Source: a virus
Length of the DNA stretch: 64,000 bases
Virus record (IMG/VR): IMGVR_UViG_3300008954_000045
Coordinates: 3,942-67,941 of that record
Direction: 5' to 3' (one strand)
The notes below the pieces were generated by a model. That model did no database searches. It saw only the letters and a program-made list of their open reading frames with translations, and had not been told where the DNA came from. This document shows, piece by piece, positions 1 through 64,000 of this stretch. A program made the translations under genes and the position numbers. Positions within the stretch are counted from its first letter, which is position 1. Each line of letters opens with the position of its first letter.

Positions 1-86
1 GGTATCTTGAGTGATTCTATGTCAAGCATTGAATCATCAATTACCGAGTCTTTTGCCACCATTTTGCGAATGTCATCAAATCTCAT
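1..86 (-). CDS. uvsY: UvsY recombination mediator, N-terminal part (runs off window start)
   Basis: Hand translation from ATG at 86: MRFDDIRKMVAKDSVIDDSMLDIESLKIP, matching the KDS.ID...L..ESLKIP N-terminus of marine T4-like UvsY; follows gp3 as in cyanomyoviruses. Confidence 0.8.
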   Translation of the reverse strand, partial: MRFDDIRKMVAKDSVIDDSMLDIESLKI

Positions 87-92
87 ATATTC

Positions 93-120
93 AGTATAGC
101 CCTATTTTGGGCAAAGTCAA
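93..120 (-). promoter_or_regulatory. sigma70-type promoter for uvsY (TTGACT-N16-TATACT)
   Basis: Minus strand reads TTGACT ttgcccaaaatagggc TATACT gaatat ATG; no Shine-Dalgarno, so possibly leaderless. Confidence 0.65.
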
Positions 121-123
121 GAA

Positions 124-702
124 CTAAATGTTGTGAATGTCGTAGGTAGTATATTTGAATGTTACGTTGGCAGTTAAAGGTTCTGGTGATGACGATGTAC
201 TATCGAATTCTAGTCCAGACAGCGTTTCTGGGATAATGTTTTTAAATTGAACTCGAAGGTTTGGTTGCATTGCACTATTGAGAATGAATAGATTTGCATC
301 AGAATAATGGTGTGGTGCATCCTCAATTTCAGCAAAATCTTCTTCAGTTGTGATAGACATCATCCAATTGTAAATTTCAAGCCAGTTTGATAGATCTTCA
401 TCGACAAGAAACTGCATTGTTAGTGCTTCGTACTCTGGTAGACCAGATCTAGGAATAGTGATAAATTGAGTTGGTTGTGGAATCATTATAATACTCAGCC
501 CCGGTAGATTGACATTCTGACAAAAATAGGTCATTGTTGAACACCTATCTAATTCCATTTTGAAATAAGTAGGCATCAATCCATTGATTTTATCTGGTTG
601 CCTAGTAGAGCGATCCGTGTTTGTTTTAGAAAACCCAAACAAAGCATCTTTGTCCGAGGGTGGTATTGGTGTTTTTCCTGTTGAACTGCCAATTGTAGTC
701 AT
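124..702 (-). CDS. gp3: tail completion / tail-tube terminator protein (gp3-like)
   Basis: YFCQNVNLPG, FLVDEDLSNWLEIYNWM, SLSGLEFD-type motifs; downstream of gp23; ATG at 702 preceded by GGAGG. Confidence 0.8.
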   Translation of the reverse strand: MTTIGSSTGKTPIPPSDKDALFGFSKTNTDRSTRQPDKINGLMPTYFKMELDRCSTMTYFCQNVNLPGLSIIMIPQPTQFITIPRSGLPEYEALTMQFLVDEDLSNWLEIYNWMMSITTEEDFAEIEDAPHHYSDANLFILNSAMQPNLRVQFKNIIPETLSGLEFDSTSSSPEPLTANVTFKYTTYDIHNI

Positions 703-719
703 AATGGAATCCTCCATAC

Positions 720-727
720 TATGTATA
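720..727 (-). promoter_or_regulatory. putative late promoter TATACATA
   Basis: TATACATA directly upstream of the gp3 RBS; the same octamer recurs upstream of other late genes. Confidence 0.7.
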
Positions 728-730
728 AAC

Positions 731-758
731 AAAAAGGGGAGTCCCGAAGGACTCCCCT
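731..758 (-). terminator. rho-independent terminator after gp23
   Basis: Minus strand GGGGAGTCC-TTCG-GGACTCCCC-TTTTT (UUCG tetraloop). Confidence 0.9.
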
Positions 759-780
759 AATCGATCAAGTTTTAGAACTA

Positions 781-2160
781 TCAGGCAGTTCCACCAGCGT
801 TGATACCGTGGAGGTTATCAACTCGGAAGATTCTGTAGTAGAGGTTGTTGCGACGTGCGCCGATGTTGTCTACTGATGAAGAAGTTCCGCGAGCGAATGG
901 GTTCTCTACCATTCCATATCGAGTCTTGAACCCGATCTTTGGTTGGAAGGTAGTAGCATCAACTGCACGAACCATCTGGAGTGGAACATATGGGCAATAG
1001 AAGAGTCCAGCATCATATTGACTCTCACCACGATATCCTGCACAGATATAGTTGGTTGTAGCATATGGATCAACATATACCTTGGTGCGACCATTCAGAA
1101 CACCAACGAAAGTGTTGCCGGTATCGTCAACTTCAAGGTTTCCGAATGCTGGCGAGTGATCAAGAATACCACTCATCGAAAGAGCAGAAGCGACATCACT
1201 GGATGTGATGACGATGTTGCCCTTGCCTCGTCGAGTGTCCTTGGAGATCTGGTTACATTCGCGTTCAATTTGGAACATAAGTCCACGGAAACGCTCTGCA
1301 CTCCAACGTCCATCTGAGTCGCTTAGAAGGTCATATACACCTTTGGTTTGACCAGAAGCACCATCGACGGTAACACCATCAGCAGAAGCAAGATCGCTGT
1401 GATCTGCACCAAGAACTGCTTGGTTGTATACGGTGCGGATAACTTCTCGGTTAATTTCGGCGAGAATTTCACTCGAAAGGATATTCGAGAGTTCTGCTTC
1501 TGCGTCAAGCCCGTGAACTGCTTTCAAATCCTGTGCGAGTTCGGTGCTGTATGAAGCCTGGAGCATTCTGCTCTTTGCTTCAACGGCTACACGCTCAATA
1601 CTGAATGCCATCTCGGCGGGAGACTTGCCTTCTGCATTTGAAGTTACCATTCCTTCACCGAAGAGATAGGTGCTACCACCTGTCTCTGATCCGCTAAGGG
1701 GATCGGTGCCACCATGTGTGCCTGCACCGCGAGCAGCAGCAGTAGTACCTGCCGAAGCAGTACCACCAAAGTCGGTATCGGCTTCATTGTAGAATGCTTC
1801 GGTTCCGCTTTGGTTAGTGTAACGCGAACGCATTGCAAAGATAAGTCCGGTTGGACCAGTCATTGGCTGGACACCAGCAATATCATAAGCAATTAGGTTT
1901 GGCATAGAACGACGAACGAGACTAATAAGAACAGGATCGAATCCTGCTACGCTACCGGCTTGCCCGAAGTGAGGAGAACCACCAGCACCCATTGCGTTTG
2001 TTGGGGCCGCTTCGTTGAGTGCTTGCTCTTGGTTCTCAAGAAGGATCGTAGTTACGTTCTTCCTATAAGTGGTTGGAATAGCAGGCAATTCAGCATGTTC
2101 GAGAACTGGTTCCCATTTCTTCTGTAGTTGTTCTGCTAATAATAGTTTTGAATCGTCCAT
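781..2160 (-). CDS. gp23: major capsid protein
   Basis: KWEPVL, LLENQE, FDPVLISLVRR.MPNLIAYDIAGVQPMTGPTGLIFAMRSRY, YCPYVPLQMVRAV, FQPKIGFKTRYG. Confidence 0.98.
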   Translation of the reverse strand: MDDSKLLLAEQLQKKWEPVLEHAELPAIPTTYRKNVTTILLENQEQALNEAAPTNAMGAGGSPHFGQAGSVAGFDPVLISLVRRSMPNLIAYDIAGVQPMTGPTGLIFAMRSRYTNQSGTEAFYNEADTDFGGTASAGTTAAARGAGTHGGTDPLSGSETGGSTYLFGEGMVTSNAEGKSPAEMAFSIERVAVEAKSRMLQASYSTELAQDLKAVHGLDAEAELSNILSSEILAEINREVIRTVYNQAVLGADHSDLASADGVTVDGASGQTKGVYDLLSDSDGRWSAERFRGLMFQIERECNQISKDTRRGKGNIVITSSDVASALSMSGILDHSPAFGNLEVDDTGNTFVGVLNGRTKVYVDPYATTNYICAGYRGESQYDAGLFYCPYVPLQMVRAVDATTFQPKIGFKTRYGMVENPFARGTSSSVDNIGARRNNLYYRIFRVDNLHGINAGGTA

Positions 2161-2187
2161 TAGACTTTTCTCCTTGTTAAATTTTGA

Positions 2188-3183
2188 TTATAGTGCCTTG
2201 TTTTCGGCTTTACGGATACGAGTAATTGATTTGAGATAACGGTCCATTTGTGCGGTACTAATATTTTCATTCAAAATGTTTTCTTCTTCAAATGAATCAT
2301 CCGAACTTACCGAACCGTTGAAATAATTTTCTTTGAGAATGTTGAGTTTTTCTTCGTATTGCTCTGCATTCGAGAATTCAAGTCCTTCTGATAAACTACG
2401 AAGGGTTTCAACTTCGGTGGTGGTGAGACCGTTAGTTGATCTCATAAAGGAGATAGCACATTCTAAAATGTTGATTCTTTTTGTCATTTCAATATTAGAC
2501 TGGAGTTGCTCGTTGAGTTTTTCTTCAAGTTTCTCCGACGTTTCGGTTGCTTCTGCTAAAGCATCAAAACTCTCATCTGGAATTTCAATGTTGTGCTTCT
2601 CAAACAACGATTTGAGATCGGTGATGAACGACTCTGCAATTTCGTTCTTGAGTCCATGTTCAATAGCGATTTCGTTTTCACTAGACCATTCAGTAACGAC
2701 ATAGTTGAGATATTCATCTAATTTCTCAGAAAGTTCGTTGCTGATTCGTTTTGTTTCGTTCTCAAGAAGTGTATTGTGTTCTTCTTGAATTTCAGCACGA
2801 ATGGCTGTTGCTCGTTCTTGGAGTGCGCTCTTAAAAATAACTTCTGCTTTATTGCGGAAATCTTCTGAAAGATCTTCACCACCAAACAAAGCATCCATAT
2901 GCTCTTTGGTTGCTTCCTCAGTAGCAGCAGATGGTTTAGCAGCGATAGAGTCTTTATTTTCTTCTTCTTCGTCTTCGTCTGCTTCTGGTTCGTTAACTTC
3001 GGCGGCACCCTCGTCGCTATGAGCAACTTGATAGAGATCTGCGTCCTCGATGCTGTCGGTATCAACAGTTGGAGTTTCTTCTCTTTTCTTGTTGGGTGCA
3101 TCCACGTTTACAGCATCGTCTTCCATGAGTTCTTCGGACTCAAGGATTTCTTTTGCTAATTCTAGTGCTTCGTGGTCTGACAT
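2188..3183 (-). CDS. gp22: prohead core scaffolding protein
   Basis: Acidic coiled-coil; LFGGEDLSEDFRNKAEVIF, LDEYLNYVVTEW; between gp21 and gp23. Confidence 0.93.
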   Translation of the reverse strand: MSDHEALELAKEILESEELMEDDAVNVDAPNKKREETPTVDTDSIEDADLYQVAHSDEGAAEVNEPEADEDEEEENKDSIAAKPSAATEEATKEHMDALFGGEDLSEDFRNKAEVIFKSALQERATAIRAEIQEEHNTLLENETKRISNELSEKLDEYLNYVVTEWSSENEIAIEHGLKNEIAESFITDLKSLFEKHNIEIPDESFDALAEATETSEKLEEKLNEQLQSNIEMTKRINILECAISFMRSTNGLTTTEVETLRSLSEGLEFSNAEQYEEKLNILKENYFNGSVSSDDSFEEENILNENISTAQMDRYLKSITRIRKAENKAL

Positions 3184-3211
3184 TATAATGTCTCCTTTAG
3201 TTCTTGCTTAC

Positions 3212-3219
3212 TATGTATA
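3212..3219 (-). promoter_or_regulatory. putative late promoter TATACATA (gp22-gp23)
   Basis: Octamer in the intergenic gap upstream of the gp22 RBS. Confidence 0.7.
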
Positions 3220-3223
3220 GTTT

Positions 3224-3874
3224 TCAGATATTTGACAGGAAATGCCTAAATACAGAAAGTTTTGCTTGTTCTATAATTTTCTTGTCTGACTCAGACAATA
3301 ACTTTTTATAATTCTCAACCACTCTTGGTTGGAGAATACCATTATCCCATATCCATTCTTTCCCTTCCATAATACCATTCACAAAAGCATCGGGAGCAGA
3401 AGGATCGGCAACGATGTCAACAGCAGCAAGCATAAAGTCTTCTTGAACGACGTTGACTCCATCTTTGTTAGATTTGATGGAACCCATGCCTCTAGAAGAC
3501 ACACCTAATTTGGCACCTTCATCGATAAGATTTTTGACGATTTTTCCATATGGAGTGTCTAGAATTTTGGCTTTTCCGATGATGTTGTTGTTGTCTTCTT
3601 TTAGTTCGGTTATAAGATGGGACACACGTTCAAGATTAAGAGATGGACCTTCTGGATGTCCAAGTTCTCCCATTGCTCTTTTGTTTTCGACAAGATCCTT
3701 TGTGTATCTTGCAACTTCATTGTTGAGGATATCTTTGGGGTAAACCCTACCATTACGGTTCTTTTTCTCTGCTTGCATAAAGACACCTTCGATGAAGTAG
3801 TTCTTTTTAGAACCTTCGGTTTCTTCGGTGATTGTGCAGTTGATATCTTCTGTTGTTTCGGTAATTAGGTACAT
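3224..3874 (-). CDS. gp21: prohead protease
   Basis: IEGVFMQAEKKNRNGRVYP, GELGHP, LGVSSRGMGS, DIVADPSAPDAFV. Confidence 0.97.
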   Translation of the reverse strand: MYLITETTEDINCTITEETEGSKKNYFIEGVFMQAEKKNRNGRVYPKDILNNEVARYTKDLVENKRAMGELGHPEGPSLNLERVSHLITELKEDNNNIIGKAKILDTPYGKIVKNLIDEGAKLGVSSRGMGSIKSNKDGVNVVQEDFMLAAVDIVADPSAPDAFVNGIMEGKEWIWDNGILQPRVVENYKKLLSESDKKIIEQAKLSVFRHFLSNI

Positions 3875-3877
3875 TAT

Positions 3878-4051
3878 TCATTCCTCGTCGGTTGTTGAAC
3901 TTTCTTTTGGTTTACCAATATTTGCAGAAATTTCAAGTTTTTTATTTTGTACATATTCACCTGTCTTCTTATAGAGAACATTTTGTGTTTCGGATCTTGC
4001 TTGATCTATGTTTCCATTACGCAATGCATTTACAATATCATTGACAGTCAT
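3878..4051 (-). CDS. small prohead core protein (gp67-like), 57 aa, absent from ORF track
   Basis: Hand translation MTVNDIVNALRNGNIDQARSETQNVLYKKTGEYVQNKKLEISANIGKPKESSTTDEE; fills the gap between the 4048 ORF and gp21. Confidence 0.7.
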   Translation of the reverse strand: MTVNDIVNALRNGNIDQARSETQNVLYKKTGEYVQNKKLEISANIGKPKESSTTDEE

Positions 4052-4773
4052 AGTCTAATTCCTTTTGTTTTGTTTATAACAAATTCAACAATTGTGTTGT
4101 GGTTTTTCTTATTTATAATAAATGATTTGGCGAATCGCTTCTGATTCTCCCTATCAAGCATTCCATACACCAAATTGACTCTTTTTATCATCGATTCGTC
4201 TAAATCTATTTTTGTTCCATCGTTCAGTTGTGTAAGGTTGACTAAAATGTCACCAAAATCTACAGACTCACCAAACATATTACGAATCTTTCGCCATATC
4301 CAGTTGTTAGGATTTTCTAATTCATCTTCAATATCAAATTTATCTGCAAGTGCATATGCGGCTTCTGTACCGTCATCAAACTTTCTCTTGTTCTTTTTTA
4401 ACCAAGTGGTAATTTCTTTTTTTGTGTCTTCTAGGAGACACAATTCAAATTGACAATCAATACCTTCTTTGATACTTTGCTTAATGTATCTACGAGTTTC
4501 TCTCTTTGCAATCTTGGGACCAGGGAATATTTCCCATCGTTTTTCGTCAATGTACGCAACGACGGGTTTGGTTCTACCAAGACCAAGACTTTTCAAAACA
4601 ACTCTCTTCCCTGCAATATCAAAAGAATCGATGAATATTTCTTTTTCGAGTCGAGGATCAAGAGCAATTTCGGCAGAATCTTGTTGGAGTTCTGTTTCAG
4701 CCTCTTCTTTAGGTTTTTCCTCTTCCTCATATATCTTACGAAAATCAGAAAAGGATTTTAGGTTTGTTGACAT
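4048..4773 (-). CDS. putative prohead core / internal head protein
   Basis: Likely start MSTNLKSFSDF at 4773 overlapping the portal stop (TGATG); gp67/68 position; capsid-targeting-like N-terminus. Confidence 0.6.
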   Translation of the reverse strand: MSTNLKSFSDFRKIYEEEEKPKEEAETELQQDSAEIALDPRLEKEIFIDSFDIAGKRVVLKSLGLGRTKPVVAYIDEKRWEIFPGPKIAKRETRRYIKQSIKEGIDCQFELCLLEDTKKEITTWLKKNKRKFDDGTEAAYALADKFDIEDELENPNNWIWRKIRNMFGESVDFGDILVNLTQLNDGTKIDLDESMIKRVNLVYGMLDRENQKRFAKSFIINKKNHNTIVEFVINKTKGIRL

Positions 4774-6302
4774 CAATAGTAATCCTCTGTTGTGCCTGTT
4801 GAGATGATGCCCTTCTCTCGTTCGTTTTCTATCTGAGCATCCATTTCTTTGATTTCTTCTTCGGTTTGATTGAGAACATTCTTTCTTATCCACTCCAAAG
4901 AGTAGTATTTACCGATATGTTCATTCATCATACCCAGAAGATTCATTCGTTCGTTTAGAATCTCATTATTTTTGAGTTCAGTAAAATATGAATCTCTAGC
5001 ATATTCAAACTTGACATCATCTTTGATTTTTTCCCATTCGTCTTCTTTCATTATGCCGCGAAGTATCAATTGGACTCGTAGTGCCTGTAAGAACAACTCT
5101 GAAAATTTGGTTCGTTGCTTTTCGATAAACTTGAAGAACTTCAATTCGTCTCTTGATATTTCAGCAGATCTGCCCATATTAAAACCATTATCCGCTTCAA
5201 GACGACTAATAGGAACATTCAATGCACGATACAATTTCTTTTTGAAATATTCAACATCTTCCATTTCACCGAGGTTTTCCCCACCCTGTAGAGTATCAAT
5301 CTCGGTGCCTCTTCCACCTTCTCGTCTAGGTAGCCAAAAATCTTCAAGCATTGACATGTGTTTTTTGTCGTCACGAATTTCTCCGGTATTAACATCATAT
5401 ACCAACTTGTTTCGATATCGGTTCATTATGTCTCGGAGGTATTGCTCTGCTTTGTTCTTTGGAAGAGAACCAACGTCAATATAGAATATCCGACGCTCGG
5501 GGGCTCTGGATATTCGATAAATCACCACAGCATCTTCAATCATTCGTAGTTGATTGAGTGGTTTGATAATTTTGTGAAGATTTCCGAACACTCTCTTTTT
5601 GTCAATGTCATACATTCCCGAATGAACATATATGATTGAATCGGTATTGATTTTAATTCCCTCAACAGCATCAAGACCACCAAGTCTATCATCCCTGTCT
5701 TGATCGGTATAAACAAAGAATTCTTCAACATCTTTGATTACTTTGATACCATCTGAGCCCGTCTCTTTTTCGACTTTCCTAATTTTTCGGATGGATGTGG
5801 CGTCAACTGGTCTAAGTTCTTGAATGCCTTGCTTCTTATTTTTTGGGTTTATGACAATATGAAAATACATTTTTCCGTCAATGTACCACTTACGGAATAT
5901 ATCATAGCCTCGAACGCTAAAATGAAGAAGTTTTAGGATTTTATTAAATTCTTCCTGCATCGTTTCTTTTACTCTATCAGGAAGATTGACTAAATCTAAG
6001 TCCATTTGTACAGTTCTTTTGATATCATCTTGAACTATTGATTCGTTGATAATATCATCTATGGCACTATCCACTTCTGCGTGTAATGACATTTCTCTGT
6101 ATTTCTTAATCAAATCGATATCGTTTTTAATGTTTCCATCAAAATCAACGTACTGACCAAAGAAATTGCCTGCTTCAATCGTTGTTGCCCCATCATCATA
6201 ATCAGGTGGGACGAATGAAACAGGCTTACGAATGGTTGACTCTAAACCAACTTTATTCGTATTTTTCTTTTTACCAAATGAAAATCCAAAGAAATCGGGC
6301 AT
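4773..6302 (-). CDS. gp20: portal vertex protein
   Basis: LNQLRMIEDAVVIYRISRAPERRIFYIDVG, MSMLEDFWLPRREGGRGTEI, YFKKKLYRALNVPISRL. Confidence 0.98.
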   Translation of the reverse strand: MPDFFGFSFGKKKNTNKVGLESTIRKPVSFVPPDYDDGATTIEAGNFFGQYVDFDGNIKNDIDLIKKYREMSLHAEVDSAIDDIINESIVQDDIKRTVQMDLDLVNLPDRVKETMQEEFNKILKLLHFSVRGYDIFRKWYIDGKMYFHIVINPKNKKQGIQELRPVDATSIRKIRKVEKETGSDGIKVIKDVEEFFVYTDQDRDDRLGGLDAVEGIKINTDSIIYVHSGMYDIDKKRVFGNLHKIIKPLNQLRMIEDAVVIYRISRAPERRIFYIDVGSLPKNKAEQYLRDIMNRYRNKLVYDVNTGEIRDDKKHMSMLEDFWLPRREGGRGTEIDTLQGGENLGEMEDVEYFKKKLYRALNVPISRLEADNGFNMGRSAEISRDELKFFKFIEKQRTKFSELFLQALRVQLILRGIMKEDEWEKIKDDVKFEYARDSYFTELKNNEILNERMNLLGMMNEHIGKYYSLEWIRKNVLNQTEEEIKEMDAQIENEREKGIISTGTTEDYY

Positions 6303-6321
6303 AATAAATATATTCCTTTAA

Positions 6322-6837
6322 TCAACTAACCTCTTTAGATGTCCAATATTGATAGGTGAGTGTCACAGTAAATTCAGCAATGGTATCATTCGTATCAAAT
6401 GCAACTTCCATTGCTCCAATGTTCTTCGGCCAGCAACCAATCAGATTGTATTTTCTAACTCCCTTACCCATACGATCTAGTTGCTCAACACTCCAGTCTT
6501 CGTATAGATTACTATCATCATATTTTACAGTGTTCTCAACGTGCTTATTCATTTCGTTGTGCCATTTTTCAAAATCAATGCGAAGTTTCATTTCTGCATC
6601 AGAAATTATTGTAATTTCCCAATCTTCAAATGTTCTATCGCCAGGAATTTTAATCACTCGGCCCCGATATGGTACTAGAATTTCCCCCACAGTCGCAGAA
6701 GGTAATGATGTGCTTTTAATCAGAAATTTAAGTTTCTCATTGTTTCCAACTTTGTTTCCTGCTTGCACCTGAAAGAGATTTTGCCTAAGACCTCCTCCTT
6801 TGAGTGCGCTGCTTTTATAATTTTCAATATCTGGCAT
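6322..6837 (-). CDS. gp19: tail tube protein
   Basis: VPYRGRVIKIPGDRTFEDW, EQLDR.G, IAEFTVTLTYQYW; downstream of the sheath gene. Confidence 0.95.
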   Translation of the reverse strand: MPDIENYKSSALKGGGLRQNLFQVQAGNKVGNNEKLKFLIKSTSLPSATVGEILVPYRGRVIKIPGDRTFEDWEITIISDAEMKLRIDFEKWHNEMNKHVENTVKYDDSNLYEDWSVEQLDRMGKGVRKYNLIGCWPKNIGAMEVAFDTNDTIAEFTVTLTYQYWTSKEVS

Positions 6838-6869
6838 ATATGCCTCCTTTTAGAATTTTTGGTTTATAG

Positions 6870-6876
6870 TATTTAG
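6870..6876 (-). promoter_or_regulatory. putative late promoter CTAAATA (gp19)
   Basis: TAAATA core of the T4 late promoter upstream of the gp19 RBS. Confidence 0.55.
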
Positions 6877-6913
6877 GGGGCTCTATTGAAGAAACCCCCA
6901 CAAATACCAAATT

Positions 6914-9007
6914 TTATGCACCTGCTACTTCGTTGAAATCAACTCCTGTACCGACTGCGATAAAGTTGAGTTGAATGAAGTTGATGGATCTTGCAGGTTT
7001 GATGTAGATGTCTGCAACAAATTCATTTCTATCAATTACGCTGCCTGGGTTGTTAGTTTCATCACATACAACCTTGAAGTCGTAAATGCCTCTTCGTCCC
7101 TTGACATCTCGGAGGAATGGTGTTACCATATTCACGAAACTTGCTCGGGTGAAAGCATCATTGAACTCAAACAACTGATACTTAGCAGCAGTTGCGATTG
7201 CCTTCTCAAGGACAATGAACAGTCTACGAACATTGATACGATCAAATGCACTTGGTTTTCTCTGCATCGTCTTATCACCGTAAAGAACTGTTCCTTCGCC
7301 GGGGAAGGCAACAACTGGGTTGATGTTGTTCTTGTAGAGTGTGTCGCGGTGTGCTTGCTTTGGATTGTAAGGCAATCGAATTACCCCACGAATTTGTCCA
7401 CGGTTGAATCCTGCTGGACTCCACCAAGCATCGTTGGTAAACTCTGTTCGGGCAACCAAACCAGCGACATCTCCGTTGAGGGGAACCCATCGATAAACGT
7501 CATTGTAGGTATCGTACATATACTTCCAACCACCGTCAAACACACCATATGAAGATGATTTGTTTAGATCGTTGTTGTAGTAATCTACGATGTTTGTGGT
7601 TGCAGTCCCCGCAGAACTTTGTCCGACAGCATCTCCTCTAAGAGGAGAGAGGAATGCGACACAATCTTTTCGTGCATCGCAGATATCAATCAATTGTCCT
7701 GCAAGTGTTTGCTCAGCCGGTCCGCCTAAGAGAAGCGAAACATCTACTGTTTCTGCATCATCAAAGAGTTCATACCCGTTAGAGTAGAGCGAAGAGTTCG
7801 AGTACGTTCCGTTTACTCCACCAGTCATAGAAGCATAGAAGTTTCTAGCAAGTTTCTCGAAGTTACTACCACTTCCTTCACCGGCCGGTACAATACCAGA
7901 TTCAATATCTGAGAGTAATGAACCCCATTCTCTACCACCAACCCCGGCACTCACTCCGCCAGAGAATCCAATAACATCTGGGTGATCACCCCACCAAATA
8001 TAGTTTGACGAATCGTTGATAACTTTAACATAATAGTTACTTGTCCCGTCAAACTTCTTGGCATCTTTTGCCTTAGAAGCAGTAAATCGTTCAAGAACAG
8101 TTCCGCGTGTTCCGCTAAATCTACCATCTTCATCAATCACGACGATATCAATTTCGTCGTCAGTAGCGCCAGCATTTTCTGCGTTTGTTGATGTGGACGG
8201 AGTGCGATCAAAGTTACCGGCATATGCCCAAGTTATTGTTGCATCTGACGTGGCCCCGAGGTTTGTGTCGAGGGAAGAAACCGCAGGAGTGACTTTAATG
8301 TGGGTGATTTCGTTAGATTCATTTTGGTGATCTGCACCAGAAGCGCCACCACTAAATCCTGTTACAGTATATGTTGTATTTCCGAGACTGAGATAATCTC
8401 CTACAGCGACTTCACCTCGCATAGAAGTATCTTCAATTTCCAGTAAACTTGCACCGGCACTTGCACCAGTAATACCATCCGAGAACGAAACACTATGTGT
8501 ATCAGACATTGAAACTTTTAGTGAGTTACCAAGAGTTCCGGGCCACTTTGCAGCCCAATAAATATCTGCTGATCCACTCAATCCCTGACTACTAGCACTG
8601 GGGCTAGTCCCTCCCTCTACGTCATTGAGGTAATAATCGTTACTATTTAGAAGTTGAATACCAGAAGAAGATCCAGAGAATGATACTGCGGTGTCACCGC
8701 GAGTTCCGTTCCCTGCTGCCACAGCATTGTATGCATCGTTTGTCTTTCGTACGACCTGAAGACTGTTTCCATACCCTAGGAAGTTAGCCCCAGTAAAGAA
8801 GTATTCGGTTGGGGCGTGATCGTCGCCAACTGTTGGTTTGCCGAATGCACTTACGAGACTTGCTTCCCCATCAATAAGAACAATCTCTTCACAGGGGCCC
8901 CAGTTAAAGTAACCAGCGACTCCAGCCGAAGTAGTAGCAACAGCGGGTACAATGTTTGTAAGATCTTTTTCGGTGACGTTTACGCCTGGACTAATTTGAA
9001 ATCCCAT
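6914..9007 (-). CDS. gp18: tail sheath protein
   Basis: SPGVNVTEKDLT, RKDCVAFLSP, WWSPAGFNRG, SAFDRINVRRLF, IYIKPARSINFIQLNF. Confidence 0.98.
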   Translation of the reverse strand: MGFQISPGVNVTEKDLTNIVPAVATTSAGVAGYFNWGPCEEIVLIDGEASLVSAFGKPTVGDDHAPTEYFFTGANFLGYGNSLQVVRKTNDAYNAVAAGNGTRGDTAVSFSGSSSGIQLLNSNDYYLNDVEGGTSPSASSQGLSGSADIYWAAKWPGTLGNSLKVSMSDTHSVSFSDGITGASAGASLLEIEDTSMRGEVAVGDYLSLGNTTYTVTGFSGGASGADHQNESNEITHIKVTPAVSSLDTNLGATSDATITWAYAGNFDRTPSTSTNAENAGATDDEIDIVVIDEDGRFSGTRGTVLERFTASKAKDAKKFDGTSNYYVKVINDSSNYIWWGDHPDVIGFSGGVSAGVGGREWGSLLSDIESGIVPAGEGSGSNFEKLARNFYASMTGGVNGTYSNSSLYSNGYELFDDAETVDVSLLLGGPAEQTLAGQLIDICDARKDCVAFLSPLRGDAVGQSSAGTATTNIVDYYNNDLNKSSSYGVFDGGWKYMYDTYNDVYRWVPLNGDVAGLVARTEFTNDAWWSPAGFNRGQIRGVIRLPYNPKQAHRDTLYKNNINPVVAFPGEGTVLYGDKTMQRKPSAFDRINVRRLFIVLEKAIATAAKYQLFEFNDAFTRASFVNMVTPFLRDVKGRRGIYDFKVVCDETNNPGSVIDRNEFVADIYIKPARSINFIQLNFIAVGTGVDFNEVAGA

Positions 9008-9087
9008 TGCGCTTTCTCCTTTGTGTTTTATCCTAGCGATTCGCTATGAAATGTTATTTCTTTCTTCATATATATAAATCTATCGGA

Positions 9088-10257
9088 TTACATCACCCAA
9101 CCACCATCAACTTCCCATTGTTGCCCCGAATCATCAATATATGTAGTCTCTTGAGAACCCAAACCATCCTCAATGAACCCAAATGGGGTCATATCATCTT
9201 CAATTTGTTTCATTTTTTCTTCATAAAGGTCTTTACGAATATCAAGATTGGTCAATTCCTTGAAATATGATTGGGTTGTCAACCATCCAAACAGAACTAA
9301 GGTCATCACCAAGTCATCGTGATGTCCTGTTTCCGCCTGATATGATTTTTTCTTAGAGATGAATGAAACGAACTCTTTGATAATGTCAAAATCTTCAACA
9401 ATCAATTTATCCTCTTCAACCATACTCTTCAGAAGAGAGCATCCGACTCTCTTTACTGCTTCTGTTGTTCTGATTCCATATTGACTCTGCCCAGAACCAA
9501 ATCCACCATCCAGAGTTTGTCCCTTTCTACCACGAATAGTAGTAACCAATAAATGGTCATATTCCATTTCGTGATGAAGAATGTCTGCAACCTGTCCACC
9601 AATATCATTCAATTCCACAAGAATGTGTGCTTTGTTGTATTGCATTGCTGCTGCATATATCGCATTTGGATATACAAGTGGTGACATTTCGTTATTTCTA
9701 AATTTGGCAACTACCCTATATGGCATAGAAGTAATATCCACAATGGTGAATGCGTGATAATCTAAACCCTGTCCTCTCGAAACATCAACACACATCACAT
9801 AAGTATGGTCTTCTTCTGGTTCAACCAAAACATCGAACCCTTCATCGTTTTTGAATACGGGGTCGTTGTATGTCAATTCTTTCAATTTCTTCGATTCAAT
9901 GAGTGTGTTTACACTACCCACGAAGTCACAATTATGAGAAACTAAACCATTTGAAAAGTATTCGTGATTTTCAACTTCGAGAATATCAAACAAATCAATT
10001 TCATCTTCAAAAATATTAACAAACGAAACTGGCGAGGATTCCTTTACACCAACAATAAAATCACCGCACAACAATTCTTTACTTTTCTTCCAACCATCTT
10101 TAGTTTTTACTTTATGGTTCAATGAACATTTAAGTTCTGTGCTTTTGGTTGAAATTGTAGCGTATTCTGATTTTGAAAGTTTTCTCATACCAGAGAACGA
10201 CTTCCAACCAGAAGGTGTCATTATTTCATATTGTGTGTTTTTTATATGTTCTTCCAC
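9088..10257 (-). CDS. gp17: large terminase C-terminal half (nuclease domain) preceded by a split intein C-fragment
   Basis: First 109 aa end in SNGLVSHN followed by CDFVGSVNTLI; then DVSRGQGLDY and HDDLVMTL RNaseH-like TerL motifs. Confidence 0.93.
   Translation of the reverse strand: MEEHIKNTQYEIMTPSGWKSFSGMRKLSKSEYATISTKSTELKCSLNHKVKTKDGWKKSKELLCGDFIVGVKESSPVSFVNIFEDEIDLFDILEVENHEYFSNGLVSHNCDFVGSVNTLIESKKLKELTYNDPVFKNDEGFDVLVEPEEDHTYVMCVDVSRGQGLDYHAFTIVDITSMPYRVVAKFRNNEMSPLVYPNAIYAAAMQYNKAHILVELNDIGGQVADILHHEMEYDHLLVTTIRGRKGQTLDGGFGSGQSQYGIRTTEAVKRVGCSLLKSMVEEDKLIVEDFDIIKEFVSFISKKKSYQAETGHHDDLVMTLVLFGWLTTQSYFKELTNLDIRKDLYEEKMKQIEDDMTPFGFIEDGLGSQETTYIDDSGQQWEVDGGWVM
9931..10257 (-). mobile_element. 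split intein C-fragment (IntC, 109 aa)
   Basis: MTPSGWKSFSG, block B KCSLNH, block F LFDILEV, terminal HN followed by +1 Cys at 9928-9930. Confidence 0.9.
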
Positions 10258-10261
10258 ATTA

Positions 10262-10269
10262 TATGTATG
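10262..10269 (-). promoter_or_regulatory. putative late promoter CATACATA between the two terminase halves
   Basis: Lies in the 30-nt gap, 4 nt upstream of the GTG start of the IntC-TerL gene. Confidence 0.55.
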
Positions 10270-10287
10270 AATCCTACGAATTCACAT

Positions 10288-11181
10288 TCAATAAAGGAAG
10301 TCAAATGCCTCTTTCATTGACACTTCAAACTCTTCTTGTGTGTCCTTATCTCTTACAGTAATCATCGTATTACCATCTAAACATTCAAATTCCGTGCGGA
10401 ACTGTTGTTCAGAGGTATTGGCAATTGTTTCTTCTTTCCATTTCTCATCACGACCAGGCACCTGACTCCAATGAATCTCAATGGGTACATATGAATTTCT
10501 ACCATTTAATGCATTGTTCCAGAATTTATAGAATAGATTCATACCGTGCGGGGTTGAAACCATCAAAACTTTTGTAGTTTCACCCGAAGTAATGGTAGGA
10601 TATACCGAACTGAAGAATTCATCTGCCACTTCGTGCGGAACGAATGCAAATTCATCAAGGAAAATAAGATTGAACGAACTACCACGAATTGCACTGGATG
10701 AGGTAGCAGAAGCAAGAATTCGTGAACCATTTTCTAGTTCAATTGTACCCTTGTTCCATTGCTCAACACCTTGTTGTAACCATTTAGGAAGGTGTTCATA
10801 TGCAAGTTTCAACCTATGCAGAAGTTCCCTTGCTGTTGCTTGTTTATTTGCAAGGATAGCAACACTCACTTCTGCATTGAATAGTACATAATGTAAGAGA
10901 TATGCAATTGTGGTTGTAGATTTACCAGACTGTCGTGGGAGTTTGCAAATCACAAAACGATTATCGTGAACCGTATTTACAATGTGTTCCTGAAAATCAT
11001 ATAGATCAAAATTTACCAAACCTCTATCGAGGTGAACAATCTTCACATACTTTTTAATGAAGTAGATGGGGTCTTGCTGGCATTTCAGATACTCTCCGAT
11101 TTGCTCTGTGGTAAAATCAACATTGACACCTTTTGCTTTTAGGTTGGGATTACCAAGATAATGATCAATCTTCTCCGCCAT
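10288..11181 (-). CDS. gp17: large terminase N-terminal half (ATPase) ending in a split intein N-fragment
   Basis: YLGNPNLK, Walker A PRQSGKSTT, Walker B IFLDEFAF, VSTPHG; ends FRTEFE-CLDGNTMITV. Confidence 0.95.
   Translation of the reverse strand: MAEKIDHYLGNPNLKAKGVNVDFTTEQIGEYLKCQQDPIYFIKKYVKIVHLDRGLVNFDLYDFQEHIVNTVHDNRFVICKLPRQSGKSTTTIAYLLHYVLFNAEVSVAILANKQATARELLHRLKLAYEHLPKWLQQGVEQWNKGTIELENGSRILASATSSSAIRGSSFNLIFLDEFAFVPHEVADEFFSSVYPTITSGETTKVLMVSTPHGMNLFYKFWNNALNGRNSYVPIEIHWSQVPGRDEKWKEETIANTSEQQFRTEFECLDGNTMITVRDKDTQEEFEVSMKEAFDFLY
10291..10383 (-). mobile_element. split intein N-fragment (IntN, 31 aa)
   Basis: CLDGNTMITVRDKDTQEEFEVSMKEAFDFLY* is intein block A starting with Cys1 right after extein EFE. 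Confidence 0.9.
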
Positions 11182-11668
11182 CTTTTTCCTCTACTTCAAC
11201 ATCAATAACTTCAAATTGTTCTTGTTCTTCAATTTCTGCTTCAAGCATTTCTTGTTTTTGTCTTTTTAAGAGTTTCTGAAGTTCCGTTGTAGATCCAACA
11301 AACAAGGAGTTGTTGGTAATGTTGTTGGCTTTCTGCCCACTGTCTTCCTTTTTAATTTGCTTCATCTTGTTGTGCATCTCCAAAAGGTCTTTATTTACCT
11401 CTGAAATGGTCTTAATCATCTGGGCAGCAACTTCATAGGCTCTTGGGGCTTCTGTTTCGGAAGCAACATTCAGAATACCATCGATAGCATCGTTTCCAAC
11501 ATCAATGATGTCCTTTAGATTTTGCCTTACCAGATTATAATCACGCTTTAATTGCATTTCTTGTGCGGTAGGAACTATAGGTTTTGGTTCTTCGTTTGTT
11601 TCTTGTGGAACTCGTTCAATATCTAAAGCATCGGACAACTTATCATCAACATTCTCTTTGTCACTCAT
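11165..11668 (-). CDS. gp16: small terminase subunit
   Basis: DYNLVRQNL, PRAYEVAAQMIK, NNSLFVGSTTELQKLLK. Confidence 0.93.
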   Translation of the reverse strand: MSDKENVDDKLSDALDIERVPQETNEEPKPIVPTAQEMQLKRDYNLVRQNLKDIIDVGNDAIDGILNVASETEAPRAYEVAAQMIKTISEVNKDLLEMHNKMKQIKKEDSGQKANNITNNSLFVGSTTELQKLLKRQKQEMLEAEIEEQEQFEVIDVEVEEKDGGED

Positions 11669-12486
11669 GTAATAATCTCTCCATCAATATCAACATCACC
11701 AGCAGTAGAACCAAATAGATATGTATTTTTGGTTGGTGTGTAGTTGGACACATCAGACGATGCCCCAGATGGACCGGTAACACCAACATCGGTTCTAGAA
11801 AATGCACCAGTAGTTCCAGCCTCATGTGCCGTTTGATTGAATATAGTTCCTTGAATCTTTTTGATAATTGCACCAGAAAGTATTCTACCATAGACATATG
11901 ATTTGGCAGTAAACCCGAGTGTCCAAGTGATACTTCTTCTCGACTCAAAATCCCCCTCCCAGTCTTCCTCTGGTTGTACGCTATTAAGGACAATCGGAAT
12001 ATCTACTTTTCTGTTATGACTGGTTGGATTAATACTCACTGTAAATTCAGGTGTAAAGTAAGGGAGTATTTGCTCCATGATTTGAAGACCGTCATCCATA
12101 AATTTAGCCATTATGTATAGATTGAAATTTACGTTGTATGGTACTTCTGCATATGAGTATTTCATCGAACTGTCGGAATCTGGATCTTGTCGTGCATACC
12201 TCTCCATTGTTCCTCGTTTTCTGATTGAATCGTAGTCGATTGATTCAATATCAAAACTCATTCGAGGGAGAACTAAAGCAACTTGACTTCCATCGGCTGT
12301 AGTAATAGAGCCTCCTTCATCAATACGTCGAAGATACTTCTCCTTATTTCCATAAGCGAGAGGTACTCGGATTGTCTCTTTCTCTGTTCCGTCTGCATTG
12401 TATCGTTTCACATAGCAGTTGTTAAAGAGTGAACCAAAAGCCACCACTAAATTTCTGATTGATTTGTTGTCGAAGTGTTGAAACAT
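11665..12486 (-). CDS. gp15: tail sheath stabiliser / completion protein
   Basis: VAFGSLFN, VPLAYG.KEKYL, LPRMSF, QIMEQILPYFTP, WTLGFTAKSYVYG. Confidence 0.93.
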   Translation of the reverse strand: MFQHFDNKSIRNLVVAFGSLFNNCYVKRYNADGTEKETIRVPLAYGNKEKYLRRIDEGGSITTADGSQVALVLPRMSFDIESIDYDSIRKRGTMERYARQDPDSDSSMKYSYAEVPYNVNFNLYIMAKFMDDGLQIMEQILPYFTPEFTVSINPTSHNRKVDIPIVLNSVQPEEDWEGDFESRRSITWTLGFTAKSYVYGRILSGAIIKKIQGTIFNQTAHEAGTTGAFSRTDVGVTGPSGASSDVSNYTPTKNTYLFGSTAGDVDIDGEIIT

Positions 12487-13325
12487 CAATATTCCCCATC
12501 ACTGAAAGGATCAATGTCGGTGAAGTCGAAGAGGTCATCTGCGGTGACTTGGAAGTCATCACTCATATCGAATGGGTCTGGTGCAATGATTTCAGTGGTG
12601 TCTGATTGCGTAGAGAATGTTCCAGTTGCACCCGAATCAGATCCAGTAACAATATCAGATCCACTAATTGAACCGGACACACCGTGTACTCGTAATGTCT
12701 TGGTAGAGGAAGTCCACAATACTACCTTAGAAGAAAAACCACCAGCAGTTGTTGCGGATTCACCAACAACAAATGTTCCGGTTGAATCCGAGAATACTAA
12801 ATCAATAGCAGTTTCTTGATTGGTAGTTTCTACTGCATCTACGTCTGACCAACCAGTTTCCATGTCTTCTTGACTATACTGGAAGAGTTCACATGAGAGT
12901 TGATAGGTATAGAGTTTTCCAAGTTGATAAAATGGATTTTGATGCTCGACAAACTTGATCTCGAATAACCCCTTTGATAGAGGAAAGTATATCAGATCGC
13001 CTTCGAGTGGTCTGTCCATTGATAATTCTTGCTCGAATCGTTTTTTTGATACAACAAGACTTATCGAATCTCGAACTTCTAATCCAAATTTTGAAATGAA
13101 ATCCCCATCTCCCTCAAACCCATCAACGCTTTCAATATACATCTCGATTTGAGTACCACCTTCAAATTTACTGATAGTGTCCTCCCCAAATATTTCATCC
13201 TTATTGACAATAGTTCGAGGGATGTATACCATATCTTGACCGTGAATCTTGATTGATTCTATGGTAAGATCTTCAACGATCTTTTGCTCGTTGCTAGTAT
13301 GCTTGAAATATGAATTTCGTGCCAT
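12486..13325 (-). CDS. gp14: neck protein
   Basis: ESIKIHGQDMVYIPR, SKFGLEVRD, RPLEGDLIYFP, FYQLGK. Confidence 0.95.
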   Translation of the reverse strand: MARNSYFKHTSNEQKIVEDLTIESIKIHGQDMVYIPRTIVNKDEIFGEDTISKFEGGTQIEMYIESVDGFEGDGDFISKFGLEVRDSISLVVSKKRFEQELSMDRPLEGDLIYFPLSKGLFEIKFVEHQNPFYQLGKLYTYQLSCELFQYSQEDMETGWSDVDAVETTNQETAIDLVFSDSTGTFVVGESATTAGGFSSKVVLWTSSTKTLRVHGVSGSISGSDIVTGSDSGATGTFSTQSDTTEIIAPDPFDMSDDFQVTADDLFDFTDIDPFSDGEY

Positions 13326-13328
13326 TTA

Positions 13329-14078
13329 TTACCCTACAATAAAGCCAGGTGGTTCTTCAAACTTTACTTGAATTTCTTCTTCAATTTTTAAAATTTCATC
13401 CTGTGCTTGATCAAACAACTGTTGCCCATTGAATGATACACCACCGGGCAACTGAATACTCTCAAATTTTGATAAATTTGAACCCCATTGTTTTTTAAAT
13501 AGGGCGGTAACATATTGTTTTAGTAGTCTATCATCAAATACTTTTGTAAAGGTTTCTGGATCAATAGCGGCCCACGCTTCCATAGTTAAATAATCACCAA
13601 CATCTACTTCATCGTCCCATTTCATATCAAGGTATAAACGCATTGTTGTTCGTGTAAATCGGAACGACTTTGCTGGATCAAGCATCTGCTGGATTAGTGC
13701 CATATTTTGACGTACCATTGCATAGTTAGTCATTGTTCCTCCACTATGCCACCCATACCAATCATTTAGAGCCATTTGATACTGCATATCAAACATGTTG
13801 CTTGATCTGTTTGAGAATGTGAAGAGGTTCGTTATGCTTAAAACCGAATCATCTACATTTGATAAATCGATATAACCATTATCTATATCGTCCTGCGTAA
13901 CAGCATGTGTCAGATAAAGTTTCTCTGCCCCGTCATAATGATAGTCTGCAAAAAACTGAAGTGCATCATCTAATCGATCCTCAAGTTGAGAGTCATCCAC
14001 ATTGATATCGATTACAGGGCTACCAAGACGGCGAAGAGCATAGTCTTTGAGTTGTTGTCTTGATGATGGTATAGCCAT
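13329..14078 (-). CDS. gp13: neck protein
   Basis: LRRLGSPVIDINVDD.Q..DR, KKQWGSNLSKF..IQLPGGV. Confidence 0.95.
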   Translation of the reverse strand: MAIPSSRQQLKDYALRRLGSPVIDINVDDSQLEDRLDDALQFFADYHYDGAEKLYLTHAVTQDDIDNGYIDLSNVDDSVLSITNLFTFSNRSSNMFDMQYQMALNDWYGWHSGGTMTNYAMVRQNMALIQQMLDPAKSFRFTRTTMRLYLDMKWDDEVDVGDYLTMEAWAAIDPETFTKVFDDRLLKQYVTALFKKQWGSNLSKFESIQLPGGVSFNGQQLFDQAQDEILKIEEEIQVKFEEPPGFIVG

Positions 14079-14105
14079 ATGGAACGTCTCTCCTCTTTGT
14101 CTCTA

Positions 14106-14113
14106 TATGTATA
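14106..14113 (-). promoter_or_regulatory. putative late promoter TATACATA (gp13 operon)
   Basis: Octamer in the gap upstream of the gp13 RBS (GAGGAG). Confidence 0.7.
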
Positions 14114-14123
14114 AGACAAGAGG

Positions 14124-14504
14124 TTAGATAACAGCCTCTACCTCATAATCTTCCAATAAGCATTCAATATCCTTGAGTCCCGATGCAGATATTTTGACAT
14201 CTAGTCCCAACTCACTCAATTTAATTTTATCCCACTTGACAATAATTTCAGGTGTTAGAGATTGTTGTAGTTCTAGAATGAATTTTTGCTTATTGTCGTT
14301 TGACATCTCAAAAACACCCTCAGAAGTCTCTGTACTATACTTTTCAATCAATTCTGTTTGTATTCTTTCGATTTGTTTGAGGTGTGGATTGATGTCTTCC
14401 AATAGCGATTTGAATCGAAGGGTTGTTTGGATAGGAAGAGGCTCTTTTAGTAAATGTTTGAATGTAGGATAAGCACGATATAGTTGTTCATAGGTTAGTT
14501 TCAT
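14124..14504 (-). CDS. hypothetical protein (possible fibre chaperone)
   Basis: Helical ORF at the end of the fibre operon; ATG at 14504 with GGAG upstream. Confidence 0.6.
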   Translation of the reverse strand: MKLTYEQLYRAYPTFKHLLKEPLPIQTTLRFKSLLEDINPHLKQIERIQTELIEKYSTETSEGVFEMSNDNKQKFILELQQSLTPEIIVKWDKIKLSELGLDVKISASGLKDIECLLEDYEVEAVI

Positions 14505-14922
14505 TTTGTACTCCAATCTTTCTAGACAATTCCTTTGCTTTATCTGTATTATCTATACCACCAAAAATATGCTCCCACATTGTCATCACAAGTTCATGAA
14601 CTGTATAAGCATTTGGATCTAATTCTTCTTTTGGTGGGTTGCTTGGGACAGATAATGTATAATTTTCATCCTGCTTGTTTGTTTTCTTTAGTAAAATCAA
14701 ATCATGTAATCTGTTGATATATCTGTTTCCCTCTTTCCAAGGCATAATACCACTAATTTGATTTTCCCCTGTATATAAGATATGGTGTTTGTTGGGTTTG
14801 TATTCTTGTGCAACTACACCTTCGGGTAATGCATATTCTGGTTCGACCTCTAAAAACAATTCAAGATCGAATTTTTGCCCTTGGATTTCAATTGTACCGT
14901 CTGCATAATGATGAAAACTCAT
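14488..14922 (-). CDS. hypothetical protein downstream of tail spike
   Basis: 144-aa ORF tightly packed in the operon; no recognised motif. Confidence 0.6.
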   Translation of the reverse strand: MSFHHYADGTIEIQGQKFDLELFLEVEPEYALPEGVVAQEYKPNKHHILYTGENQISGIMPWKEGNRYINRLHDLILLKKTNKQDENYTLSVPSNPPKEELDPNAYTVHELVMTMWEHIFGGIDNTDKAKELSRKIGVQNETNL

Positions 14923-14925
14923 ATT

Positions 14926-17115
14926 TTATTCGTACCTCACGTTGCTCCCATTACTTTCATGTGTTGTTCCAGATGTTTGGGTGTCTGCATAAATTTGGGA
15001 ATCTAAATCTGCATGGAACCCTGTTACACCAGCCGGTTCATTTTCTGCTGTTGCTCCGTGTACACCAATGGTAGAATCTCTTGTTGCATTATATCCGTCT
15101 TCGTTGTTATATCTAGAAGCACTATAATTGGCATCAACATATGAACCTTTATCTGTTTGGTATCCGGCTCCCGTGTTACCAACACTTCGACTGAAATTTA
15201 TATCACCACTAGAATATCTTTCAGCATAAATGCCTTTCGGACCTTCTGTTGCCGATTGTGTTCCGTTTCTATATGATGACAAATATGATCCAGTAATATT
15301 GGACGCATTGGTTATTTTAATACCAGAATGTCCGTTATATGACGATCTACTATGACTAAGATCAGCATTGGAGTTGTCTTTGATGTAAAATCCATTCATA
15401 CCATTTCGGAATGAAAATGAACCGGATCTGTTTGACCATCCATATCTTTCATCTTCAATTGTTGCAGTACCACCTGCACCCACCCAAGTAGAAACATCAT
15501 CGTTGTAGTGGTTGTGGAACTTACCAGTAGAACTATCAGAAACTAAAAATCCATGTCCACCATTAAAACACGACAAAGATCTTCGGAAGTTTCCATATGA
15601 GTTCTTTTGAATATATACCCCAGTGTCAAAATTAGCAGCAGAAATTGCATTATCTGCATCAATGGTGCTTGATTCTTTAACAACAAATCCGGTACTACAT
15701 CCAGAAACTGTTGAAGATGTTGCTATGATGTTACTACTATCTTCTACCACTATACCTCTATAGCACCCACTCACAACCGAACCAGATATGTCGGCATTCG
15801 AGTTCGTTTTAGATACGATTCCATTTTCAAACCCAACAACACAAAGGTTGGTTGATGAGTTTAGAGATCCTGAATCTTGAATGCTCAACCCAACCGATGA
15901 ATCTGTTGGTGCTGTTCCTCCTGACACACCATCAGCAAAACCAGGTCCACACAACACTAGATCCTGAATGCTACCAAGTGCTGATCCACCGATTGCAATA
16001 CCTGATGTACCATCAAAGTTTAAACGACAAGGAAAATGCCTAATTTCAATGTCATTTCTATAAGTTGAAACTAAAAGATCCCAAGTGATTCCATCTGCAC
16101 CGTGAACGGTATCCGCTCCCCCCTCACCGCAAGCATCACAACCCCAAGTGACCCCATAGTTTCCTGTTGCGCCGGCAGTGGTTCCACTATATGGTAAACC
16201 CGTCCCCACAACCTTTCTGTTTGCAGTTGCACCACTCACCCAAACATTACCGTGCATTGCCCCAACAACAACATCGTCGTTAAATTTGGCTCCTACTGGA
16301 TTATATCTTAACCCCTGTGGTGTAATATATGCAGTTGCACCTGCACCAGAACCACCAGAGTGCATTCCATTACTTCCTAGAGGATTGTCTTGAGTCGTGG
16401 AGAATGTTGTTGGGTTATAGTGTCGGATATGAACAAGAATCGAGTTTGATTTGTTTCCATTGTTGTCTTCATCAATTGCAATAATTTCATGACAACCTAA
16501 AATAAGAGTCTTTCTAAGTGACAATGTTCCATAATCGGAAGTCAATCCTGTCCCAGTAGAATCCGCATATTCGTAATTGAAATCTGTTTCTTTTCTGGTG
16601 GGTCCTGTAACTCCGGTGTCCACATAGGAAATGTCCCTGACAGATATAAAATCACCGACTCTCATATCACCAAGTGCATCTTCAACCAAAAACTCAGCAA
16701 TATATCCACCATTAGCATCATCGTTTACTGCTCTTAATGAAGTGTCATAGTATCCGATACCTGTTGCGTTTAGTGTATTAGATACTTCTCCCTTAATGTG
16801 AATTTGGGATGCTTGTGGGTGCGTTACAATCAACGAACCACCAGAAATTTGATATTCATTCCAAGCAGTTGTTGTACGATCAATTTTCTGTATTTGGATA
16901 GTTACAGATTTTCCTTTTTTGATTCTATAGTTATCAAGAAAGTTCAATGCACCCGTAAGTGTTGCAAATGGAAAACTAATAGAATTCAATTGACCAGAAG
17001 TGTCACTGCCTCCGTTTCCAGTTACATAAACATAACTGTTTGCACTGATAACTTCCTGAACAACTGATGAATCGGTTGGTGCATTGATTGCACTATTTGA
17101 ATAATTACAAGTCAT
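14926..17115 (-). CDS. tail spike-like protein with right-handed beta-helix (pectin-lyase-like) C-terminus
   Basis: N-terminal YV...GSD..G.....PFATL..AL motif; C-terminal ~22-aa N.G.G....SS repeats. Confidence 0.7.
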   Translation of the reverse strand: MTCNYSNSAINAPTDSSVVQEVISANSYVYVTGNGGSDTSGQLNSISFPFATLTGALNFLDNYRIKKGKSVTIQIQKIDRTTTAWNEYQISGGSLIVTHPQASQIHIKGEVSNTLNATGIGYYDTSLRAVNDDANGGYIAEFLVEDALGDMRVGDFISVRDISYVDTGVTGPTRKETDFNYEYADSTGTGLTSDYGTLSLRKTLILGCHEIIAIDEDNNGNKSNSILVHIRHYNPTTFSTTQDNPLGSNGMHSGGSGAGATAYITPQGLRYNPVGAKFNDDVVVGAMHGNVWVSGATANRKVVGTGLPYSGTTAGATGNYGVTWGCDACGEGGADTVHGADGITWDLLVSTYRNDIEIRHFPCRLNFDGTSGIAIGGSALGSIQDLVLCGPGFADGVSGGTAPTDSSVGLSIQDSGSLNSSTNLCVVGFENGIVSKTNSNADISGSVVSGCYRGIVVEDSSNIIATSSTVSGCSTGFVVKESSTIDADNAISAANFDTGVYIQKNSYGNFRRSLSCFNGGHGFLVSDSSTGKFHNHYNDDVSTWVGAGGTATIEDERYGWSNRSGSFSFRNGMNGFYIKDNSNADLSHSRSSYNGHSGIKITNASNITGSYLSSYRNGTQSATEGPKGIYAERYSSGDINFSRSVGNTGAGYQTDKGSYVDANYSASRYNNEDGYNATRDSTIGVHGATAENEPAGVTGFHADLDSQIYADTQTSGTTHESNGSNVRYE

Positions 17116-17125
17116 TTAGTAATCC

Positions 17126-19495
17126 CTATGGTATTTCTGCTTCGGCGGTATAATGGAAAGATATTTTATTACGATAACCCGCAACAAGAGTAGTCCCTCC
17201 GGGTTCGTTATGACCACCATCTACTCTATATCTTTGCATTGCATGTATATTAGTGTCGCTGCTATATATATTCTTAACATTATGATTCAAATCACTTCCG
17301 TTTTCGTAGTGAACCGAGTGAAAGCCGTCTTTTTGACCGGTGCTGGGATTGTACGCAGTTACTGTTGGGATATTATTCTTTCTTGTTCGGAAGGGCATAT
17401 TGAAGTGTGCAGTAGGACTAATTATCCAATCGTCAACCGTTCTACAACCCATCCAAGAAACAGTTCCAGGCACATCTCCCAAGAGGTATGATTTTTCATA
17501 ATACCGTTCAAGTTTAGTAATTTCTTCTTCAAAATTCATTTGTCTATATGGAGTCCACACAGTACCCTCTTCAAGTTTCACTTGTCCCAAATACCAATAA
17601 TCGCCTACATTTGCCCCACAGTTCACTTGACCTTCAATCCCAAGAAGATTTGCTTCCTGCCAGGTATTTTCTAGTGCTTCTGGTGCAAGATATGTTGGTG
17701 TTGAAGACATCCCCCACCAAATTCGTAGACCTGCTTCGTTGTGCCATCCCCCAGCCCAAGCAGCAGAATCCCATATGGGTGTGGGTACTGTCATTATAAC
17801 TTTTTGCCATGTGTCTGCTTGTGTGATGGTGTACGTTGATGCATACGAACGGGTCCAGTTTTTGTTTCTGAATGTTACACTATATTTACCAACAACATTA
17901 GATTTTGTCCAGAAACTGAGAGTCATTGATCCTGATGCAAATAATCTTCTCCAATCATATCCTTCAACATGATATTGTAGCCCAGAATAATCAATACCTC
18001 CAGAGCCCGGTCTGTGAACGGATGTGGTGGTAATTTTTAAACATTTTTGTGCTGGTGAAACGTCTCCACTTTCCAACCAACTGGTTGGAATCATAGCATC
18101 CTTTTGTTCCATTGTGTGTCTGGAATTTCCTTGTCTATAATAAGAGAATCTGTCAGCAAGATATGTTCTATATTCCATGTCCGAGGCAGATCTGCCTCGC
18201 TGCCAGAAATCAAAATTACCGTTTAAGATATAATTTTCATTAGATCTGTGGGTACTTACGAAATTTGCACGGGTCTTGTCATAAACTAGTACATCGGCGT
18301 GCCTTGCAACATTACATGTTCTCCACACACAATCATCACTATCTGTTTTTTGTGTGATATCGACATCTGCAAGTTCTATAAGATTGACATCAATGAGTGC
18401 AGCGTTTGCTTGTGACGAGGCACGAATTATCCAGTTGATAGCAATGAAGGGTTGCATGTTGTTGTGAGCCAACCCACCACCTTCATTTTCCACAATGACA
18501 TTTTTATATCCCCTACCAGCATCGTTATCATCACCGACCGTGGGGTTATTACAATAATTGTGCCAGTCGTTTGAAACTACTGGTCCCCAAGTATTAAATC
18601 CAGAACATGTATCTGGTCCAGCCCCATGTACACCATCATCTACTCCAGTATAAGCACTGCTACCAATGCTATTTCCTTCTTTGGGACCATAAGGAAGACC
18701 ATCGATTGTTTGTGCGCGAGTAGCATCATTTGCCAACTCATCAATAAATGCTTCATACTTAGCAGTGTGTGCGTGTGATGGTATTTCCGATTGAGTTAAA
18801 AAGTGCTTTTCTTCTCCACCAACATCACCAATCGTCCTGTCACTATAAGCAGAATTATCTTTGTTTACACCAATTGGTCCCTTGCCTCTAAAATCTGGTA
18901 GTCGATATAATGCACCATAAATAGGTCCAAAAGTATCACCCAAAAGGGATGATAATTCAGGATAATCTGAACTGGAGAACTGATCGCCATCACATAATAA
19001 CCATCCAATTGGAACGTCTGTTTCATTTTTTCCAGACCAAGGCATTATAGAACCAACCGGAGTAACTTCATTTAGTTCTACAATGTTGGTTGCTTGTATA
19101 CCATTCATTGATCCAATGTAATTTACAACAATACCAATTTGACTGGTAGTTGTTACTAACATTGTTTTCTTTACAGTTCCCGTTGCAGTTGGTGCAGAAT
19201 CCGTCAACGCACCGGGAGTCCCGGTTGATAAGAAGTAAACTCTTCCTACTGCCAAACCAGACATCCCTGCGGTGCTGATTTGACCTGCAAACACAATAGT
19301 AAAAGATGATCCTGCTACACTCTCAACAATTCCCAATGCTTCAGAGTTACAAGAAGAATCTGCCTGTGCTTTTGTCCAAAGAGAACCGTCATGACGCAAG
19401 ACATCACCAGCCACAAAATTGTGACCTGGTTGATTTACAGTTGCTTTGATGCCAGCACCTGCTCCTGATAATTGTTCAAATGCGCTACTACCCAC
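17126..19495 (-). CDS. tail fibre protein with tail-collar domain and CBM-like C-terminal module
   Basis: PVGSIMPW..GWLLCDG..YPEL..LPDFRG..GGEEKH.LT..EIPSHAH..HNNMQP collar motif; ILNGNFDFWQRG..VKLEEG..ERYYEKSY module. Confidence 0.8.
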   Translation of the reverse strand: MGSSAFEQLSGAGAGIKATVNQPGHNFVAGDVLRHDGSLWTKAQADSSCNSEALGIVESVAGSSFTIVFAGQISTAGMSGLAVGRVYFLSTGTPGALTDSAPTATGTVKKTMLVTTTSQIGIVVNYIGSMNGIQATNIVELNEVTPVGSIMPWSGKNETDVPIGWLLCDGDQFSSSDYPELSSLLGDTFGPIYGALYRLPDFRGKGPIGVNKDNSAYSDRTIGDVGGEEKHFLTQSEIPSHAHTAKYEAFIDELANDATRAQTIDGLPYGPKEGNSIGSSAYTGVDDGVHGAGPDTCSGFNTWGPVVSNDWHNYCNNPTVGDDNDAGRGYKNVIVENEGGGLAHNNMQPFIAINWIIRASSQANAALIDVNLIELADVDITQKTDSDDCVWRTCNVARHADVLVYDKTRANFVSTHRSNENYILNGNFDFWQRGRSASDMEYRTYLADRFSYYRQGNSRHTMEQKDAMIPTSWLESGDVSPAQKCLKITTTSVHRPGSGGIDYSGLQYHVEGYDWRRLFASGSMTLSFWTKSNVVGKYSVTFRNKNWTRSYASTYTITQADTWQKVIMTVPTPIWDSAAWAGGWHNEAGLRIWWGMSSTPTYLAPEALENTWQEANLLGIEGQVNCGANVGDYWYLGQVKLEEGTVWTPYRQMNFEEEITKLERYYEKSYLLGDVPGTVSWMGCRTVDDWIISPTAHFNMPFRTRKNNIPTVTAYNPSTGQKDGFHSVHYENGSDLNHNVKNIYSSDTNIHAMQRYRVDGGHNEPGGTTLVAGYRNKISFHYTAEAEIP

Positions 19496-19504
19496 GTCGT
19501 TCTC

Positions 19505-22291
19505 CTAGTGAATGCTTGTGTCCATATGGTATATAGATTTCCAAAAATATTGTCCGGCAGAAGATATACTTCTGTCTACTCTCCCTGCACTTGTCCACAT
19601 TATAATGTCTGATGTTGACGCCCCATTTGTAATATTGATTGGTAATGCTCCCGTTCCCCACCCGTTTGCTATAACTTCAATAGCATTTACACATTTACTT
19701 GTTAATTGGATGGTGATAGGAGTCATTCCTGAATATGGATAAGGTTCAGTATTTATCTCAAAACAATAACTTGAAGTTGTCCCAGTTGCAAGACCACCAC
19801 CCACATCAGATGCAAATATTCTCTGGTAATATCTCTTCACCATCGATTCTTCGACAGATGGATGTCTATATTCCCAATCTGTTGCCACTTTTCCTGCTTC
19901 AAGTTGAACTCGGGAAATATCAATCCCGGCTGTTACACCAGCAGACCAAGATCCGGGAATTGCCCATCGTAACTCTAACCAGTGTCTTTTTGCTGTATTG
20001 TTATTTACACTAATAGGTATAGTTTCGGACACAGTGTTAAGTTCATCAACTGGCCAGATTTCAAATGTGTGTGTGTGTTTTGTGAAGTTTTCCGAATTAG
20101 ACAAAGATGTTAGTGTGAATCCATGATCTGTAGTAGAACCATCTCCCACCCACCCATAACAAGCAGAAGCACCACCGTTATATGTTCCTCCATCAACAGA
20201 TCCATCTGTTACTTGCCAAAGCGTTACATTAACATCTGCATTTTCACCACCAAGAATAGACGTTTTTGCCCAATAACTTAGAGTTGCATATGATGTAGAT
20301 GTTGAATTTGAGAGAGAACGGACATCTTCGATTCGATGTATCAACCAAGCAGTTGCTCCAGCAACTCCATATTTATCGAAACGAAGATATGTTTGTGGAT
20401 TTGGCACATAAGTTTCAGAAACATCCGTATCAGCGTCATGACGCATCTTATAGACATGTACAGTTGAAGAATTTCCGCCCCAATTAGAAGAACCTGAATT
20501 TATCATCCACATATCTGCATGATAACCAGTGTTTCCTCCACTAAACTCAAAGTGTGTTCCGGTTGTTCCGTCCCAGTATTGGGCACCATGAGGATATCCC
20601 ATTACCAGTCCATCTTCTGCTCTTTGCCACCAATGAAAATCACCATTAATGACTCTATTTCGGAAACTCAAGTTGGGAATAGCACCGGGATCGGTCATAT
20701 ACCCCGTTGCTGTATCATACATCATATCTTCTCCGGTACCTCCTGCAACTCCTCCTGTTGCGGGAACAACCGTTCCGAGATAGTTCACAAAAAGTGCTTC
20801 GGTGGAGTTAATAGCAACTAGCACAGTTTTTCTGATGGTGTCTTCTGTTATTGGTTCTGCACTGGTAAATCCACCACTATTGGTTGAACTATCAAGGAAA
20901 TACACTTCCCCTGCTGTCATCCCTGCTCCGTCAAAGGGCGCGCCGCCGCTCATACCAGAAAGATCTACAATTCCGTCATATACAATTACATATTGATCTT
21001 CTGGGGCAACCCAAGAACCTTCGATGGTAAGACCCGGGGTGTCTTCTACTATACCGATAACTTCTGCACTTACCTTATTATCGTTGTACGATTTACCATA
21101 TGTTGTTCCTTCGGGAATGAATCGAACAACATCACCAGAAGTAAATCCATGTGCGGTATGCTGAATAATCTTTCTGTTAGTCCATTTATGATCAAGATAC
21201 TTATCGCCAGACATACCTGTTGTTGGGATACCATATTGTGCTGGTTGGTGGTGGAAGGAAGATCCATAAGTAACTCCACCCACAACAATGTCACCATCTA
21301 ATTCACTGATCTGAACTGTACCTTTTTTACTAAGGGACAGAGCCTCTTTTGTGATACCACTAATGGTATTTTCATAGAAAAATACAAGTCTTCCTTGAAC
21401 ATCGACTGCTGAACCAGATTCTGTATTCTTTCGGATTGTCCATATTTTACTTTCGTTGTCAAGTTGACGGAAAGTAAGATCCATATCATCGTCTACCACA
21501 GAGAATAGATCAAATGATTTGTTCTCGGAAAGGAATCTTGAATCTGAACTAAGCATCAGATCAATGTTTGATTTAAATGAGTTGAATTTGAGTCCACCGC
21601 TTGTTACGATATAGTCGTATGTGAACTCTTTATCACCAGAAGCACCCTTGATGATAATTCCTGCCCCGTCTAGATTTTGATCGTTTAGGTATGCGCCACT
21701 ACCATCTGTGGTATTAGATGCTGCCAAGAATAGATTAACATCATCAACATACAATTCACTTGAATTGATGACGGTAGTTTCGCCATCAAAGTAAATATTT
21801 CCGTAAAATCTATGATCTCCGCACACTCCGTATGGGAGTAAGTCTTTTGCTGGAATGTGTCGAATGGCGCCCGTCCCAGTAGATGTGTCTGAAAACGCAT
21901 AATAGTCATCTTCGTGTATCCAAGCACCAGAAATTCCACCTGTAGCATCTGGGAGATTCTCGAAATCTAGTGTTAATATTCTACGATCTGTGCTGACATC
22001 AGGATTGTTTGCTCCTGTTATACTAGAATCTGTGATAAATCGTAAACCGTAGGTGTAGTCGCTGGCAGCAACAGGAGTAGTTCCGTCAAAAAACTCATTT
22101 ACTCCAATGTTTACTCGAAGAGTGGTGGTTCCATCGACTGCACGATATCTAGCAAGACCCCAACCATTATCAACATCATATACATTGATGTTGTTAACAA
22201 CATCAATCATATCATTACTTCTCAAAAACCATTCATTGAATGTGTCGGAGAGTTGAAGTGGTTCAACATAATGGAGACTACTAATGCTCAT
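19505..22291 (-). CDS. baseplate-attached tail fibre protein
   Basis: N-terminal LSDTFNEWFLRSN (gp9/gp10-like start); RNRVINGDFHWWQR..VQLEAGKVAT..KRYYQ module shared with the neighbour. Confidence 0.65.
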   Translation of the reverse strand: MSISSLHYVEPLQLSDTFNEWFLRSNDMIDVVNNINVYDVDNGWGLARYRAVDGTTTLRVNIGVNEFFDGTTPVAASDYTYGLRFITDSSITGANNPDVSTDRRILTLDFENLPDATGGISGAWIHEDDYYAFSDTSTGTGAIRHIPAKDLLPYGVCGDHRFYGNIYFDGETTVINSSELYVDDVNLFLAASNTTDGSGAYLNDQNLDGAGIIIKGASGDKEFTYDYIVTSGGLKFNSFKSNIDLMLSSDSRFLSENKSFDLFSVVDDDMDLTFRQLDNESKIWTIRKNTESGSAVDVQGRLVFFYENTISGITKEALSLSKKGTVQISELDGDIVVGGVTYGSSFHHQPAQYGIPTTGMSGDKYLDHKWTNRKIIQHTAHGFTSGDVVRFIPEGTTYGKSYNDNKVSAEVIGIVEDTPGLTIEGSWVAPEDQYVIVYDGIVDLSGMSGGAPFDGAGMTAGEVYFLDSSTNSGGFTSAEPITEDTIRKTVLVAINSTEALFVNYLGTVVPATGGVAGGTGEDMMYDTATGYMTDPGAIPNLSFRNRVINGDFHWWQRAEDGLVMGYPHGAQYWDGTTGTHFEFSGGNTGYHADMWMINSGSSNWGGNSSTVHVYKMRHDADTDVSETYVPNPQTYLRFDKYGVAGATAWLIHRIEDVRSLSNSTSTSYATLSYWAKTSILGGENADVNVTLWQVTDGSVDGGTYNGGASACYGWVGDGSTTDHGFTLTSLSNSENFTKHTHTFEIWPVDELNTVSETIPISVNNNTAKRHWLELRWAIPGSWSAGVTAGIDISRVQLEAGKVATDWEYRHPSVEESMVKRYYQRIFASDVGGGLATGTTSSYCFEINTEPYPYSGMTPITIQLTSKCVNAIEVIANGWGTGALPINITNGASTSDIIMWTSAGRVDRSISSAGQYFWKSIYHMDTSIH

Positions 22292-22491
22292 TTGTTCTGT
22301 TCCTTAGATAACATCTCTTGCAATAAGGATTTGACATTTTTCAGTTCTTCTTCTAGTGTTGCTATCCGCTTCTTTTCTAATTCTTGTTGGTTTATCTTGA
22401 TATATTGATTTTTATTTGTGTTAATAATAGCATTTGATATATTATCCCTATAAAGATATTTCTCTCCATCAACTCGTACCCTATTTAGCAT
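22288..22491 (-). CDS. small coiled-coil hypothetical protein
   Basis: LYRD..SNAIINTN...Y...LEEELKNVKSLL; ATG overlaps the upstream stop; usual neighbour of the DUF4815-type gene in marine T4-likes. Confidence 0.7.
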   Translation of the reverse strand: MLNRVRVDGEKYLYRDNISNAIINTNKNQYIKINQQELEKKRIATLEEELKNVKSLLQEMLSKEQNK

Positions 22492-25400
22492 CAATATGTT
22501 CCTTCATCCTGCTCGGGTGCTTCTTCTCCAGTAACTACGCCCATCGTTACTTCTATGGGAGCAAGAGATACATCATAAAGAGAATATGTCTTCATCTTTT
22601 TTACTTGTGGAATATCTGTTTTTGTGTCGTCGCCAGTAAGCACCACTTTAACCATAAAGGACACGAACCCGTGGTTTAGGGTTTCATCTGTGTCTGTATA
22701 GGAGTAGACAAACTCATAAAAATCATTTTCTCCGACACCAACAGGATTATAGTTTAGTTCTGGTTCCAGTTCAAACCACTCTTTATTATCAATTATTGCT
22801 TCATTTTCTCGAAGACATTTTGCGTAAACTTTGATACCAGTACCATATGGTTTTGAAGCATCTAAAACTACTTTGAGTATGTTGCCCTTTGTGTCCATTC
22901 TTACTTGTTTACCAATGTATCTTGCAAATCCTTCATTTTGTGTTGGTGCGGATGTGTTGGTTTCATATGATGTGTCGGTGCCCATTTCATACTTAGCAGC
23001 AATTAAACTTAATCTATCAACATCAACCATTGGTGTTAGGGTTTCATCTTCGGTAGATAGTGTTGCTTTTGCTAATTCTTTTCCTGCTGCTAAATCGTAT
23101 TCGTTTCTTTTTGATAGTTTAGTTGCTGTGTTGGGCTGTAATTTAATAAGAATATCAACATCGTTGACATTATACTCGATAGAGGTGAGAGGGTCTTTAA
23201 TATACTCAGACAGCAATGTTATTTCGTGCGCACTAGGACTGCTCACAACCTCACCGTCAGAATTGATTGTTGTTGATTCCTCACCAATAAGGTACAGAAC
23301 ACCTGCATTAGAAACACCAGTATCATACTTTGCTCGGTTTAACCGGAACATCAATGAGGTGTTCATGTTTTCTTTTCTTGCACCGTTATTCTGTGGTTCA
23401 AACATTGTTCCAATATATGGTTGTTTGGATACTTCATTTGCTGTTGCAGTCCCATCTGCGGTAATTCCTTTTCTGCCAAGTTCACTTGCCCACATTCTAT
23501 ATTTTGAACTATTTGTTTTGAATATTACAGCATACTCCCCCGATTCGAGGAAAATGGGACTACTAAAATTAAATCGAGTGTAGTTTGCAGGATTCGGACC
23601 CGAACTAGAAACCACAATATTGCTTGCATTAACAGAAATTTCTGATAATGGAATTACTGTTGTTGGGTGTGGGACGTTATTCTCGATTGGTCGCAATTCG
23701 ATAGAAAATGGAAGTTCTTTGTCGTCTGCTTTTTGGAAGAACAAATCAATACTAGTTGCAAATATTCCTCTTGGGAATTTGTCTGCATCAATTTCAAATT
23801 TTTGTGCCATTGCATCAAAATAATCTGCAACATCACTTAAAACTTGCTTTTTGGTAATCGTTGCAGAGTCTTGAGTAATTCGTTCTTTTCTGGCACTATC
23901 TCGTTTTGCAGCAATTTCTCTAGTAGATGTGATTTTCTCATCTACACTCTTCACATTACCATTTACTACATAGAACTTTTCTGCTACAGTTGTTGTGTCT
24001 GCAACACTGTTTGTCATCGAATCGCAAATACGAATAAGAATTTTCCCTGCACGATACTTGCTTTTCTGTGGAATTTTGATAGTAACCTCTGCGTTACCAT
24101 ATTTGTCGGTTCGGCCGTAGTTACTCTTGGTTTCTATCCATGCCATTCTGTTCTGAACAGCAATTGCTTCGGATGTTCCCAATCTAACACCATCAACAAA
24201 TACATGATATTTGCTATTTGGACGCATCCCACTCGCATTACAAGTGATAGTACGTTGACGTATAAATGGGACGATACCTTTATCCACGGTTCTGCCCTTC
24301 ATTTGTTCTTTCCGTGAGTTAAGATTGGTGTTGTTGTGACCTAATTCGTCAAGTCTTTGCCCACCACTTCGATATTTCCACCATCGTCTGCTCAGTGGTC
24401 TTTCACGAACAACACCCATTTGGTTGGATGGAACCTTAAATCTGTTAGTGAGAAATTGTTTGCGAAGTCTTCGTGGGAGATGTAGTCGAGAATTCCCGAT
24501 CCAGTTTCGGAACCACCAATTATGGAATGCACCCCAACCGTTACGAATTCCCTTATTCTTTTTCTTTAGTCTGATAAGATAAGGATCTTTTGATCCGTCT
24601 ACATTACTCATCACAGAAGGATTTCGTGTTATATCAAACCAATCATCCGACGAAGGAGATAGTTTTAGATTTCCTACCCAATTGCTTTTCTCAAAGGGAT
24701 TTACCGACACTGACACATTTGCATCAAGATTATTTACTGTAGAAATGTCCGTTCGTGATGGATTTAGAGTATAGACATTATCTGACGATCCAGTAACACC
24801 ACTTGAAACGAGAGAAGGGGATTTGATCAAGTTGATGTTTGTCAAGGATGTAGCAGGCCTAAGAGTCCCGGTGTCTGGATCCACAGATACGTTATGATCT
24901 GGGTTATCAATGTCACTAGAGTCGGTATTATAGAACGAATCGACAACTAGTGCATTAAGAAATACGCTTCTTCCATAAGAATCTGATTGAATCTTGGCGT
25001 CCATTTCATGAACGCTGAGTTGAGTTACTTCTTCTAACTTAGTAACCCGTTCGTTAAGTTCACCAATCTGTTCCATTGTGAATCGCTGGTTGTCGATGTA
25101 CTCAGTAGATACGTCTTCTGCGTTGATAGTATATGGATTCCAATAGAGTAAATACAGAACCATAGCCTCTTCGGGGTTATGTTCTGGTGGAACAGGATTC
25201 ATTGAAGGAATACCTTCAAGAATTTTAAACTCTCTGTCTTTGGTCAATACCAGTTTATCTGTTCTTGGAATATAATGCTCATAATCCGAGAAGAACAATT
25301 TTCCATCTTGGGGTGTGTATACGCCATAAACTTTACCAGCATCTGTAGCAGATACATCCCACCCACCACACTTGATTGGACGGAAATCTATTACATCTGT

Positions 25401-28013
25401 AAGGTTTGTTGTTTCACCAGTCTTGGGGTTGGTGTAACTAGGAATATAATTGTATGTTGTAAACTCTGTTGGTTCTGCCCATAAATCGGTTGATTCTTGA
25501 ACAAAGGTTGCAGTCTCTCCTCCGTTATTGAAAGATTTGACATGGTGATCTTCGTGGATATATGAATTCACTGTTGCGGGATATATCACCGTGCTATGGT
25601 CTGAAAGATCATATCCTAGTTGCCATCTTTGATGATCGAAGTACAGAAATTGTATTTTGAATCCTGCACCAGCATTTGTCCATGCGTTATCTGGTCCTGC
25701 TGTACCACCTTCTTGTCCAGAATCCAACACAACGGAACCCCAATCATACATTTGGGGCAGTTGTCCGTTGTTTAGCGTGAACATATCTGTGTAATCTTTA
25801 TTTGTGCCCAACTCCGTGACGCTCTCTATCATAAAGATATCGGAGTATCCCAAGTTAATACCTCTACCACCACCAATTCTGCTATTCCACATTGTTGATG
25901 CATTGTCGGCATTAGTGGTATTTGTGATTTCTACTGTATGCCGCATTAATACTTTTTTGCGATGGTAGTGGTTGTTGTCGAATATATCATCGTGATTATT
26001 TCTTAGATTTGCGAGTAGGTATGCTTTTTTAGTACCTGTCCAACTATCAGAAGCACTCGAACCAATTTCAATTTGTACTTGGGCATTTCCTGATTGTGTG
26101 GTGAGGGTATTACCTCCATACGCCCCAACAGAACCTGTACTCATATCAAATATATACCCATCAACAACAACCATGTATTCATCAAGGTTTGTAACATCAT
26201 TGATTACATCGTCTAAATTTCCTTGGAATACAGATCCACTTGGTGCAGTTGCCACACCAGTCCAAACACCACTAGATTCGGTGAGATCTACTGTGAAGTC
26301 TGTTTGTACATAATAGTCAAGACCTGTAATTGTTTTTACGGTGTCGCCTTCTGGAACGGGGAAGAATAGATTTGTTTTTCCTTCTTCTTTAAACCCCACA
26401 TCCATATCATACAATTTGCACAAAGTTTTGTTCGTGTTTGGATCTGTAAGATGTGTAACATCTTTGATGCTTTTAGAATCGTGTTCAGTAGAGAATCCTG
26501 CATCACTACCAAACGAAATGTCTGTAAGATAAAACCGATATAAAACTCCCACACCCAAATCCCCAACACCAGTCGAATCTCTTGCAATGTGGTATATTCT
26601 TGCACACCCTATTGGTTCAACAATTCCAGAACCGGGAGTGAATGTTAAGTATACTTTCTTGTATTCTTTACCGATAAGTTGTTCTGTGGTATCTCCTGCC
26701 ATCATTCCTTGTATACCATAAAACAATGGAGTACTACCATCAAGGTTGTGTTCAACAAGAACATAGTTGCCTAAATTAACATCAACCAATCTGTCATTCC
26801 AAGAACGGTAGTGTCTTGCTTTCTTACCGAGGATGTGTTCTGTGTTTTGTAGTTCAAACTCAAATCCACGAACGTATGCTTTGCCCGATTCCATTCCAAC
26901 TGCAAGATAGTTGTATGGATCCCGCCGTAAAGTTTCGGAGGGATCCCAAATTTCGTTGTAGTCTTGCGTGTTGATTCCGAAAGGTGAAACGGTATAATGT
27001 CCTGATTCGTCATATGTTCTTCTTGCAAGAGTTTCTTCAAGTTTGGCATATTCGGGATATTTGAGTTTCTTAAAGGTTTGCCCTTTGATGATTCGTGCAA
27101 ACTCAAAATAATCTTCGGTACTAAAGTCTGTACGGTATCCTTGCTCATCAAAAATGTATGGAATTTGACTTATTACCAAGTTGATTCTGTATCGATCTGC
27201 ACCGGGGGCATTGTAGTTGTATGAACCCTGTGAAGGATCCCTCAAAGATTGATCTGTTTCGGGAGATATAGTTTCTCGGTTGATATTAAAACCTACTGAT
27301 ACAGTTCTATCTTCTGGGTTGAATGCTCTTACACCATTCTCTTCTTCAAATACTGGAATTGTTTGTGCGTCATTCAATACAAAGAAACCATCAGTGTAGA
27401 ATATTCCTTGCTCAATAGAGATAAGGATAGACTCTCCGGTATGTGGGATAGTTCCAATACCAAATGTCGAGTCACTTGCTACTGTAAGAGAAACATTCAA
27501 AAGTGGGTTGGTTGAGGTGATTTGGGATGTGCCGGAATTGAACGCTACGGAGTCGTCAAGGGTTCCCTTAATTACCTCAATGAAGAGAATCTTATATCCG
27601 TCCGTATCTGTGGTGTTTAACCCATGTATCACCCTGGCAGACACTGTAGTATTTTGTCCCACCAATGGATCTTGTTCTGATTCGGGAACAAAAGAGTTTT
27701 GTACAGTGTGTGTATATTCTAATTCAAATCCTATCAGATCATCAATATCAAATGTGGTTGATTTCTCTGGATCAATTCGGATGAATTTGACTTTTCTCTC
27801 AGTGATTCCAGCACCCTGTACTACGTCACCGTCCTCAAAAATATGATCTCCGAACCTACCAAGTTGGTTGTTAAGGATGGTTTGTAACTGTGTGAGTTCT
27901 CTTGCCTGTAATGCAAAACCAGGCTTAAATAAGACTTGCAAGAACTTTTTGGCTTCATCAAAGTCATCATAATATGGTGTGACATTGAACCTAGATTTTT
28001 TGTTTACTGCCAT
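22491..28013 (-). CDS. large virion structural protein (DUF4815/VrlC-like)
   Basis: NVTPYYDDFD..K.F..VLFKPG..LQARELTQLQTIL, APGADRY, LARRTYDESG.Y, GKAYVRG. Confidence 0.85.
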   Translation of the reverse strand: MAVNKKSRFNVTPYYDDFDEAKKFLQVLFKPGFALQARELTQLQTILNNQLGRFGDHIFEDGDVVQGAGITERKVKFIRIDPEKSTTFDIDDLIGFELEYTHTVQNSFVPESEQDPLVGQNTTVSARVIHGLNTTDTDGYKILFIEVIKGTLDDSVAFNSGTSQITSTNPLLNVSLTVASDSTFGIGTIPHTGESILISIEQGIFYTDGFFVLNDAQTIPVFEEENGVRAFNPEDRTVSVGFNINRETISPETDQSLRDPSQGSYNYNAPGADRYRINLVISQIPYIFDEQGYRTDFSTEDYFEFARIIKGQTFKKLKYPEYAKLEETLARRTYDESGHYTVSPFGINTQDYNEIWDPSETLRRDPYNYLAVGMESGKAYVRGFEFELQNTEHILGKKARHYRSWNDRLVDVNLGNYVLVEHNLDGSTPLFYGIQGMMAGDTTEQLIGKEYKKVYLTFTPGSGIVEPIGCARIYHIARDSTGVGDLGVGVLYRFYLTDISFGSDAGFSTEHDSKSIKDVTHLTDPNTNKTLCKLYDMDVGFKEEGKTNLFFPVPEGDTVKTITGLDYYVQTDFTVDLTESSGVWTGVATAPSGSVFQGNLDDVINDVTNLDEYMVVVDGYIFDMSTGSVGAYGGNTLTTQSGNAQVQIEIGSSASDSWTGTKKAYLLANLRNNHDDIFDNNHYHRKKVLMRHTVEITNTTNADNASTMWNSRIGGGRGINLGYSDIFMIESVTELGTNKDYTDMFTLNNGQLPQMYDWGSVVLDSGQEGGTAGPDNAWTNAGAGFKIQFLYFDHQRWQLGYDLSDHSTVIYPATVNSYIHEDHHVKSFNNGGETATFVQESTDLWAEPTEFTTYNYIPSYTNPKTGETTNLTDVIDFRPIKCGGWDVSATDAGKVYGVYTPQDGKLFFSDYEHYIPRTDKLVLTKDREFKILEGIPSMNPVPPEHNPEEAMVLYLLYWNPYTINAEDVSTEYIDNQRFTMEQIGELNERVTKLEEVTQLSVHEMDAKIQSDSYGRSVFLNALVVDSFYNTDSSDIDNPDHNVSVDPDTGTLRPATSLTNINLIKSPSLVSSGVTGSSDNVYTLNPSRTDISTVNNLDANVSVSVNPFEKSNWVGNLKLSPSSDDWFDITRNPSVMSNVDGSKDPYLIRLKKKNKGIRNGWGAFHNWWFRNWIGNSRLHLPRRLRKQFLTNRFKVPSNQMGVVRERPLSRRWWKYRSGGQRLDELGHNNTNLNSRKEQMKGRTVDKGIVPFIRQRTITCNASGMRPNSKYHVFVDGVRLGTSEAIAVQNRMAWIETKSNYGRTDKYGNAEVTIKIPQKSKYRAGKILIRICDSMTNSVADTTTVAEKFYVVNGNVKSVDEKITSTREIAAKRDSARKERITQDSATITKKQVLSDVADYFDAMAQKFEIDADKFPRGIFATSIDLFFQKADDKELPFSIELRPIENNVPHPTTVIPLSEISVNASNIVVSSSGPNPANYTRFNFSSPIFLESGEYAVIFKTNSSKYRMWASELGRKGITADGTATANEVSKQPYIGTMFEPQNNGARKENMNTSLMFRLNRAKYDTGVSNAGVLYLIGEESTTINSDGEVVSSPSAHEITLLSEYIKDPLTSIEYNVNDVDILIKLQPNTATKLSKRNEYDLAAGKELAKATLSTEDETLTPMVDVDRLSLIAAKYEMGTDTSYETNTSAPTQNEGFARYIGKQVRMDTKGNILKVVLDASKPYGTGIKVYAKCLRENEAIIDNKEWFELEPELNYNPVGVGENDFYEFVYSYTDTDETLNHGFVSFMVKVVLTGDDTKTDIPQVKKMKTYSLYDVSLAPIEVTMGVVTGEEAPEQDEGTY

Positions 28014-28024
28014 GTGGTGTTATC

Positions 28025-30025
28025 CTAGAATCCGAATAGTAGTTGATATTGCTCTCGTTGTTCCGGTCCACGGGTAATTGGTCTCATATTCTGGAGATAT
28101 ATGATTTCACCGGAGTTGAACAAGAGTTCTGGTTCGCTAATGGTATTTATACGATGTGATGTGCTGGCGTATGCATCACTTCCAATATAATCATCAATTG
28201 ACATTGTTCCTTTTACGTTATTTATGATTAATTCTCCGGTTGTTCCGTCCGCCGAAGGAGTCCAAGACACACACAACCCTGTTGGTTGTCCAACACCTCC
28301 AGTTGGAGAATCGCCTCCTGTAACACCAACATCCACCGTAAATGAAGTCGTGTTGAGACCTGAACCACTAACACCCAAAATGTGTGTACATCTGAATGTT
28401 GGAGATTCAGCCTGAATTACTTCTTCAAAACCAGAAACCTTTGCTAATCCGCTGTGGTGTACTGTCCAATCATCACCAGAAAGACTAATTTCTGACAATT
28501 CCTCCCCAAATCCCGTTGCATCACCGGGGATGTGAAATTGACCGTTTAGGTTTTTGATTTTAAGTAACCCATGTCTTGTTGATAGAGCAGGTCCCCAACT
28601 TTCAATATATGCAGTTGATTTTGTGTGGTTGCCTATGATGTAATTTCCTGGCGTAAAAAGATTTTCAGGCAAGAAAGTCGAATCGGTAGCACTCACCACA
28701 TCGAGGTAACGAGAGACATTTGTTAATTGTCCTGCAATACGAAATGGTCGTCCGTTCGCATCAAGGTAATCTGAATCTGTGTCATTTAATATTGGATTCT
28801 TCAGTATTCCATATTGACGCAATTCAGAATCAATATGGAAATCTTCATTCTCTGTTTTATCTGCATTAACAGAAATCAGAATATTGTTGCATTGAAGTTC
28901 TTGTATGGCATCGCTGCCGTGACCACCAACAGGAGATACAATTCCTCGAAATGTCGGATCTTCTGCATCGTTGGTAGTTACGCCTGCTGGTTCTAATGCA
29001 AACCAAGAATCTGTATAATGCTTGCCTGGGTTAGACACAGAGATGGATTTGATTTTTCTGTTTGCTGTAATACCATCCCAATCTACCATATTAATGTAAG
29101 CATCGCATGATATCCCATCACCATATACTCTAAACCTTGGAGCAATTTCATATTTGGAATTTGCTAGTACTGCTTGTTCTAATCCACCATCGAATGATAT
29201 GGTGTTTGTTGCATTATCATAATCGGTGATTATACGTCTTTGCCCAGCACCAATACCGTCAATAATTGTAATCACATATCCATTATACGCATCGTCAGAA
29301 TCCTGATGCGCAGAATTCAATTCGATTGTCGTTGCTCCAACTATTGAGGTAGATGCAACCTTTGCGTCTGGTCTGTGTCTTACAATAATCTGATCATTAT
29401 TAAAATACTTTTCAGTAGTTTCTAGAATAATTTCAAGACCACCATCATATGCATTTTCCTGTACATCCCATTGGTTTTTACTTTCAATAAATGTGCCGTT
29501 CGATTTCATTTTACGAACAGGGATGTGGTTTTCGGTGATATATGGTCTTGCTGCTGGAGTGATGGTATACATATACTTCCAAATATACCCGTCTGCCAGC
29601 ATTATTGTTCCTTCTGTTTTGGTTCCAGTGGGTTTGATGGTTGATGATTGACCATCATTATTCCATAAACATTTGTATACATGATGTTCATCAGTCATTA
29701 TAAAAAATGTTTTGCTGGATAATGTTATGTTATCATCATACTTGTCATATACTGTTCCATATGTCCAGTTCGTTCTGTCAATCATATAATGGGATTGACC
29801 GATGTCGATACTTTTTACTGCAACAACATTTCGCCAAGTGTCGATATCTTCTTGACGGGTATCTGTAGTGTCTGGAATACTATCATTTATCGTCCATCCG
29901 TCCGTTTTTCCCACGAAAAGAAAATATTGGTTAGGTGATGTAATATCAAACTCATCCATTATTGTTTTGGATAAATGACGCCGGAAACCATCTCTAAATG
30001 CTGAATTGTCGCCTGTTAATGCCAT
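28025..30025 (-). CDS. gp8: baseplate wedge subunit
   Basis: NWTYGTVYDKYDD, VYKCLWN, DGYIWKYMY, SGEIIYLQNMRPITR...Q.E. Confidence 0.9.
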   Translation of the reverse strand: MALTGDNSAFRDGFRRHLSKTIMDEFDITSPNQYFLFVGKTDGWTINDSIPDTTDTRQEDIDTWRNVVAVKSIDIGQSHYMIDRTNWTYGTVYDKYDDNITLSSKTFFIMTDEHHVYKCLWNNDGQSSTIKPTGTKTEGTIMLADGYIWKYMYTITPAARPYITENHIPVRKMKSNGTFIESKNQWDVQENAYDGGLEIILETTEKYFNNDQIIVRHRPDAKVASTSIVGATTIELNSAHQDSDDAYNGYVITIIDGIGAGQRRIITDYDNATNTISFDGGLEQAVLANSKYEIAPRFRVYGDGISCDAYINMVDWDGITANRKIKSISVSNPGKHYTDSWFALEPAGVTTNDAEDPTFRGIVSPVGGHGSDAIQELQCNNILISVNADKTENEDFHIDSELRQYGILKNPILNDTDSDYLDANGRPFRIAGQLTNVSRYLDVVSATDSTFLPENLFTPGNYIIGNHTKSTAYIESWGPALSTRHGLLKIKNLNGQFHIPGDATGFGEELSEISLSGDDWTVHHSGLAKVSGFEEVIQAESPTFRCTHILGVSGSGLNTTSFTVDVGVTGGDSPTGGVGQPTGLCVSWTPSADGTTGELIINNVKGTMSIDDYIGSDAYASTSHRINTISEPELLFNSGEIIYLQNMRPITRGPEQREQYQLLFGF

Positions 30026-30027
30026 TC

Positions 30028-31836
30028 TTATATCGTTCCGTAGTTAATAACGCTTGAAGTAATGATACCGCCGGTTATGTTGATTGGTGATTCTATCTGG
30101 AGAAATGGTTGAATTTCTACACTAGTAAAAGTAATTCCTTCTGGTATACTATCTATACCTCTTATGTTGGGGTGCGGATAAATAACCCAATATGATCCAT
30201 TCTCGTCGAAGTCTCCGGCATCTGCTGTTCCAACAAAACTATATGCTGCTGATGCACCCGAAAAACCATCGAGGAAAAACACACCCTCACTCAAATACCA
30301 CATTGGACCTGTGGTTCCGGGATCCCAAGTGCCACCAATTCCTAAATCGTATGCGAAAGTATTACCGGCTGTTATGCTATCACTCTGTGCTGTTCGTCCC
30401 GCATAATCGTTATAAACCAAACCCCAAAATATAGCATCTCTGGCAGTTGCACCAGTATGATCTTCATTTCCTGATTCATCAACTGTAGGTTCGCTTGGGT
30501 TATATCCAAATGGATATAAATCCGTCCCCTGTGTATTATGTCTTAAGTTTTCTTTTGTGTTGAATGTGTATGGCGTATAATGACCAAGGGTGGACATTTC
30601 ATATGCAACTGCCGATGTGTATGTTTCTGTGTTGGTTGGGTGTAGTTTCTTGATAAAGATTTGATTGAATAGTTGTGTACCGGCGGGATGTATCAGATCA
30701 AGGATTGCTGCCTTGTATTTCTCTATAGTGATGTCCGTTTTGAGTTCGTATGACCAATCTTGATAGAAAAAGTTGTCTTGGAGGTGTTTCTTTGCACTCG
30801 GATGACCGGAACCATCAATAAAGTATCCGGGATGTTCAAATATTGCTCCTGATGAAGCAGTAAATCCTGCACCAGTTCCCGTAAGGGTATGTACATTATA
30901 TGTAAAAGAATCAGAAGAACGATAGCCTACCCCACTATCACTAAGTTTGATACTAGAAACCCCACCATTATTGTTTACAGAAGAAATTGTTCCTCTTGCA
31001 CCAGAACCGTTTGTGCTAGAGATATAAATTTGATCTCCTGCTTTATAACCACGACCGTTTTCACTTATTCCTTCATCGTTAACATTTACCATTACTGATG
31101 ATAGAACAGGATATATCAATTCTTCGTTACCAGATTCAAAAGACACAACACCATCCGGGACAAAAGTACCATTCAAATCTGTTAAGAACAATTCAGCAAC
31201 AGTCAGTTTGTGATGTTCATATTTACGAACATTTGTTACCTTTGCATTTGCAATAAATTCACCGGCTTTATTCGTTTGTGTAACTATAGTTTCTGGTGAA
31301 TTCCAAATGTCGTTATCGGAAAGAGATGTAATTTTGATACTTTTTTCATCTATCCATTTACCGTCAGATGCTTTGATGATATCTGTTTTTGGGTAATAGA
31401 AATCTACGGTGGTGTCGTATAAAATTCGGAATAAGAGTTGATATGCTTTTTCTGTCCCTTTTGCTTTGTAAAAATCTTTGATTCTTTTGATTAGACGTTT
31501 TTCGTTTACAGCAGCGCCAGTTTCGTGATCATATGCTAATTTTTCGGGAAAACGATCAAGATATTGTGATTTGAAGTGTTTGATAAATTCATCTATGGTT
31601 TGATCTATATCAGAAAAATCTTTGAGTATGAATGTACTATAAAGAGTTTCGTCTTTCTGTTCCATCCATTCATAATAGGCTTCCATAAAAGCAACCGTTC
31701 GTGGATGATCGATCCGAATGAATTCTGGAAATTGTTCTGATACTAAAGACGATATCGAAACGATATTGTCCTTTTTACTAATTGTGTCCCGTGTTGGTAG
31801 GGGAACAGAATTTGCTTGGAGTATCAGTAATGGCAT
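30028..31836 (-). CDS. baseplate wedge protein (gp7-like)
   Basis: QFPEFIR..FMEAYYEWME, IKDFYKAKGTEKAY..LFRILY, LQDNFFYQDWSY, LIHPAGT. Confidence 0.8.
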   Translation of the reverse strand: MPLLILQANSVPLPTRDTISKKDNIVSISSLVSEQFPEFIRIDHPRTVAFMEAYYEWMEQKDETLYSTFILKDFSDIDQTIDEFIKHFKSQYLDRFPEKLAYDHETGAAVNEKRLIKRIKDFYKAKGTEKAYQLLFRILYDTTVDFYYPKTDIIKASDGKWIDEKSIKITSLSDNDIWNSPETIVTQTNKAGEFIANAKVTNVRKYEHHKLTVAELFLTDLNGTFVPDGVVSFESGNEELIYPVLSSVMVNVNDEGISENGRGYKAGDQIYISSTNGSGARGTISSVNNNGGVSSIKLSDSGVGYRSSDSFTYNVHTLTGTGAGFTASSGAIFEHPGYFIDGSGHPSAKKHLQDNFFYQDWSYELKTDITIEKYKAAILDLIHPAGTQLFNQIFIKKLHPTNTETYTSAVAYEMSTLGHYTPYTFNTKENLRHNTQGTDLYPFGYNPSEPTVDESGNEDHTGATARDAIFWGLVYNDYAGRTAQSDSITAGNTFAYDLGIGGTWDPGTTGPMWYLSEGVFFLDGFSGASAAYSFVGTADAGDFDENGSYWVIYPHPNIRGIDSIPEGITFTSVEIQPFLQIESPINITGGIITSSVINYGTI

Positions 31837-31840
31837 TTAT

Positions 31841-33700
31841 TCAGACCAAATCAGTATTTGTGCTGATCCCTGGTCTTCCCCTAGAAGTTTCAAGAATAGT
31901 TTTTGCTTCGGTGATTATCGACTCTGGGTCGGAATTGTCTATAGTTAGAATCTGTTTCTGTGTAGCAAAAATGTTGTTATTTTTTGGTGTAGTGTTAACT
32001 TTAATGAAGGTGTTATTCGGAATGAATAGTGGTCTAAAATCTTTGAGTGAGATTAATCCTTCTTTATAATCAACAGTACCAGCATTAGCGTAAAGTATTT
32101 CTTTTTTCATTGTATTGTCAAATGAATATATTCTCATGTTCCCATATCCATCATCTTCAAAATAACATAGACGGATTGCATTGCTGTCATCTTTATAAAC
32201 AAAGACACTGCTAGAAATAATTGGTTGATCGCCGTCTCTGTGGTGTTGAATAGAATTTCCAAATGGAATTTTATAATTCGCTTCGGTACCAACCCGTGGG
32301 ACAAATCTTTTTTCTATTTTTATTGATATCTCGTTCCCAACAATAGCATCACTACTTAGATCAATGATCTTGCTTAATTTCGAGAAGTAAAGATCCTTGT
32401 CGAATTTTTCAAGATCCACAGAAACATAATCTAGGACAGATTGACGAACAATTGAAACCATTTCATTTTTTGCCAAGACAGTCATTGATGAATCGTATGT
32501 GAATTTGGTGTGTATTTTTATAAAAGTATAGTCTGGATCGACGATTTCGGGGATAACCGAAACAATATTTGATTTCTTGAGAATGTTTTCTGAGATGTTT
32601 TGTTTTTTAACCAAATCAATTGTTAGTCCGCTTTTTGGTTTGACAGCAATAAAAACTTTTCCGTACTCTGGTGGATCATTTTCTTGACCACCCCACACCA
32701 CAACAGATTCAATGTCGGGATAATCTCGAAGCAACAGTGCTTCATAATCTCTTGGTGTTACTGATCGGTTTTGTGCTTGATATGCTTTGGGTGCGTAAAA
32801 TTTGATTGAGTTGTTTGTTTCTGGATCACCGCCTCCAGCAGCAGCAGTTACTACCTTCACAACGGTATCACTATACTGAAATATTCTAGAACCTTCTTTG
32901 TCCGTTCTACCAAAACCATTAGCAGAACTTCCTGTAGTGCTTAGATATTCAACGATTACCACATTACCATTTTGTGGTTTTTTTCCTACGATACCATCAC
33001 CAAAGTATACTTCATATTCACCAAGAGAAACTTCTTGAATGTGAAAGGCTTTATCGTCTTTTTCGATAGTGTTGAAGTCAGATGACAGTTGCCATTTCTC
33101 TGAAAATCCTGTAATGTCTTCAATGGATTCTTGTACTCGTACCGAAACAGTAGTAATGTCTGCGGTTGAAGGTATTAAGAATTTTTGATCGACGTTGCTA
33201 TCAACCACATATGAGATATTTTCAAATTTTCCTTCTGCAATTGTGATGTTGAGTGCAGCAAGGTTTCCTTCTGCATCATATGTGTATGATGCATCATCAA
33301 GTGTAGAAAATGTCATTGTGGAACTTCCTTGAGTTCCTTGTATCATTGTTCCTTTTGATATGGTATCACCAAATGTCTGTGATCCTGTAGCATAAAAATC
33401 TACAGTTGCAGATGCTGCACGAACGGATGATGGTGTATATCCTAAATGTTTTGCAATAGAAACGATAGAGTTTCGCTTTAAGGCGCTATCTAAAAACATT
33501 TCATTTGCTACCATATTCGTATAAAATGCTTGGTAGTGTGTGTTGTATGCAAGGAGGTCCATTAGGATATTAATACCAGAACCTTCAAAGTTTATGTCTT
33601 TAAATTCGTCTTGTTTGCTTAGATATTCTTTAAGATTTGCTTTGATTGAATCAAAATCTAAATCAGACACAGACAACCTTGCATTAAATTTGTCAGCCAT
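31841..33700 (-). CDS. gp6: baseplate wedge subunit
   Basis: LDFDSIKANLK, FEGSG...LMDLLAYNTHY, NEMFLDSA, QNRSVT..DY, PPEYGKVFI. Confidence 0.96.
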   Translation of the reverse strand: MADKFNARLSVSDLDFDSIKANLKEYLSKQDEFKDINFEGSGINILMDLLAYNTHYQAFYTNMVANEMFLDSALKRNSIVSIAKHLGYTPSSVRAASATVDFYATGSQTFGDTISKGTMIQGTQGSSTMTFSTLDDASYTYDAEGNLAALNITIAEGKFENISYVVDSNVDQKFLIPSTADITTVSVRVQESIEDITGFSEKWQLSSDFNTIEKDDKAFHIQEVSLGEYEVYFGDGIVGKKPQNGNVVIVEYLSTTGSSANGFGRTDKEGSRIFQYSDTVVKVVTAAAGGGDPETNNSIKFYAPKAYQAQNRSVTPRDYEALLLRDYPDIESVVVWGGQENDPPEYGKVFIAVKPKSGLTIDLVKKQNISENILKKSNIVSVIPEIVDPDYTFIKIHTKFTYDSSMTVLAKNEMVSIVRQSVLDYVSVDLEKFDKDLYFSKLSKIIDLSSDAIVGNEISIKIEKRFVPRVGTEANYKIPFGNSIQHHRDGDQPIISSSVFVYKDDSNAIRLCYFEDDGYGNMRIYSFDNTMKKEILYANAGTVDYKEGLISLKDFRPLFIPNNTFIKVNTTPKNNNIFATQKQILTIDNSDPESIITEAKTILETSRGRPGISTNTDLV

Positions 33701-34086
33701 TATCGTACCCTCTTTATTGGAAGTGCAAGTGTCTGTAGGGTTGGAATCCCTCTAACCTTGAACTCGATAGTAACATCAAGTCTATTTTGATCATCATTCT
33801 GTATTACTGTTACTTTTTCTATGATTGCCCTGGGTTCGTAGAATCCAATGATTTCTTCGATTTCCTTTTTTATCTCGAACGAAGTGAGTGAGGTAAAATT
33901 ATCGAAGAGAATATGACGAACCTTTGATTGAATTTCTGGATGAAATGGTTTATCAAATTTACCAATAAAGACAAGATTGCGAATAGATCGCTTCACCGCT
34001 TCGGTGTCAAATTTATATGATATGTCCCCGGTAATTGGATGCGGTTCTAAATCTAAATCGATATCGGAATATTTTTTTTCTGCCAT
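33700..34086 (-). CDS. gp25: baseplate wedge subunit
   Basis: YSDIDL...PHP.TGDI, AVKRSIRNL, PFHPEI, YEPR. Confidence 0.93.
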   Translation of the reverse strand: MAEKKYSDIDLDLEPHPITGDISYKFDTEAVKRSIRNLVFIGKFDKPFHPEIQSKVRHILFDNFTSLTSFEIKKEIEEIIGFYEPRAIIEKVTVIQNDDQNRLDVTIEFKVRGIPTLQTLALPIKRVR

Positions 34087-34092
34087 TGTATT

Positions 34093-34752
34093 CTATGTAT
34101 TCTGTGCTGCTAACTCAGCCTCAATATATCTTCGTTTTTCTTCTGACATCGTAACAACATCTTCTTCTATCACTTCGTCTGCTTTCATCCAAGAACACCA
34201 CTCAATAGACAAGCATCCAATAACACTCAATCCACTAGCATTTCTAATCGGCATCAAGGAAAACAGCACCACATTATTTGATTCGAGGTGTCTCTTATAA
34301 TGACAATCGGGTAAATGACTAACAAGGAAGGGGGTTGCATCATTTGCAGTTACGAAATCGAGCATCTCTGCAAACATTGTAAGAAGGACATCTTGGCGAT
34401 CTTGCCTAGTTTCTGAAACTCCAGATCTGCAAGATTCGTGTGTAAGAGAGAACCGTTTCATTGCAGTCCCATCAAGAAACGTACCACCATTGTGGAATTG
34501 TAATATTTGTGTTCGGGCAGAACTAGTAACTACACGAAGTTCTGTGAGGTATTCGTGTATTTTTGTGTGCGTGTTTACAAATTTTCGGGATGTTGGAGGT
34601 TCCTTCCATATCGTATTTTTTTTCTTTCTCTTGTTATATACATGTTTAATGAGCGGAAGTGCTAAAAACACCCCCGCTATCAGTGCTGCCCCCGCCATTC
34701 CAATTTCTACCCAAGATCCCAAGATATCGATGTCTCCTATCCGATTCGCCAT
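34093..34752 (-). CDS. single-TM membrane protein with GAF-like C-terminal domain (possible holin T-like)
   Basis: One hydrophobic helix GMAGAALIAGVFLALPLI followed by a basic patch, then ILQFHNGG.F..G....FS.THE. Confidence 0.5.
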   Translation of the reverse strand: MANRIGDIDILGSWVEIGMAGAALIAGVFLALPLIKHVYNKRKKKNTIWKEPPTSRKFVNTHTKIHEYLTELRVVTSSARTQILQFHNGGTFLDGTAMKRFSLTHESCRSGVSETRQDRQDVLLTMFAEMLDFVTANDATPFLVSHLPDCHYKRHLESNNVVLFSLMPIRNASGLSVIGCLSIEWCSWMKADEVIEEDVVTMSEEKRRYIEAELAAQNT

Positions 34753-34779
34753 ACACTTCTACCTTAATGTTGTATAATC

Positions 34780-34787
34780 TATGTATA
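34780..34787 (-). promoter_or_regulatory. putative late promoter TATACATA
   Basis: Octamer in the gap between the PAAR gene and the 34752 ORF. Confidence 0.7.
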
Positions 34788-34795
34788 AAAGAGAT

Positions 34796-35083
34796 TTACC
34801 CATTTGCAATCACATTGGGAGAATGTGTAGCACATCTTGATCCACAGCATACCGGATCTCCCTTCCGCCCAACTTTTAGTTTGTTTGCAAATACATCTGG
34901 TGATCCGTCACACAAAACAGAACCGTGACATGGAGGACCACAACAATGCACTGCCCACGAATCTGTTACTCTGTGTACTGGTATGTTGTTTGCAAATACA
35001 TTTGGTGATCCTTGATTGCTGGGTCTTGGAGGATAGCAATCGTGTCCTGTTCCGATATCGCCTTTTCTGTGAACGTGTGGCAT
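34796..35083 (-). CDS. gp5.4: PAAR-domain spike tip protein (gp5.4-like)
   Basis: PHVHRKGD..GHDC, GSPNVFAN.IPVHRV.D, H..GSP.VFAN..VGRKGD..CGS. Confidence 0.92.
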   Translation of the reverse strand: MPHVHRKGDIGTGHDCYPPRPSNQGSPNVFANNIPVHRVTDSWAVHCCGPPCHGSVLCDGSPDVFANKLKVGRKGDPVCCGSRCATHSPNVIANG

Positions 35084-35796
35084 TACCCATAACTCCTTAT
35101 GATTGCTTTACCGTCGCCCCCCGCAGCCCCCCAATCCCCCACTACACTACCCCCACCACCACCGCCGCCGGGCTGACTTCCATCACTTGCTGGTCCAGTG
35201 GACGGTGGGGTTCCATCTGCTCCACCTCCACCAGCACCACCGTTTGGATCGGCGCCATCCCCACCATCACCCCCATCGTTTCCTTGATAATTTTCGCCAA
35301 CATTTCCATTTGTGTTGGTATCCCCACCAGAAGCAATTCCCGCATCTCCGCCTGCACCACCACTTTTTCCCATTTGTCCACCCCCACCACCACCAGCAGT
35401 TACAGAAAACGAAGTGATGGTTGAAAGTAGTCTTTTATGGGATGTCAAACTAGAATCACCCCCATCATATCCATCTTGATTTTCGGTTTGTTGTGCTGTG
35501 GCCGCAGCACCAACATTAAAGTTGATTGTGTCTCCCGTTTGCATGTTACCTGCACCATAATATGTGGTTTTACAGTAAGCACCCCCACCACCACCGCCGC
35601 CACTATAATGAGTTACCGATCTACCACCGCCGGTGGTGCTTCTCGATGCACCTTCACCACCAGCACCCCACAATTCTAACTCAATATACAGTGTACCAAG
35701 AGGAACACTATACGCAACATTTCCCGATGTTGTGTAGGTTTGTTCATCTATCAATTGATATTCTCTGGTACTTGCTGCTCGTCCGATCCCTAACAT
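35083..35796 (-). CDS. glycine-rich protein (fibre-tip adhesin-like)
   Basis: Start MLGIGR at 35796 with GGAG RBS; ELWGAGG, GGGGGGAY, PGGGGGG, GGDGK.II motifs. Confidence 0.75.
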   Translation of the reverse strand: MLGIGRAASTREYQLIDEQTYTTSGNVAYSVPLGTLYIELELWGAGGEGASRSTTGGGRSVTHYSGGGGGGGAYCKTTYYGAGNMQTGDTINFNVGAAATAQQTENQDGYDGGDSSLTSHKRLLSTITSFSVTAGGGGGGQMGKSGGAGGDAGIASGGDTNTNGNVGENYQGNDGGDGGDGADPNGGAGGGGADGTPPSTGPASDGSQPGGGGGGGSVVGDWGAAGGDGKAIIRSYG

Positions 35797-35803
35797 ATTT
35801 CTC

Positions 35804-38800
35804 CTAACTGAAATCTTGTCCACCGACAAATCCATAGTAGGTGGATCCACCATCAACCGTCAAGAATGTCACAATATCTAGTCTGTTTGAAAATGTTGGT
35901 TCAATTCCGCCTGCCCACATTATAGTATCTGTGTTTCCAACTGCCGCACACCCATTACAAAATAGACAATCATCATATGTGATAGATGCTCCGTTTTCAA
36001 CATACATCGTTAGTGTTCCTACCGTCCCAGAATCCGGGGCGTTGTACAACCAAATTGCGCAATTTGGTGGGAATTGTGGAACACTATATTCAGATAGATG
36101 TGCGTTGCCATCTTCAAAGTTCATAAAGATATTACCAGAAGCGGGGGTGTTTACTGCAATAGAAGTATCTTTAAGTGTTGCTTCGTGAATGGTATTATCT
36201 TGTATACTACCAAATACTTCACCAATGTTGTACCATGCTCCTATCTGTATATCATTATTGAAATTTACAGAAGCAGTAATACCAACTAAATTGTAATTTA
36301 CATCAAATGTAAAATCTGATGTACCGCCAATTGTACCATTTTCGTTGTATATGATTTTATGCACAGAATCAGAATCGTCGTTGGGGGTGGGGGCTGGTCC
36401 AGTAGGTCCAACAGGAGGAGTTGTTGCAATCTCCCATTTGTTGTTGTCTGTATATACAAGAGTATCACCGTCCACTGCACCTGAAATATCATCTGAAACA
36501 TCAACAATCTCATTTAAATACAAATCATCAACAGATATTCTGATAATGTTTTTCGCTTCATTTGTATCTAATTTGATATTAGAACCAGCCACGAATGTGA
36601 TTATTCCTGAGTTTCCAATAAATCCATCTGAGGAGATTGATGCAGTAAGAGAACCCTTGATTATTTGGGTCGTTGATACTGCGCTTTCAAAGTTTGGTTT
36701 ACCCAGTTCTTTAGAATCTATCAATTCGGCTCTTGAATATTTAAACGAAAAATTAGTAAGTGGTTCTGTAAAATCATATAGTTTGATTTTTTCGTTTGTG
36801 TGGAAATTGACAATTTGAAAGTTTACATCAGCCTGTACTAACTCAACCGGATCTGGTACGATTGGGATATCTTTGGACAGTTCTGCATCTGTTCCGAGTA
36901 TGTCATTTATGCTTCTTGGTGGTGATAGAGGATTACCACCACCGGAACAATCCGCGTCAGTTAGTCTATCACAGGGGCACGATCCATCGAACGATTGACA
37001 TGGATAACCATATTCGTGATGACAATAATCTATACAATCTCCATTTAAATTTTCCCCACATTCAATACATCTCTGGCAACCCAAACAAACACAAGCATCA
37101 TCACAGCAGTCCATATCGTCGCACGGGCATATGCAACAATTTGGCTCGATGCACGGATTCTCATTATCTCTGCATTCAAAATCTTTGCATAAGTACGTAG
37201 GAAGATTGTAGCCGCATTGCCCGCCGTCTCCTATCTGTACACCACATGGTACAATAAAAGTAGTGTTACATTCAAGATTAGCGCACGGATTTTCGCAACA
37301 TGAACAAGTGACGGTAACATTACCATCGACACTGTACTCAGAAGAACACCCATTCCACTCATTATTAGCCTGACAATAATACCTCCAATCACAATCTAGT
37401 TTTCCGTTCGCTCCCATTACTCCCCCTGCTGTGTATGCCCACACATATCCACCACCGCCAGGACATAAGTCTTTTATTTGCGCCTGCACACTGAGGCAGT
37501 CACACGGACAGCCGGGACCATCGCCATTTCCCTGCGGATCTAAACCAACAGGACATCCTAACAGAGGTCTTCTATAACCACGAACTTCCCCATCTTCACA
37601 ATATTCGTCCGCTGGGGCTATGTGTTGGCAACACCCATAGTCACTACCGACTGGATTATCACTAGTTCCACAGCAATAAAGAGAACATTTCCCACCACAA
37701 CAGGATGTTTGTTGTTCTTCACCTGTACATGGGTTGTAGATCTTCGGGCAAGGGCACACATCATCACCACAAGGCGGGCTCAAGGGCGGCATAGTTCCAT
37801 CATCATTCTTCGGACAGCACTTTTCGTTGGGGTACGGGCCTGGGGGACCATCATAACTAAAACAAAAAGCAGTGTCGAACGGGCAACACTGGAAATTACA
37901 GCACTCAGCCTCGTCTACTGTACCACAACACGGTCCGGGGGTATTTACGTCGGCACAACAAATCCAATTATCTGGACAACAACCACAGGAAGGCCAGCAA
38001 TTATCATTTTCATTACAACATTCAGCCCGAATCAGGCCTGATTCGGGCTCACAACAAAATTCAGCAAGCGAACAACAGGATCTATCATCACAACAACCAC
38101 TGCTAGTTTCTAGGTTGCAAGGGCACCTATCTCCACAACATTCTGACTCAGCCGCCTCTTCAGGCGGACAACAATCATCACCACAACAATAAAAATGATC
38201 AGGGCAGCACTCTCCACTACAACAATAATACATGTCTTCACAACAGATATCACCACAACAATCCTGAGTGTCAGGGCAACACCCACCTCCACAGCATTGT
38301 GATCCAGCAGTACAGCACATATCACCACAACATTCTGCATCTGATGGACAACATGTATTACCACAGCATTGCGGGCAACAACTACCATCGTCACAACATT
38401 CTGTTTCGGGTGGGCAAGGAGGCACACACAACGGTGGTGGACAATATTCACATATTCCATTAACACAACATAAATCAGTACCAACACAATCACTTGATGT
38501 GTCACATTCAGGGCAGGGTGGTGGTTTACATATACCATCACAACAAATTTCACCCCTTAATACACAATGAATGTTTTCCGTACATGCACCACAATGGGTA
38601 ATGTCACAGGTTGCATTATCACCTTTATATTCACCACCATAAAATAAACATTGGTCGTGTGTTGTTTCAATGCAAGCATCAATGGCCATTGACTCACATG
38701 ACGTAGATGGTAAACAACACGCCCCCAAAATTAGTGGTGCTTGATCACATTGTTCATAGTCACAATATCCAGCAGGACCTGGAACTCCAAAATTACCAAT

Positions 38801-40612
38801 AGAACCTTCGTTTCCGGGATACCCCACTGGACCGGGCAAAAATGTTGTTTCAGATAATCCTGCATCACAACTAATGTTGTCGCTCTTTTCAAAAGATGAG
38901 AATACCTTATTTTGATATCGCCTTAATTCTATTGCGTCATTTTCACAATCATAACAGTCACAAGGAGAACCAGGCTCGGGGTATGGAGAAACCAACAATT
39001 CCTCCATTGTAGCAGTTGATTTTCTTTCGATATGTTTGAATTCGGGGAAGAATACATCTGTGGATCGAGTTACACCATTTTGAATATCAATCAGTTTTTG
39101 TTTGAATTCTGATGTGCTGAATATCTCAGAAACCAGTTCTTTGAAAATAGGATCATTTTCGGTTTCTTTAAGAATATTCTGCCCAAGCGTGTAGTTGTGT
39201 ACCACCTTTTTCGCTTTGCAATAGTTTTCTTCGTCTTTATCAATTAAACTACGAACATCTTCAATAATTTTTGGTAGGAACGGAGAAACTACAGAATCAA
39301 ATACTGTAGGATTATTCCACAATTCAAGTGCTAATCCGATAATACCAGATCCTTCTGATATTGAAGTAGAATCACAAGAATCACAAGGAACACAAGCAGT
39401 TTTGTTAATGATTTTGTTTAAACGAAAATCACCAATCCCCATCAAACTTCCAAACACAAAAGAATAACTCTCTTGATCTATATCAGTAATTGTTTTCATT
39501 ATACTGGAATATGCACCAGCAATCGTTAATCTATCAAAAAAATCATCCATCGTTTCTGCGTTTTTCCCAGAAATCACATCCGTATGAAATTTTAGCATAT
39601 TTAAAGTCATTACTAAAGTCTCAAGTAGAGATATCACTTCGTCTGCTTGATTTTTAGTGAGAGGAAAAATTTCAGAAATAGTAGGAATATTATCGTGTTC
39701 GGGTGATGGTATTGGTCCTTGATATAGAGTATATGATTCTGCGGTAGGACCTTCTGGAACAAACGATTGCGGATATTCAACAACATTTCCGGTATCTTCT
39801 ACGCCTGAGACGTAATAAGGCGTTTCCCCCTCATCACCATACCGTACAAAATCTTCTTCTGGTGGTATTGGAATTTGCTCTGGTTCACAAATATAATAGA
39901 TGGTAGAACCATCAGAACCAAAAGTTTCACCCATAACCCCGCAAGTGCTACCGGAACCACCATATACCCCCCCAGTCATAGAACAATCCAATTCAGTATA
40001 CGAATAACATTTGTTTACAACACAACACCACCCTGTAGCCCCATTTAATTCGACAGGAATGGAAATGTCTGACTCAGATTCTGTATTGTTTATAACCCCC
40101 CCCTCTTCCATAAGAGGGTCAAAAGTCCCTTGCTCTTCATAAATAACATTTTCAAGTTCTTCTTCGAGTTCTTCTATAGCATCCGATGTTACACCATAAG
40201 TACCGTGAAATTGAATCCCACTACCAGCCCCACCCAAACCATTAGGCATATAATAATCAACACCATTAATTGTGTGTGTATGATATCCTGCTGTGGTTTC
40301 ACCATCTCTAATATAATCCGGTGTTGGGCTTGCATCTATTGCTTCTTGTGTGGTATGGAAAAGTGGATAGTGCCCATCAAGAGCAAATGCGTTTGTTCCA
40401 GGCCAAGCAACACCATCTTCCAATACCAAATCAAACATCGAAGTAAGAATTTCAATTTCTTTTTGACAAATTTCAACAGATTCATCAATTATCACAGTTA
40501 GAGGATTTTGAAAACCTTTACCTTCGGCAATCAATGTGATAGCATGACGCTGCTCTCGCGTTAGCGTGTCAAACGGTATTTCTATGGTTTCGGGAATCTC
40601 GAACTTAGCCAT
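35804..40612 (-). CDS. giant cysteine-rich fibre-like protein (1602 aa), paralog B
   Basis: Helical N-domain, collagen-like GPxG, GACC motif, long CC-repeat tract, C-terminal WAGG..PTFS...DIVTF.TVDGG..YYGFVGGQDF fibre-type domain. Confidence 0.8.
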   Translation of the reverse strand: MAKFEIPETIEIPFDTLTREQRHAITLIAEGKGFQNPLTVIIDESVEICQKEIEILTSMFDLVLEDGVAWPGTNAFALDGHYPLFHTTQEAIDASPTPDYIRDGETTAGYHTHTINGVDYYMPNGLGGAGSGIQFHGTYGVTSDAIEELEEELENVIYEEQGTFDPLMEEGGVINNTESESDISIPVELNGATGWCCVVNKCYSYTELDCSMTGGVYGGSGSTCGVMGETFGSDGSTIYYICEPEQIPIPPEEDFVRYGDEGETPYYVSGVEDTGNVVEYPQSFVPEGPTAESYTLYQGPIPSPEHDNIPTISEIFPLTKNQADEVISLLETLVMTLNMLKFHTDVISGKNAETMDDFFDRLTIAGAYSSIMKTITDIDQESYSFVFGSLMGIGDFRLNKIINKTACVPCDSCDSTSISEGSGIIGLALELWNNPTVFDSVVSPFLPKIIEDVRSLIDKDEENYCKAKKVVHNYTLGQNILKETENDPIFKELVSEIFSTSEFKQKLIDIQNGVTRSTDVFFPEFKHIERKSTATMEELLVSPYPEPGSPCDCYDCENDAIELRRYQNKVFSSFEKSDNISCDAGLSETTFLPGPVGYPGNEGSIGNFGVPGPAGYCDYEQCDQAPLILGACCLPSTSCESMAIDACIETTHDQCLFYGGEYKGDNATCDITHCGACTENIHCVLRGEICCDGICKPPPCPECDTSSDCVGTDLCCVNGICEYCPPPLCVPPCPPETECCDDGSCCPQCCGNTCCPSDAECCGDMCCTAGSQCCGGGCCPDTQDCCGDICCEDMYYCCSGECCPDHFYCCGDDCCPPEEAAESECCGDRCPCNLETSSGCCDDRSCCSLAEFCCEPESGLIRAECCNENDNCWPSCGCCPDNWICCADVNTPGPCCGTVDEAECCNFQCCPFDTAFCFSYDGPPGPYPNEKCCPKNDDGTMPPLSPPCGDDVCPCPKIYNPCTGEEQQTSCCGGKCSLYCCGTSDNPVGSDYGCCQHIAPADEYCEDGEVRGYRRPLLGCPVGLDPQGNGDGPGCPCDCLSVQAQIKDLCPGGGGYVWAYTAGGVMGANGKLDCDWRYYCQANNEWNGCSSEYSVDGNVTVTCSCCENPCANLECNTTFIVPCGVQIGDGGQCGYNLPTYLCKDFECRDNENPCIEPNCCICPCDDMDCCDDACVCLGCQRCIECGENLNGDCIDYCHHEYGYPCQSFDGSCPCDRLTDADCSGGGNPLSPPRSINDILGTDAELSKDIPIVPDPVELVQADVNFQIVNFHTNEKIKLYDFTEPLTNFSFKYSRAELIDSKELGKPNFESAVSTTQIIKGSLTASISSDGFIGNSGIITFVAGSNIKLDTNEAKNIIRISVDDLYLNEIVDVSDDISGAVDGDTLVYTDNNKWEIATTPPVGPTGPAPTPNDDSDSVHKIIYNENGTIGGTSDFTFDVNYNLVGITASVNFNNDIQIGAWYNIGEVFGSIQDNTIHEATLKDTSIAVNTPASGNIFMNFEDGNAHLSEYSVPQFPPNCAIWLYNAPDSGTVGTLTMYVENGASITYDDCLFCNGCAAVGNTDTIMWAGGIEPTFSNRLDIVTFLTVDGGSTYYGFVGGQDFS
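36515..36588. repeat. 74-nt near-identical repeat, copy 1
   Basis: 72/74 identical by eye to 41274-41347; encodes GSNIKLDTNEAKNIIRISVDDLYL. Confidence 0.9.
38153..38368 (-). repeat. six tandem 12-aa CC-x3-CC-x5 repeats
   Basis: CCGNTCCPSDAE CCGDMCCTAGSQ CCGGGCCPDTQD CCGDICCEDMYY CCSGECCPDHFY CCGDDCCPPEEA. Confidence 0.9.
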
Positions 40613-40619
40613 AGGGAGT

Positions 40620-43600
40620 TCATCCTGTAAATCCTAAACCACCAACAAATCCATAATAACCAGAACCACCATCTAATGTAGTAAACGAAATAATATCTGT
40701 ACCGCTTACCGACAAGGTTGGTATATGCCCTCCCGACCATTTTATATCACCAAAAGAAAGCCCGCCGGAATGTGATTCGGCATCCTCAAATATAATAGTC
40801 ATTGTACCAACAGTTCCTGACGTTGGGGCATTGGTAAATGTCCATTGTATTGAATTGCCTGTATCAATCCCTCCCACCTTAACTTTTTGTACATTTCCAT
40901 TTTCAAAATCAAATTCTACACTAATAGCAACTGTTCCGTTATCATAGAACGATTCAGAATAATCCTTAAGATTTGCTCTCTCTATTGTGTTGTCTTGTGC
41001 TTGAATGTCCCCAGAAGAGGTAAATCCATCATATAGATAAGCGTCTGCATTTATTTGGAGGACATTTGAACTATAATCGTATTTAAGATTGTTGCTACCT
41101 GTTGCTTCTCCGTTTTGGTTGTAAAGTATTTGCTCATCGGCACCACCAACTGGTCCTGTAGGTCCAACCGGTCCTTGCCCCGGTTGGGTGGGTGTCCACA
41201 ACCCTGTGGTTGAATGCCATTGTAAAATATCATTGTCAGATGGTGTTGCTTCCGACACATCAATGAGTTCATGTAAATACAAATCATCAACAGATATTCT
41301 GATAATGTTTTTTGCTTCATTCGTATCTAATTTGATATTAGAACCAGATACGAAGGAAATTAACAAACCCTCACCAATCATTCCATCTTTTTGTATAGAC
41401 GCAGTGAGTTCACCTTCAATTATAGTAGTTGATGCTTTATTGTTTTCATATCCGGCGTGCCCCAAAGAAGCATCACTTTTCATTTCCGCTTTTGATATTA
41501 GAGACAAACTTCCTTGGGCATACTTAGAATCCCTCAATTCTGTTTTCTTCTTTTCAGATGCAACAAAGTTTACAAGTTGAAATTGAATTGGTTGAGAAAG
41601 AACGACAGGTTTAGTTGGGCTTACAAGAGGTTTAGCATTTGATATATTTGCAGTTGTACCGATGGTGCCTGGTTTGAATTCCAACTCAACATTGTGCCCT
41701 ACAATAATGCCGTTTTCGTATATTGGTGTGTATGTCTTGCTTGATTCGACCATATTTTGAATTGAAGTGTTTGGGTATTTCTTGAGCAAGCCAGAATATT
41801 TTCTAACATTTATCTGAGACGTATCGTTTCTAGATTGTATTGTTTTTGGTGTCGGTGGAATTTGACTTGGGGGAATATATCCATCACAACTATCTTTCCA
41901 AATTCCACCCAACACAACACAACTATCTCTTGTTATTTCGCTGTTGCACCCATCTTCTAACCAACACACACCAAAAGATCTAAATCCGGGATTGCAGTTA
42001 TTACAATCACCTTCAATACAACTAGTACCATCCAATTTAGGCCGTGGGTCACAATGCTCAAATCCATTTACTTCACACCCATATCTGCACCCACCTTCGC
42101 ACGGATAGTATCCGGGGAATGATAGGGAACCATCAACCCCCACATATCGGTCAACACAACTGATTCCAGATTTTGAAATTGTTGCACACCCATCACCAAC
42201 ATATACCTTACCTGGCATATCCTCATCTTCTTTTGGTATATCATACATTCCTTGTGGACCGGGACCGACACAATTTCGATTTCCCCACCCACAAACCTCG
42301 CATTCATCAGGACAACAAGTGGGGCAAGGATCTATATTACTATTGATGTCATTTAGACCCCAGTTTCCAGTTTCTTCAAGGAGTACATAGTTGTCGGGTT
42401 TGTCTGGATCTACTCTACATTCGCAAGGATTCCCTGACACATCTGACCAAATACCATCACACCTATAGTCCATTTTCTTTGGATTGATGGGTGATAGGGG
42501 ATAGAAAAGAGGGCAATGAATAACACACTGAGATGTCCCAATATCAGCATTATCATCATATATTGCTTCTGGATTACCGTCACTGTGTTCACAGCCACAC
42601 GGGCATCCGTGATTTTCTGTGGTGTTTGGATCTGGAGTGAGTTGTCGGACAATTGGTTGCCAATTATTCCATTCTAACCAAGATTGGTGATCGTTGTGCG
42701 GGCAGCAACCATGTTCAGACCAAACACATACAGTCTCTGCGGTGTTTGGGTTTGTAGCACAGCAACAATTCCCCGTCGAAGAATTTTTACATTCTCCGTT
42801 GCAGCACGATTCACCTACATCACAACAAAAAGTTTCTCCGTCTTCGTTGATGCATTCTTCTTTGTTGCAATCATCACAAACCGTACAACGATCAACACAA
42901 CACAATTCACCACTACCACAACATTCCCCACCACAAGAGTTAGTAGTACCTTCTAAGCAACAATAATGAGTGTTACCTTCCATCCAGCAAGTTTCACCAT
43001 ATGGACAACAGCAACCACCTTGTTCCCAACAATCTAGATTGCTGTGTTCCATCCCACACGGTTCCGCATCATTACTGTCACACCTACATCCGCACCCACC
43101 TATAAACGATTGACCAAAACCACAATATGTGGTTTCTTCTCCAGTAAAATGATCATAATATTTGTCTTCTGTTGGACTATAACATATGCAGTGTGTTGTA
43201 GTACCTTCCCCTTGCCATTCTTCTGTACACATCTCACAATTATCCGGGCAACAATTACCAGATATGCAGTTACCCGAACAACATCCCGCCGGTGCATTTT
43301 CACAACACTCTCCACTACAACAATATGGAGTACCATCATCCAATCTACAGCACGAATTACCATTCGGACAGCAATGGAATGTGTCGTCAAATTCACATTC
43401 ATAAAAACCACTTAAACATTCGCATACGGTTTCAATGGGGACACACTCACCGTTACAGCATTTAGATAAGTCATCGCAACATTTACCATCACAATGTTGT
43501 GTAGTATTACAACACTCATTACCTGCAATTGTTGTGAGACACGATTCCCCCGGCGGACAGCAAAGACACCCACCGTCCAAACAAGTCTTTCCAGACATCC

Positions 43601-45038
43601 CACTACCGCAACATTCATCTTCGCAGCAATTACCTTCTAAACAACAACCATCGCCACCACAACAAGATGTTCCTTGTGGGCAACATTCCCCCTGACAATC
43701 AGGACATGTTCCATCTAAACAGGGTTCATAGCAAAATCCATTACAACACACTGTAGTTCCCGCACAGCAAGTATCACCACACACTGTAGTTCCCTCTGGG
43801 CATTGTGGACATGGGGGACATGTATTATCGGAGCAAGGTGTGGTGCATTGACCACCACAACATATCATTCCGAGGGCACAGTCTGCTGTGACGGAACATC
43901 CGCTAGGTAGGCAATTAATAACCGAACAAGAAGAATTCTCCCCATAGAATTCTCCACCATAATGAAAACACTGAAATTCAGTTGCAGACACGCAATACCC
44001 GCAAACACAACAAGCACCCTCGGTACCACCCCCTTGCCAGCAGGGGCTTTCCTCTCCTTGGTTATTAGTTTCTCCACAATTACAGTCACCAACTGGACCA
44101 GGAATACCAGGCGATCCAGTTATTCCCCTACCTCCATGTGCGCCTGTTGGTCCAGCCGGACCGATAGATATTAGTTGATCTTCGATGAGACAAGGACCAG
44201 TACTTTCAAGATTGAATTGAGGAAAGAACTCATTGGTGGTTGTGCTTGGGTTGGGATTTCGTATTGCAAGAATTGCTTCTTGTAGTTGGGGGGTTGCAAA
44301 TACAGATTGCATTGCTGCACCGAAAATTGGATCACTGTCGAGTGTTTCTATAATTTTGGTGCCGTATGAGTACCTTTCAATTACACGTTTTGCTTTGCAA
44401 AAATTTTGTTCATCGTTTTCAATCAAAGATTTGAGTTTATCGACAATTGTTGGGAGTAAACAAGTGATGATGCTCGGGATTGTTACCGGGAACCTCTGAA
44501 CAACCCCAGCAAGTCCTTGTAGTCCTGATGAACTTGTATCAATATCACAATAATTTGATGAAGTTTCACAAAAAGATAGATGATGAATTCTTCCAATGAT
44601 GTTATCACCAAGAACGGAAAGACTACCGAATATCTCAGAGTGTTGTTCTCTGTCCATTCCGGTAATAGTTTTCATTACTCTGGTATACAAACCTGCAATT
44701 GATAATCGTTGAACCAAATCACCAACATATTCACTTTCAACACCAGACAATTTATCAGTGTGTAGTTTTAGTACATCTAGCCAATATTTAATCAACGTGA
44801 GCCAGTAGTCTAATTCGATTATCTGTTGTTCGGTGATGCGTGATTGATCGAATGGATGAATTTCGAGTGCGAGGATTTTGGCATGTTCCTCCTCAACAAT
44901 TTTTTTTGCTTCTTTGATTTTTGGTGCTTGGGGGTTTTGGAAGCCTTCACCTGTCATCACCAAATAGACAGCCTCTCGTTGCTCGTTTGTGAGCATATCG
45001 AAAGGGATTTCAATATTGGGTACGGAGAAGTTTGCCAT
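40620..45038 (-). CDS. giant cysteine-rich fibre-like protein (1472 aa), paralog A
   Basis: Same architecture as 35804-40612: IEIPFD.LT.EQR.A...G.GFQNP start, GPAGPTG collagen, GACC, CC tract, ..TLDGG..YYGFVGG end. Confidence 0.8.
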   Translation of the reverse strand: MANFSVPNIEIPFDMLTNEQREAVYLVMTGEGFQNPQAPKIKEAKKIVEEEHAKILALEIHPFDQSRITEQQIIELDYWLTLIKYWLDVLKLHTDKLSGVESEYVGDLVQRLSIAGLYTRVMKTITGMDREQHSEIFGSLSVLGDNIIGRIHHLSFCETSSNYCDIDTSSSGLQGLAGVVQRFPVTIPSIITCLLPTIVDKLKSLIENDEQNFCKAKRVIERYSYGTKIIETLDSDPIFGAAMQSVFATPQLQEAILAIRNPNPSTTTNEFFPQFNLESTGPCLIEDQLISIGPAGPTGAHGGRGITGSPGIPGPVGDCNCGETNNQGEESPCWQGGGTEGACCVCGYCVSATEFQCFHYGGEFYGENSSCSVINCLPSGCSVTADCALGMICCGGQCTTPCSDNTCPPCPQCPEGTTVCGDTCCAGTTVCCNGFCYEPCLDGTCPDCQGECCPQGTSCCGGDGCCLEGNCCEDECCGSGMSGKTCLDGGCLCCPPGESCLTTIAGNECCNTTQHCDGKCCDDLSKCCNGECVPIETVCECLSGFYECEFDDTFHCCPNGNSCCRLDDGTPYCCSGECCENAPAGCCSGNCISGNCCPDNCEMCTEEWQGEGTTTHCICYSPTEDKYYDHFTGEETTYCGFGQSFIGGCGCRCDSNDAEPCGMEHSNLDCWEQGGCCCPYGETCWMEGNTHYCCLEGTTNSCGGECCGSGELCCVDRCTVCDDCNKEECINEDGETFCCDVGESCCNGECKNSSTGNCCCATNPNTAETVCVWSEHGCCPHNDHQSWLEWNNWQPIVRQLTPDPNTTENHGCPCGCEHSDGNPEAIYDDNADIGTSQCVIHCPLFYPLSPINPKKMDYRCDGIWSDVSGNPCECRVDPDKPDNYVLLEETGNWGLNDINSNIDPCPTCCPDECEVCGWGNRNCVGPGPQGMYDIPKEDEDMPGKVYVGDGCATISKSGISCVDRYVGVDGSLSFPGYYPCEGGCRYGCEVNGFEHCDPRPKLDGTSCIEGDCNNCNPGFRSFGVCWLEDGCNSEITRDSCVVLGGIWKDSCDGYIPPSQIPPTPKTIQSRNDTSQINVRKYSGLLKKYPNTSIQNMVESSKTYTPIYENGIIVGHNVELEFKPGTIGTTANISNAKPLVSPTKPVVLSQPIQFQLVNFVASEKKKTELRDSKYAQGSLSLISKAEMKSDASLGHAGYENNKASTTIIEGELTASIQKDGMIGEGLLISFVSGSNIKLDTNEAKNIIRISVDDLYLHELIDVSEATPSDNDILQWHSTTGLWTPTQPGQGPVGPTGPVGGADEQILYNQNGEATGSNNLKYDYSSNVLQINADAYLYDGFTSSGDIQAQDNTIERANLKDYSESFYDNGTVAISVEFDFENGNVQKVKVGGIDTGNSIQWTFTNAPTSGTVGTMTIIFEDAESHSGGLSFGDIKWSGGHIPTLSVSGTDIISFTTLDGGSGYYGFVGGLGFTG
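41274..41347. repeat. 74-nt near-identical repeat, copy 2
   Basis: See 36515-36588. Confidence 0.9.
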
Positions 45039-45054
45039 TATATACTCTCTGTGT

Positions 45055-45819
45055 TTAGATTATATCACCAATATCTATGTCTGGTAAACTTATGCTGTCT
45101 GTGATACAATCCAGACCAGGGATATCTGGCATCAATCCACCAACATCTGGAATATCTACTCCTAACGCGCCAGGAACATCACCCAAACCAAAATCTCCAA
45201 TATTACCAAACATTCCTTCTGCAATACCTTGAAAATCTGGAACTTCTGGTATCGTGGGAATCTTAAAATTACAAAGATCTGCAAGTGGATTTCCAATATC
45301 CACAGCAGATAGGACACTATCAGCAAAAGATTTTGCCATCGCTTCAACTTCTTCTAGTGATGGTGGTTCTGGTATACTTGGCAGTTTGATTAAACCACTA
45401 AATTCTGGTATACCAGAAAACATCACTTCTGGATCAAGCAACTTTCCAATGTCTGGTGGAACTCCAAGAGAGGATATCACTTGCTCCATGTTTGGAATGC
45501 TAGGCAAAGAACCCAATGATGCTAATCCATCGATATCTTTAAATAGATTTTCATTACATAAAGGATTGCTTGATAAAAGACCGCTAATTCCTCCAATATC
45601 TGGAATCATTCCTTCTAGAAGATCTGATGCACAACCACCAACATCTGGCATCAATCCACCAAGATCAACATCAGGTAAAAAACCACCAAGATCTGGCATC
45701 AAATCACCAACGTCAGGAATCAAACCTTCTATTGCTTCACCAGCAGCATCTGCTAGATTATCAGGTCTGATACTATCAATTGCTTCGTTAATTCTCGGGA
45801 TGTTGTCTTCTAGTGCCAT
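45055..45819 (-). CDS. acidic Pro/Asp/Gly-rich repeat protein downstream of gp5
   Basis: Multiple [LIM]PD[VIL]G[GD] units; start overlaps the gp5 stop. Confidence 0.75.
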   Translation of the reverse strand: MALEDNIPRINEAIDSIRPDNLADAAGEAIEGLIPDVGDLMPDLGGFLPDVDLGGLMPDVGGCASDLLEGMIPDIGGISGLLSSNPLCNENLFKDIDGLASLGSLPSIPNMEQVISSLGVPPDIGKLLDPEVMFSGIPEFSGLIKLPSIPEPPSLEEVEAMAKSFADSVLSAVDIGNPLADLCNFKIPTIPEVPDFQGIAEGMFGNIGDFGLGDVPGALGVDIPDVGGLMPDIPGLDCITDSISLPDIDIGDII

Positions 45820-47099
45820 TATTGACTATAATACCCCGGATGGTTCAGATGGATATCTGGACCTGCATTGTAATATTGATTCTTCCCAGACTGTATTTGA
45901 ATCTGCCCGTCTACTCTCATATTATAGTTCCCGCTTACATACGCATCAAAGTCTCCAGATATAGCAGTGTTCATGTTCCCATCAACCAATTCGGTGTTCA
46001 TATCACCCTTCACCAATTTGGTATTGACGTTTCCTTCTTTCACTTCAAGGTTGATGTTTGCCTTATCTCCAATATGGATATCAAAATGACAATTGCCTGC
46101 TGCGTCATTTTCGCCTTTCTTTTGCTTGTCCTTGTTTGCCATAATCTTGATACCCTTATCAAGAGTTATGTTTGTATATCCCTCAACATGAACAGATTTA
46201 TTTCGTAAAATTACTGTATAGTCATTTCTAACAACTTTTTGAACACGATCCCCGTTTGGGTGTATCTCTTCAAATGTACCAGATCGGTGATATCTATGAA
46301 GACGCTCGGCACCAGGCGTATCGTCAATTTCAATCACATGACCAGATTCACTTTCATGTACATGATTATGAGGATAGATGGCACTATATGCCGTTTTTGG
46401 TTCTGTCCAAAATCCTTGAGGTGAAGGTTCCGCAGTATTCTTTTTGCTTTTCTTGATACTTGTGCGGACTGGTTCTCCAGTATATTCACTCGTTGGAATT
46501 TTCTCATCCAACAACCCAGGCGAAGAACCACCCAAAGGTCGTCTCTTAATTTCAACAATTGTTTTATCAATTTCTTCGTTTCTTGCAAGTCGATTTGTGT
46601 CGGGTTCATTTAAAAAGAATTCTTTTGGATATGCTTTACCCGCATCCGAGTTTACCAAGAGGGCACCTTGTCCGTCTCTTGGATACTTTTGTACCTTATA
46701 ACCCTTCGCAAGCATGTGCCCTACTGGATCTTGCTTACGTTTATCTTCATCACGCGGATCATTGAATCCTGTTTCGTTGTCTGCCTTTTTTTCTGGTATA
46801 CCGCCGATTGAACCCATCATTATAGGTTCTTGTGCGTTTTCTCCGTCACGGAAAAAACCAACAACCCACGAACCGGGAACAAGACCCGTTGGGGAAAACC
46901 CTACCCCGCTTATTGCTGCACTAGTGATTGGTTGAATCGGATAAGCCCACGGCAAATCTTCTGTCTTTATCATACTTTTATCGTCAGTATGAAACCCTAA
47001 TATACGAACTCGACATCTACCAAGCATTAGAGGGTCATCAACATCCTCAACAACACCTTGCCACCAAATGAAATTGTCTTTACCTATAAAGTTTTGCAT
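45819..47099 (-). CDS. gp5: baseplate hub spike (OB-fold + beta-helix, no lysozyme domain)
   Basis: WWQGVVEDVDDP..LGRCRVRILG.H, LPWA, WVVGFFRDG, YPHNHVHESESGH..EIDDTPG.ERLH..HRSGTF, 8-aa VxGxxxxx repeats. Confidence 0.93.
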   Translation of the reverse strand: MQNFIGKDNFIWWQGVVEDVDDPLMLGRCRVRILGFHTDDKSMIKTEDLPWAYPIQPITSAAISGVGFSPTGLVPGSWVVGFFRDGENAQEPIMMGSIGGIPEKKADNETGFNDPRDEDKRKQDPVGHMLAKGYKVQKYPRDGQGALLVNSDAGKAYPKEFFLNEPDTNRLARNEEIDKTIVEIKRRPLGGSSPGLLDEKIPTSEYTGEPVRTSIKKSKKNTAEPSPQGFWTEPKTAYSAIYPHNHVHESESGHVIEIDDTPGAERLHRYHRSGTFEEIHPNGDRVQKVVRNDYTVILRNKSVHVEGYTNITLDKGIKIMANKDKQKKGENDAAGNCHFDIHIGDKANINLEVKEGNVNTKLVKGDMNTELVDGNMNTAISGDFDAYVSGNYNMRVDGQIQIQSGKNQYYNAGPDIHLNHPGYYSQ

Positions 47100-47102
47100 A
47101 TT

Positions 47103-48446
47103 TTATGTCGCATCCATGTTGCTTGTTGCTGGATATTCTTCTTGTACAGAATCCTTAGCAAGTTCCATATCCATTTGATATCCACCGTCCTGTTGGAAAA
47201 AATGTCGGACTGATGTTACCAAATATTTTCCACTAAGATATTTATCAGTTTTTTCATCATCTCCCGGATCACCAGGCTCTAAAGGTTCAAAAATAAGTCT
47301 TACAACATCCCCACATTTTCTTCTTGTGTCTCCTGCTGCATTTGCATATAATCTAGTAGTGTCATATTGTTTCATCTGAGATTTTCTTTTTAGAAACCAC
47401 TTTTCATATTCATCATTGTCCTCAACAGTTTCTCCCCCGTGCAATTTGTTTTTTCGGTTTAGCCATTTATGTTTTGGTTTGAAGTCATATACAGTTGAAT
47501 ATTCAGCACTGAACTCGTCAGAATCCTTGATAAGTGGATAATTTTCTTCGACATGATTAATCTTATCCCATTCATCTTTGAGACTATATTCTACAAACTC
47601 ATAATGCTTACGAACAATATCATGTGTCAGTATTTTTGAAGAGTACATTCCACTGTTTATTTCTTCTAATCTATTTCCCGGATCCGCAAACCTTAGTTCT
47701 TCTAAATTTCTATGTTCATAACCAACATCTCTTTGCCCCCTAACTGCACTTGCATTGGACATATCACGGTATTTTCTTGGATTCCACATATATCCCATTT
47801 CTGGTAGAGAAACATCAACCAACTTATCCAAAGTTGTAAAATGAAAACCGTCTCTGTCTTCATAAAATACAAAATTGCAAGCGTCTGAATTATCTACCGC
47901 TACTGCTCTTGCAGTCAACCAGTTTATGGCGGTAAGAGGAGACCAGTTTGGAATTATTATTTTCTTTTTTGTGTCTGTTGTTTTAACATCAACGGTTAAC
48001 TCTTTATCTCCCACCTTTAGATAATCATCATATATTTCTTTTATGGTTTCATCAATTGTTCCATAAAATGATTTGCTTATTTTAGTATGAGAATCTTTAA
48101 ATGTTTCCGGGGAAGTACCAGACAGAACTAACAATTGTGTTCTTCCTGCTGTCGTTACTAATTTGTTTCTGGTTGCGTATATTTCAAAGTCATATGAAAC
48201 GTCATCTGCCCCAGACAACGCAAATACCACTTTTAATTTTTCTTTTTGCCCGAGAATAGGAAGATGTCTTGCAAGGTTGTGGGTATCAACAACACTTATC
48301 TCACAAGACATAGTGTTGGTAAATATATCTTCAAAAATACTACACGACACAAACTTAAACATCAATGAAATTTCCCCACCGTTGGGGGATGTCAACAAAA
48401 GATTCTTTAAGCGATAGTCTCTGGTTCCTTGGTGTTTCTCTGCCAT
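47103..48446 (-). CDS. baseplate hub protein (gp27-like)
   Basis: IFEDIF, IIPNWSP..AINWL, FYEDRDGFHF, LSGKYLVTSVRH; between gp53 and gp5. Confidence 0.75.
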   Translation of the reverse strand: MAEKHQGTRDYRLKNLLLTSPNGGEISLMFKFVSCSIFEDIFTNTMSCEISVVDTHNLARHLPILGQKEKLKVVFALSGADDVSYDFEIYATRNKLVTTAGRTQLLVLSGTSPETFKDSHTKISKSFYGTIDETIKEIYDDYLKVGDKELTVDVKTTDTKKKIIIPNWSPLTAINWLTARAVAVDNSDACNFVFYEDRDGFHFTTLDKLVDVSLPEMGYMWNPRKYRDMSNASAVRGQRDVGYEHRNLEELRFADPGNRLEEINSGMYSSKILTHDIVRKHYEFVEYSLKDEWDKINHVEENYPLIKDSDEFSAEYSTVYDFKPKHKWLNRKNKLHGGETVEDNDEYEKWFLKRKSQMKQYDTTRLYANAAGDTRRKCGDVVRLIFEPLEPGDPGDDEKTDKYLSGKYLVTSVRHFFQQDGGYQMDMELAKDSVQEEYPATSNMDAT

Positions 48447-49288
48447 TACAAATTAATCATCCTTTTCAGTTCAGTATCAATGTCAGGAATGAGTTCTTGT
48501 TTCAATATTTTGATAGTTCTTTTTTCTTCGTTTAGTGCTTCTTCGTAGTCGCGGTTTGTTACAGTAGAATGTGTAGATAAAATTCCATCTTCTGAAATGA
48601 TATACGAATGTAGAATAGTATTTCCGAAAGTTGCAGCAGTTACATCGTACGGTGATTCGCCAGTTTGTCCAACCAACACTTGCTCTCCTGTCCCACCAGA
48701 AGGGGGTGTACCGTATGGATTTAATAAAACCCCGTTGTTGTCAACAAAATGATGCAATCCTTCTTTATGGAGGTCAACAATTCTAGAAATTGTACCACTG
48801 ACTTCATCGTTGTATTGGATTACATCATCAACACTAAATGCTTTTGTGGTATCTCGTAATACCAATTTTCTTGTTGTTGGATCCCAACTATCAACAAAGC
48901 CCCGCACAGTCCTATCGTTGATATTATAGACATCAGAACCCTTGACAAAATTACTACCTGATAGGTTGTTTATATAATAGGCTTTATATGGGTATTTTTT
49001 GTTAAGATAATTTTCTAATGATCTACTACCCAAACACCAATCAAAATACGGATCGGTGATTTGGTTTGCTAATAAAATCACCCAGTGCATATCGACATTA
49101 TCATAAAATTTATGTGCAATCATTTCTGGTGTTTCGCCGTCCTGAATAGCATACTCTTCAAACGCATTAGCATTGTTTAGTATAGAATTGTGGATGGAAA
49201 CCCGTCTTAGAATATCTGTTGCTAATTTGAGTTTTCCATCCTTGTTGATGTCGTATCGGATTAAAGGAAATTTGTCGAAAAATGCCAT
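48446..49288 (-). CDS. gp53: baseplate wedge protein (LysM-like)
   Basis: Start MAFFDKFPLIRY at 49288; YAIQDGETPE.IA.KFY...HWVILLAN; NEEKRTIKILK. Confidence 0.92.
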   Translation of the reverse strand: MAFFDKFPLIRYDINKDGKLKLATDILRRVSIHNSILNNANAFEEYAIQDGETPEMIAHKFYDNVDMHWVILLANQITDPYFDWCLGSRSLENYLNKKYPYKAYYINNLSGSNFVKGSDVYNINDRTVRGFVDSWDPTTRKLVLRDTTKAFSVDDVIQYNDEVSGTISRIVDLHKEGLHHFVDNNGVLLNPYGTPPSGGTGEQVLVGQTGESPYDVTAATFGNTILHSYIISEDGILSTHSTVTNRDYEEALNEEKRTIKILKQELIPDIDTELKRMINL

Positions 49289-49290
49289 TA

Positions 49291-50259
49291 TTATGATCCA
49301 TCCAACCATTTAAGGTCTTGACGTGCAAGAAGAGTCAATTCTCTAAATTCAAGTGTTAGTTTTAAACTGGTGGGGGCGTTTGTCCCATCGAAAGCACTCC
49401 ATATACCAGCCCCAGTATAATCTACCTTTACAGACGTGCATGCACATCTTGCTATCTTTCCAATATATTGATTTTCTTTTCCATTAGAAAGAAAAAATGG
49501 TTGATATTCGGAAGGATAGTGGTATAGAGCGTGTTCGTCTTTGTATGCTGCTGGCGCAGAACTATACTTTAGAAACTTAATAATTTCATTTAGACTGTCG
49601 GAGTCTTTTTGGTTTCGGGGAGTGAAATCCCAAGAGAAACTATATTGTCTTTGCTCTGGTTCTTGAAACATAGTTTCTTTTCTTGGGTTTGTTACTCTGC
49701 CCATTTTATGGGCAACCAGTTTGTCAGCATTCTCCATTATCAACCTACCACCAAGTCCTGCAACCGTTGATCCTAGTTTTTGAGTACCAGCAGCAAAATT
49801 TCCAGTTACTGTTTCACCTAGAGCGGTCCTTTGGAATGAAACTGTTTCCCATGTCCAACCATCGCTCATTGAAATGGAATGCGGAAAAGGTAAAATAACA
49901 TTTCCTTTTATTCCCCCAGTTGCCCTATCATAGGCTTCTTGTTTAAATTTTGCTTGTGCAGAAGCAGTCTCCTTCCCTGCCTTTTTTGAACCCCTTTCAG
50001 TGTCTGATGCCCGAGAAATTCCAATCTTTACTGAATCATCATTGGCTATACTACCACCCCTAGAAGCACCTCGCCGTTGAAATTCCATGTTGCTAGACAA
50101 TTTTTGTACTTCGGCAGACACAACAGATGACATAGACTCCCCTCCCCCCCGTGAACTGCCGCCTAAAGACGTAGATTCGTCCATATAGGTTCTTAGGAAA
50201 AATACATGCTGGTGTTCTGGATTTGAACCAATATCAAAAGGATAAGATAGTGTTGACAT
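49291..50259 (-). CDS. gp48: baseplate tail-tube cap
   Basis: NPRKETMFQ....R.YSFSWDFTPRN..DS...II.FLK, C.CTSV.VDYT, L.LEFREL. Confidence 0.85.
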   Translation of the reverse strand: MSTLSYPFDIGSNPEHQHVFFLRTYMDESTSLGGSSRGGGESMSSVVSAEVQKLSSNMEFQRRGASRGGSIANDDSVKIGISRASDTERGSKKAGKETASAQAKFKQEAYDRATGGIKGNVILPFPHSISMSDGWTWETVSFQRTALGETVTGNFAAGTQKLGSTVAGLGGRLIMENADKLVAHKMGRVTNPRKETMFQEPEQRQYSFSWDFTPRNQKDSDSLNEIIKFLKYSSAPAAYKDEHALYHYPSEYQPFFLSNGKENQYIGKIARCACTSVKVDYTGAGIWSAFDGTNAPTSLKLTLEFRELTLLARQDLKWLDGS

Positions 50260-50271
50260 TTATGCTCCTTT

Positions 50272-50289
50272 ACATACATATATGTATGT
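50272..50289. promoter_or_regulatory. palindromic back-to-back late promoters (ACATACATATATGTATGT)
   Basis: Perfect 18-bp palindrome; CATACATA on each strand points toward the divergent gp4 (+) and gp48 (-) operons. Confidence 0.7.
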
Positions 50290-50729
50290 CATATAAAGGG
50301 AAATTTTCCCCAAAGAACCCGAATAAATATACAGGCAACCCCATAAACATCATTTATCGTTCTTTGTGGGAACGTCGATTTATGGTGTTTTGTGATACCA
50401 ACCCATCTGTGTTGGAATGGTCATCAGAGGAAATGTTCATACCTTATATATCACCAATCGACAATAAAAAACATAGGTACTTCGTTGATTTCAAAATCAA
50501 AGCAAAGAACAAAAGAGGGTTCGTCGAAACTCGTTTAATTGAGATCAAACCGAAGAAACAATGTAAACCCCCCACTAAACCGAAAAGAATGACAAAAAGA
50601 TATATCACAGAAGTTAAAACGTGGGGGGTAAACTCAGCAAAGTGGGAAGCCGCAAAGGCATATGCAGAGATTCGTGGCTGGCACTTTCAAATTATCACCG
50701 AAGATACTCTCTTCGCAGGGAAAAAATAA
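50286..50729 (+). CDS. gp4: head completion nuclease (TnsA-like)
   Basis: MSYKGKF.PKNP.KY.G....IIYRSLWER, RYFVDF, IEIKPKKQ, N.AKWEAA. Confidence 0.93.
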   Translation: MSYKGKFSPKNPNKYTGNPINIIYRSLWERRFMVFCDTNPSVLEWSSEEMFIPYISPIDNKKHRYFVDFKIKAKNKRGFVETRLIEIKPKKQCKPPTKPKRMTKRYITEVKTWGVNSAKWEAAKAYAEIRGWHFQIITEDTLFAGKK

Positions 50730-51358
50730 TGGCTAAAGATATACGACAGTATGATAGCATATTTGATGCCTTTCAGAATATCAGAGAGGATCTCTCTATT
50801 GTTTCTGACAAAACCACAGACACATATAGTTGGTTTAGAAAAACTGTCAACAACGGACTAAAAGACTATGATATGAATGAAATTCGTCAGCAGATCCTAA
50901 CAGATCGGGGTCGTATTTCTAAGAGGCTGTTCGTTGGTAAACTCTATTTTTTCTTCTATAATGATCCAATATACAAGCACACCCTACCATACTACGATAC
51001 CTTCCCACTCTTTCTCCTCCTTCGGAGAAGGGGGAAAACTATGTTTGGATTGAACCTCCATTACCTTAGTCCATCCCGAAGGATTGTTGAGTTTGTAAAA
51101 ATGCTTCGATATACCACTAACCAAAGACTAGATACAACGACACGAATAGATTTACCATACGCAGAAATCAAAAAATCACAGAATTGGCGAATGCTTATGC
51201 CAACTCTTCGTCAATATCGAATAGATAGAGTGCAGGGAAACATTATCAACATTCCTGCGCAAGACTGGCCTATTGCAATCAATCTTCCGGTCGAACGATT
51301 CAAAAAATCATCAAAGAGTAATATTTGGCGACAAACTATCAGAAAAGGATCATTATAG
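50729..51358 (+). CDS. gp2: DNA end protector protein
   Basis: GKLYFFFY.DP..K..LPYYDTFPL, GLNLHYL, W..AINLPVERF.K; ATG overlaps the gp4 stop. Confidence 0.9.
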   Translation: MAKDIRQYDSIFDAFQNIREDLSIVSDKTTDTYSWFRKTVNNGLKDYDMNEIRQQILTDRGRISKRLFVGKLYFFFYNDPIYKHTLPYYDTFPLFLLLRRRGKTMFGLNLHYLSPSRRIVEFVKMLRYTTNQRLDTTTRIDLPYAEIKKSQNWRMLMPTLRQYRIDRVQGNIINIPAQDWPIAINLPVERFKKSSKSNIWRQTIRKGSL

Positions 51359-52039
51359 ATGGCAGGACTACGACTAAGTAGCAGCATTACAGAAATTTGG
51401 GGAGAAAGGGTTCTTAGAAAGAACAGATACGGAGTGTCTTTTTCTGGACCGGGAGTCGAGGGTGCATTGAAGCAAATGGGCCGAAGTGGGGGGAGCCTTC
51501 GGCGAAGGATATTAGAATTACTAATGAGAAATTGTGAAATTGCTTCATTGGTTGGTTCTTCTATGTCTACTTCCCCAAATAGAATTCACGGACCTGTGAG
51601 AGAAATGCCTTATGAAAGACTTTACTCTGGAGATTTGTCTCTTACTTTCCGAGAAACAAACACAACAAAGGTACGAAAATTCTTTAGTGCTTGGCAAGAC
51701 ACAATTTATGGCAGGACTAGTGGAAATTTTAATTATTATGAAAATTACATTGGATCTGTTGAAATTCACCAATACTCTGACGACGAGCAAACCAAAAGCA
51801 TGTATGGTATCCGACTAAACGAAGTGTACCCCAAAAATATTCATGAAATGTCATTAGGATATGAAGAAAACAACTCATATCAAAAACAAGTTGTTGACTT
51901 TTCTTTTAGGAGTTGGGATGAAATTCCACGTTCGGAATTAAACCCTACGCCTCCACCCTCAGATGCAGGAAAATTCAACTCTGAAACTGATCGCACATCA
52001 TTTACATTCAACCCCGGACAAACAGATCTGTCTTTTTGA
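51359..52039 (+). CDS. gp54: baseplate tail-tube initiator (gp54-like, gp19 fold)
   Basis: NRY.V.F, GP.REMPY...Y..L.LTF, F..WQ, L.EVYP, V.FSFR.W. Confidence 0.75.
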   Translation: MAGLRLSSSITEIWGERVLRKNRYGVSFSGPGVEGALKQMGRSGGSLRRRILELLMRNCEIASLVGSSMSTSPNRIHGPVREMPYERLYSGDLSLTFRETNTTKVRKFFSAWQDTIYGRTSGNFNYYENYIGSVEIHQYSDDEQTKSMYGIRLNEVYPKNIHEMSLGYEENNSYQKQVVDFSFRSWDEIPRSELNPTPPPSDAGKFNSETDRTSFTFNPGQTDLSF

Positions 52040-52058
52040 TTTGACATAGGAGATTATT

Positions 52059-52793
52059 ATGGCTTTACCAAAACTAACTGTTCCTTATTATAAAACAAAA
52101 CTTCCATCAACAGGAGAAGAGATTAAGTACCGCCCTTTCTTGGTGAAAGAAGAGAAAATTTTGATGCTTGCTATGGAGAGTGGTGATGATGACGAAATGT
52201 CAGAAGCACTCACACAAATCATCAAAAACTGCACCGACGAAAAGGTAGATCCTACTACCGCTCCTCTTTTTGATATCGAATATCTGTTTTTGCAGTTAAG
52301 AATAAAATCTGTAGAAGAAAAAACTGAGGTGATGCTTCGGTGTTCCAATAAAAATTGTAATATGAACACCAAAGCAAAAATTGATTTGTCAAGCATCAAA
52401 GTTAAAAATCTAAGGAAAAAACAAGACTTCAACGTGCAGTTGACTGATTCTGTCGGAGTAAAATTATCCTATCCCACCTTAGATATTACCAAAACTGAGA
52501 TGCCAGAAAAAAACAAGACAGGGTTTCTTTTTGATTTTGTTACAAAATGTATTGTGAACATATATGATGAGGATCAAATATATAAGGCTTCAGAAACTAC
52601 CAGAGAAGATATGGTAGATTTCCTTGAGAGTCTCACGACAGAGCAATTTGAAAAAATCACTGATTTTTTTGACAACATTCCGAAATTAGAACATAGTTTC
52701 AAGTTTAAATGTCCCCATTGCAAACAGGAACAAACGATAGTATTGTCGGGGCTAAAAGATTTTTTCTCCTATGCCTCTCCCACAACACCGTAG
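52059..52793 (+). CDS. gp26: baseplate hub assembly protein
   Basis: MALPK...P.Y...LPSTG..IKYRPFLVKEEKIL, FDIEYLFLQLRIKSV, CPHC, GLKDFF. Confidence 0.92.
   Translation: MALPKLTVPYYKTKLPSTGEEIKYRPFLVKEEKILMLAMESGDDDEMSEALTQIIKNCTDEKVDPTTAPLFDIEYLFLQLRIKSVEEKTEVMLRCSNKNCNMNTKAKIDLSSIKVKNLRKKQDFNVQLTDSVGVKLSYPTLDITKTEMPEKNKTGFLFDFVTKCIVNIYDEDQIYKASETTREDMVDFLESLTTEQFEKITDFFDNIPKLEHSFKFKCPHCKQEQTIVLSGLKDFFSYASPTTP
52760..52766 (+). other. putative -1 ribosomal frameshift heptamer T TTT TTC
   Basis: X XXY YYZ pattern in the gp26 frame (GAT TTT TTC); the -1 frame is the gp51 ORF. Confidence 0.65.
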
Positions 52794-52960
52794 AAAGTTT
52801 ACTTAGGGTAAATTTTTCGATGGTACAGCATCATAATTGGAACATAGAAGAAATAGAAAATATGATGCCGTGGGAGAGGGAGTTTTATGTCATTTTGCTA
52901 AATAAACATATTCAAGAAGAAAACGAAAGAATCCAAAAACAGAACCAGCGAATGAGATAA
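52763..52960 (+). CDS. gp51: baseplate hub assembly catalyst (gp51-like), probably entered by frameshift
   Basis: LSHN..ESL...NF.MVQHH.W...EIENMMPWERE.YV.LL; true start uncertain. Confidence 0.85.
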   Translation, partial: FLLCLSHNTVESLLRVNFSMVQHHNWNIEEIENMMPWEREFYVILLNKHIQEENERIQKQNQRMR

Positions 52961-55819
52961 ATGGACAAAAACGAAAAACAACTAAAAGATATCACCAAAG
53001 TACTCAAGGATCAAAATAAAATCCTTGAGAAAAATGTTAGTGATCCTATAAAAGATCAAGAGGGTGTTATTAAAGACACCAAGACAATTGTAACTGAAAC
53101 ACACGACAACATCACTTCATCCATTCCTGAGAGGGAAAGTCTGGACATCAAAAGAGCGAACAAGTTTAATGATCTTGCAGAAGATCTTCAACATAAATTC
53201 TCATCTTTTGATGCCGAACAGATTTCAAATCTTACTAACTTCGGTGCAGTAGTTGAGAATGCTACAGCAAGAGTAGAAAAAATACAACAAGATTCTTTTG
53301 CTGGTATATCGGAATCTCTTACTGAATCTTTTGCCACCTCATTGAATTTTGTTGATAGGTTGTCATACAGAATACACGCACAAGCCGATCAAAATATTAG
53401 AAACATGAACGAAGCAGTTTCTTCCTTTGATATGATGCAATCTAATGCTGGTAAGTTTCTTGAAACACGAATGTTAGAACTCTCCAACCAATTGCTTACA
53501 GCAGATCATAAGCAAGCAGTACACATTAAAAACGAAATGCTTGCATTACGAAAACATTCAAAGAAATTACACGGACATGAACGAGACAGAATGGAAGCGA
53601 TGCACGGTGCTATGGCAGATGGGATGGAAAATCTCACCGACAAGACCTCTATATTCAAACAAGCATTGTTTGATTCTCTCCCAACAATGGACAGTCTTGC
53701 AGAGAGGATGCTTGGAGGAGGAATTTTTGGTAAGTTTGCAGGGAATGTAATTCGTTCGGTAAAGACAAAAAAACAACAAGAAGCAGCAACAAATATTGCT
53801 ATGGAATCTGCAATGCAAAAAGATTTCATCGAGGATGGTTTATCTGAGGCGAAAGGTGCAGCAACAGATATTGCTATGGAATCTGCAATGCAAAAAGATT
53901 TCATCGAGGATGGTTTATCTGAGGCGAAAGGTGCTGATGTTATAATGGGCGGTACTGGGGAGTTGTCCGAAGAGCAAGAACAAGAAGTGGTAGATGAGCA
54001 GGTTGCTCTTCTCCGTGAACTTTCAAGACAAGGAAGTTCGTTATCCGAAGAATCAGACAAACAAACGCTATTATTAGAAGAAATAAATGATTCGGATTCA
54101 ACCGATCAGACAGAACAAGAACTTTTAGATATAAACAAACAGGCTCTTCTAGTATCAAAAGAACAGTTGGCGGTTGAGCAAGAAGAAAAAATACAAAACA
54201 AACAGAACGGAATAGACAGGAAAGAGAGTCTAAGGGAACGTCTTCGACTATCAGCCAAAAGACATAAACAGTCTCTTAAGGCGAAAAGGCGAGCAGCAGG
54301 GAAAGACGGCGCGGCTGGCGCCAGTGGCGGAGGAGGAATGTTCTCCGGTCTTCTATCAAGCGGGCTTGGTAAAATGGTTATGTCGATGGGAGGATCTCTT
54401 GTTGGGATGCTTGGTGCCATTGTTCCTCTTATCATTCCTATTCTTGCCGGGGCTGCGATGATTGCTGCTCTAGCAGCGGTAGTCTGGGCCATTGTTGATC
54501 TGGATTCCCTTAAAGACACACTTGGAATCACTGACGCACAAGATGAAGTTTATGAAGAACAGACTGCTATATTTGAAGATATTTCTTCAACAGATGTGGC
54601 AGGAACAGATGGTTCGGGGGTAATGAAAACCAAAAGTGGAAAAACTTTATATCGAAACCAAACTACTGGAGGGATCGAAGCATATAGCGATGAAGAGTAT
54701 GCTAAAATGGAAGAGAAGGCATATGAAACGGGCGATGATGCATTTTGGGAACTTGCTCCAATTAGAGACACAAAACAATCTGGAAAATCAGTAGAGTTTG
54801 AAGAGGGAGAAGATTTAGAAAATTTAAGATTGGGCAACCTATCTCTTGATGAAGCAACAGAAGCAATAAACCGTTCACAAATAAAAGATGGGAACAGGAA
54901 GGTGTATCTTGGATTATTATCTAAGGTCATTTCCTTAGACGACACATTTAGAGATCAATATGAAAACTATATCACCACTGGCGATCTTCCCGGTTCTGTA
55001 GTTGGGAAAGGCCCTGCATGGAGCAATTGGGGAGTAATGTGGTCTGCTAATTTTCAAGGTATTCAAGACGAAGTGGGTCATAGATTCAAAGGAGGAATGA
55101 TAACAGAAGAGCAAAAAGATCTTTTATACGGTTTGTCTCCCTTCCTCGAAGAAGGATTTACGCATTCTTTCGATGAACCTTGGATGTTATATGAAACATA
55201 CGGAGAATTAAATTTACCGGATGTAACTTTAGAGTCGGAACCAGCAACTTTTGGCGAAGCACCTTACATAAACAGCGAAAACAAAGATATTCAGATTGCA
55301 TATTCAAATGCACTAACAGAATATCACACTGGAGGTTTGGTAAGAGGAAATGCTCCAGATATTCCAGCAATATTGGCTCCCGGTGAGTTTGTAGTAAGAG
55401 CAGAAGCAGTAAAGAGACTTGGTTTAAGAACCATTGAATCGATAAACAATCTTTCTTCGGTTCCTCTCCCATTAAGCAAACTCGCAAAATTTGAAAAGAT
55501 GAAGAAAAAAGAGACTATCGGGTACAATATTAATTTTAATAAAGATATGTACGAGACGGCGACTCGTAAGACGGCGACTCGTATTGAAGAACTTCCCGGT
55601 ATATCCGCGACGTTGTTGGGACTAGAAGAGCAAAACAAACAACTCAAAGAAACAATAGCATATAATAAAGAATATAGTGAACCACAACCAAACATAAACC
55701 AAAACATAACAAGCGTGAGCAATAACAACACAACATCCGTAACTCCTCCAAATCCGCACTACAACGAATCCGCACTTCAAAACTTACGCGGAAACAGAAT
55801 GAGATCCATTACCATATAA
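52961..55819 (+). CDS. tape-measure-like / gp29-like baseplate hub protein
   Basis: Long helical protein with a hydrophobic segment, YHTGG.V.G...DIPAILAPGEFVV motif and N-rich tail; directly after gp26/gp51. Confidence 0.75.
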   Translation: MDKNEKQLKDITKVLKDQNKILEKNVSDPIKDQEGVIKDTKTIVTETHDNITSSIPERESLDIKRANKFNDLAEDLQHKFSSFDAEQISNLTNFGAVVENATARVEKIQQDSFAGISESLTESFATSLNFVDRLSYRIHAQADQNIRNMNEAVSSFDMMQSNAGKFLETRMLELSNQLLTADHKQAVHIKNEMLALRKHSKKLHGHERDRMEAMHGAMADGMENLTDKTSIFKQALFDSLPTMDSLAERMLGGGIFGKFAGNVIRSVKTKKQQEAATNIAMESAMQKDFIEDGLSEAKGAATDIAMESAMQKDFIEDGLSEAKGADVIMGGTGELSEEQEQEVVDEQVALLRELSRQGSSLSEESDKQTLLLEEINDSDSTDQTEQELLDINKQALLVSKEQLAVEQEEKIQNKQNGIDRKESLRERLRLSAKRHKQSLKAKRRAAGKDGAAGASGGGGMFSGLLSSGLGKMVMSMGGSLVGMLGAIVPLIIPILAGAAMIAALAAVVWAIVDLDSLKDTLGITDAQDEVYEEQTAIFEDISSTDVAGTDGSGVMKTKSGKTLYRNQTTGGIEAYSDEEYAKMEEKAYETGDDAFWELAPIRDTKQSGKSVEFEEGEDLENLRLGNLSLDEATEAINRSQIKDGNRKVYLGLLSKVISLDDTFRDQYENYITTGDLPGSVVGKGPAWSNWGVMWSANFQGIQDEVGHRFKGGMITEEQKDLLYGLSPFLEEGFTHSFDEPWMLYETYGELNLPDVTLESEPATFGEAPYINSENKDIQIAYSNALTEYHTGGLVRGNAPDIPAILAPGEFVVRAEAVKRLGLRTIESINNLSSVPLPLSKLAKFEKMKKKETIGYNINFNKDMYETATRKTATRIEELPGISATLLGLEEQNKQLKETIAYNKEYSEPQPNINQNITSVSNNNTTSVTPPNPHYNESALQNLRGNRMRSITI
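53783..53934 (+). repeat. 75-nt tandem duplication (25 aa)
   Basis: AATNIAMESAMQKDFIEDGLSEAKG / AATDIAMESAMQKDFIEDGLSEAKG; one nucleotide difference. Confidence 0.95.
55554..55583 (+). repeat. 15-nt perfect tandem duplication
   Basis: AGACGGCGACTCGTA x2 (TATRK/TATRI). Confidence 0.85.
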
Positions 55820-55849
55820 AAAGGGACCTGGATATCCAGGTCCCCTTTC
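55818..55849. terminator. bidirectional terminator between the tape-measure-like gene and gp32
   Basis: AAAA-GGGACCTGG-ATAT-CCAGGTCCC-CTTT between convergent genes. Confidence 0.85.
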
Positions 55850-55871
55850 TCCATCAACCAAAAGGTAAAAA

Positions 55872-56765
55872 TTACCCTTCGTTAGCCAATCTCTCAAAAT
55901 ACGAGAGGGCATCGTCGGACTCACCACTATCCACCGAGGGAGTATCAACGGCCGAAGACGATGAAGTATCTTCGGACTGGGCGGAGGCACTATAATCAAA
56001 ATCTTCTGCACGACTAGCAGAAACACTACCACCACCAACAACCTGATCAAACCGGGTTTTCAGTTCGTCATACGACTTGAATTTAGATACATCCGTAAAC
56101 TCTTTGAGAGGATATTGCTTCTTCCAAAGAGTCTCCAACTTTTCATCATCACCATCAAAAAGAGCCGATGGTGCTTCAAACTCACTCTTGTCGTAATTAA
56201 TGAACCCTGCAACCTTGCGTACCTTCAATTTAAAGTTTGCACCTTGCCAAAAATCAAACGGATTGACTGCATCTTCGTCTTGGAATTCTGGGTTCATTGC
56301 TTCATTAATCTTATCAAAAATCTTCTTCCCGAACTTATAGAGGAAGATTTTTCCTTCGTTTTGAGGATTTGCTGGATCACTCACAACAAGAATATTGGAA
56401 GTGTAAGACAACTTACGTTTACGATTTCGAGCAATGTCCTTGTCTGACTCGACACCACTATTCCAGAGGGCACTATTCGCCTCACAGATAGGGCATTTGA
56501 GCCCAATTGTGGTGGGACAGTTGTCAATCAACCAACCACCCGGACCCTTAAATCCATGAGAGAAGGTACGGGCCCAAGGAACATCTTCTCCATCAACCGC
56601 AGGAAGAAAACGAATAACAGCATAACCATTACTCGATTTATCTAGTTCTGGACGCCAAAAACGATCGTCTTTATATGACTCCGAACCCTTCGAGAGTTTA
56701 TTCATTTCTTCGGTGAGTTTATTAAAGCCGCCTCGTGAGTTCTTCTTAAAATCTGCAAATCCCAT
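55872..56765 (-). CDS. gp32: single-stranded DNA-binding protein
   Basis: DDRFWRPELDKS.NGYAVIRFLPA, NCPTT...CP.C, FGKKIFDK, NPFDFWQGANFKLK, acidic tail ALSYF. Confidence 0.98.
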   Translation of the reverse strand: MGFADFKKNSRGGFNKLTEEMNKLSKGSESYKDDRFWRPELDKSSNGYAVIRFLPAVDGEDVPWARTFSHGFKGPGGWLIDNCPTTIGLKCPICEANSALWNSGVESDKDIARNRKRKLSYTSNILVVSDPANPQNEGKIFLYKFGKKIFDKINEAMNPEFQDEDAVNPFDFWQGANFKLKVRKVAGFINYDKSEFEAPSALFDGDDEKLETLWKKQYPLKEFTDVSKFKSYDELKTRFDQVVGGGSVSASRAEDFDYSASAQSEDTSSSSAVDTPSVDSGESDDALSYFERLANEG

Positions 56766-56827
56766 AATACATCTCCTTTTGTTGTGTACGATATGTACGG
56801 TGTATTCGACTTATGCTTAGTATACGT

Positions 56828-56835
56828 TATTTATG
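56828..56835 (-). promoter_or_regulatory. putative late promoter CATAAATA upstream of gp32
   Basis: T4-like ATAAATA right after the gp59 stop. Confidence 0.55.
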
Positions 56836-57432
56836 CTACGAGTCAAGGACTTTCCCCAATAAAATCTCTCGATATTTATTGAGATTTACAATCGTCACAA
56901 AAGACTCATATTTTACACATCTCTTTTTAATTCCCCCCCAAAGATAATCATCTGGCATATCCCGATCAAACTGATCAAAGAAGCCAAGTATTTTGTTGAG
57001 TATAATAAAAGTTTCGATACTAATATCTTCTCTGACTAACAGGCGCATCAAAAGTGGGTGACGACCATCTTCTACTTTGAACACATCTTCAAATGATGTC
57101 ATTTCCTTTACAATAATATTAGAGTCTTCTGAAAATACCATTGATAGGGATTCGGTGCGTCTTTTCCATTGTGTGTATATCTGCTCGGCTGAATCATCAA
57201 ACAATTCACCAACCCAGAAATTACCCCTCACCACAAAATTAGATACAAGAAAATCAAAAACATCTTTACCGTGTTCCCGAGCCAATTTGTCGAAAAAATG
57301 TCTGTCTTTTCTATTTAAAAATGTTTTGGTGTTGGCTTTAGTTTTACCGTTGAATCGAATGTAGTCATATGAATCTTTGGTGAAATGTAATTTCAAACTA
57401 AGATACACACAAAATACATCATAACCATTCAT
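56836..57432 (-). CDS. gp59: helicase loader
   Basis: YLSLKLHFTK.SYDY..FNGK, F..RKDR.FF.KL, ISIETFIIL. Confidence 0.93.
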   Translation of the reverse strand: MNGYDVFCVYLSLKLHFTKDSYDYIRFNGKTKANTKTFLNRKDRHFFDKLAREHGKDVFDFLVSNFVVRGNFWVGELFDDSAEQIYTQWKRRTESLSMVFSEDSNIIVKEMTSFEDVFKVEDGRHPLLMRLLVREDISIETFIILNKILGFFDQFDRDMPDDYLWGGIKKRCVKYESFVTIVNLNKYREILLGKVLDS

Positions 57433-57650
57433 CACACAGGTAATCTTGCCCCTCTTGGGAGTAGATTGATGGATTCGCCCTCGGCTCGGATCTTCTCGAT
57501 AATTGGTTTGGTAAGAAATTTCGCTGCTGCCTCTGGTTCAATGTTGTTTTGTTCTGCCACTTCAAGAACAGCGTCCATATAGTGTCCACCATTCTCTTTC
57601 ACATAATTCTCTATATCATTGATAAATTTGGTTGGATCTTGGAATATCAT
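57432..57650 (-). CDS. gp33: late transcription coactivator
   Basis: F...IE..V......YMDAV......NIEPE......TKPI.EKI..E....NLL....LPV. Confidence 0.9.
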   Translation of the reverse strand: MIFQDPTKFINDIENYVKENGGHYMDAVLEVAEQNNIEPEAAAKFLTKPIIEKIRAEGESINLLPRGARLPV

Positions 57651-57670
57651 AATGTCCTTTCTGTGTGGTT

Positions 57671-57699
57671 ATAATAACACAATAAACGAACCGGGTCAA
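57671..57699 (-). promoter_or_regulatory. sigma70-type promoter for gp33-gp59-gp32 (TTGACC-N17-TATTAT)
   Basis: Near-consensus hexamers upstream of the gp33 RBS (AAAGGA). Confidence 0.65.
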
Positions 57700-57705
57700 G
57701 AGGAT

Positions 57706-57713
57706 TATACATA
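57706..57713 (+). promoter_or_regulatory. putative late promoter TATACATA
   Basis: Upstream of the AAGGAGG RBS of the 57744 ORF. Confidence 0.7.
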
Positions 57714-57743
57714 GATATATAGACCCTAACAAGGAGGCAGATT

Positions 57744-58664
57744 ATGTCTGATACCGACAACGATGTTGTCTTGAATGCCGGTTCAGGTGGACCAAACATT
57801 AAGACACAATATGAACCAGCAGCATCTGGTTCGAGTGCTGGGCACTACCAACTGATGATGATGGCATTTGACGGATCTAACGCAACCGCTGATGTTGCTT
57901 CTAGATCTAATCCATATCCCGTTGACATTCCAATCGGAGAAACTATTGTTGGTGGATATATCCAAGACATGTATTCTGCTCTTACCGCCGATGGTGCGGG
58001 AGGAACAGCGTTTTACGTTGATATCAGTCCGGCTAGCGAAATTACCGTATCTGCCATTGTTGAAGATTTAATAATTGGTATTACTACTGAAGGTTCATTC
58101 GCTCAAATTGGTGTATATGGTACTGGTGGAACTGCTGTTGGAATAACAGGTTCTGTTTATATTTTAGACACTGCATCAGTAACAGGAACAGTAGCAGTTG
58201 ATTCAACTTCCCTTATAGGAATTAGTGGATCGCCCGATGTAATCTCTACAGTGGGTATTCCTGTTTTTGGTACTGGTGGGACAGCAGTAGGAATAACTGG
58301 TTCTGTTTATGTTCTTGACCACGCATCAGTAACAGGTGATGTGGCTGTTACTTCGATGCCGGCAGTCGATGTGAACATCTCCACTGGCATCACCAATGGT
58401 TCTTTTGTTGGAGATTATACGTCAGGAATAGTTGTCGGTAGTGGTTCGTTGTCGAGTGGTGTTCGAGTCACAGCATTTAGTACCGGAATAAGTACCGATT
58501 ACGTTTATGTTGGTGCTACACTAGCATATGGTTCAGAAAGTCTAACAGGATATGGTTTCCCATTAAGAGAGATGGAGTCGGTATTCGTCGAAGTCAACAA
58601 TCTCAGTAAGGTATATGTAATATCAGATAACACATCTGTTGATATTCGTTGGATAGCAAGTTAA
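57744..58664 (+). CDS. putative virion structural protein with internal repeat
   Basis: G/T/V/S-rich; GTGGTAVGITGSVY.LD.ASVTG occurs twice; late-type promoter. Confidence 0.65.
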   Translation: MSDTDNDVVLNAGSGGPNIKTQYEPAASGSSAGHYQLMMMAFDGSNATADVASRSNPYPVDIPIGETIVGGYIQDMYSALTADGAGGTAFYVDISPASEITVSAIVEDLIIGITTEGSFAQIGVYGTGGTAVGITGSVYILDTASVTGTVAVDSTSLIGISGSPDVISTVGIPVFGTGGTAVGITGSVYVLDHASVTGDVAVTSMPAVDVNISTGITNGSFVGDYTSGIVVGSGSLSSGVRVTAFSTGISTDYVYVGATLAYGSESLTGYGFPLREMESVFVEVNNLSKVYVISDNTSVDIRWIAS

Positions 58665-58667
58665 TAG

Positions 58668-59663
58668 ATGTCACAATATAAGTTCAATCCAGCAAAAAAG
58701 CAGGATATCTTTCATGATCAGCAGATAGACACCCCGCTCAAAAAGCATTCAAAAATCTACCCAGCAAATGACTGTTCTATCTCAAGAGAGAATCCAAATC
58801 GAAAACTACCAGATTCTAATGTGCTGGTTGCTGGGTTTGATGCAACTGGTAAATTCAATCACATTATTCCATCAGGAACCACGCATGGATATTGGACTCT
58901 TGCAGGCATAAACCCCACCTCACCAGAAGATGGTGCGGGTGCAAGTGGTGATTATGTTGCACGAATATTGATGGATTTTGATTTGGAAGATGCAGGAATT
59001 ACTCTGGGGGATGCTATCGAGAGAGCATCTCTTCAGTTGACCGTATTCCAATCAAAAACAATCAACGATTCAAACACATATAATTTTGATTTCTTCCGAT
59101 TTCATCCAGGCACCACAATTAGTAGTGTAGGGTATACTAATCTGTTTACAAAAAATGCAACATGGTACGAATATGACTACAGCGGTACAGGATTAACCAC
59201 AGGAACATATGCCACTGGAGATTTTTCGGCGACGGACAGCAATCACGGAAACAATAGATGGGATTACCAAGGGCTTGGAACTACAGGATCGACAGCAGAA
59301 CATGAAGGTGGGGGAGATACCGGACAATGGGTTGATATTAGTGGTGGAACTTCATCGTCTCAAAGTGATTCATATTCAGATCATATTTACAAATACGCGA
59401 TGGAGATGTCTCGGTGGGAAATTGTTGGTGGAGAGATGATATACCTTGATCTAACAGGTGCTGCAAGGGATGCCCTAGCAAACTATGAAGGAAAATTGCG
59501 TTTGATGATAAGACTAAGAGATGAACACCTCTATGACGGTACAGACACAGAGGCATTCATCTCTTTTTATTCGTCTTCGTATATGAAAAATCCAAGCAAC
59601 TTTTCCCAATCAAAGGGTGCTGAGATACCAACCTTGTCGATTGATTACTTCGACGTTACTTGA
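58668..59663 (+). CDS. putative virion structural protein (DNRLRE/CBM96-like beta-sandwich)
   Basis: RILMDFDL..I..ASLQL, ATW, DLT..., FYSS...P.L.IDY pattern. Confidence 0.5.
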   Translation: MSQYKFNPAKKQDIFHDQQIDTPLKKHSKIYPANDCSISRENPNRKLPDSNVLVAGFDATGKFNHIIPSGTTHGYWTLAGINPTSPEDGAGASGDYVARILMDFDLEDAGITLGDAIERASLQLTVFQSKTINDSNTYNFDFFRFHPGTTISSVGYTNLFTKNATWYEYDYSGTGLTTGTYATGDFSATDSNHGNNRWDYQGLGTTGSTAEHEGGGDTGQWVDISGGTSSSQSDSYSDHIYKYAMEMSRWEIVGGEMIYLDLTGAARDALANYEGKLRLMIRLRDEHLYDGTDTEAFISFYSSSYMKNPSNFSQSKGAEIPTLSIDYFDVT

Positions 59664-60336
59664 GTTTCTTTTTATTTTTGAATATTCTCTGTGCTTCTTT
59701 CCGAAGTTCCTCTCCAGAAAAACCCCGTGCTTCTGCTTCCTTGGTCGCTTCTTCTAAAAGTTTCTTGTTCTTTGCACAAGAAGAACATCCGCCAGATTTT
59801 TGTGGTTTCATATCATATCTTTCTTGGATTGTTTTTTTTGCTTCTTCGATAGCAGCAGCATCATCGTATCCCTCTGCTTTTTTATTTTCAATCTCCTCTT
59901 GGAGTTCTTTCCGCCGTTTCTCGCACTCCGTGCATCCCTTTTTTTCTTGAGTTGGTTTGATAAGATAAGAATCAACACCTTCAATTCTCAACTCAATTTG
60001 CTGTTTTCGTTCGGATTCTTCTTCTGTGTTGGGTTTGTAGTCACTAAACCCTGGCATATGACGGGGACAAGACAGAAATGGATGATCTAATTTAGTATAC
60101 TCTTCATCATCACCATTTAAGAATACTGCTGGTTTATCTCCACATCCGCATTCTCCGCATATAAATCTACCCATTTTCACCGAACTGGGGCGAAGAGCAG
60201 GGCACACTTTAATAGTTTCACCATCACCAAAACAACTTAACAGTCTAATGTCTTTGGTGGTAACATCAACCCGCTTACCCGACATACCCTTCGACCATTT
60301 AGCCTTGAGGTAGTTTCCAATCATACTTAGATTCAT
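59656..60336 (-). CDS. Cys-motif hypothetical protein (probable metal binding)
   Basis: SCFG...CP...CGECGC...CP plus GCTEC and GCSSC. Confidence 0.7.
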   Translation of the reverse strand: MNLSMIGNYLKAKWSKGMSGKRVDVTTKDIRLLSCFGDGETIKVCPALRPSSVKMGRFICGECGCGDKPAVFLNGDDEEYTKLDHPFLSCPRHMPGFSDYKPNTEEESERKQQIELRIEGVDSYLIKPTQEKKGCTECEKRRKELQEEIENKKAEGYDDAAAIEEAKKTIQERYDMKPQKSGGCSSCAKNKKLLEEATKEAEARGFSGEELRKEAQRIFKNKKKLK

Positions 60337-61010
60337 TCCATCTCCATTTCATCGTAGAATGTTTTGATGTCGTTATATAGACCTTCGACATATTGAATTG
60401 GTTTCTTCTTGAATACCTGATTGGTTCCGTTTTCATTAGCAATAATGATTACGACATTCTCAATCTTTATTCCTGTCTTTTCTTGGAACATTATAGCATA
60501 CGCAGTTGCTTGGTGAAAATAATTTGTAATCCAATCTTCTTTTTTGGGTTTGGTACTGCCCTTAAAATCAATAATAGACAGTTCCCCATCAAATTCAGCA
60601 ACACAATCAACTCGCCCAGCCAATGCAACTGTTTCTGACCATAAAGCCACTTCTTGTGCATAGACATTGTCAATGCGATCTAGTTCTGGTTGTATTTGTT
60701 TGAATAAATCAACATTGACTGGGTTTTTGTCGCCCCAAAAATCTTCTTCGTTATTGATGTAATCCTCTATTAGGCTATGGAGTTCATTGCCTCTATTGAG
60801 ACATCGAGTCGATTCGGCTTTGTTGTCTGGATTCTCGCGCCACTCTTTAAAGAAGGCTCTTTTACTCCATCCGGTAACTGTTGTTACACTCGGTAGCCAC
60901 ATACCTGTCGGAGATTGATAAAACCTCAGATCGTTCTTTGTCTCAACAGGCAAAGAATCAAAATCAGTGTCTAATTGTATGTGGTTGAATTTTTTTTCAC
61001 TTATCATCAT
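60333..61010 (-). CDS. PD-(D/E)XK Cas4-like exonuclease
   Basis: PSVTTV, RG...H..IE, AGRVDCVAEFDG.LSIIDFK.S.K.K....I.NYF.Q..AYA; start 61016/61010/61007 uncertain. Confidence 0.9.
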   Translation of the reverse strand: MMISEKKFNHIQLDTDFDSLPVETKNDLRFYQSPTGMWLPSVTTVTGWSKRAFFKEWRENPDNKAESTRCLNRGNELHSLIEDYINNEEDFWGDKNPVNVDLFKQIQPELDRIDNVYAQEVALWSETVALAGRVDCVAEFDGELSIIDFKGSTKPKKEDWITNYFHQATAYAIMFQEKTGIKIENVVIIIANENGTNQVFKKKPIQYVEGLYNDIKTFYDEMEME

Positions 61011-61014
61011 AAAC

Positions 61015-61042
61015 ATTATACCTCATTTCATAGCGATGTCAA
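61015..61042 (-). promoter_or_regulatory. consensus sigma70 promoter TTGACA-N16-TATAAT
   Basis: Both hexamers perfect; ATG codons 4 and 7 nt downstream. Confidence 0.8.
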
Positions 61043-61135
61043 TTTTTTTGTAGAAAGTTCAGACATTTATCAGCCTATGTTTTCTACCCACACATAAATA
61101 CATGTGTTGCCATTTCAGATTACTTTCATGACCTT

Positions 61136-61165
61136 AAGGACAGAACCGGAACCCTGTCCTTTTTT
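61136..61165. terminator. hairpin terminator
   Basis: AAGGACAG-10nt-CTGTCCTT-TTTT, adjacent to the stop of the 61164 ORF. Confidence 0.7.
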
Positions 61166-61901
61166 ATTTAGCATTGTTATATGCAAACTGTATCATCTGT
61201 TTCAATCCATCCATAGATCCGTTTATCTTTTCTTTGAATAAGATTTGATTCTCTTCAGACAGTAATTCACAAACGTCTATCAACACTGAAGCACTGTTCT
61301 TTTCTAGAACCATTGATTCGTCTCCGATTGTGATTTCTTCTGGTGTCTCAGAAGTCACAACCCATTCGCTGATATTATATACGTCTTCTGTAAGTTTACC
61401 ACTTCTTTTTTTCATATATTTTGCAACTGTTTTGTGTGATTTAGATACACTACCAGTAGGTAAGAGAGTAAGGATTACTTTTTTACCTACTACTTTTACG
61501 TTTGCTGTTGCGGAATTCGAGACATCATATGCAAACTGTTTTGCGTTCTTTTCAGATGGAAATATAAATGTCATTGGTCTAGTGGCAACCTTTTCTTTAA
61601 GGTTGGTGTTTAGTGACTCATCCAAATACATGTTAGTATATTTGGAATCTAATTGTTTCTTGTATTTTTTCTCGATGTATTTTTTTATTTTTAGCAGATT
61701 CTTTTCTGGACCAGAAAAACCAATATCAAAACCAACCCCACCAGAACCAGATCCGCTAAATTCATTTTTGAAGCGGCGCTCTAAATCCTTTTGGATTTCT
61801 CCACCCTCATCCCCAAAATAATCAATGGTAAACTGAAATGCAAGATACCAATTTTCCTTCTCGACCACTATTGCTTCTTTTAGTTCATTGAATTTTTTCA
61901 T
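61164..61901 (-). CDS. putative internal head protein
   Basis: MKKFNELKE N-terminus; C-terminal domain aligns with that of 4048-4773. Confidence 0.55.
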   Translation of the reverse strand: MKKFNELKEAIVVEKENWYLAFQFTIDYFGDEGGEIQKDLERRFKNEFSGSGSGGVGFDIGFSGPEKNLLKIKKYIEKKYKKQLDSKYTNMYLDESLNTNLKEKVATRPMTFIFPSEKNAKQFAYDVSNSATANVKVVGKKVILTLLPTGSVSKSHKTVAKYMKKRSGKLTEDVYNISEWVVTSETPEEITIGDESMVLEKNSASVLIDVCELLSEENQILFKEKINGSMDGLKQMIQFAYNNAK

Positions 61902-62287
61902 ATATCTGCCCTTGTAACATTTAAAAGTTTTTCTACTTGGAGATTACATTGTGCTTCTCTCTGGCCACCTGGCCAGTAGAGGTAGTCTTTATTCTTGTTC
62001 TTTTTGAGATTAACAAGAAGGGGAATGACTATTTTTTCAACTTCTAGCATCTTTGCTTTCATTAGATTTTCATACTCTGTTTTTACTGCGGTTGTGCCTT
62101 CGCACGTTGAATGCATCGCAATAATTTGAGACAATTTGTTTTGAATGTCAAGAATCTCATCAACAGATGCGGTTTCGGCGTCTGCTCCTAAAAGGTTCCC
62201 CAGTTCATTTTCATCTGCTGCTGTAAATCCAAAGTCAAATGCGTTGTTGGTGTATTCTTCCGGGATGTCGTGTTGAAAATCACTCAT
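61898..62287 (-). CDS. conserved T4-like hypothetical protein
   Basis: FDFGFTA.DE.EL, PLL.NLKKN..KDYLYWP. Confidence 0.75.
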   Translation of the reverse strand: MSDFQHDIPEEYTNNAFDFGFTAADENELGNLLGADAETASVDEILDIQNKLSQIIAMHSTCEGTTAVKTEYENLMKAKMLEVEKIVIPLLVNLKKNKNKDYLYWPGGQREAQCNLQVEKLLNVTRADI

Positions 62288-62577
62288 TGTGTGTTATACC
62301 TCGCCCCTGTTCTGTCTACGGATCTATCTAAATTTTCATGGTACCTTTTGGGTACGGCACCACCGTGTTTTATGTTATTTATTATATCTTTGAAGCCTGG
62401 ATGTGGTTTTAGATTGCTGTCGTATCCACCAACGGGGGCAGTAAAAAACCCCTGTTCTACTTTTTTCTCTGCGCATTGGGGGCACGGTTTTTTTGTTGGT
62501 TTCTCACGATTGCTGATTGTGTGCATTTCATCAAACCTGTACCCACACGCTTTACATTGATATTCATAAGTTGGCAT
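62284..62577 (-). CDS. FmdB-family zinc ribbon protein
   Basis: MPTYEYQCKACG...F......CPQC; ATG at 62577 with GGAG RBS. Confidence 0.9.
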   Translation of the reverse strand: MPTYEYQCKACGYRFDEMHTISNREKPTKKPCPQCAEKKVEQGFFTAPVGGYDSNLKPHPGFKDIINNIKHGGAVPKRYHENLDRSVDRTGARYNTQ

Positions 62578-62598
62578 ACACACTCTCCTACCGTTTAT

Positions 62599-63120
62599 CT
62601 ATATATTCAACCACTTCTCCCACATTTTAGAACCATTTTTGTCTAACCCTATAAGTTGTAGAGTTAACCTTTTTGGTTTTGTTGGTTTATTTCTTAAAGA
62701 CATATTACATTCTTTTAGAGTTTTGTTCCCCTTCTTAATATTACATGATGAACATGCGGTAGTTAGATTTGTCCATTGTGTTCCTCCCCCTTTGCACTTT
62801 GGGTGAATGTGATCTATTGTTAATTTTTTGGGATTCTTTGAATGATACCCACAATATTGACATGTATATTTGTCTCTTTTGAATATGTTTGTTCTTGTGG
62901 GTGTAGTCATGTCTTCAGAATAAGGAAGATAAACATAACGAACAAGGACGATTGCAGCGGGAAGTAGGTATTCCCCATCAATCGTCCTTATTGAATAAGA
63001 TTTGTTGTAGTTGTACGGTTTCTTCGCTTTTCCATTTTCAAGCAGTTTGATTGCCTTTTTCCATCCTATAACTTGAAGAATTTCCTCACTTGAGTTTAGC
63101 AAGAGGACATTTTTGTTCAT
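62599..63120 (-). CDS. HNH endonuclease (McrA-like)
   Basis: VLLLN, R.NIFKRD.YTCQYCG, LTIDHIHP...GG...W.NL..AC..CN.KKG. Confidence 0.93.
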   Translation of the reverse strand: MNKNVLLLNSSEEILQVIGWKKAIKLLENGKAKKPYNYNKSYSIRTIDGEYLLPAAIVLVRYVYLPYSEDMTTPTRTNIFKRDKYTCQYCGYHSKNPKKLTIDHIHPKCKGGGTQWTNLTTACSSCNIKKGNKTLKECNMSLRNKPTKPKRLTLQLIGLDKNGSKMWEKWLNI

Positions 63121-63171
63121 TCATTTCCTTTCTTTAGAATAAATATTTTCGTTTTTTAGGTTCTTCTTTTT

Positions 63172-63444
63172 TCACATTATCGTGCATACGACTTCTTCTA
63201 CTAGAGCAGGATCGATCTTCTGCTTCTTCCTGTCATTCCAAAACGCCACTACTTCACGGGTGTTTGCTACACCAATACGCTTCAACTTCAACTTACCCTT
63301 GATCATATGACCAAGCACATCCAAGACGAACTTGAATGGGTCGTTGTGCTTATCTGCTAGTTTGATAAGGATAGGGTTTTTCTCATACGAAGCAGGATAG
63401 GTTGCAGAAGAAGCGTCTGTGATGTATTGCTTGAAGGATTTCAC
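63172..63444 (-). CDS. small putative internal head protein
   Basis: MKSFKQYITD N-terminus resembles the T4 capsid-targeting sequence. Confidence 0.55.
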   Translation of the reverse strand: MKSFKQYITDASSATYPASYEKNPILIKLADKHNDPFKFVLDVLGHMIKGKLKLKRIGVANTREVVAFWNDRKKQKIDPALVEEVVCTIM

Positions 63445-63728
63445 CTTCCGTACTCGACCTTCTTGACTTTTCCGCCATTCGACTCAACGTCGTCGGTGAA
63501 TGTCTCGACGTACTTCTTGAGAGTCCGTCTGTCTTTGGCTGGTTTATACTGTACAGGAGGAATCATCGAGTGGGTCTTTTGGTTTCTATCATCTACCCAA
63601 GTGATAACGGCTCTTTCGCCATCCGACTTTTCAGTGGTGCCGCCTCTTCCACCAGAACCCTTTAGGGATGTCTGTTTGAGATAGCCGGTTTCCTTTGCCC
63701 AGTCGATATATTCTCGGAAGGACTTCAT
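63441..63728 (-). CDS. small putative internal head protein
   Basis: MKSFREYI....KE N-terminus; basic. Confidence 0.55.
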   Translation of the reverse strand: MKSFREYIDWAKETGYLKQTSLKGSGGRGGTTEKSDGERAVITWVDDRNQKTHSMIPPVQYKPAKDRRTLKKYVETFTDDVESNGGKVKKVEYGR

Positions 63729-64000
63729 TTCACCAACTTGTTGTTCTTCGCAAACTTCTGTGCGCCTGCTACGTTCCTATGACTACCGAAGTATGAGAAC
63801 AACTTCTGTCCACTCCCTCGCTTGGGGTTGCTGATGATGCCCATAAGCACACCGTCTTGACCTTTTCTGTCTGCGTCCTTGGTTGCAACCACCACAAACT
63901 TGCTATTGCCACCGAGGACAGAATCAGCAGACCATAGGATTTCGTTGGGAGTCAACTGCTGGAACTTCTTCTTGACTTCTGGGCTTGGGGGGACTTCAAA
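63725..64000 (-). CDS. hypothetical protein, C-terminal part (starts beyond window)
   Basis: Frame open to position 64000 (FEVPPSPEVKKKFQQLTPNE...). Confidence 0.6.
   Translation of the reverse strand, partial: FEVPPSPEVKKKFQQLTPNEILWSADSVLGGNSKFVVVATKDADRKGQDGVLMGIISNPKRGSGQKLFSYFGSHRNVAGAQKFAKNNKLVK

What the first reader, a model, noticed from the sequence alone, without database searches (positions are those of the whole stretch)
35083..45819. Cassette of two giant cysteine-rich fibre-like paralogs inserted between the gp5 spike and its PAAR tip
Seen: about 10.7 kb separates gp5 from gp5.4 and encodes a PDxGG-repeat protein, two paralogs (1472 and 1602 aa) and a Gly-rich protein. Both giants share one architecture: a homologous helical N-domain (IEIPFD.LT.EQR.A...GFQNP...LK.HTD..SG), a short collagen GxxG stretch, a GACC...C...C..YGGE..G....C....C module, then roughly 600-700 aa of divergent Cys-dense sequence dominated by CC doublets (4 Cys per 12 aa in the most regular part), a shared linker, a second GP.GP.GP, and a fibre-type C-terminal domain (W.GG..PT.S...DI..F.T.DGG..YYGFVGG). 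Established: tailed-phage proteins fold in a reducing cytoplasm and are usually Cys-poor, and T6SS/eCIS loci place cargo genes next to VgrG and PAAR. Inference: these form trimeric spike- or baseplate-attached appendages whose Cys tracts are either disulfide-locked after lysis or form a metallothionein-like polymetal scaffold. I know of no described phage system like this.
Basis: partly seen in the sequence, partly recalled or inferred. Interest (0 to 1): 0.85.

Follow-up and report, generated by a model that had tools for sequence, protein, structure and literature searches.

The report
Cysteine-rich giant fibre genes beside gp5
An uncultured marine T4-like phage carries two huge, cysteine-packed, fibre-like genes in its baseplate gene block; they belong to an undescribed family that probably forms disulfide-braced tail appendages.

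Summary
On the minus strand, 10.7 kb between gp5 (45819-47099) and a PAAR gene (34796-35083) holds four genes: a PDxGG-repeat protein, two paralogous giants (1472 and 1602 aa, 9% Cys) and a Gly_rich_2 protein.

The giants belong to a metagenome-only family: 19 further proteins and about 29 contigs. I found no relative in 50,697 deposited phage genomes.

What each part is:
- The N-domain is a distant relative of DUF7217. In four other T4-like contigs this domain is a stand-alone ~250-280 aa gene in the same slot between gp5 and gp25.
- 7-9 collagen triplets follow.
- Next comes a "GACC" module. This is an uncurated repeat found in thousands of exported Planctomycetota-type surface proteins, and it locally resembles the disulfide-stapled iRhom homology domain.
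- The Cys tract keeps its cysteines (129 of 129) while other residues drift (52% identical). It contains an exact 12-residue CC-x3-CC-x5 repeat.
- The C-terminal domain folds like phage fibre tips.

Best reading: baseplate-anchored trimeric fibres with a disulfide-braced shaft. The gp5-to-PAAR interval is a variable receptor-binding slot, not a cargo bay of the kind seen in type VI secretion systems (T6SS). Whether the cysteines hold disulfides or metal, and whether the proteins are in the virion, are both untested.

The parts
45819..47099 (-). gp5 baseplate hub / central spike protein: OB domain plus C-terminal beta-helix region, no lysozyme domain. 426 aa.
   Evidence: PF06714 Gp5_OB, E 3.9e-29. 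phrog_430, E 1.4e-94.
45055..45819 (-). PDxGG-repeat protein (254 aa). It belongs to a conserved ~190-aa family that directly follows gp5 wherever the giants occur. The PDxGG repeats themselves are insertions found only in the window and in L006.
   Evidence: Translation. Alignment A4 with invariant NPLC...DG...NPL..LC core. Synteny. No Pfam, PHROG, NCBIfam or cultured-phage match.
40620..45038 (-). Giant 1, 1472 aa, 135 Cys.
44169..45038 (-). Giant 1 N-domain (residues 1-290): helical, DUF7217-like. Proposed baseplate anchor.
   Evidence: AF2 model, pLDDT 73. BFVD top hits are DUF7217 proteins, TM 0.60/0.73. hhalign 99.8% to stand-alone relatives. Same-slot synteny of the stand-alone forms.
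44088..44162 (-). Giant 1 collagen-type run, 8 G-X-Y triplets (residues 293-317).
43896..44018 (-). Giant 1 GACC module (residues 341-381).
   Evidence: Bacterial and iRhom kin.
41859..44081 (-). Giant 1 Cys tract (residues 320-1060): 129 Cys, acidic, His-poor.
40623..41663 (-). Giant 1 C-terminal region (residues 1126-1472): conserved linker (FQLVNF..., ISFVSGSNIKLDTNE..IIRISVDD), short GP.GP.GP stretch, and fibre-tip domain.
   Evidence: Model with pLDDT 57 overall and 63-80 in the tip. BFVD fibre matches. PDB Z 5.2-6.6 to phage spike, baseplate and TSP4 domains. phrog_7760, E 2.5e-5.
35804..40612 (-). Giant 2, 1602 aa, 144 Cys. Paralog of giant 1.
38990..40612 (-). Giant 2 N-domain (residues 1-541). 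It is split by a ~230-aa insert (39713-40435), which carries a GHYPLF...GYHTH...YYMPNG motif and an extra GACC-type module (39941-40033).
   Evidence: (profile positions 68-305 match residues 309-541).
38768..38833 (-). Giant 2 collagen-type run, 7 triplets (residues 594-615).
38582..38725 (-). Giant 2 GACC module (residues 630-677).
38165..38398 (-). Giant 2 regular CC tract (residues ~739-816). From 754 to 814 it has an exact 12-residue period, CC-x3-CC-x5.
35807..36898 (-). Giant 2 C-terminal linker plus fibre-tip domain (residues 1239-1602).
   Evidence: 39% identity to giant 1. Alignment A3.
35083..35796 (-). Glycine-rich domain protein (Gly_rich_2). Probably a further distal fibre or adhesin component. 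The ATG at 35796 is the likely start.
   Evidence: PF21722, E 2.1e-11. phrog_863 'tail fiber assembly', E 9.3e-17, and phrog_12796 tail fibre. Ortholog start in L009.
34796..35083 (-). PAAR (gp5.4-like) spike tip protein, 95 aa.
   Evidence: PF05488, 36.7 bits against a cut-off of 27. phrog_281, E 2.4e-24.
33700..34752 (-). Context: conserved 219-aa ORF (phrog_14038) and gp25. Together they close the slot in every relative examined.

Best explanation
The two giants are late, structural fibre proteins of a clade of uncultured marine T4-like myoviruses.

Each chain is built from six parts:
1. **Anchor.** A DUF7217-like helical N-domain, which in related phages is a separate small gene placed right after gp5. 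I infer that it anchors the protein in the baseplate or hub region.
2. **Trimerising hinge.** 7-9 collagen triplets (inferred).
3. **GACC module(s).** One or more copies of a ~35-40-aa cysteine module that bacteria otherwise use in exported surface proteins.
4. **Shaft.** 600-700 aa (up to ~1,500 in relatives) in which the cysteine skeleton is fixed while everything else drifts. It includes a 12-residue CC-x3-CC-x5 repeat. I infer a thin rod braced by disulfides that form once the particle reaches oxic seawater.
5. **Linker.** A conserved beta-rich linker with a second short collagen stretch.
6. **Tip.** A C-terminal beta-sandwich domain shared with many phage tail fibres, which I infer binds the host.

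The gp5...PAAR/gp25 interval is this clade's variable receptor-binding slot. It holds one or two giants, and in some phages also a beta-helix (tailspike-like) protein, a tail-fibre-like protein or a Gly-rich protein.

Shown here: gene reality, paralogy, family, synteny, cysteine conservation, and the kinship of the modules and domains. Inferred: trimer state, virion location, attachment point, disulfides, and receptor binding.
For: **The genes are real, and the cysteines are not a compositional accident**
- The genes sit in the baseplate gene block. They are tightly packed with gp5, PAAR, gp25 and gp6, with gaps or overlaps of 1-16 nt.
- A second sample reproduces the assembly.
- Giants have 9% Cys against 0-1.4% in 14 other ORFs.

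**Family**
- 20 proteins at E<=1e-3 of 6,239 candidates, the query itself included. The other 19 are 1217-2448 aa, and those complete at both ends share the same overall plan; three (P0018, P0019, P0021) end in a different C-terminal domain.
- The N-domain profile finds 77 representatives at E<=1e-3 and 17 at E<=1e-30 among 1.84 billion proteins.

**Synteny**
- gp5 is upstream in 10 of 10 assessable IMG/VR loci (of 11 fetched) and in 13 of 13 assessable metagenome loci (of 22 fetched, 4 of them duplicates of IMG/VR contigs).
- PAAR is downstream in 3 of 3 related loci that extend that far.

**N-domain is DUF7217-like**
- AF2 model with pLDDT 73.
- Best BFVD hits are DUF7217 proteins: E 6.7e-5, TM 0.60/0.73.
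- hhalign against the stand-alone relatives: 99.8%, E 3.4e-28, 260 columns. One of those relatives, P0051, passes the Pfam cut-off.
- In 4 of 4 contigs fetched for stand-alone relatives (L050-L053), the gene lies between gp5 and the u219-gp25-gp6 block.

**Fibre character**
- Collagen runs.
- C-terminal model: 215 BFVD matches at E<=1e-3, named tail fiber, fiber or collagen-like protein.
- PDB matches: Z 6.6 (rmsd 3.1, 95 aa) to the Pa223 capsid spike, Z 6.5 to a KP1 baseplate protein, Z 5.8 to CBA120 TSP4.
- phrog_7760 tail fibre, E 2.5e-5.
- Neighbouring cassette genes in relatives are a Beta_helix protein (L007, E 1.1e-6) and a tail-fibre-like protein (L015, phrog_8780, E 1e-7). In the window the neighbour is a Gly_rich_2 / 'tail fiber assembly' protein.

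**Structural cysteines**

| Giant 1 compared with | Cys kept | Non-Cys identity in the tract |
|---|---|---|
| P0008 | 129 of 129 | 52% |
| P0009 | 123 of 129 | 39% |
| P0010 | 114 of 129 | 32% |
| P0011 | 115 of 129 | 31% |

- For comparison, the N-domain is 56-78% identical and the C-terminal part 51-69%.

**Disulfide rather than metal**
- The GACC module profile finds 2,963 proteins at E<=0.01 among the 8,000 scored. The top hits are Planctomycetota, Phycisphaerae and Eisenbacteria proteins carrying SdrD_B, dockerin, PEGA and S8 peptidase domains.
- Two of these that I read have signal-peptide-like N-termini and 8 and 12 tandem modules.
- The profile also matches the iRhom1/2 homology domain in the PDB: E 4.2e-5, 5.2e-5, 4.1e-3, 4.7e-3. 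That domain is extracellular and 'stapled by 8 disulfide bonds' (PMC11248996, passages read).
- Tract composition: D+E 13-18%, K+R 2.7-4.6%, His 0.2-2.5%, aromatics 5-8%.
- Virion disulfides have a precedent: cyanophage Pam3 fibres are disulfide-linked to the wedge (PMC9942802, passages read).
Against: - There is no direct evidence that the proteins are in virions, are trimers, or contact the baseplate.
- The giants have no signal-peptide-like N-terminus (by eye), so they must fold in, or at least survive, a reducing cytoplasm.
- No Erv1/ALR, glutaredoxin, thioredoxin or DsbA gene was found in this record or in 4 related records. All five are incomplete, at 14-75%.
- The window's own giant 1 N-domain gives no Pfam DUF7217 hit even at E<=1. 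Relatives hit only below the cut-off: 9 of 13, best E 3.3e-4.
- In phage CBA120 the DUF7217 gene is not beside baseplate genes.
- The C-terminal model is weak overall (pLDDT 57). Its PDB Z scores of 5-7 are in the range the tool calls common, and the best one is a capsid spike.
- Aligners favour matching C to C, which inflates the cysteine-conservation figures somewhat.
- The iRhom match is local and modest (27.5 bits).
- The A6 set used for hhalign was chosen from hits to the A2 profile, so it is not independent of it.
Confidence: 0.58

Rival explanations
1. Metal-thiolate shaft. The Cys tract folds in the reducing cytoplasm around Zn, Fe or Cu ions, as a metallothionein-like or zinc-knuckle-like polymetal rod. 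The rest of the fibre model stays the same.
For: - The proteins have no signal-peptide-like N-terminus, and no thiol oxidase was found in 5 incomplete records, so cytoplasmic disulfide formation is unexplained.
- Local Cys density is 15-17% with many CC doublets.
- T4 fibres and PAAR proteins are known to hold structural metal ions (recalled knowledge, not tested here).
Against: - The tract is strongly acidic and poor in Lys/Arg (K+R 2.7-4.6%) and in His (0.2-2.5%), so thiolate clusters would add uncompensated negative charge (this is inference).
- It contains 5-8% aromatic residues.
- C-x2-C is not the favoured spacing: gaps of 0, 3 and 5 residues dominate.
- The one recognisable module has exported bacterial kin and disulfide-bonded iRhom kin.
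Confidence: 0.15
2. Spike-borne central fibre or delivered cargo. The giants ride on the gp5-PAAR spike, as T6SS cargo rides on VgrG/PAAR, and are either a central fibre or are injected.
For: - The gene position between gp5 and PAAR is conserved in this clade.
- The likely trimer would match the threefold symmetry of gp5 (inference).
Against: - In L050, PAAR directly follows gp5 and the DUF7217-type gene comes after it.
- In Mosig and P-HM1, PAAR sits by gp25, with unrelated genes between it and gp5. The position therefore reflects a variable slot.
- No toxin, enzyme or T6SS adaptor domain was found in Pfam, NCBIfam or PHROGs.
- The C-terminus is a fibre-tip fold.
- A trimer of 1,500-aa chains on the piercing tip would obstruct penetration (inference).
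Confidence: 0.1
3. Neck, whisker or head fibres. The giants attach elsewhere on the particle, as T4 fibritin and capsid spikes do, and act in environmental sensing or adhesion rather than as baseplate fibres.
For: - The best PDB match of the tip is a capsid spike: Pa223, Z 6.6.
- In CBA120 the DUF7217 gene lies between the capsid module and gp3.
- T4 encodes fibritin among its baseplate and fibre genes (recalled).
Against: - Stand-alone DUF7217-type genes sit between gp5 and gp25 in 4 of 4 T4-like contigs examined.
- The giants lie in that same slot in every assessable locus.
Confidence: 0.1

Closest known systems
Phage tail fibres with collagen-like segments and a small C-terminal beta-sandwich tip (for example proteins named 'tail fiber', 'fiber' or 'collagen-like protein' in marine and other phages, matched in BFVD)
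   Same: - Modular fibre plan: N-terminal anchor, collagen triplets, shaft, C-terminal tip.
- The tip fold matches.
- The genes lie in the baseplate block.
   Different: - The shaft is a 600-1,500-aa tract with 15-17% Cys, which none of the matched fibres is described as having.
- The anchor is a DUF7217-type domain.
- No sequence relative was found in 50,697 deposited phage genomes by tblastn.
DUF7217 (PF23854), stand-alone ~240-aa phage proteins (for example CBA120 orf171, Pectobacterium phage Wc4, Serratia phage 3M)
   Same: - Helical fold (TM 0.60/0.73).
- Full-length profile-profile match to the stand-alone relatives.
- Shared motifs (..EQ+..I...G..F.NP, H.DRLSG, LI..DN).
   Different: - Here the domain is fused to a giant fibre.
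- Scores are below the Pfam cut-off.
- The function of DUF7217 is unknown, and no paper mentions it.
Tandem 'GACC' cysteine repeat of exported Planctomycetota, Phycisphaerae and Eisenbacteria surface proteins (not curated in Pfam), and the iRhom homology domain
   Same: - Module pattern G-A-C-C-x4-8-C-x7-C-x3-GG-x3-G-x4-C.
- In iRhom the matching region is extracellular and disulfide-stapled.
   Different: - The phage proteins carry only 1-6 such modules and have no signal peptide.
- Most of the tract (the CC-doublet part) matches nothing outside the family.
Cyanophage Pam3 tail fibres, disulfide-linked to the baseplate wedge (PMC9942802)
   Same: - A precedent for functional disulfides in a myovirus tail.
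- In Pam3 the fibres are lost on reduction with DTT.
   Different: - Pam3 uses a handful of inter-subunit disulfides.
- Here more than 120 Cys per chain form the body of the shaft.
- There is no sequence relation.
Disulfide-braced small repeats: granulin hairpin stacks and the 12-residue Tenebrio antifreeze beta-solenoid (recalled from memory, not tested)
   Same: - CC doublets at short regular spacing (granulin).
- A 12-residue period with internal cysteines (antifreeze protein).
   Different: - No Pfam hit to either at E<=0.01.
- Four Cys per 12 residues rather than two.
- The resemblance is a lead only.

Membership tests
DUF7217 (PF23854) | Pfam HMM score at or above the gathering cut-off (29 bits) | tested here: not met
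   The window's giant 1 N-domain gives no hit at E<=1. Of 13 N-domains, 9 hit below the cut-off, best E 3.3e-4. A genome scan gives 12.5 bits in the window record.
DUF7217 (PF23854) | Full-length homology to bona fide members by profile-profile comparison and by fold | tested here: met
   - hhalign: 99.8%, E 3.4e-28, 260 columns, against a set that includes P0051, which passes the cut-off at 34.1 bits.
- Foldseek to DUF7217 models: E 6.7e-5, TM 0.60/0.73.
- Caveat: the comparison set was drawn from hits to the query profile.
Collagen triple helix | Uninterrupted G-X-Y triplets | tested here: met
   8 triplets in giant 1 and 7 in giant 2. Runs of at least 4 triplets at the end of the N-domain in 16 of 21 family proteins by regex. 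By eye, P0018, P0019, P0021 and P0022 have runs containing Cys, and P0024 has a Pro-rich stretch there that is not regular G-X-Y. Pfam Collagen hits are below the cut-off.
Collagen triple helix | Trimeric assembly | not tested
Phage tail fibre / receptor-binding protein | C-terminal domain with a fibre-tip fold | tested here: met
   215 BFVD matches at E<=1e-3 to proteins named as fibres. phrog_7760, E 2.5e-5. PDB Z 5.2-6.6 to phage spike, baseplate and tailspike domains. The model's pLDDT is only 63-80 in this part.
Phage tail fibre / receptor-binding protein | Presence in the virion, attached to the baseplate | not testable with these tools
   Only synteny speaks to this. There is no cultured member and no proteome.
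Metallothionein-like metal scaffold | High Cys content with CC, CxC and CxxC motifs | tested here: met
   15-17% Cys in the tract. 30 and 34 Cys-Cys adjacencies within the tracts; 30 and 35 CC doublets in the whole proteins.
Metallothionein-like metal scaffold | Small size and near absence of aromatic residues (features recalled) | tested here: not met
   The tract is 640-770 aa long in the window's two giants, with 5-8% aromatic residues across the family.
Metallothionein-like metal scaffold | Bound metal ions | not testable with these tools
   Needs ICP-MS on expressed protein.
T6SS/eCIS-type cargo next to VgrG/PAAR | Toxin or enzyme domain, or a known adaptor domain | tested here: inconclusive
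   No such family was found in Pfam, PHROGs or NCBIfam for either giant. Absence of a hit does not exclude an unknown effector.
T6SS/eCIS-type cargo next to VgrG/PAAR | Fixed linkage to the spike and tip genes | tested here: not met
   The order differs in L050: gp5, PAAR, DUF7217-type gene, 983-aa protein. Cultured relatives hold unrelated genes in the slot.
GACC cysteine repeat (uncurated) | Pattern G-A-C-C-x4-8-C-x7-C-x3-GG-x3-G-x4-C, recognised by a profile | tested here: met
   One module in giant 1 and two in giant 2. Independent bacterial proteins P0213 and P0210 carry 8 and 12. The profile was built from phage modules, so the phage matches are partly by construction.

The most novel reading that the evidence does not exclude
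The Cys tract is a polymetallic thiolate rod, holding tens of Zn, Fe or Cu ions per chain, assembled in the reducing host cytoplasm. If so, these marine T4-like particles would be carriers of trace metal. Their fibres could exploit host metal-uptake receptors, in the spirit of the 'Ferrojan Horse' idea, which I saw only in a search listing and abstract.

A milder novel reading is a redox-gated fibre that stiffens only after lysis into oxic water, which would tie infectivity to oxygen.
Probability: 0.13. Interest if true: 0.85.

Novelty: new variant of a known kind. Interest (0 to 1): 0.62.

Why it matters
- **A new building principle for fibres.** Phage fibres are the main determinants of host range. 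A shaft built from more than 120 invariant cysteines per chain is not described for any phage I could find.
- **An open folding question.** If the shaft is disulfide-braced, it is unclear how such proteins fold when made in a reducing cytoplasm, and whether infectivity depends on redox state, for example in oxygen-minimum waters.
- **A first functional lead for DUF7217.** The synteny result points to a baseplate-module component next to gp5 that can serve as an anchor for fused fibres.
- **Wider links for the GACC module.** It connects phage fibres, thousands of bacterial surface proteins and the iRhom homology domain, whose fold was called unprecedented (PMC11248996, passage read).

Tried and rejected
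**Searches that found nothing**
- Megablast of the cassette, and tblastn of giant 1, its C-terminal 347 aa, the PDxGG protein and stand-alone relative P0051, against 50,697 phage records: no match. The low-complexity filter was on.
- Pfam, PHROGs and NCBIfam on the full giants: nothing, apart from the weak tail-fibre PHROG.
- phmmer of giant 1 and of the Gly-rich protein against PDB sequences: none.
- ESM Atlas on the Cys tract: no usable hit.
- Foldseek of the N-domain against the PDB: nothing at E<=1e-3, only generic helical bundles.
- Search with the regular CC tract (giant 2, residues 690-960): only itself and one family member among 91 candidates.
- Scan of 185,579 species genomes for the N-domain: none.
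- Earlier findings of this scan: nothing by place, sequence or words.

**Jobs that gave no verdict**
- Complex prediction of the N-domain with the PDxGG protein: no answer (score 0.00). This is evidence neither way.
- T4 late-promoter consensus TATAAATA: 2 matches against 3.4 expected, none in the cassette. Uninformative.
- Sequencing runs: 4 DNA runs of one marine study, no RNA holder listed.
- The search for related loci with alignment A6 failed because no stretch was conserved enough. Single proteins P0052 and P0057 found no locus.

**Searches for oxidoreductases**
- Erv1/ALR, glutaredoxin, thioredoxin and DsbA in 5 records: none. All records are fragments, and the Erv1 control rang nowhere.

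**Literature**
- 'DUF7217': 0 papers.
- cysteine-rich + myovirus + baseplate + marine: 1 irrelevant paper.
- Planctomycetes + cysteine-rich + repeat + dockerin: 0 papers.
- The two phage tail-fibre/cysteine-rich searches gave only the Pam3 paper as relevant.

**Set aside**
- L046, a 28-aa match at a contig end whose upstream ORFs look bacterial, was not counted as interpretable.

Full report
**1. What is in the sequence**

The window is most of a 67.9-kb IMG/VR viral record estimated at 38% complete. It belongs to a marine T4-like myovirus:
- The major capsid protein is at most 57.7% identical to those of Prochlorococcus and Synechococcus myophages.
- gp5 is 38-41% identical to those of Vibrio and Pelagibacter phages.
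- PHROG matches identify capsid, portal, sheath, terminase, tube and baseplate genes.

On the minus strand the order is:
- gp48
- gp53-like
- a phrog_350 tail protein (gp27 position)
- gp5 (45819-47099)
- PDxGG protein (45055-45819)
- giant 1 (40620-45038)
- giant 2 (35804-40612)
- Gly_rich_2 protein (35083-35796/35856)
- PAAR (34796-35083)
- a 219-aa ORF
- gp25, gp6, gp7-like, gp8

Neighbouring genes abut or overlap, so this is one co-directional block.

The giants have 135 of 1472 and 144 of 1602 Cys. Fourteen other large ORFs have 0-1.4%. Contigs from a second sample of the same study reproduce the whole stretch without indels and bridge the gene junctions.

**2. A family, and a conserved place**

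Giant 1 finds 19 other proteins of 1217-2448 aa, all from metagenomes. Those complete at both ends share the same overall plan. Three of them (P0018, P0019, P0021) end in a different C-terminal domain. No name is attached to any of them.

No relative exists in 50,697 deposited phage genomes at tblastn sensitivity, nor in one genome from each of 185,579 prokaryote species.

Eleven IMG/VR loci and 22 metagenome loci encode the N-domain. Four of the metagenome loci are the same contigs as IMG/VR ones.

| Feature | IMG/VR loci | Metagenome loci |
|---|---|---|
| gp5 directly upstream of the first giant | 10 of 10 assessable | 13 of 13 assessable |
| PDxGG-family gene between gp5 and the giant | 8 of 10 | 12 of 14 |

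Further points:
- PAAR follows in all three related loci that reach that far (L007, L009, L015).
- Tandem giants are common: the window, L006, L009, L026, L027, L030, L035 and L039.
- In an N-domain tree, first and second copies fall in separate well-supported clades, so the duplication(s) are old. The relation among the four clades is unresolved.
- L046, a 28-aa match in a bacterial-looking context, was set aside.

**3. What the slot means**

In cultured relatives the interval is variable:
- Pelagibacter phage Mosig has ~7 kb of small, mostly non-structural genes between gp5 and a PAAR-like ORF that sits beside gp25.
- Prochlorococcus phage P-HM1 has PAAR, a small ORF, then gp25, gp6 and gp7, preceded by a long island of small ORFs.

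Within the giant-bearing clade the cassette also varies:
- L007 has one 2425-aa giant plus a Beta_helix protein.
- L015 has a 989-aa N-domain-plus-Cys protein followed by a Cys-poor tail-fibre-like protein.
- The Gly-rich gene is present only in the window and in L009.

So this is a variable, host-recognition-type slot in the baseplate block. It is not an insertion that functionally separates the spike from its tip.

**4. The N-domain**
- The AF2 model (pLDDT 73) is a helical bundle.
- It has no PDB counterpart by Foldseek. Its best matches among viral models are DUF7217 proteins: E 6.7e-5, TM 0.60/0.73.
- Pfam DUF7217 hits are below threshold.
- A profile search of 1.84 billion representatives reaches stand-alone 240-300-aa proteins. 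One of them passes the Pfam cut-off.
- hhalign of the two sets gives 99.8% over 260 columns.

The key result is synteny of the stand-alone forms, seen in four of four contigs fetched:
- L050: gp27-like, gp5, PAAR, DUF7217-type (284 aa), a 983-aa unknown protein, u219-like, gp25, gp6, gp7.
- L051-L053: gp5, DUF7217-type, u219-like, then gp25 (L053 ends within the u219-like ORF).

The domain is therefore a regular member of the gp5...gp25 part of the baseplate module in a wide group of T4-like phages. In the giants it is fused to a fibre. That is the basis for inferring a baseplate anchor.

L050 also shows that PAAR can lie before this gene rather than after it. In CBA120 the DUF7217 gene is not next to baseplate genes, and no paper mentions the family. 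The function remains an inference.

**5. The cysteine part**

Right after the collagen run every member but one has a module G-A-C-C-x4-8-C-x7-C-x3-GG-x3-G-x4-C.
- A profile of it finds 2,963 proteins at E<=0.01 among the 8,000 scored. The top hits are large Planctomycetota, Phycisphaerae and Eisenbacteria proteins with surface or secreted-protein domains.
- Two that I read have signal-peptide-like starts and 8 and 12 tandem modules.
- Pfam does not model the repeat.
- In the PDB the profile hits only the iRhom1/2 homology domain at E<0.01 (E 4.2e-5 to 4.7e-3). That domain is extracellular and stapled by eight disulfides (PMC11248996, passages read).

The rest of the tract has no relatives outside the family. 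Its properties:
- 15-17% Cys, acidic, poor in Lys/Arg and His, with 5-8% aromatic residues.
- Its cysteines are almost immobile while other positions drift: 129 of 129 kept at 52% non-Cys identity, and 123 of 129 at 39%.
- Giant 2 has five exact periods of CC-x3-CC-x5.

Together these points favour structural disulfides in an extracellular rod.

Against that reading, the proteins lack a signal peptide, and no thiol oxidase gene was seen in five incomplete records. Oxidation after lysis, or a metal-bound state, both remain possible. Cyanophage Pam3 shows that tail disulfides do occur and do matter (PMC9942802, passages read).

**6. The C-terminal part**
- The model is weak overall (pLDDT 57), but the last ~110 residues reach 63-80.
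- It matches 215 viral models at E<=1e-3, many named as fibres.
- It matches phage spike, baseplate and tailspike domains in the PDB at Z 5.2-6.6.
- It also matches a tail-fibre PHROG.

**7. Verdict**

The best-supported mechanism is a baseplate-anchored trimeric fibre with a disulfide-braced cysteine shaft and a conventional tip (confidence about 0.58).

Rivals:
- Metal-thiolate shaft: 0.15
- Spike-borne fibre or cargo: 0.10
- Neck or head fibre: 0.10

It is a new variant of a known kind, the phage fibre, with an unusual and testable shaft chemistry.

Virion proteome tables of Ackermannviridae papers might already place DUF7217.

Noticed in passing
window 43896-44018, 39941-40033, 38582-38725; proteins P0105-P0224: The GACC module is a very widespread tandem repeat of bacterial surface proteins that Pfam does not model. 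Its profile also picks out the iRhom homology domain (E 4.2e-5), whose fold a cryo-EM paper called unprecedented. This is a possible deep link between a bacterial repeat and an animal domain.
   Followed up: partly
window 39713-40435 (giant 2 insert); L015:12952-15036; L050:4371-7322: A motif G(H/W/Y)(Y/F)PL(F/Y)...GYHTH...Y(Y/F)MPNG recurs in three places: the giant 2 insert, the start of the tail-fibre-like protein of L015, and the 983-aa protein of L050 (40% identity over ~90 aa, E 8.6e-17). It has no Pfam or PHROG family.
   Followed up: partly
window 9088-10257 and 10288-11181: The large terminase appears as two adjacent ORFs: a 297-aa N-part and a 389-aa C-part with a GTG start, 30 nt apart. 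This could be a real split, an interruption or an assembly error.
   Followed up: no
L009:6765-8171 and the same position in L007, L011-L014, L026 etc.: Most relatives carry an extra ~470-aa gene between the gp27-like gene and gp5. It has weak P-loop kinase (Zeta_toxin-like) and 5'-nucleotidase (NT5C) matches (phrog_5268, phrog_2643). The window and L006 lack it.
   Followed up: partly
window 34093-34752; L050-L053, L007, L009: A ~210-220-aa ORF (phrog_14038, function unknown) precedes gp25 in the window and in six of the seven related loci that reach that far. L015 is the exception (no match, and no room between PAAR and gp25). It may be an unrecognised baseplate-module component.
   Followed up: no
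window 45055-45819; alignment A4: The PDxGG repeats are lineage-specific insertions (window and L006) in an otherwise conserved ~190-aa protein with two invariant Cys. The protein co-occurs with the fused giants and was not detected in the four loci that have stand-alone DUF7217-type genes. It may be a dedicated chaperone or adaptor.
   Followed up: partly
window 22491-28013 and 52961-55819: Two other large genes: a 1840-aa protein (phrog_358, function unknown, 0.3% Cys) after gp8, and a 952-aa plus-strand ORF with no PHROG match.
   Followed up: no
L046:1-2014: A 28-aa match to the N-terminal motif lies at the end of a contig whose other ORFs look like bacterial membrane or exported proteins. 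It is either a chance match or a different context for the motif.
   Followed up: partly
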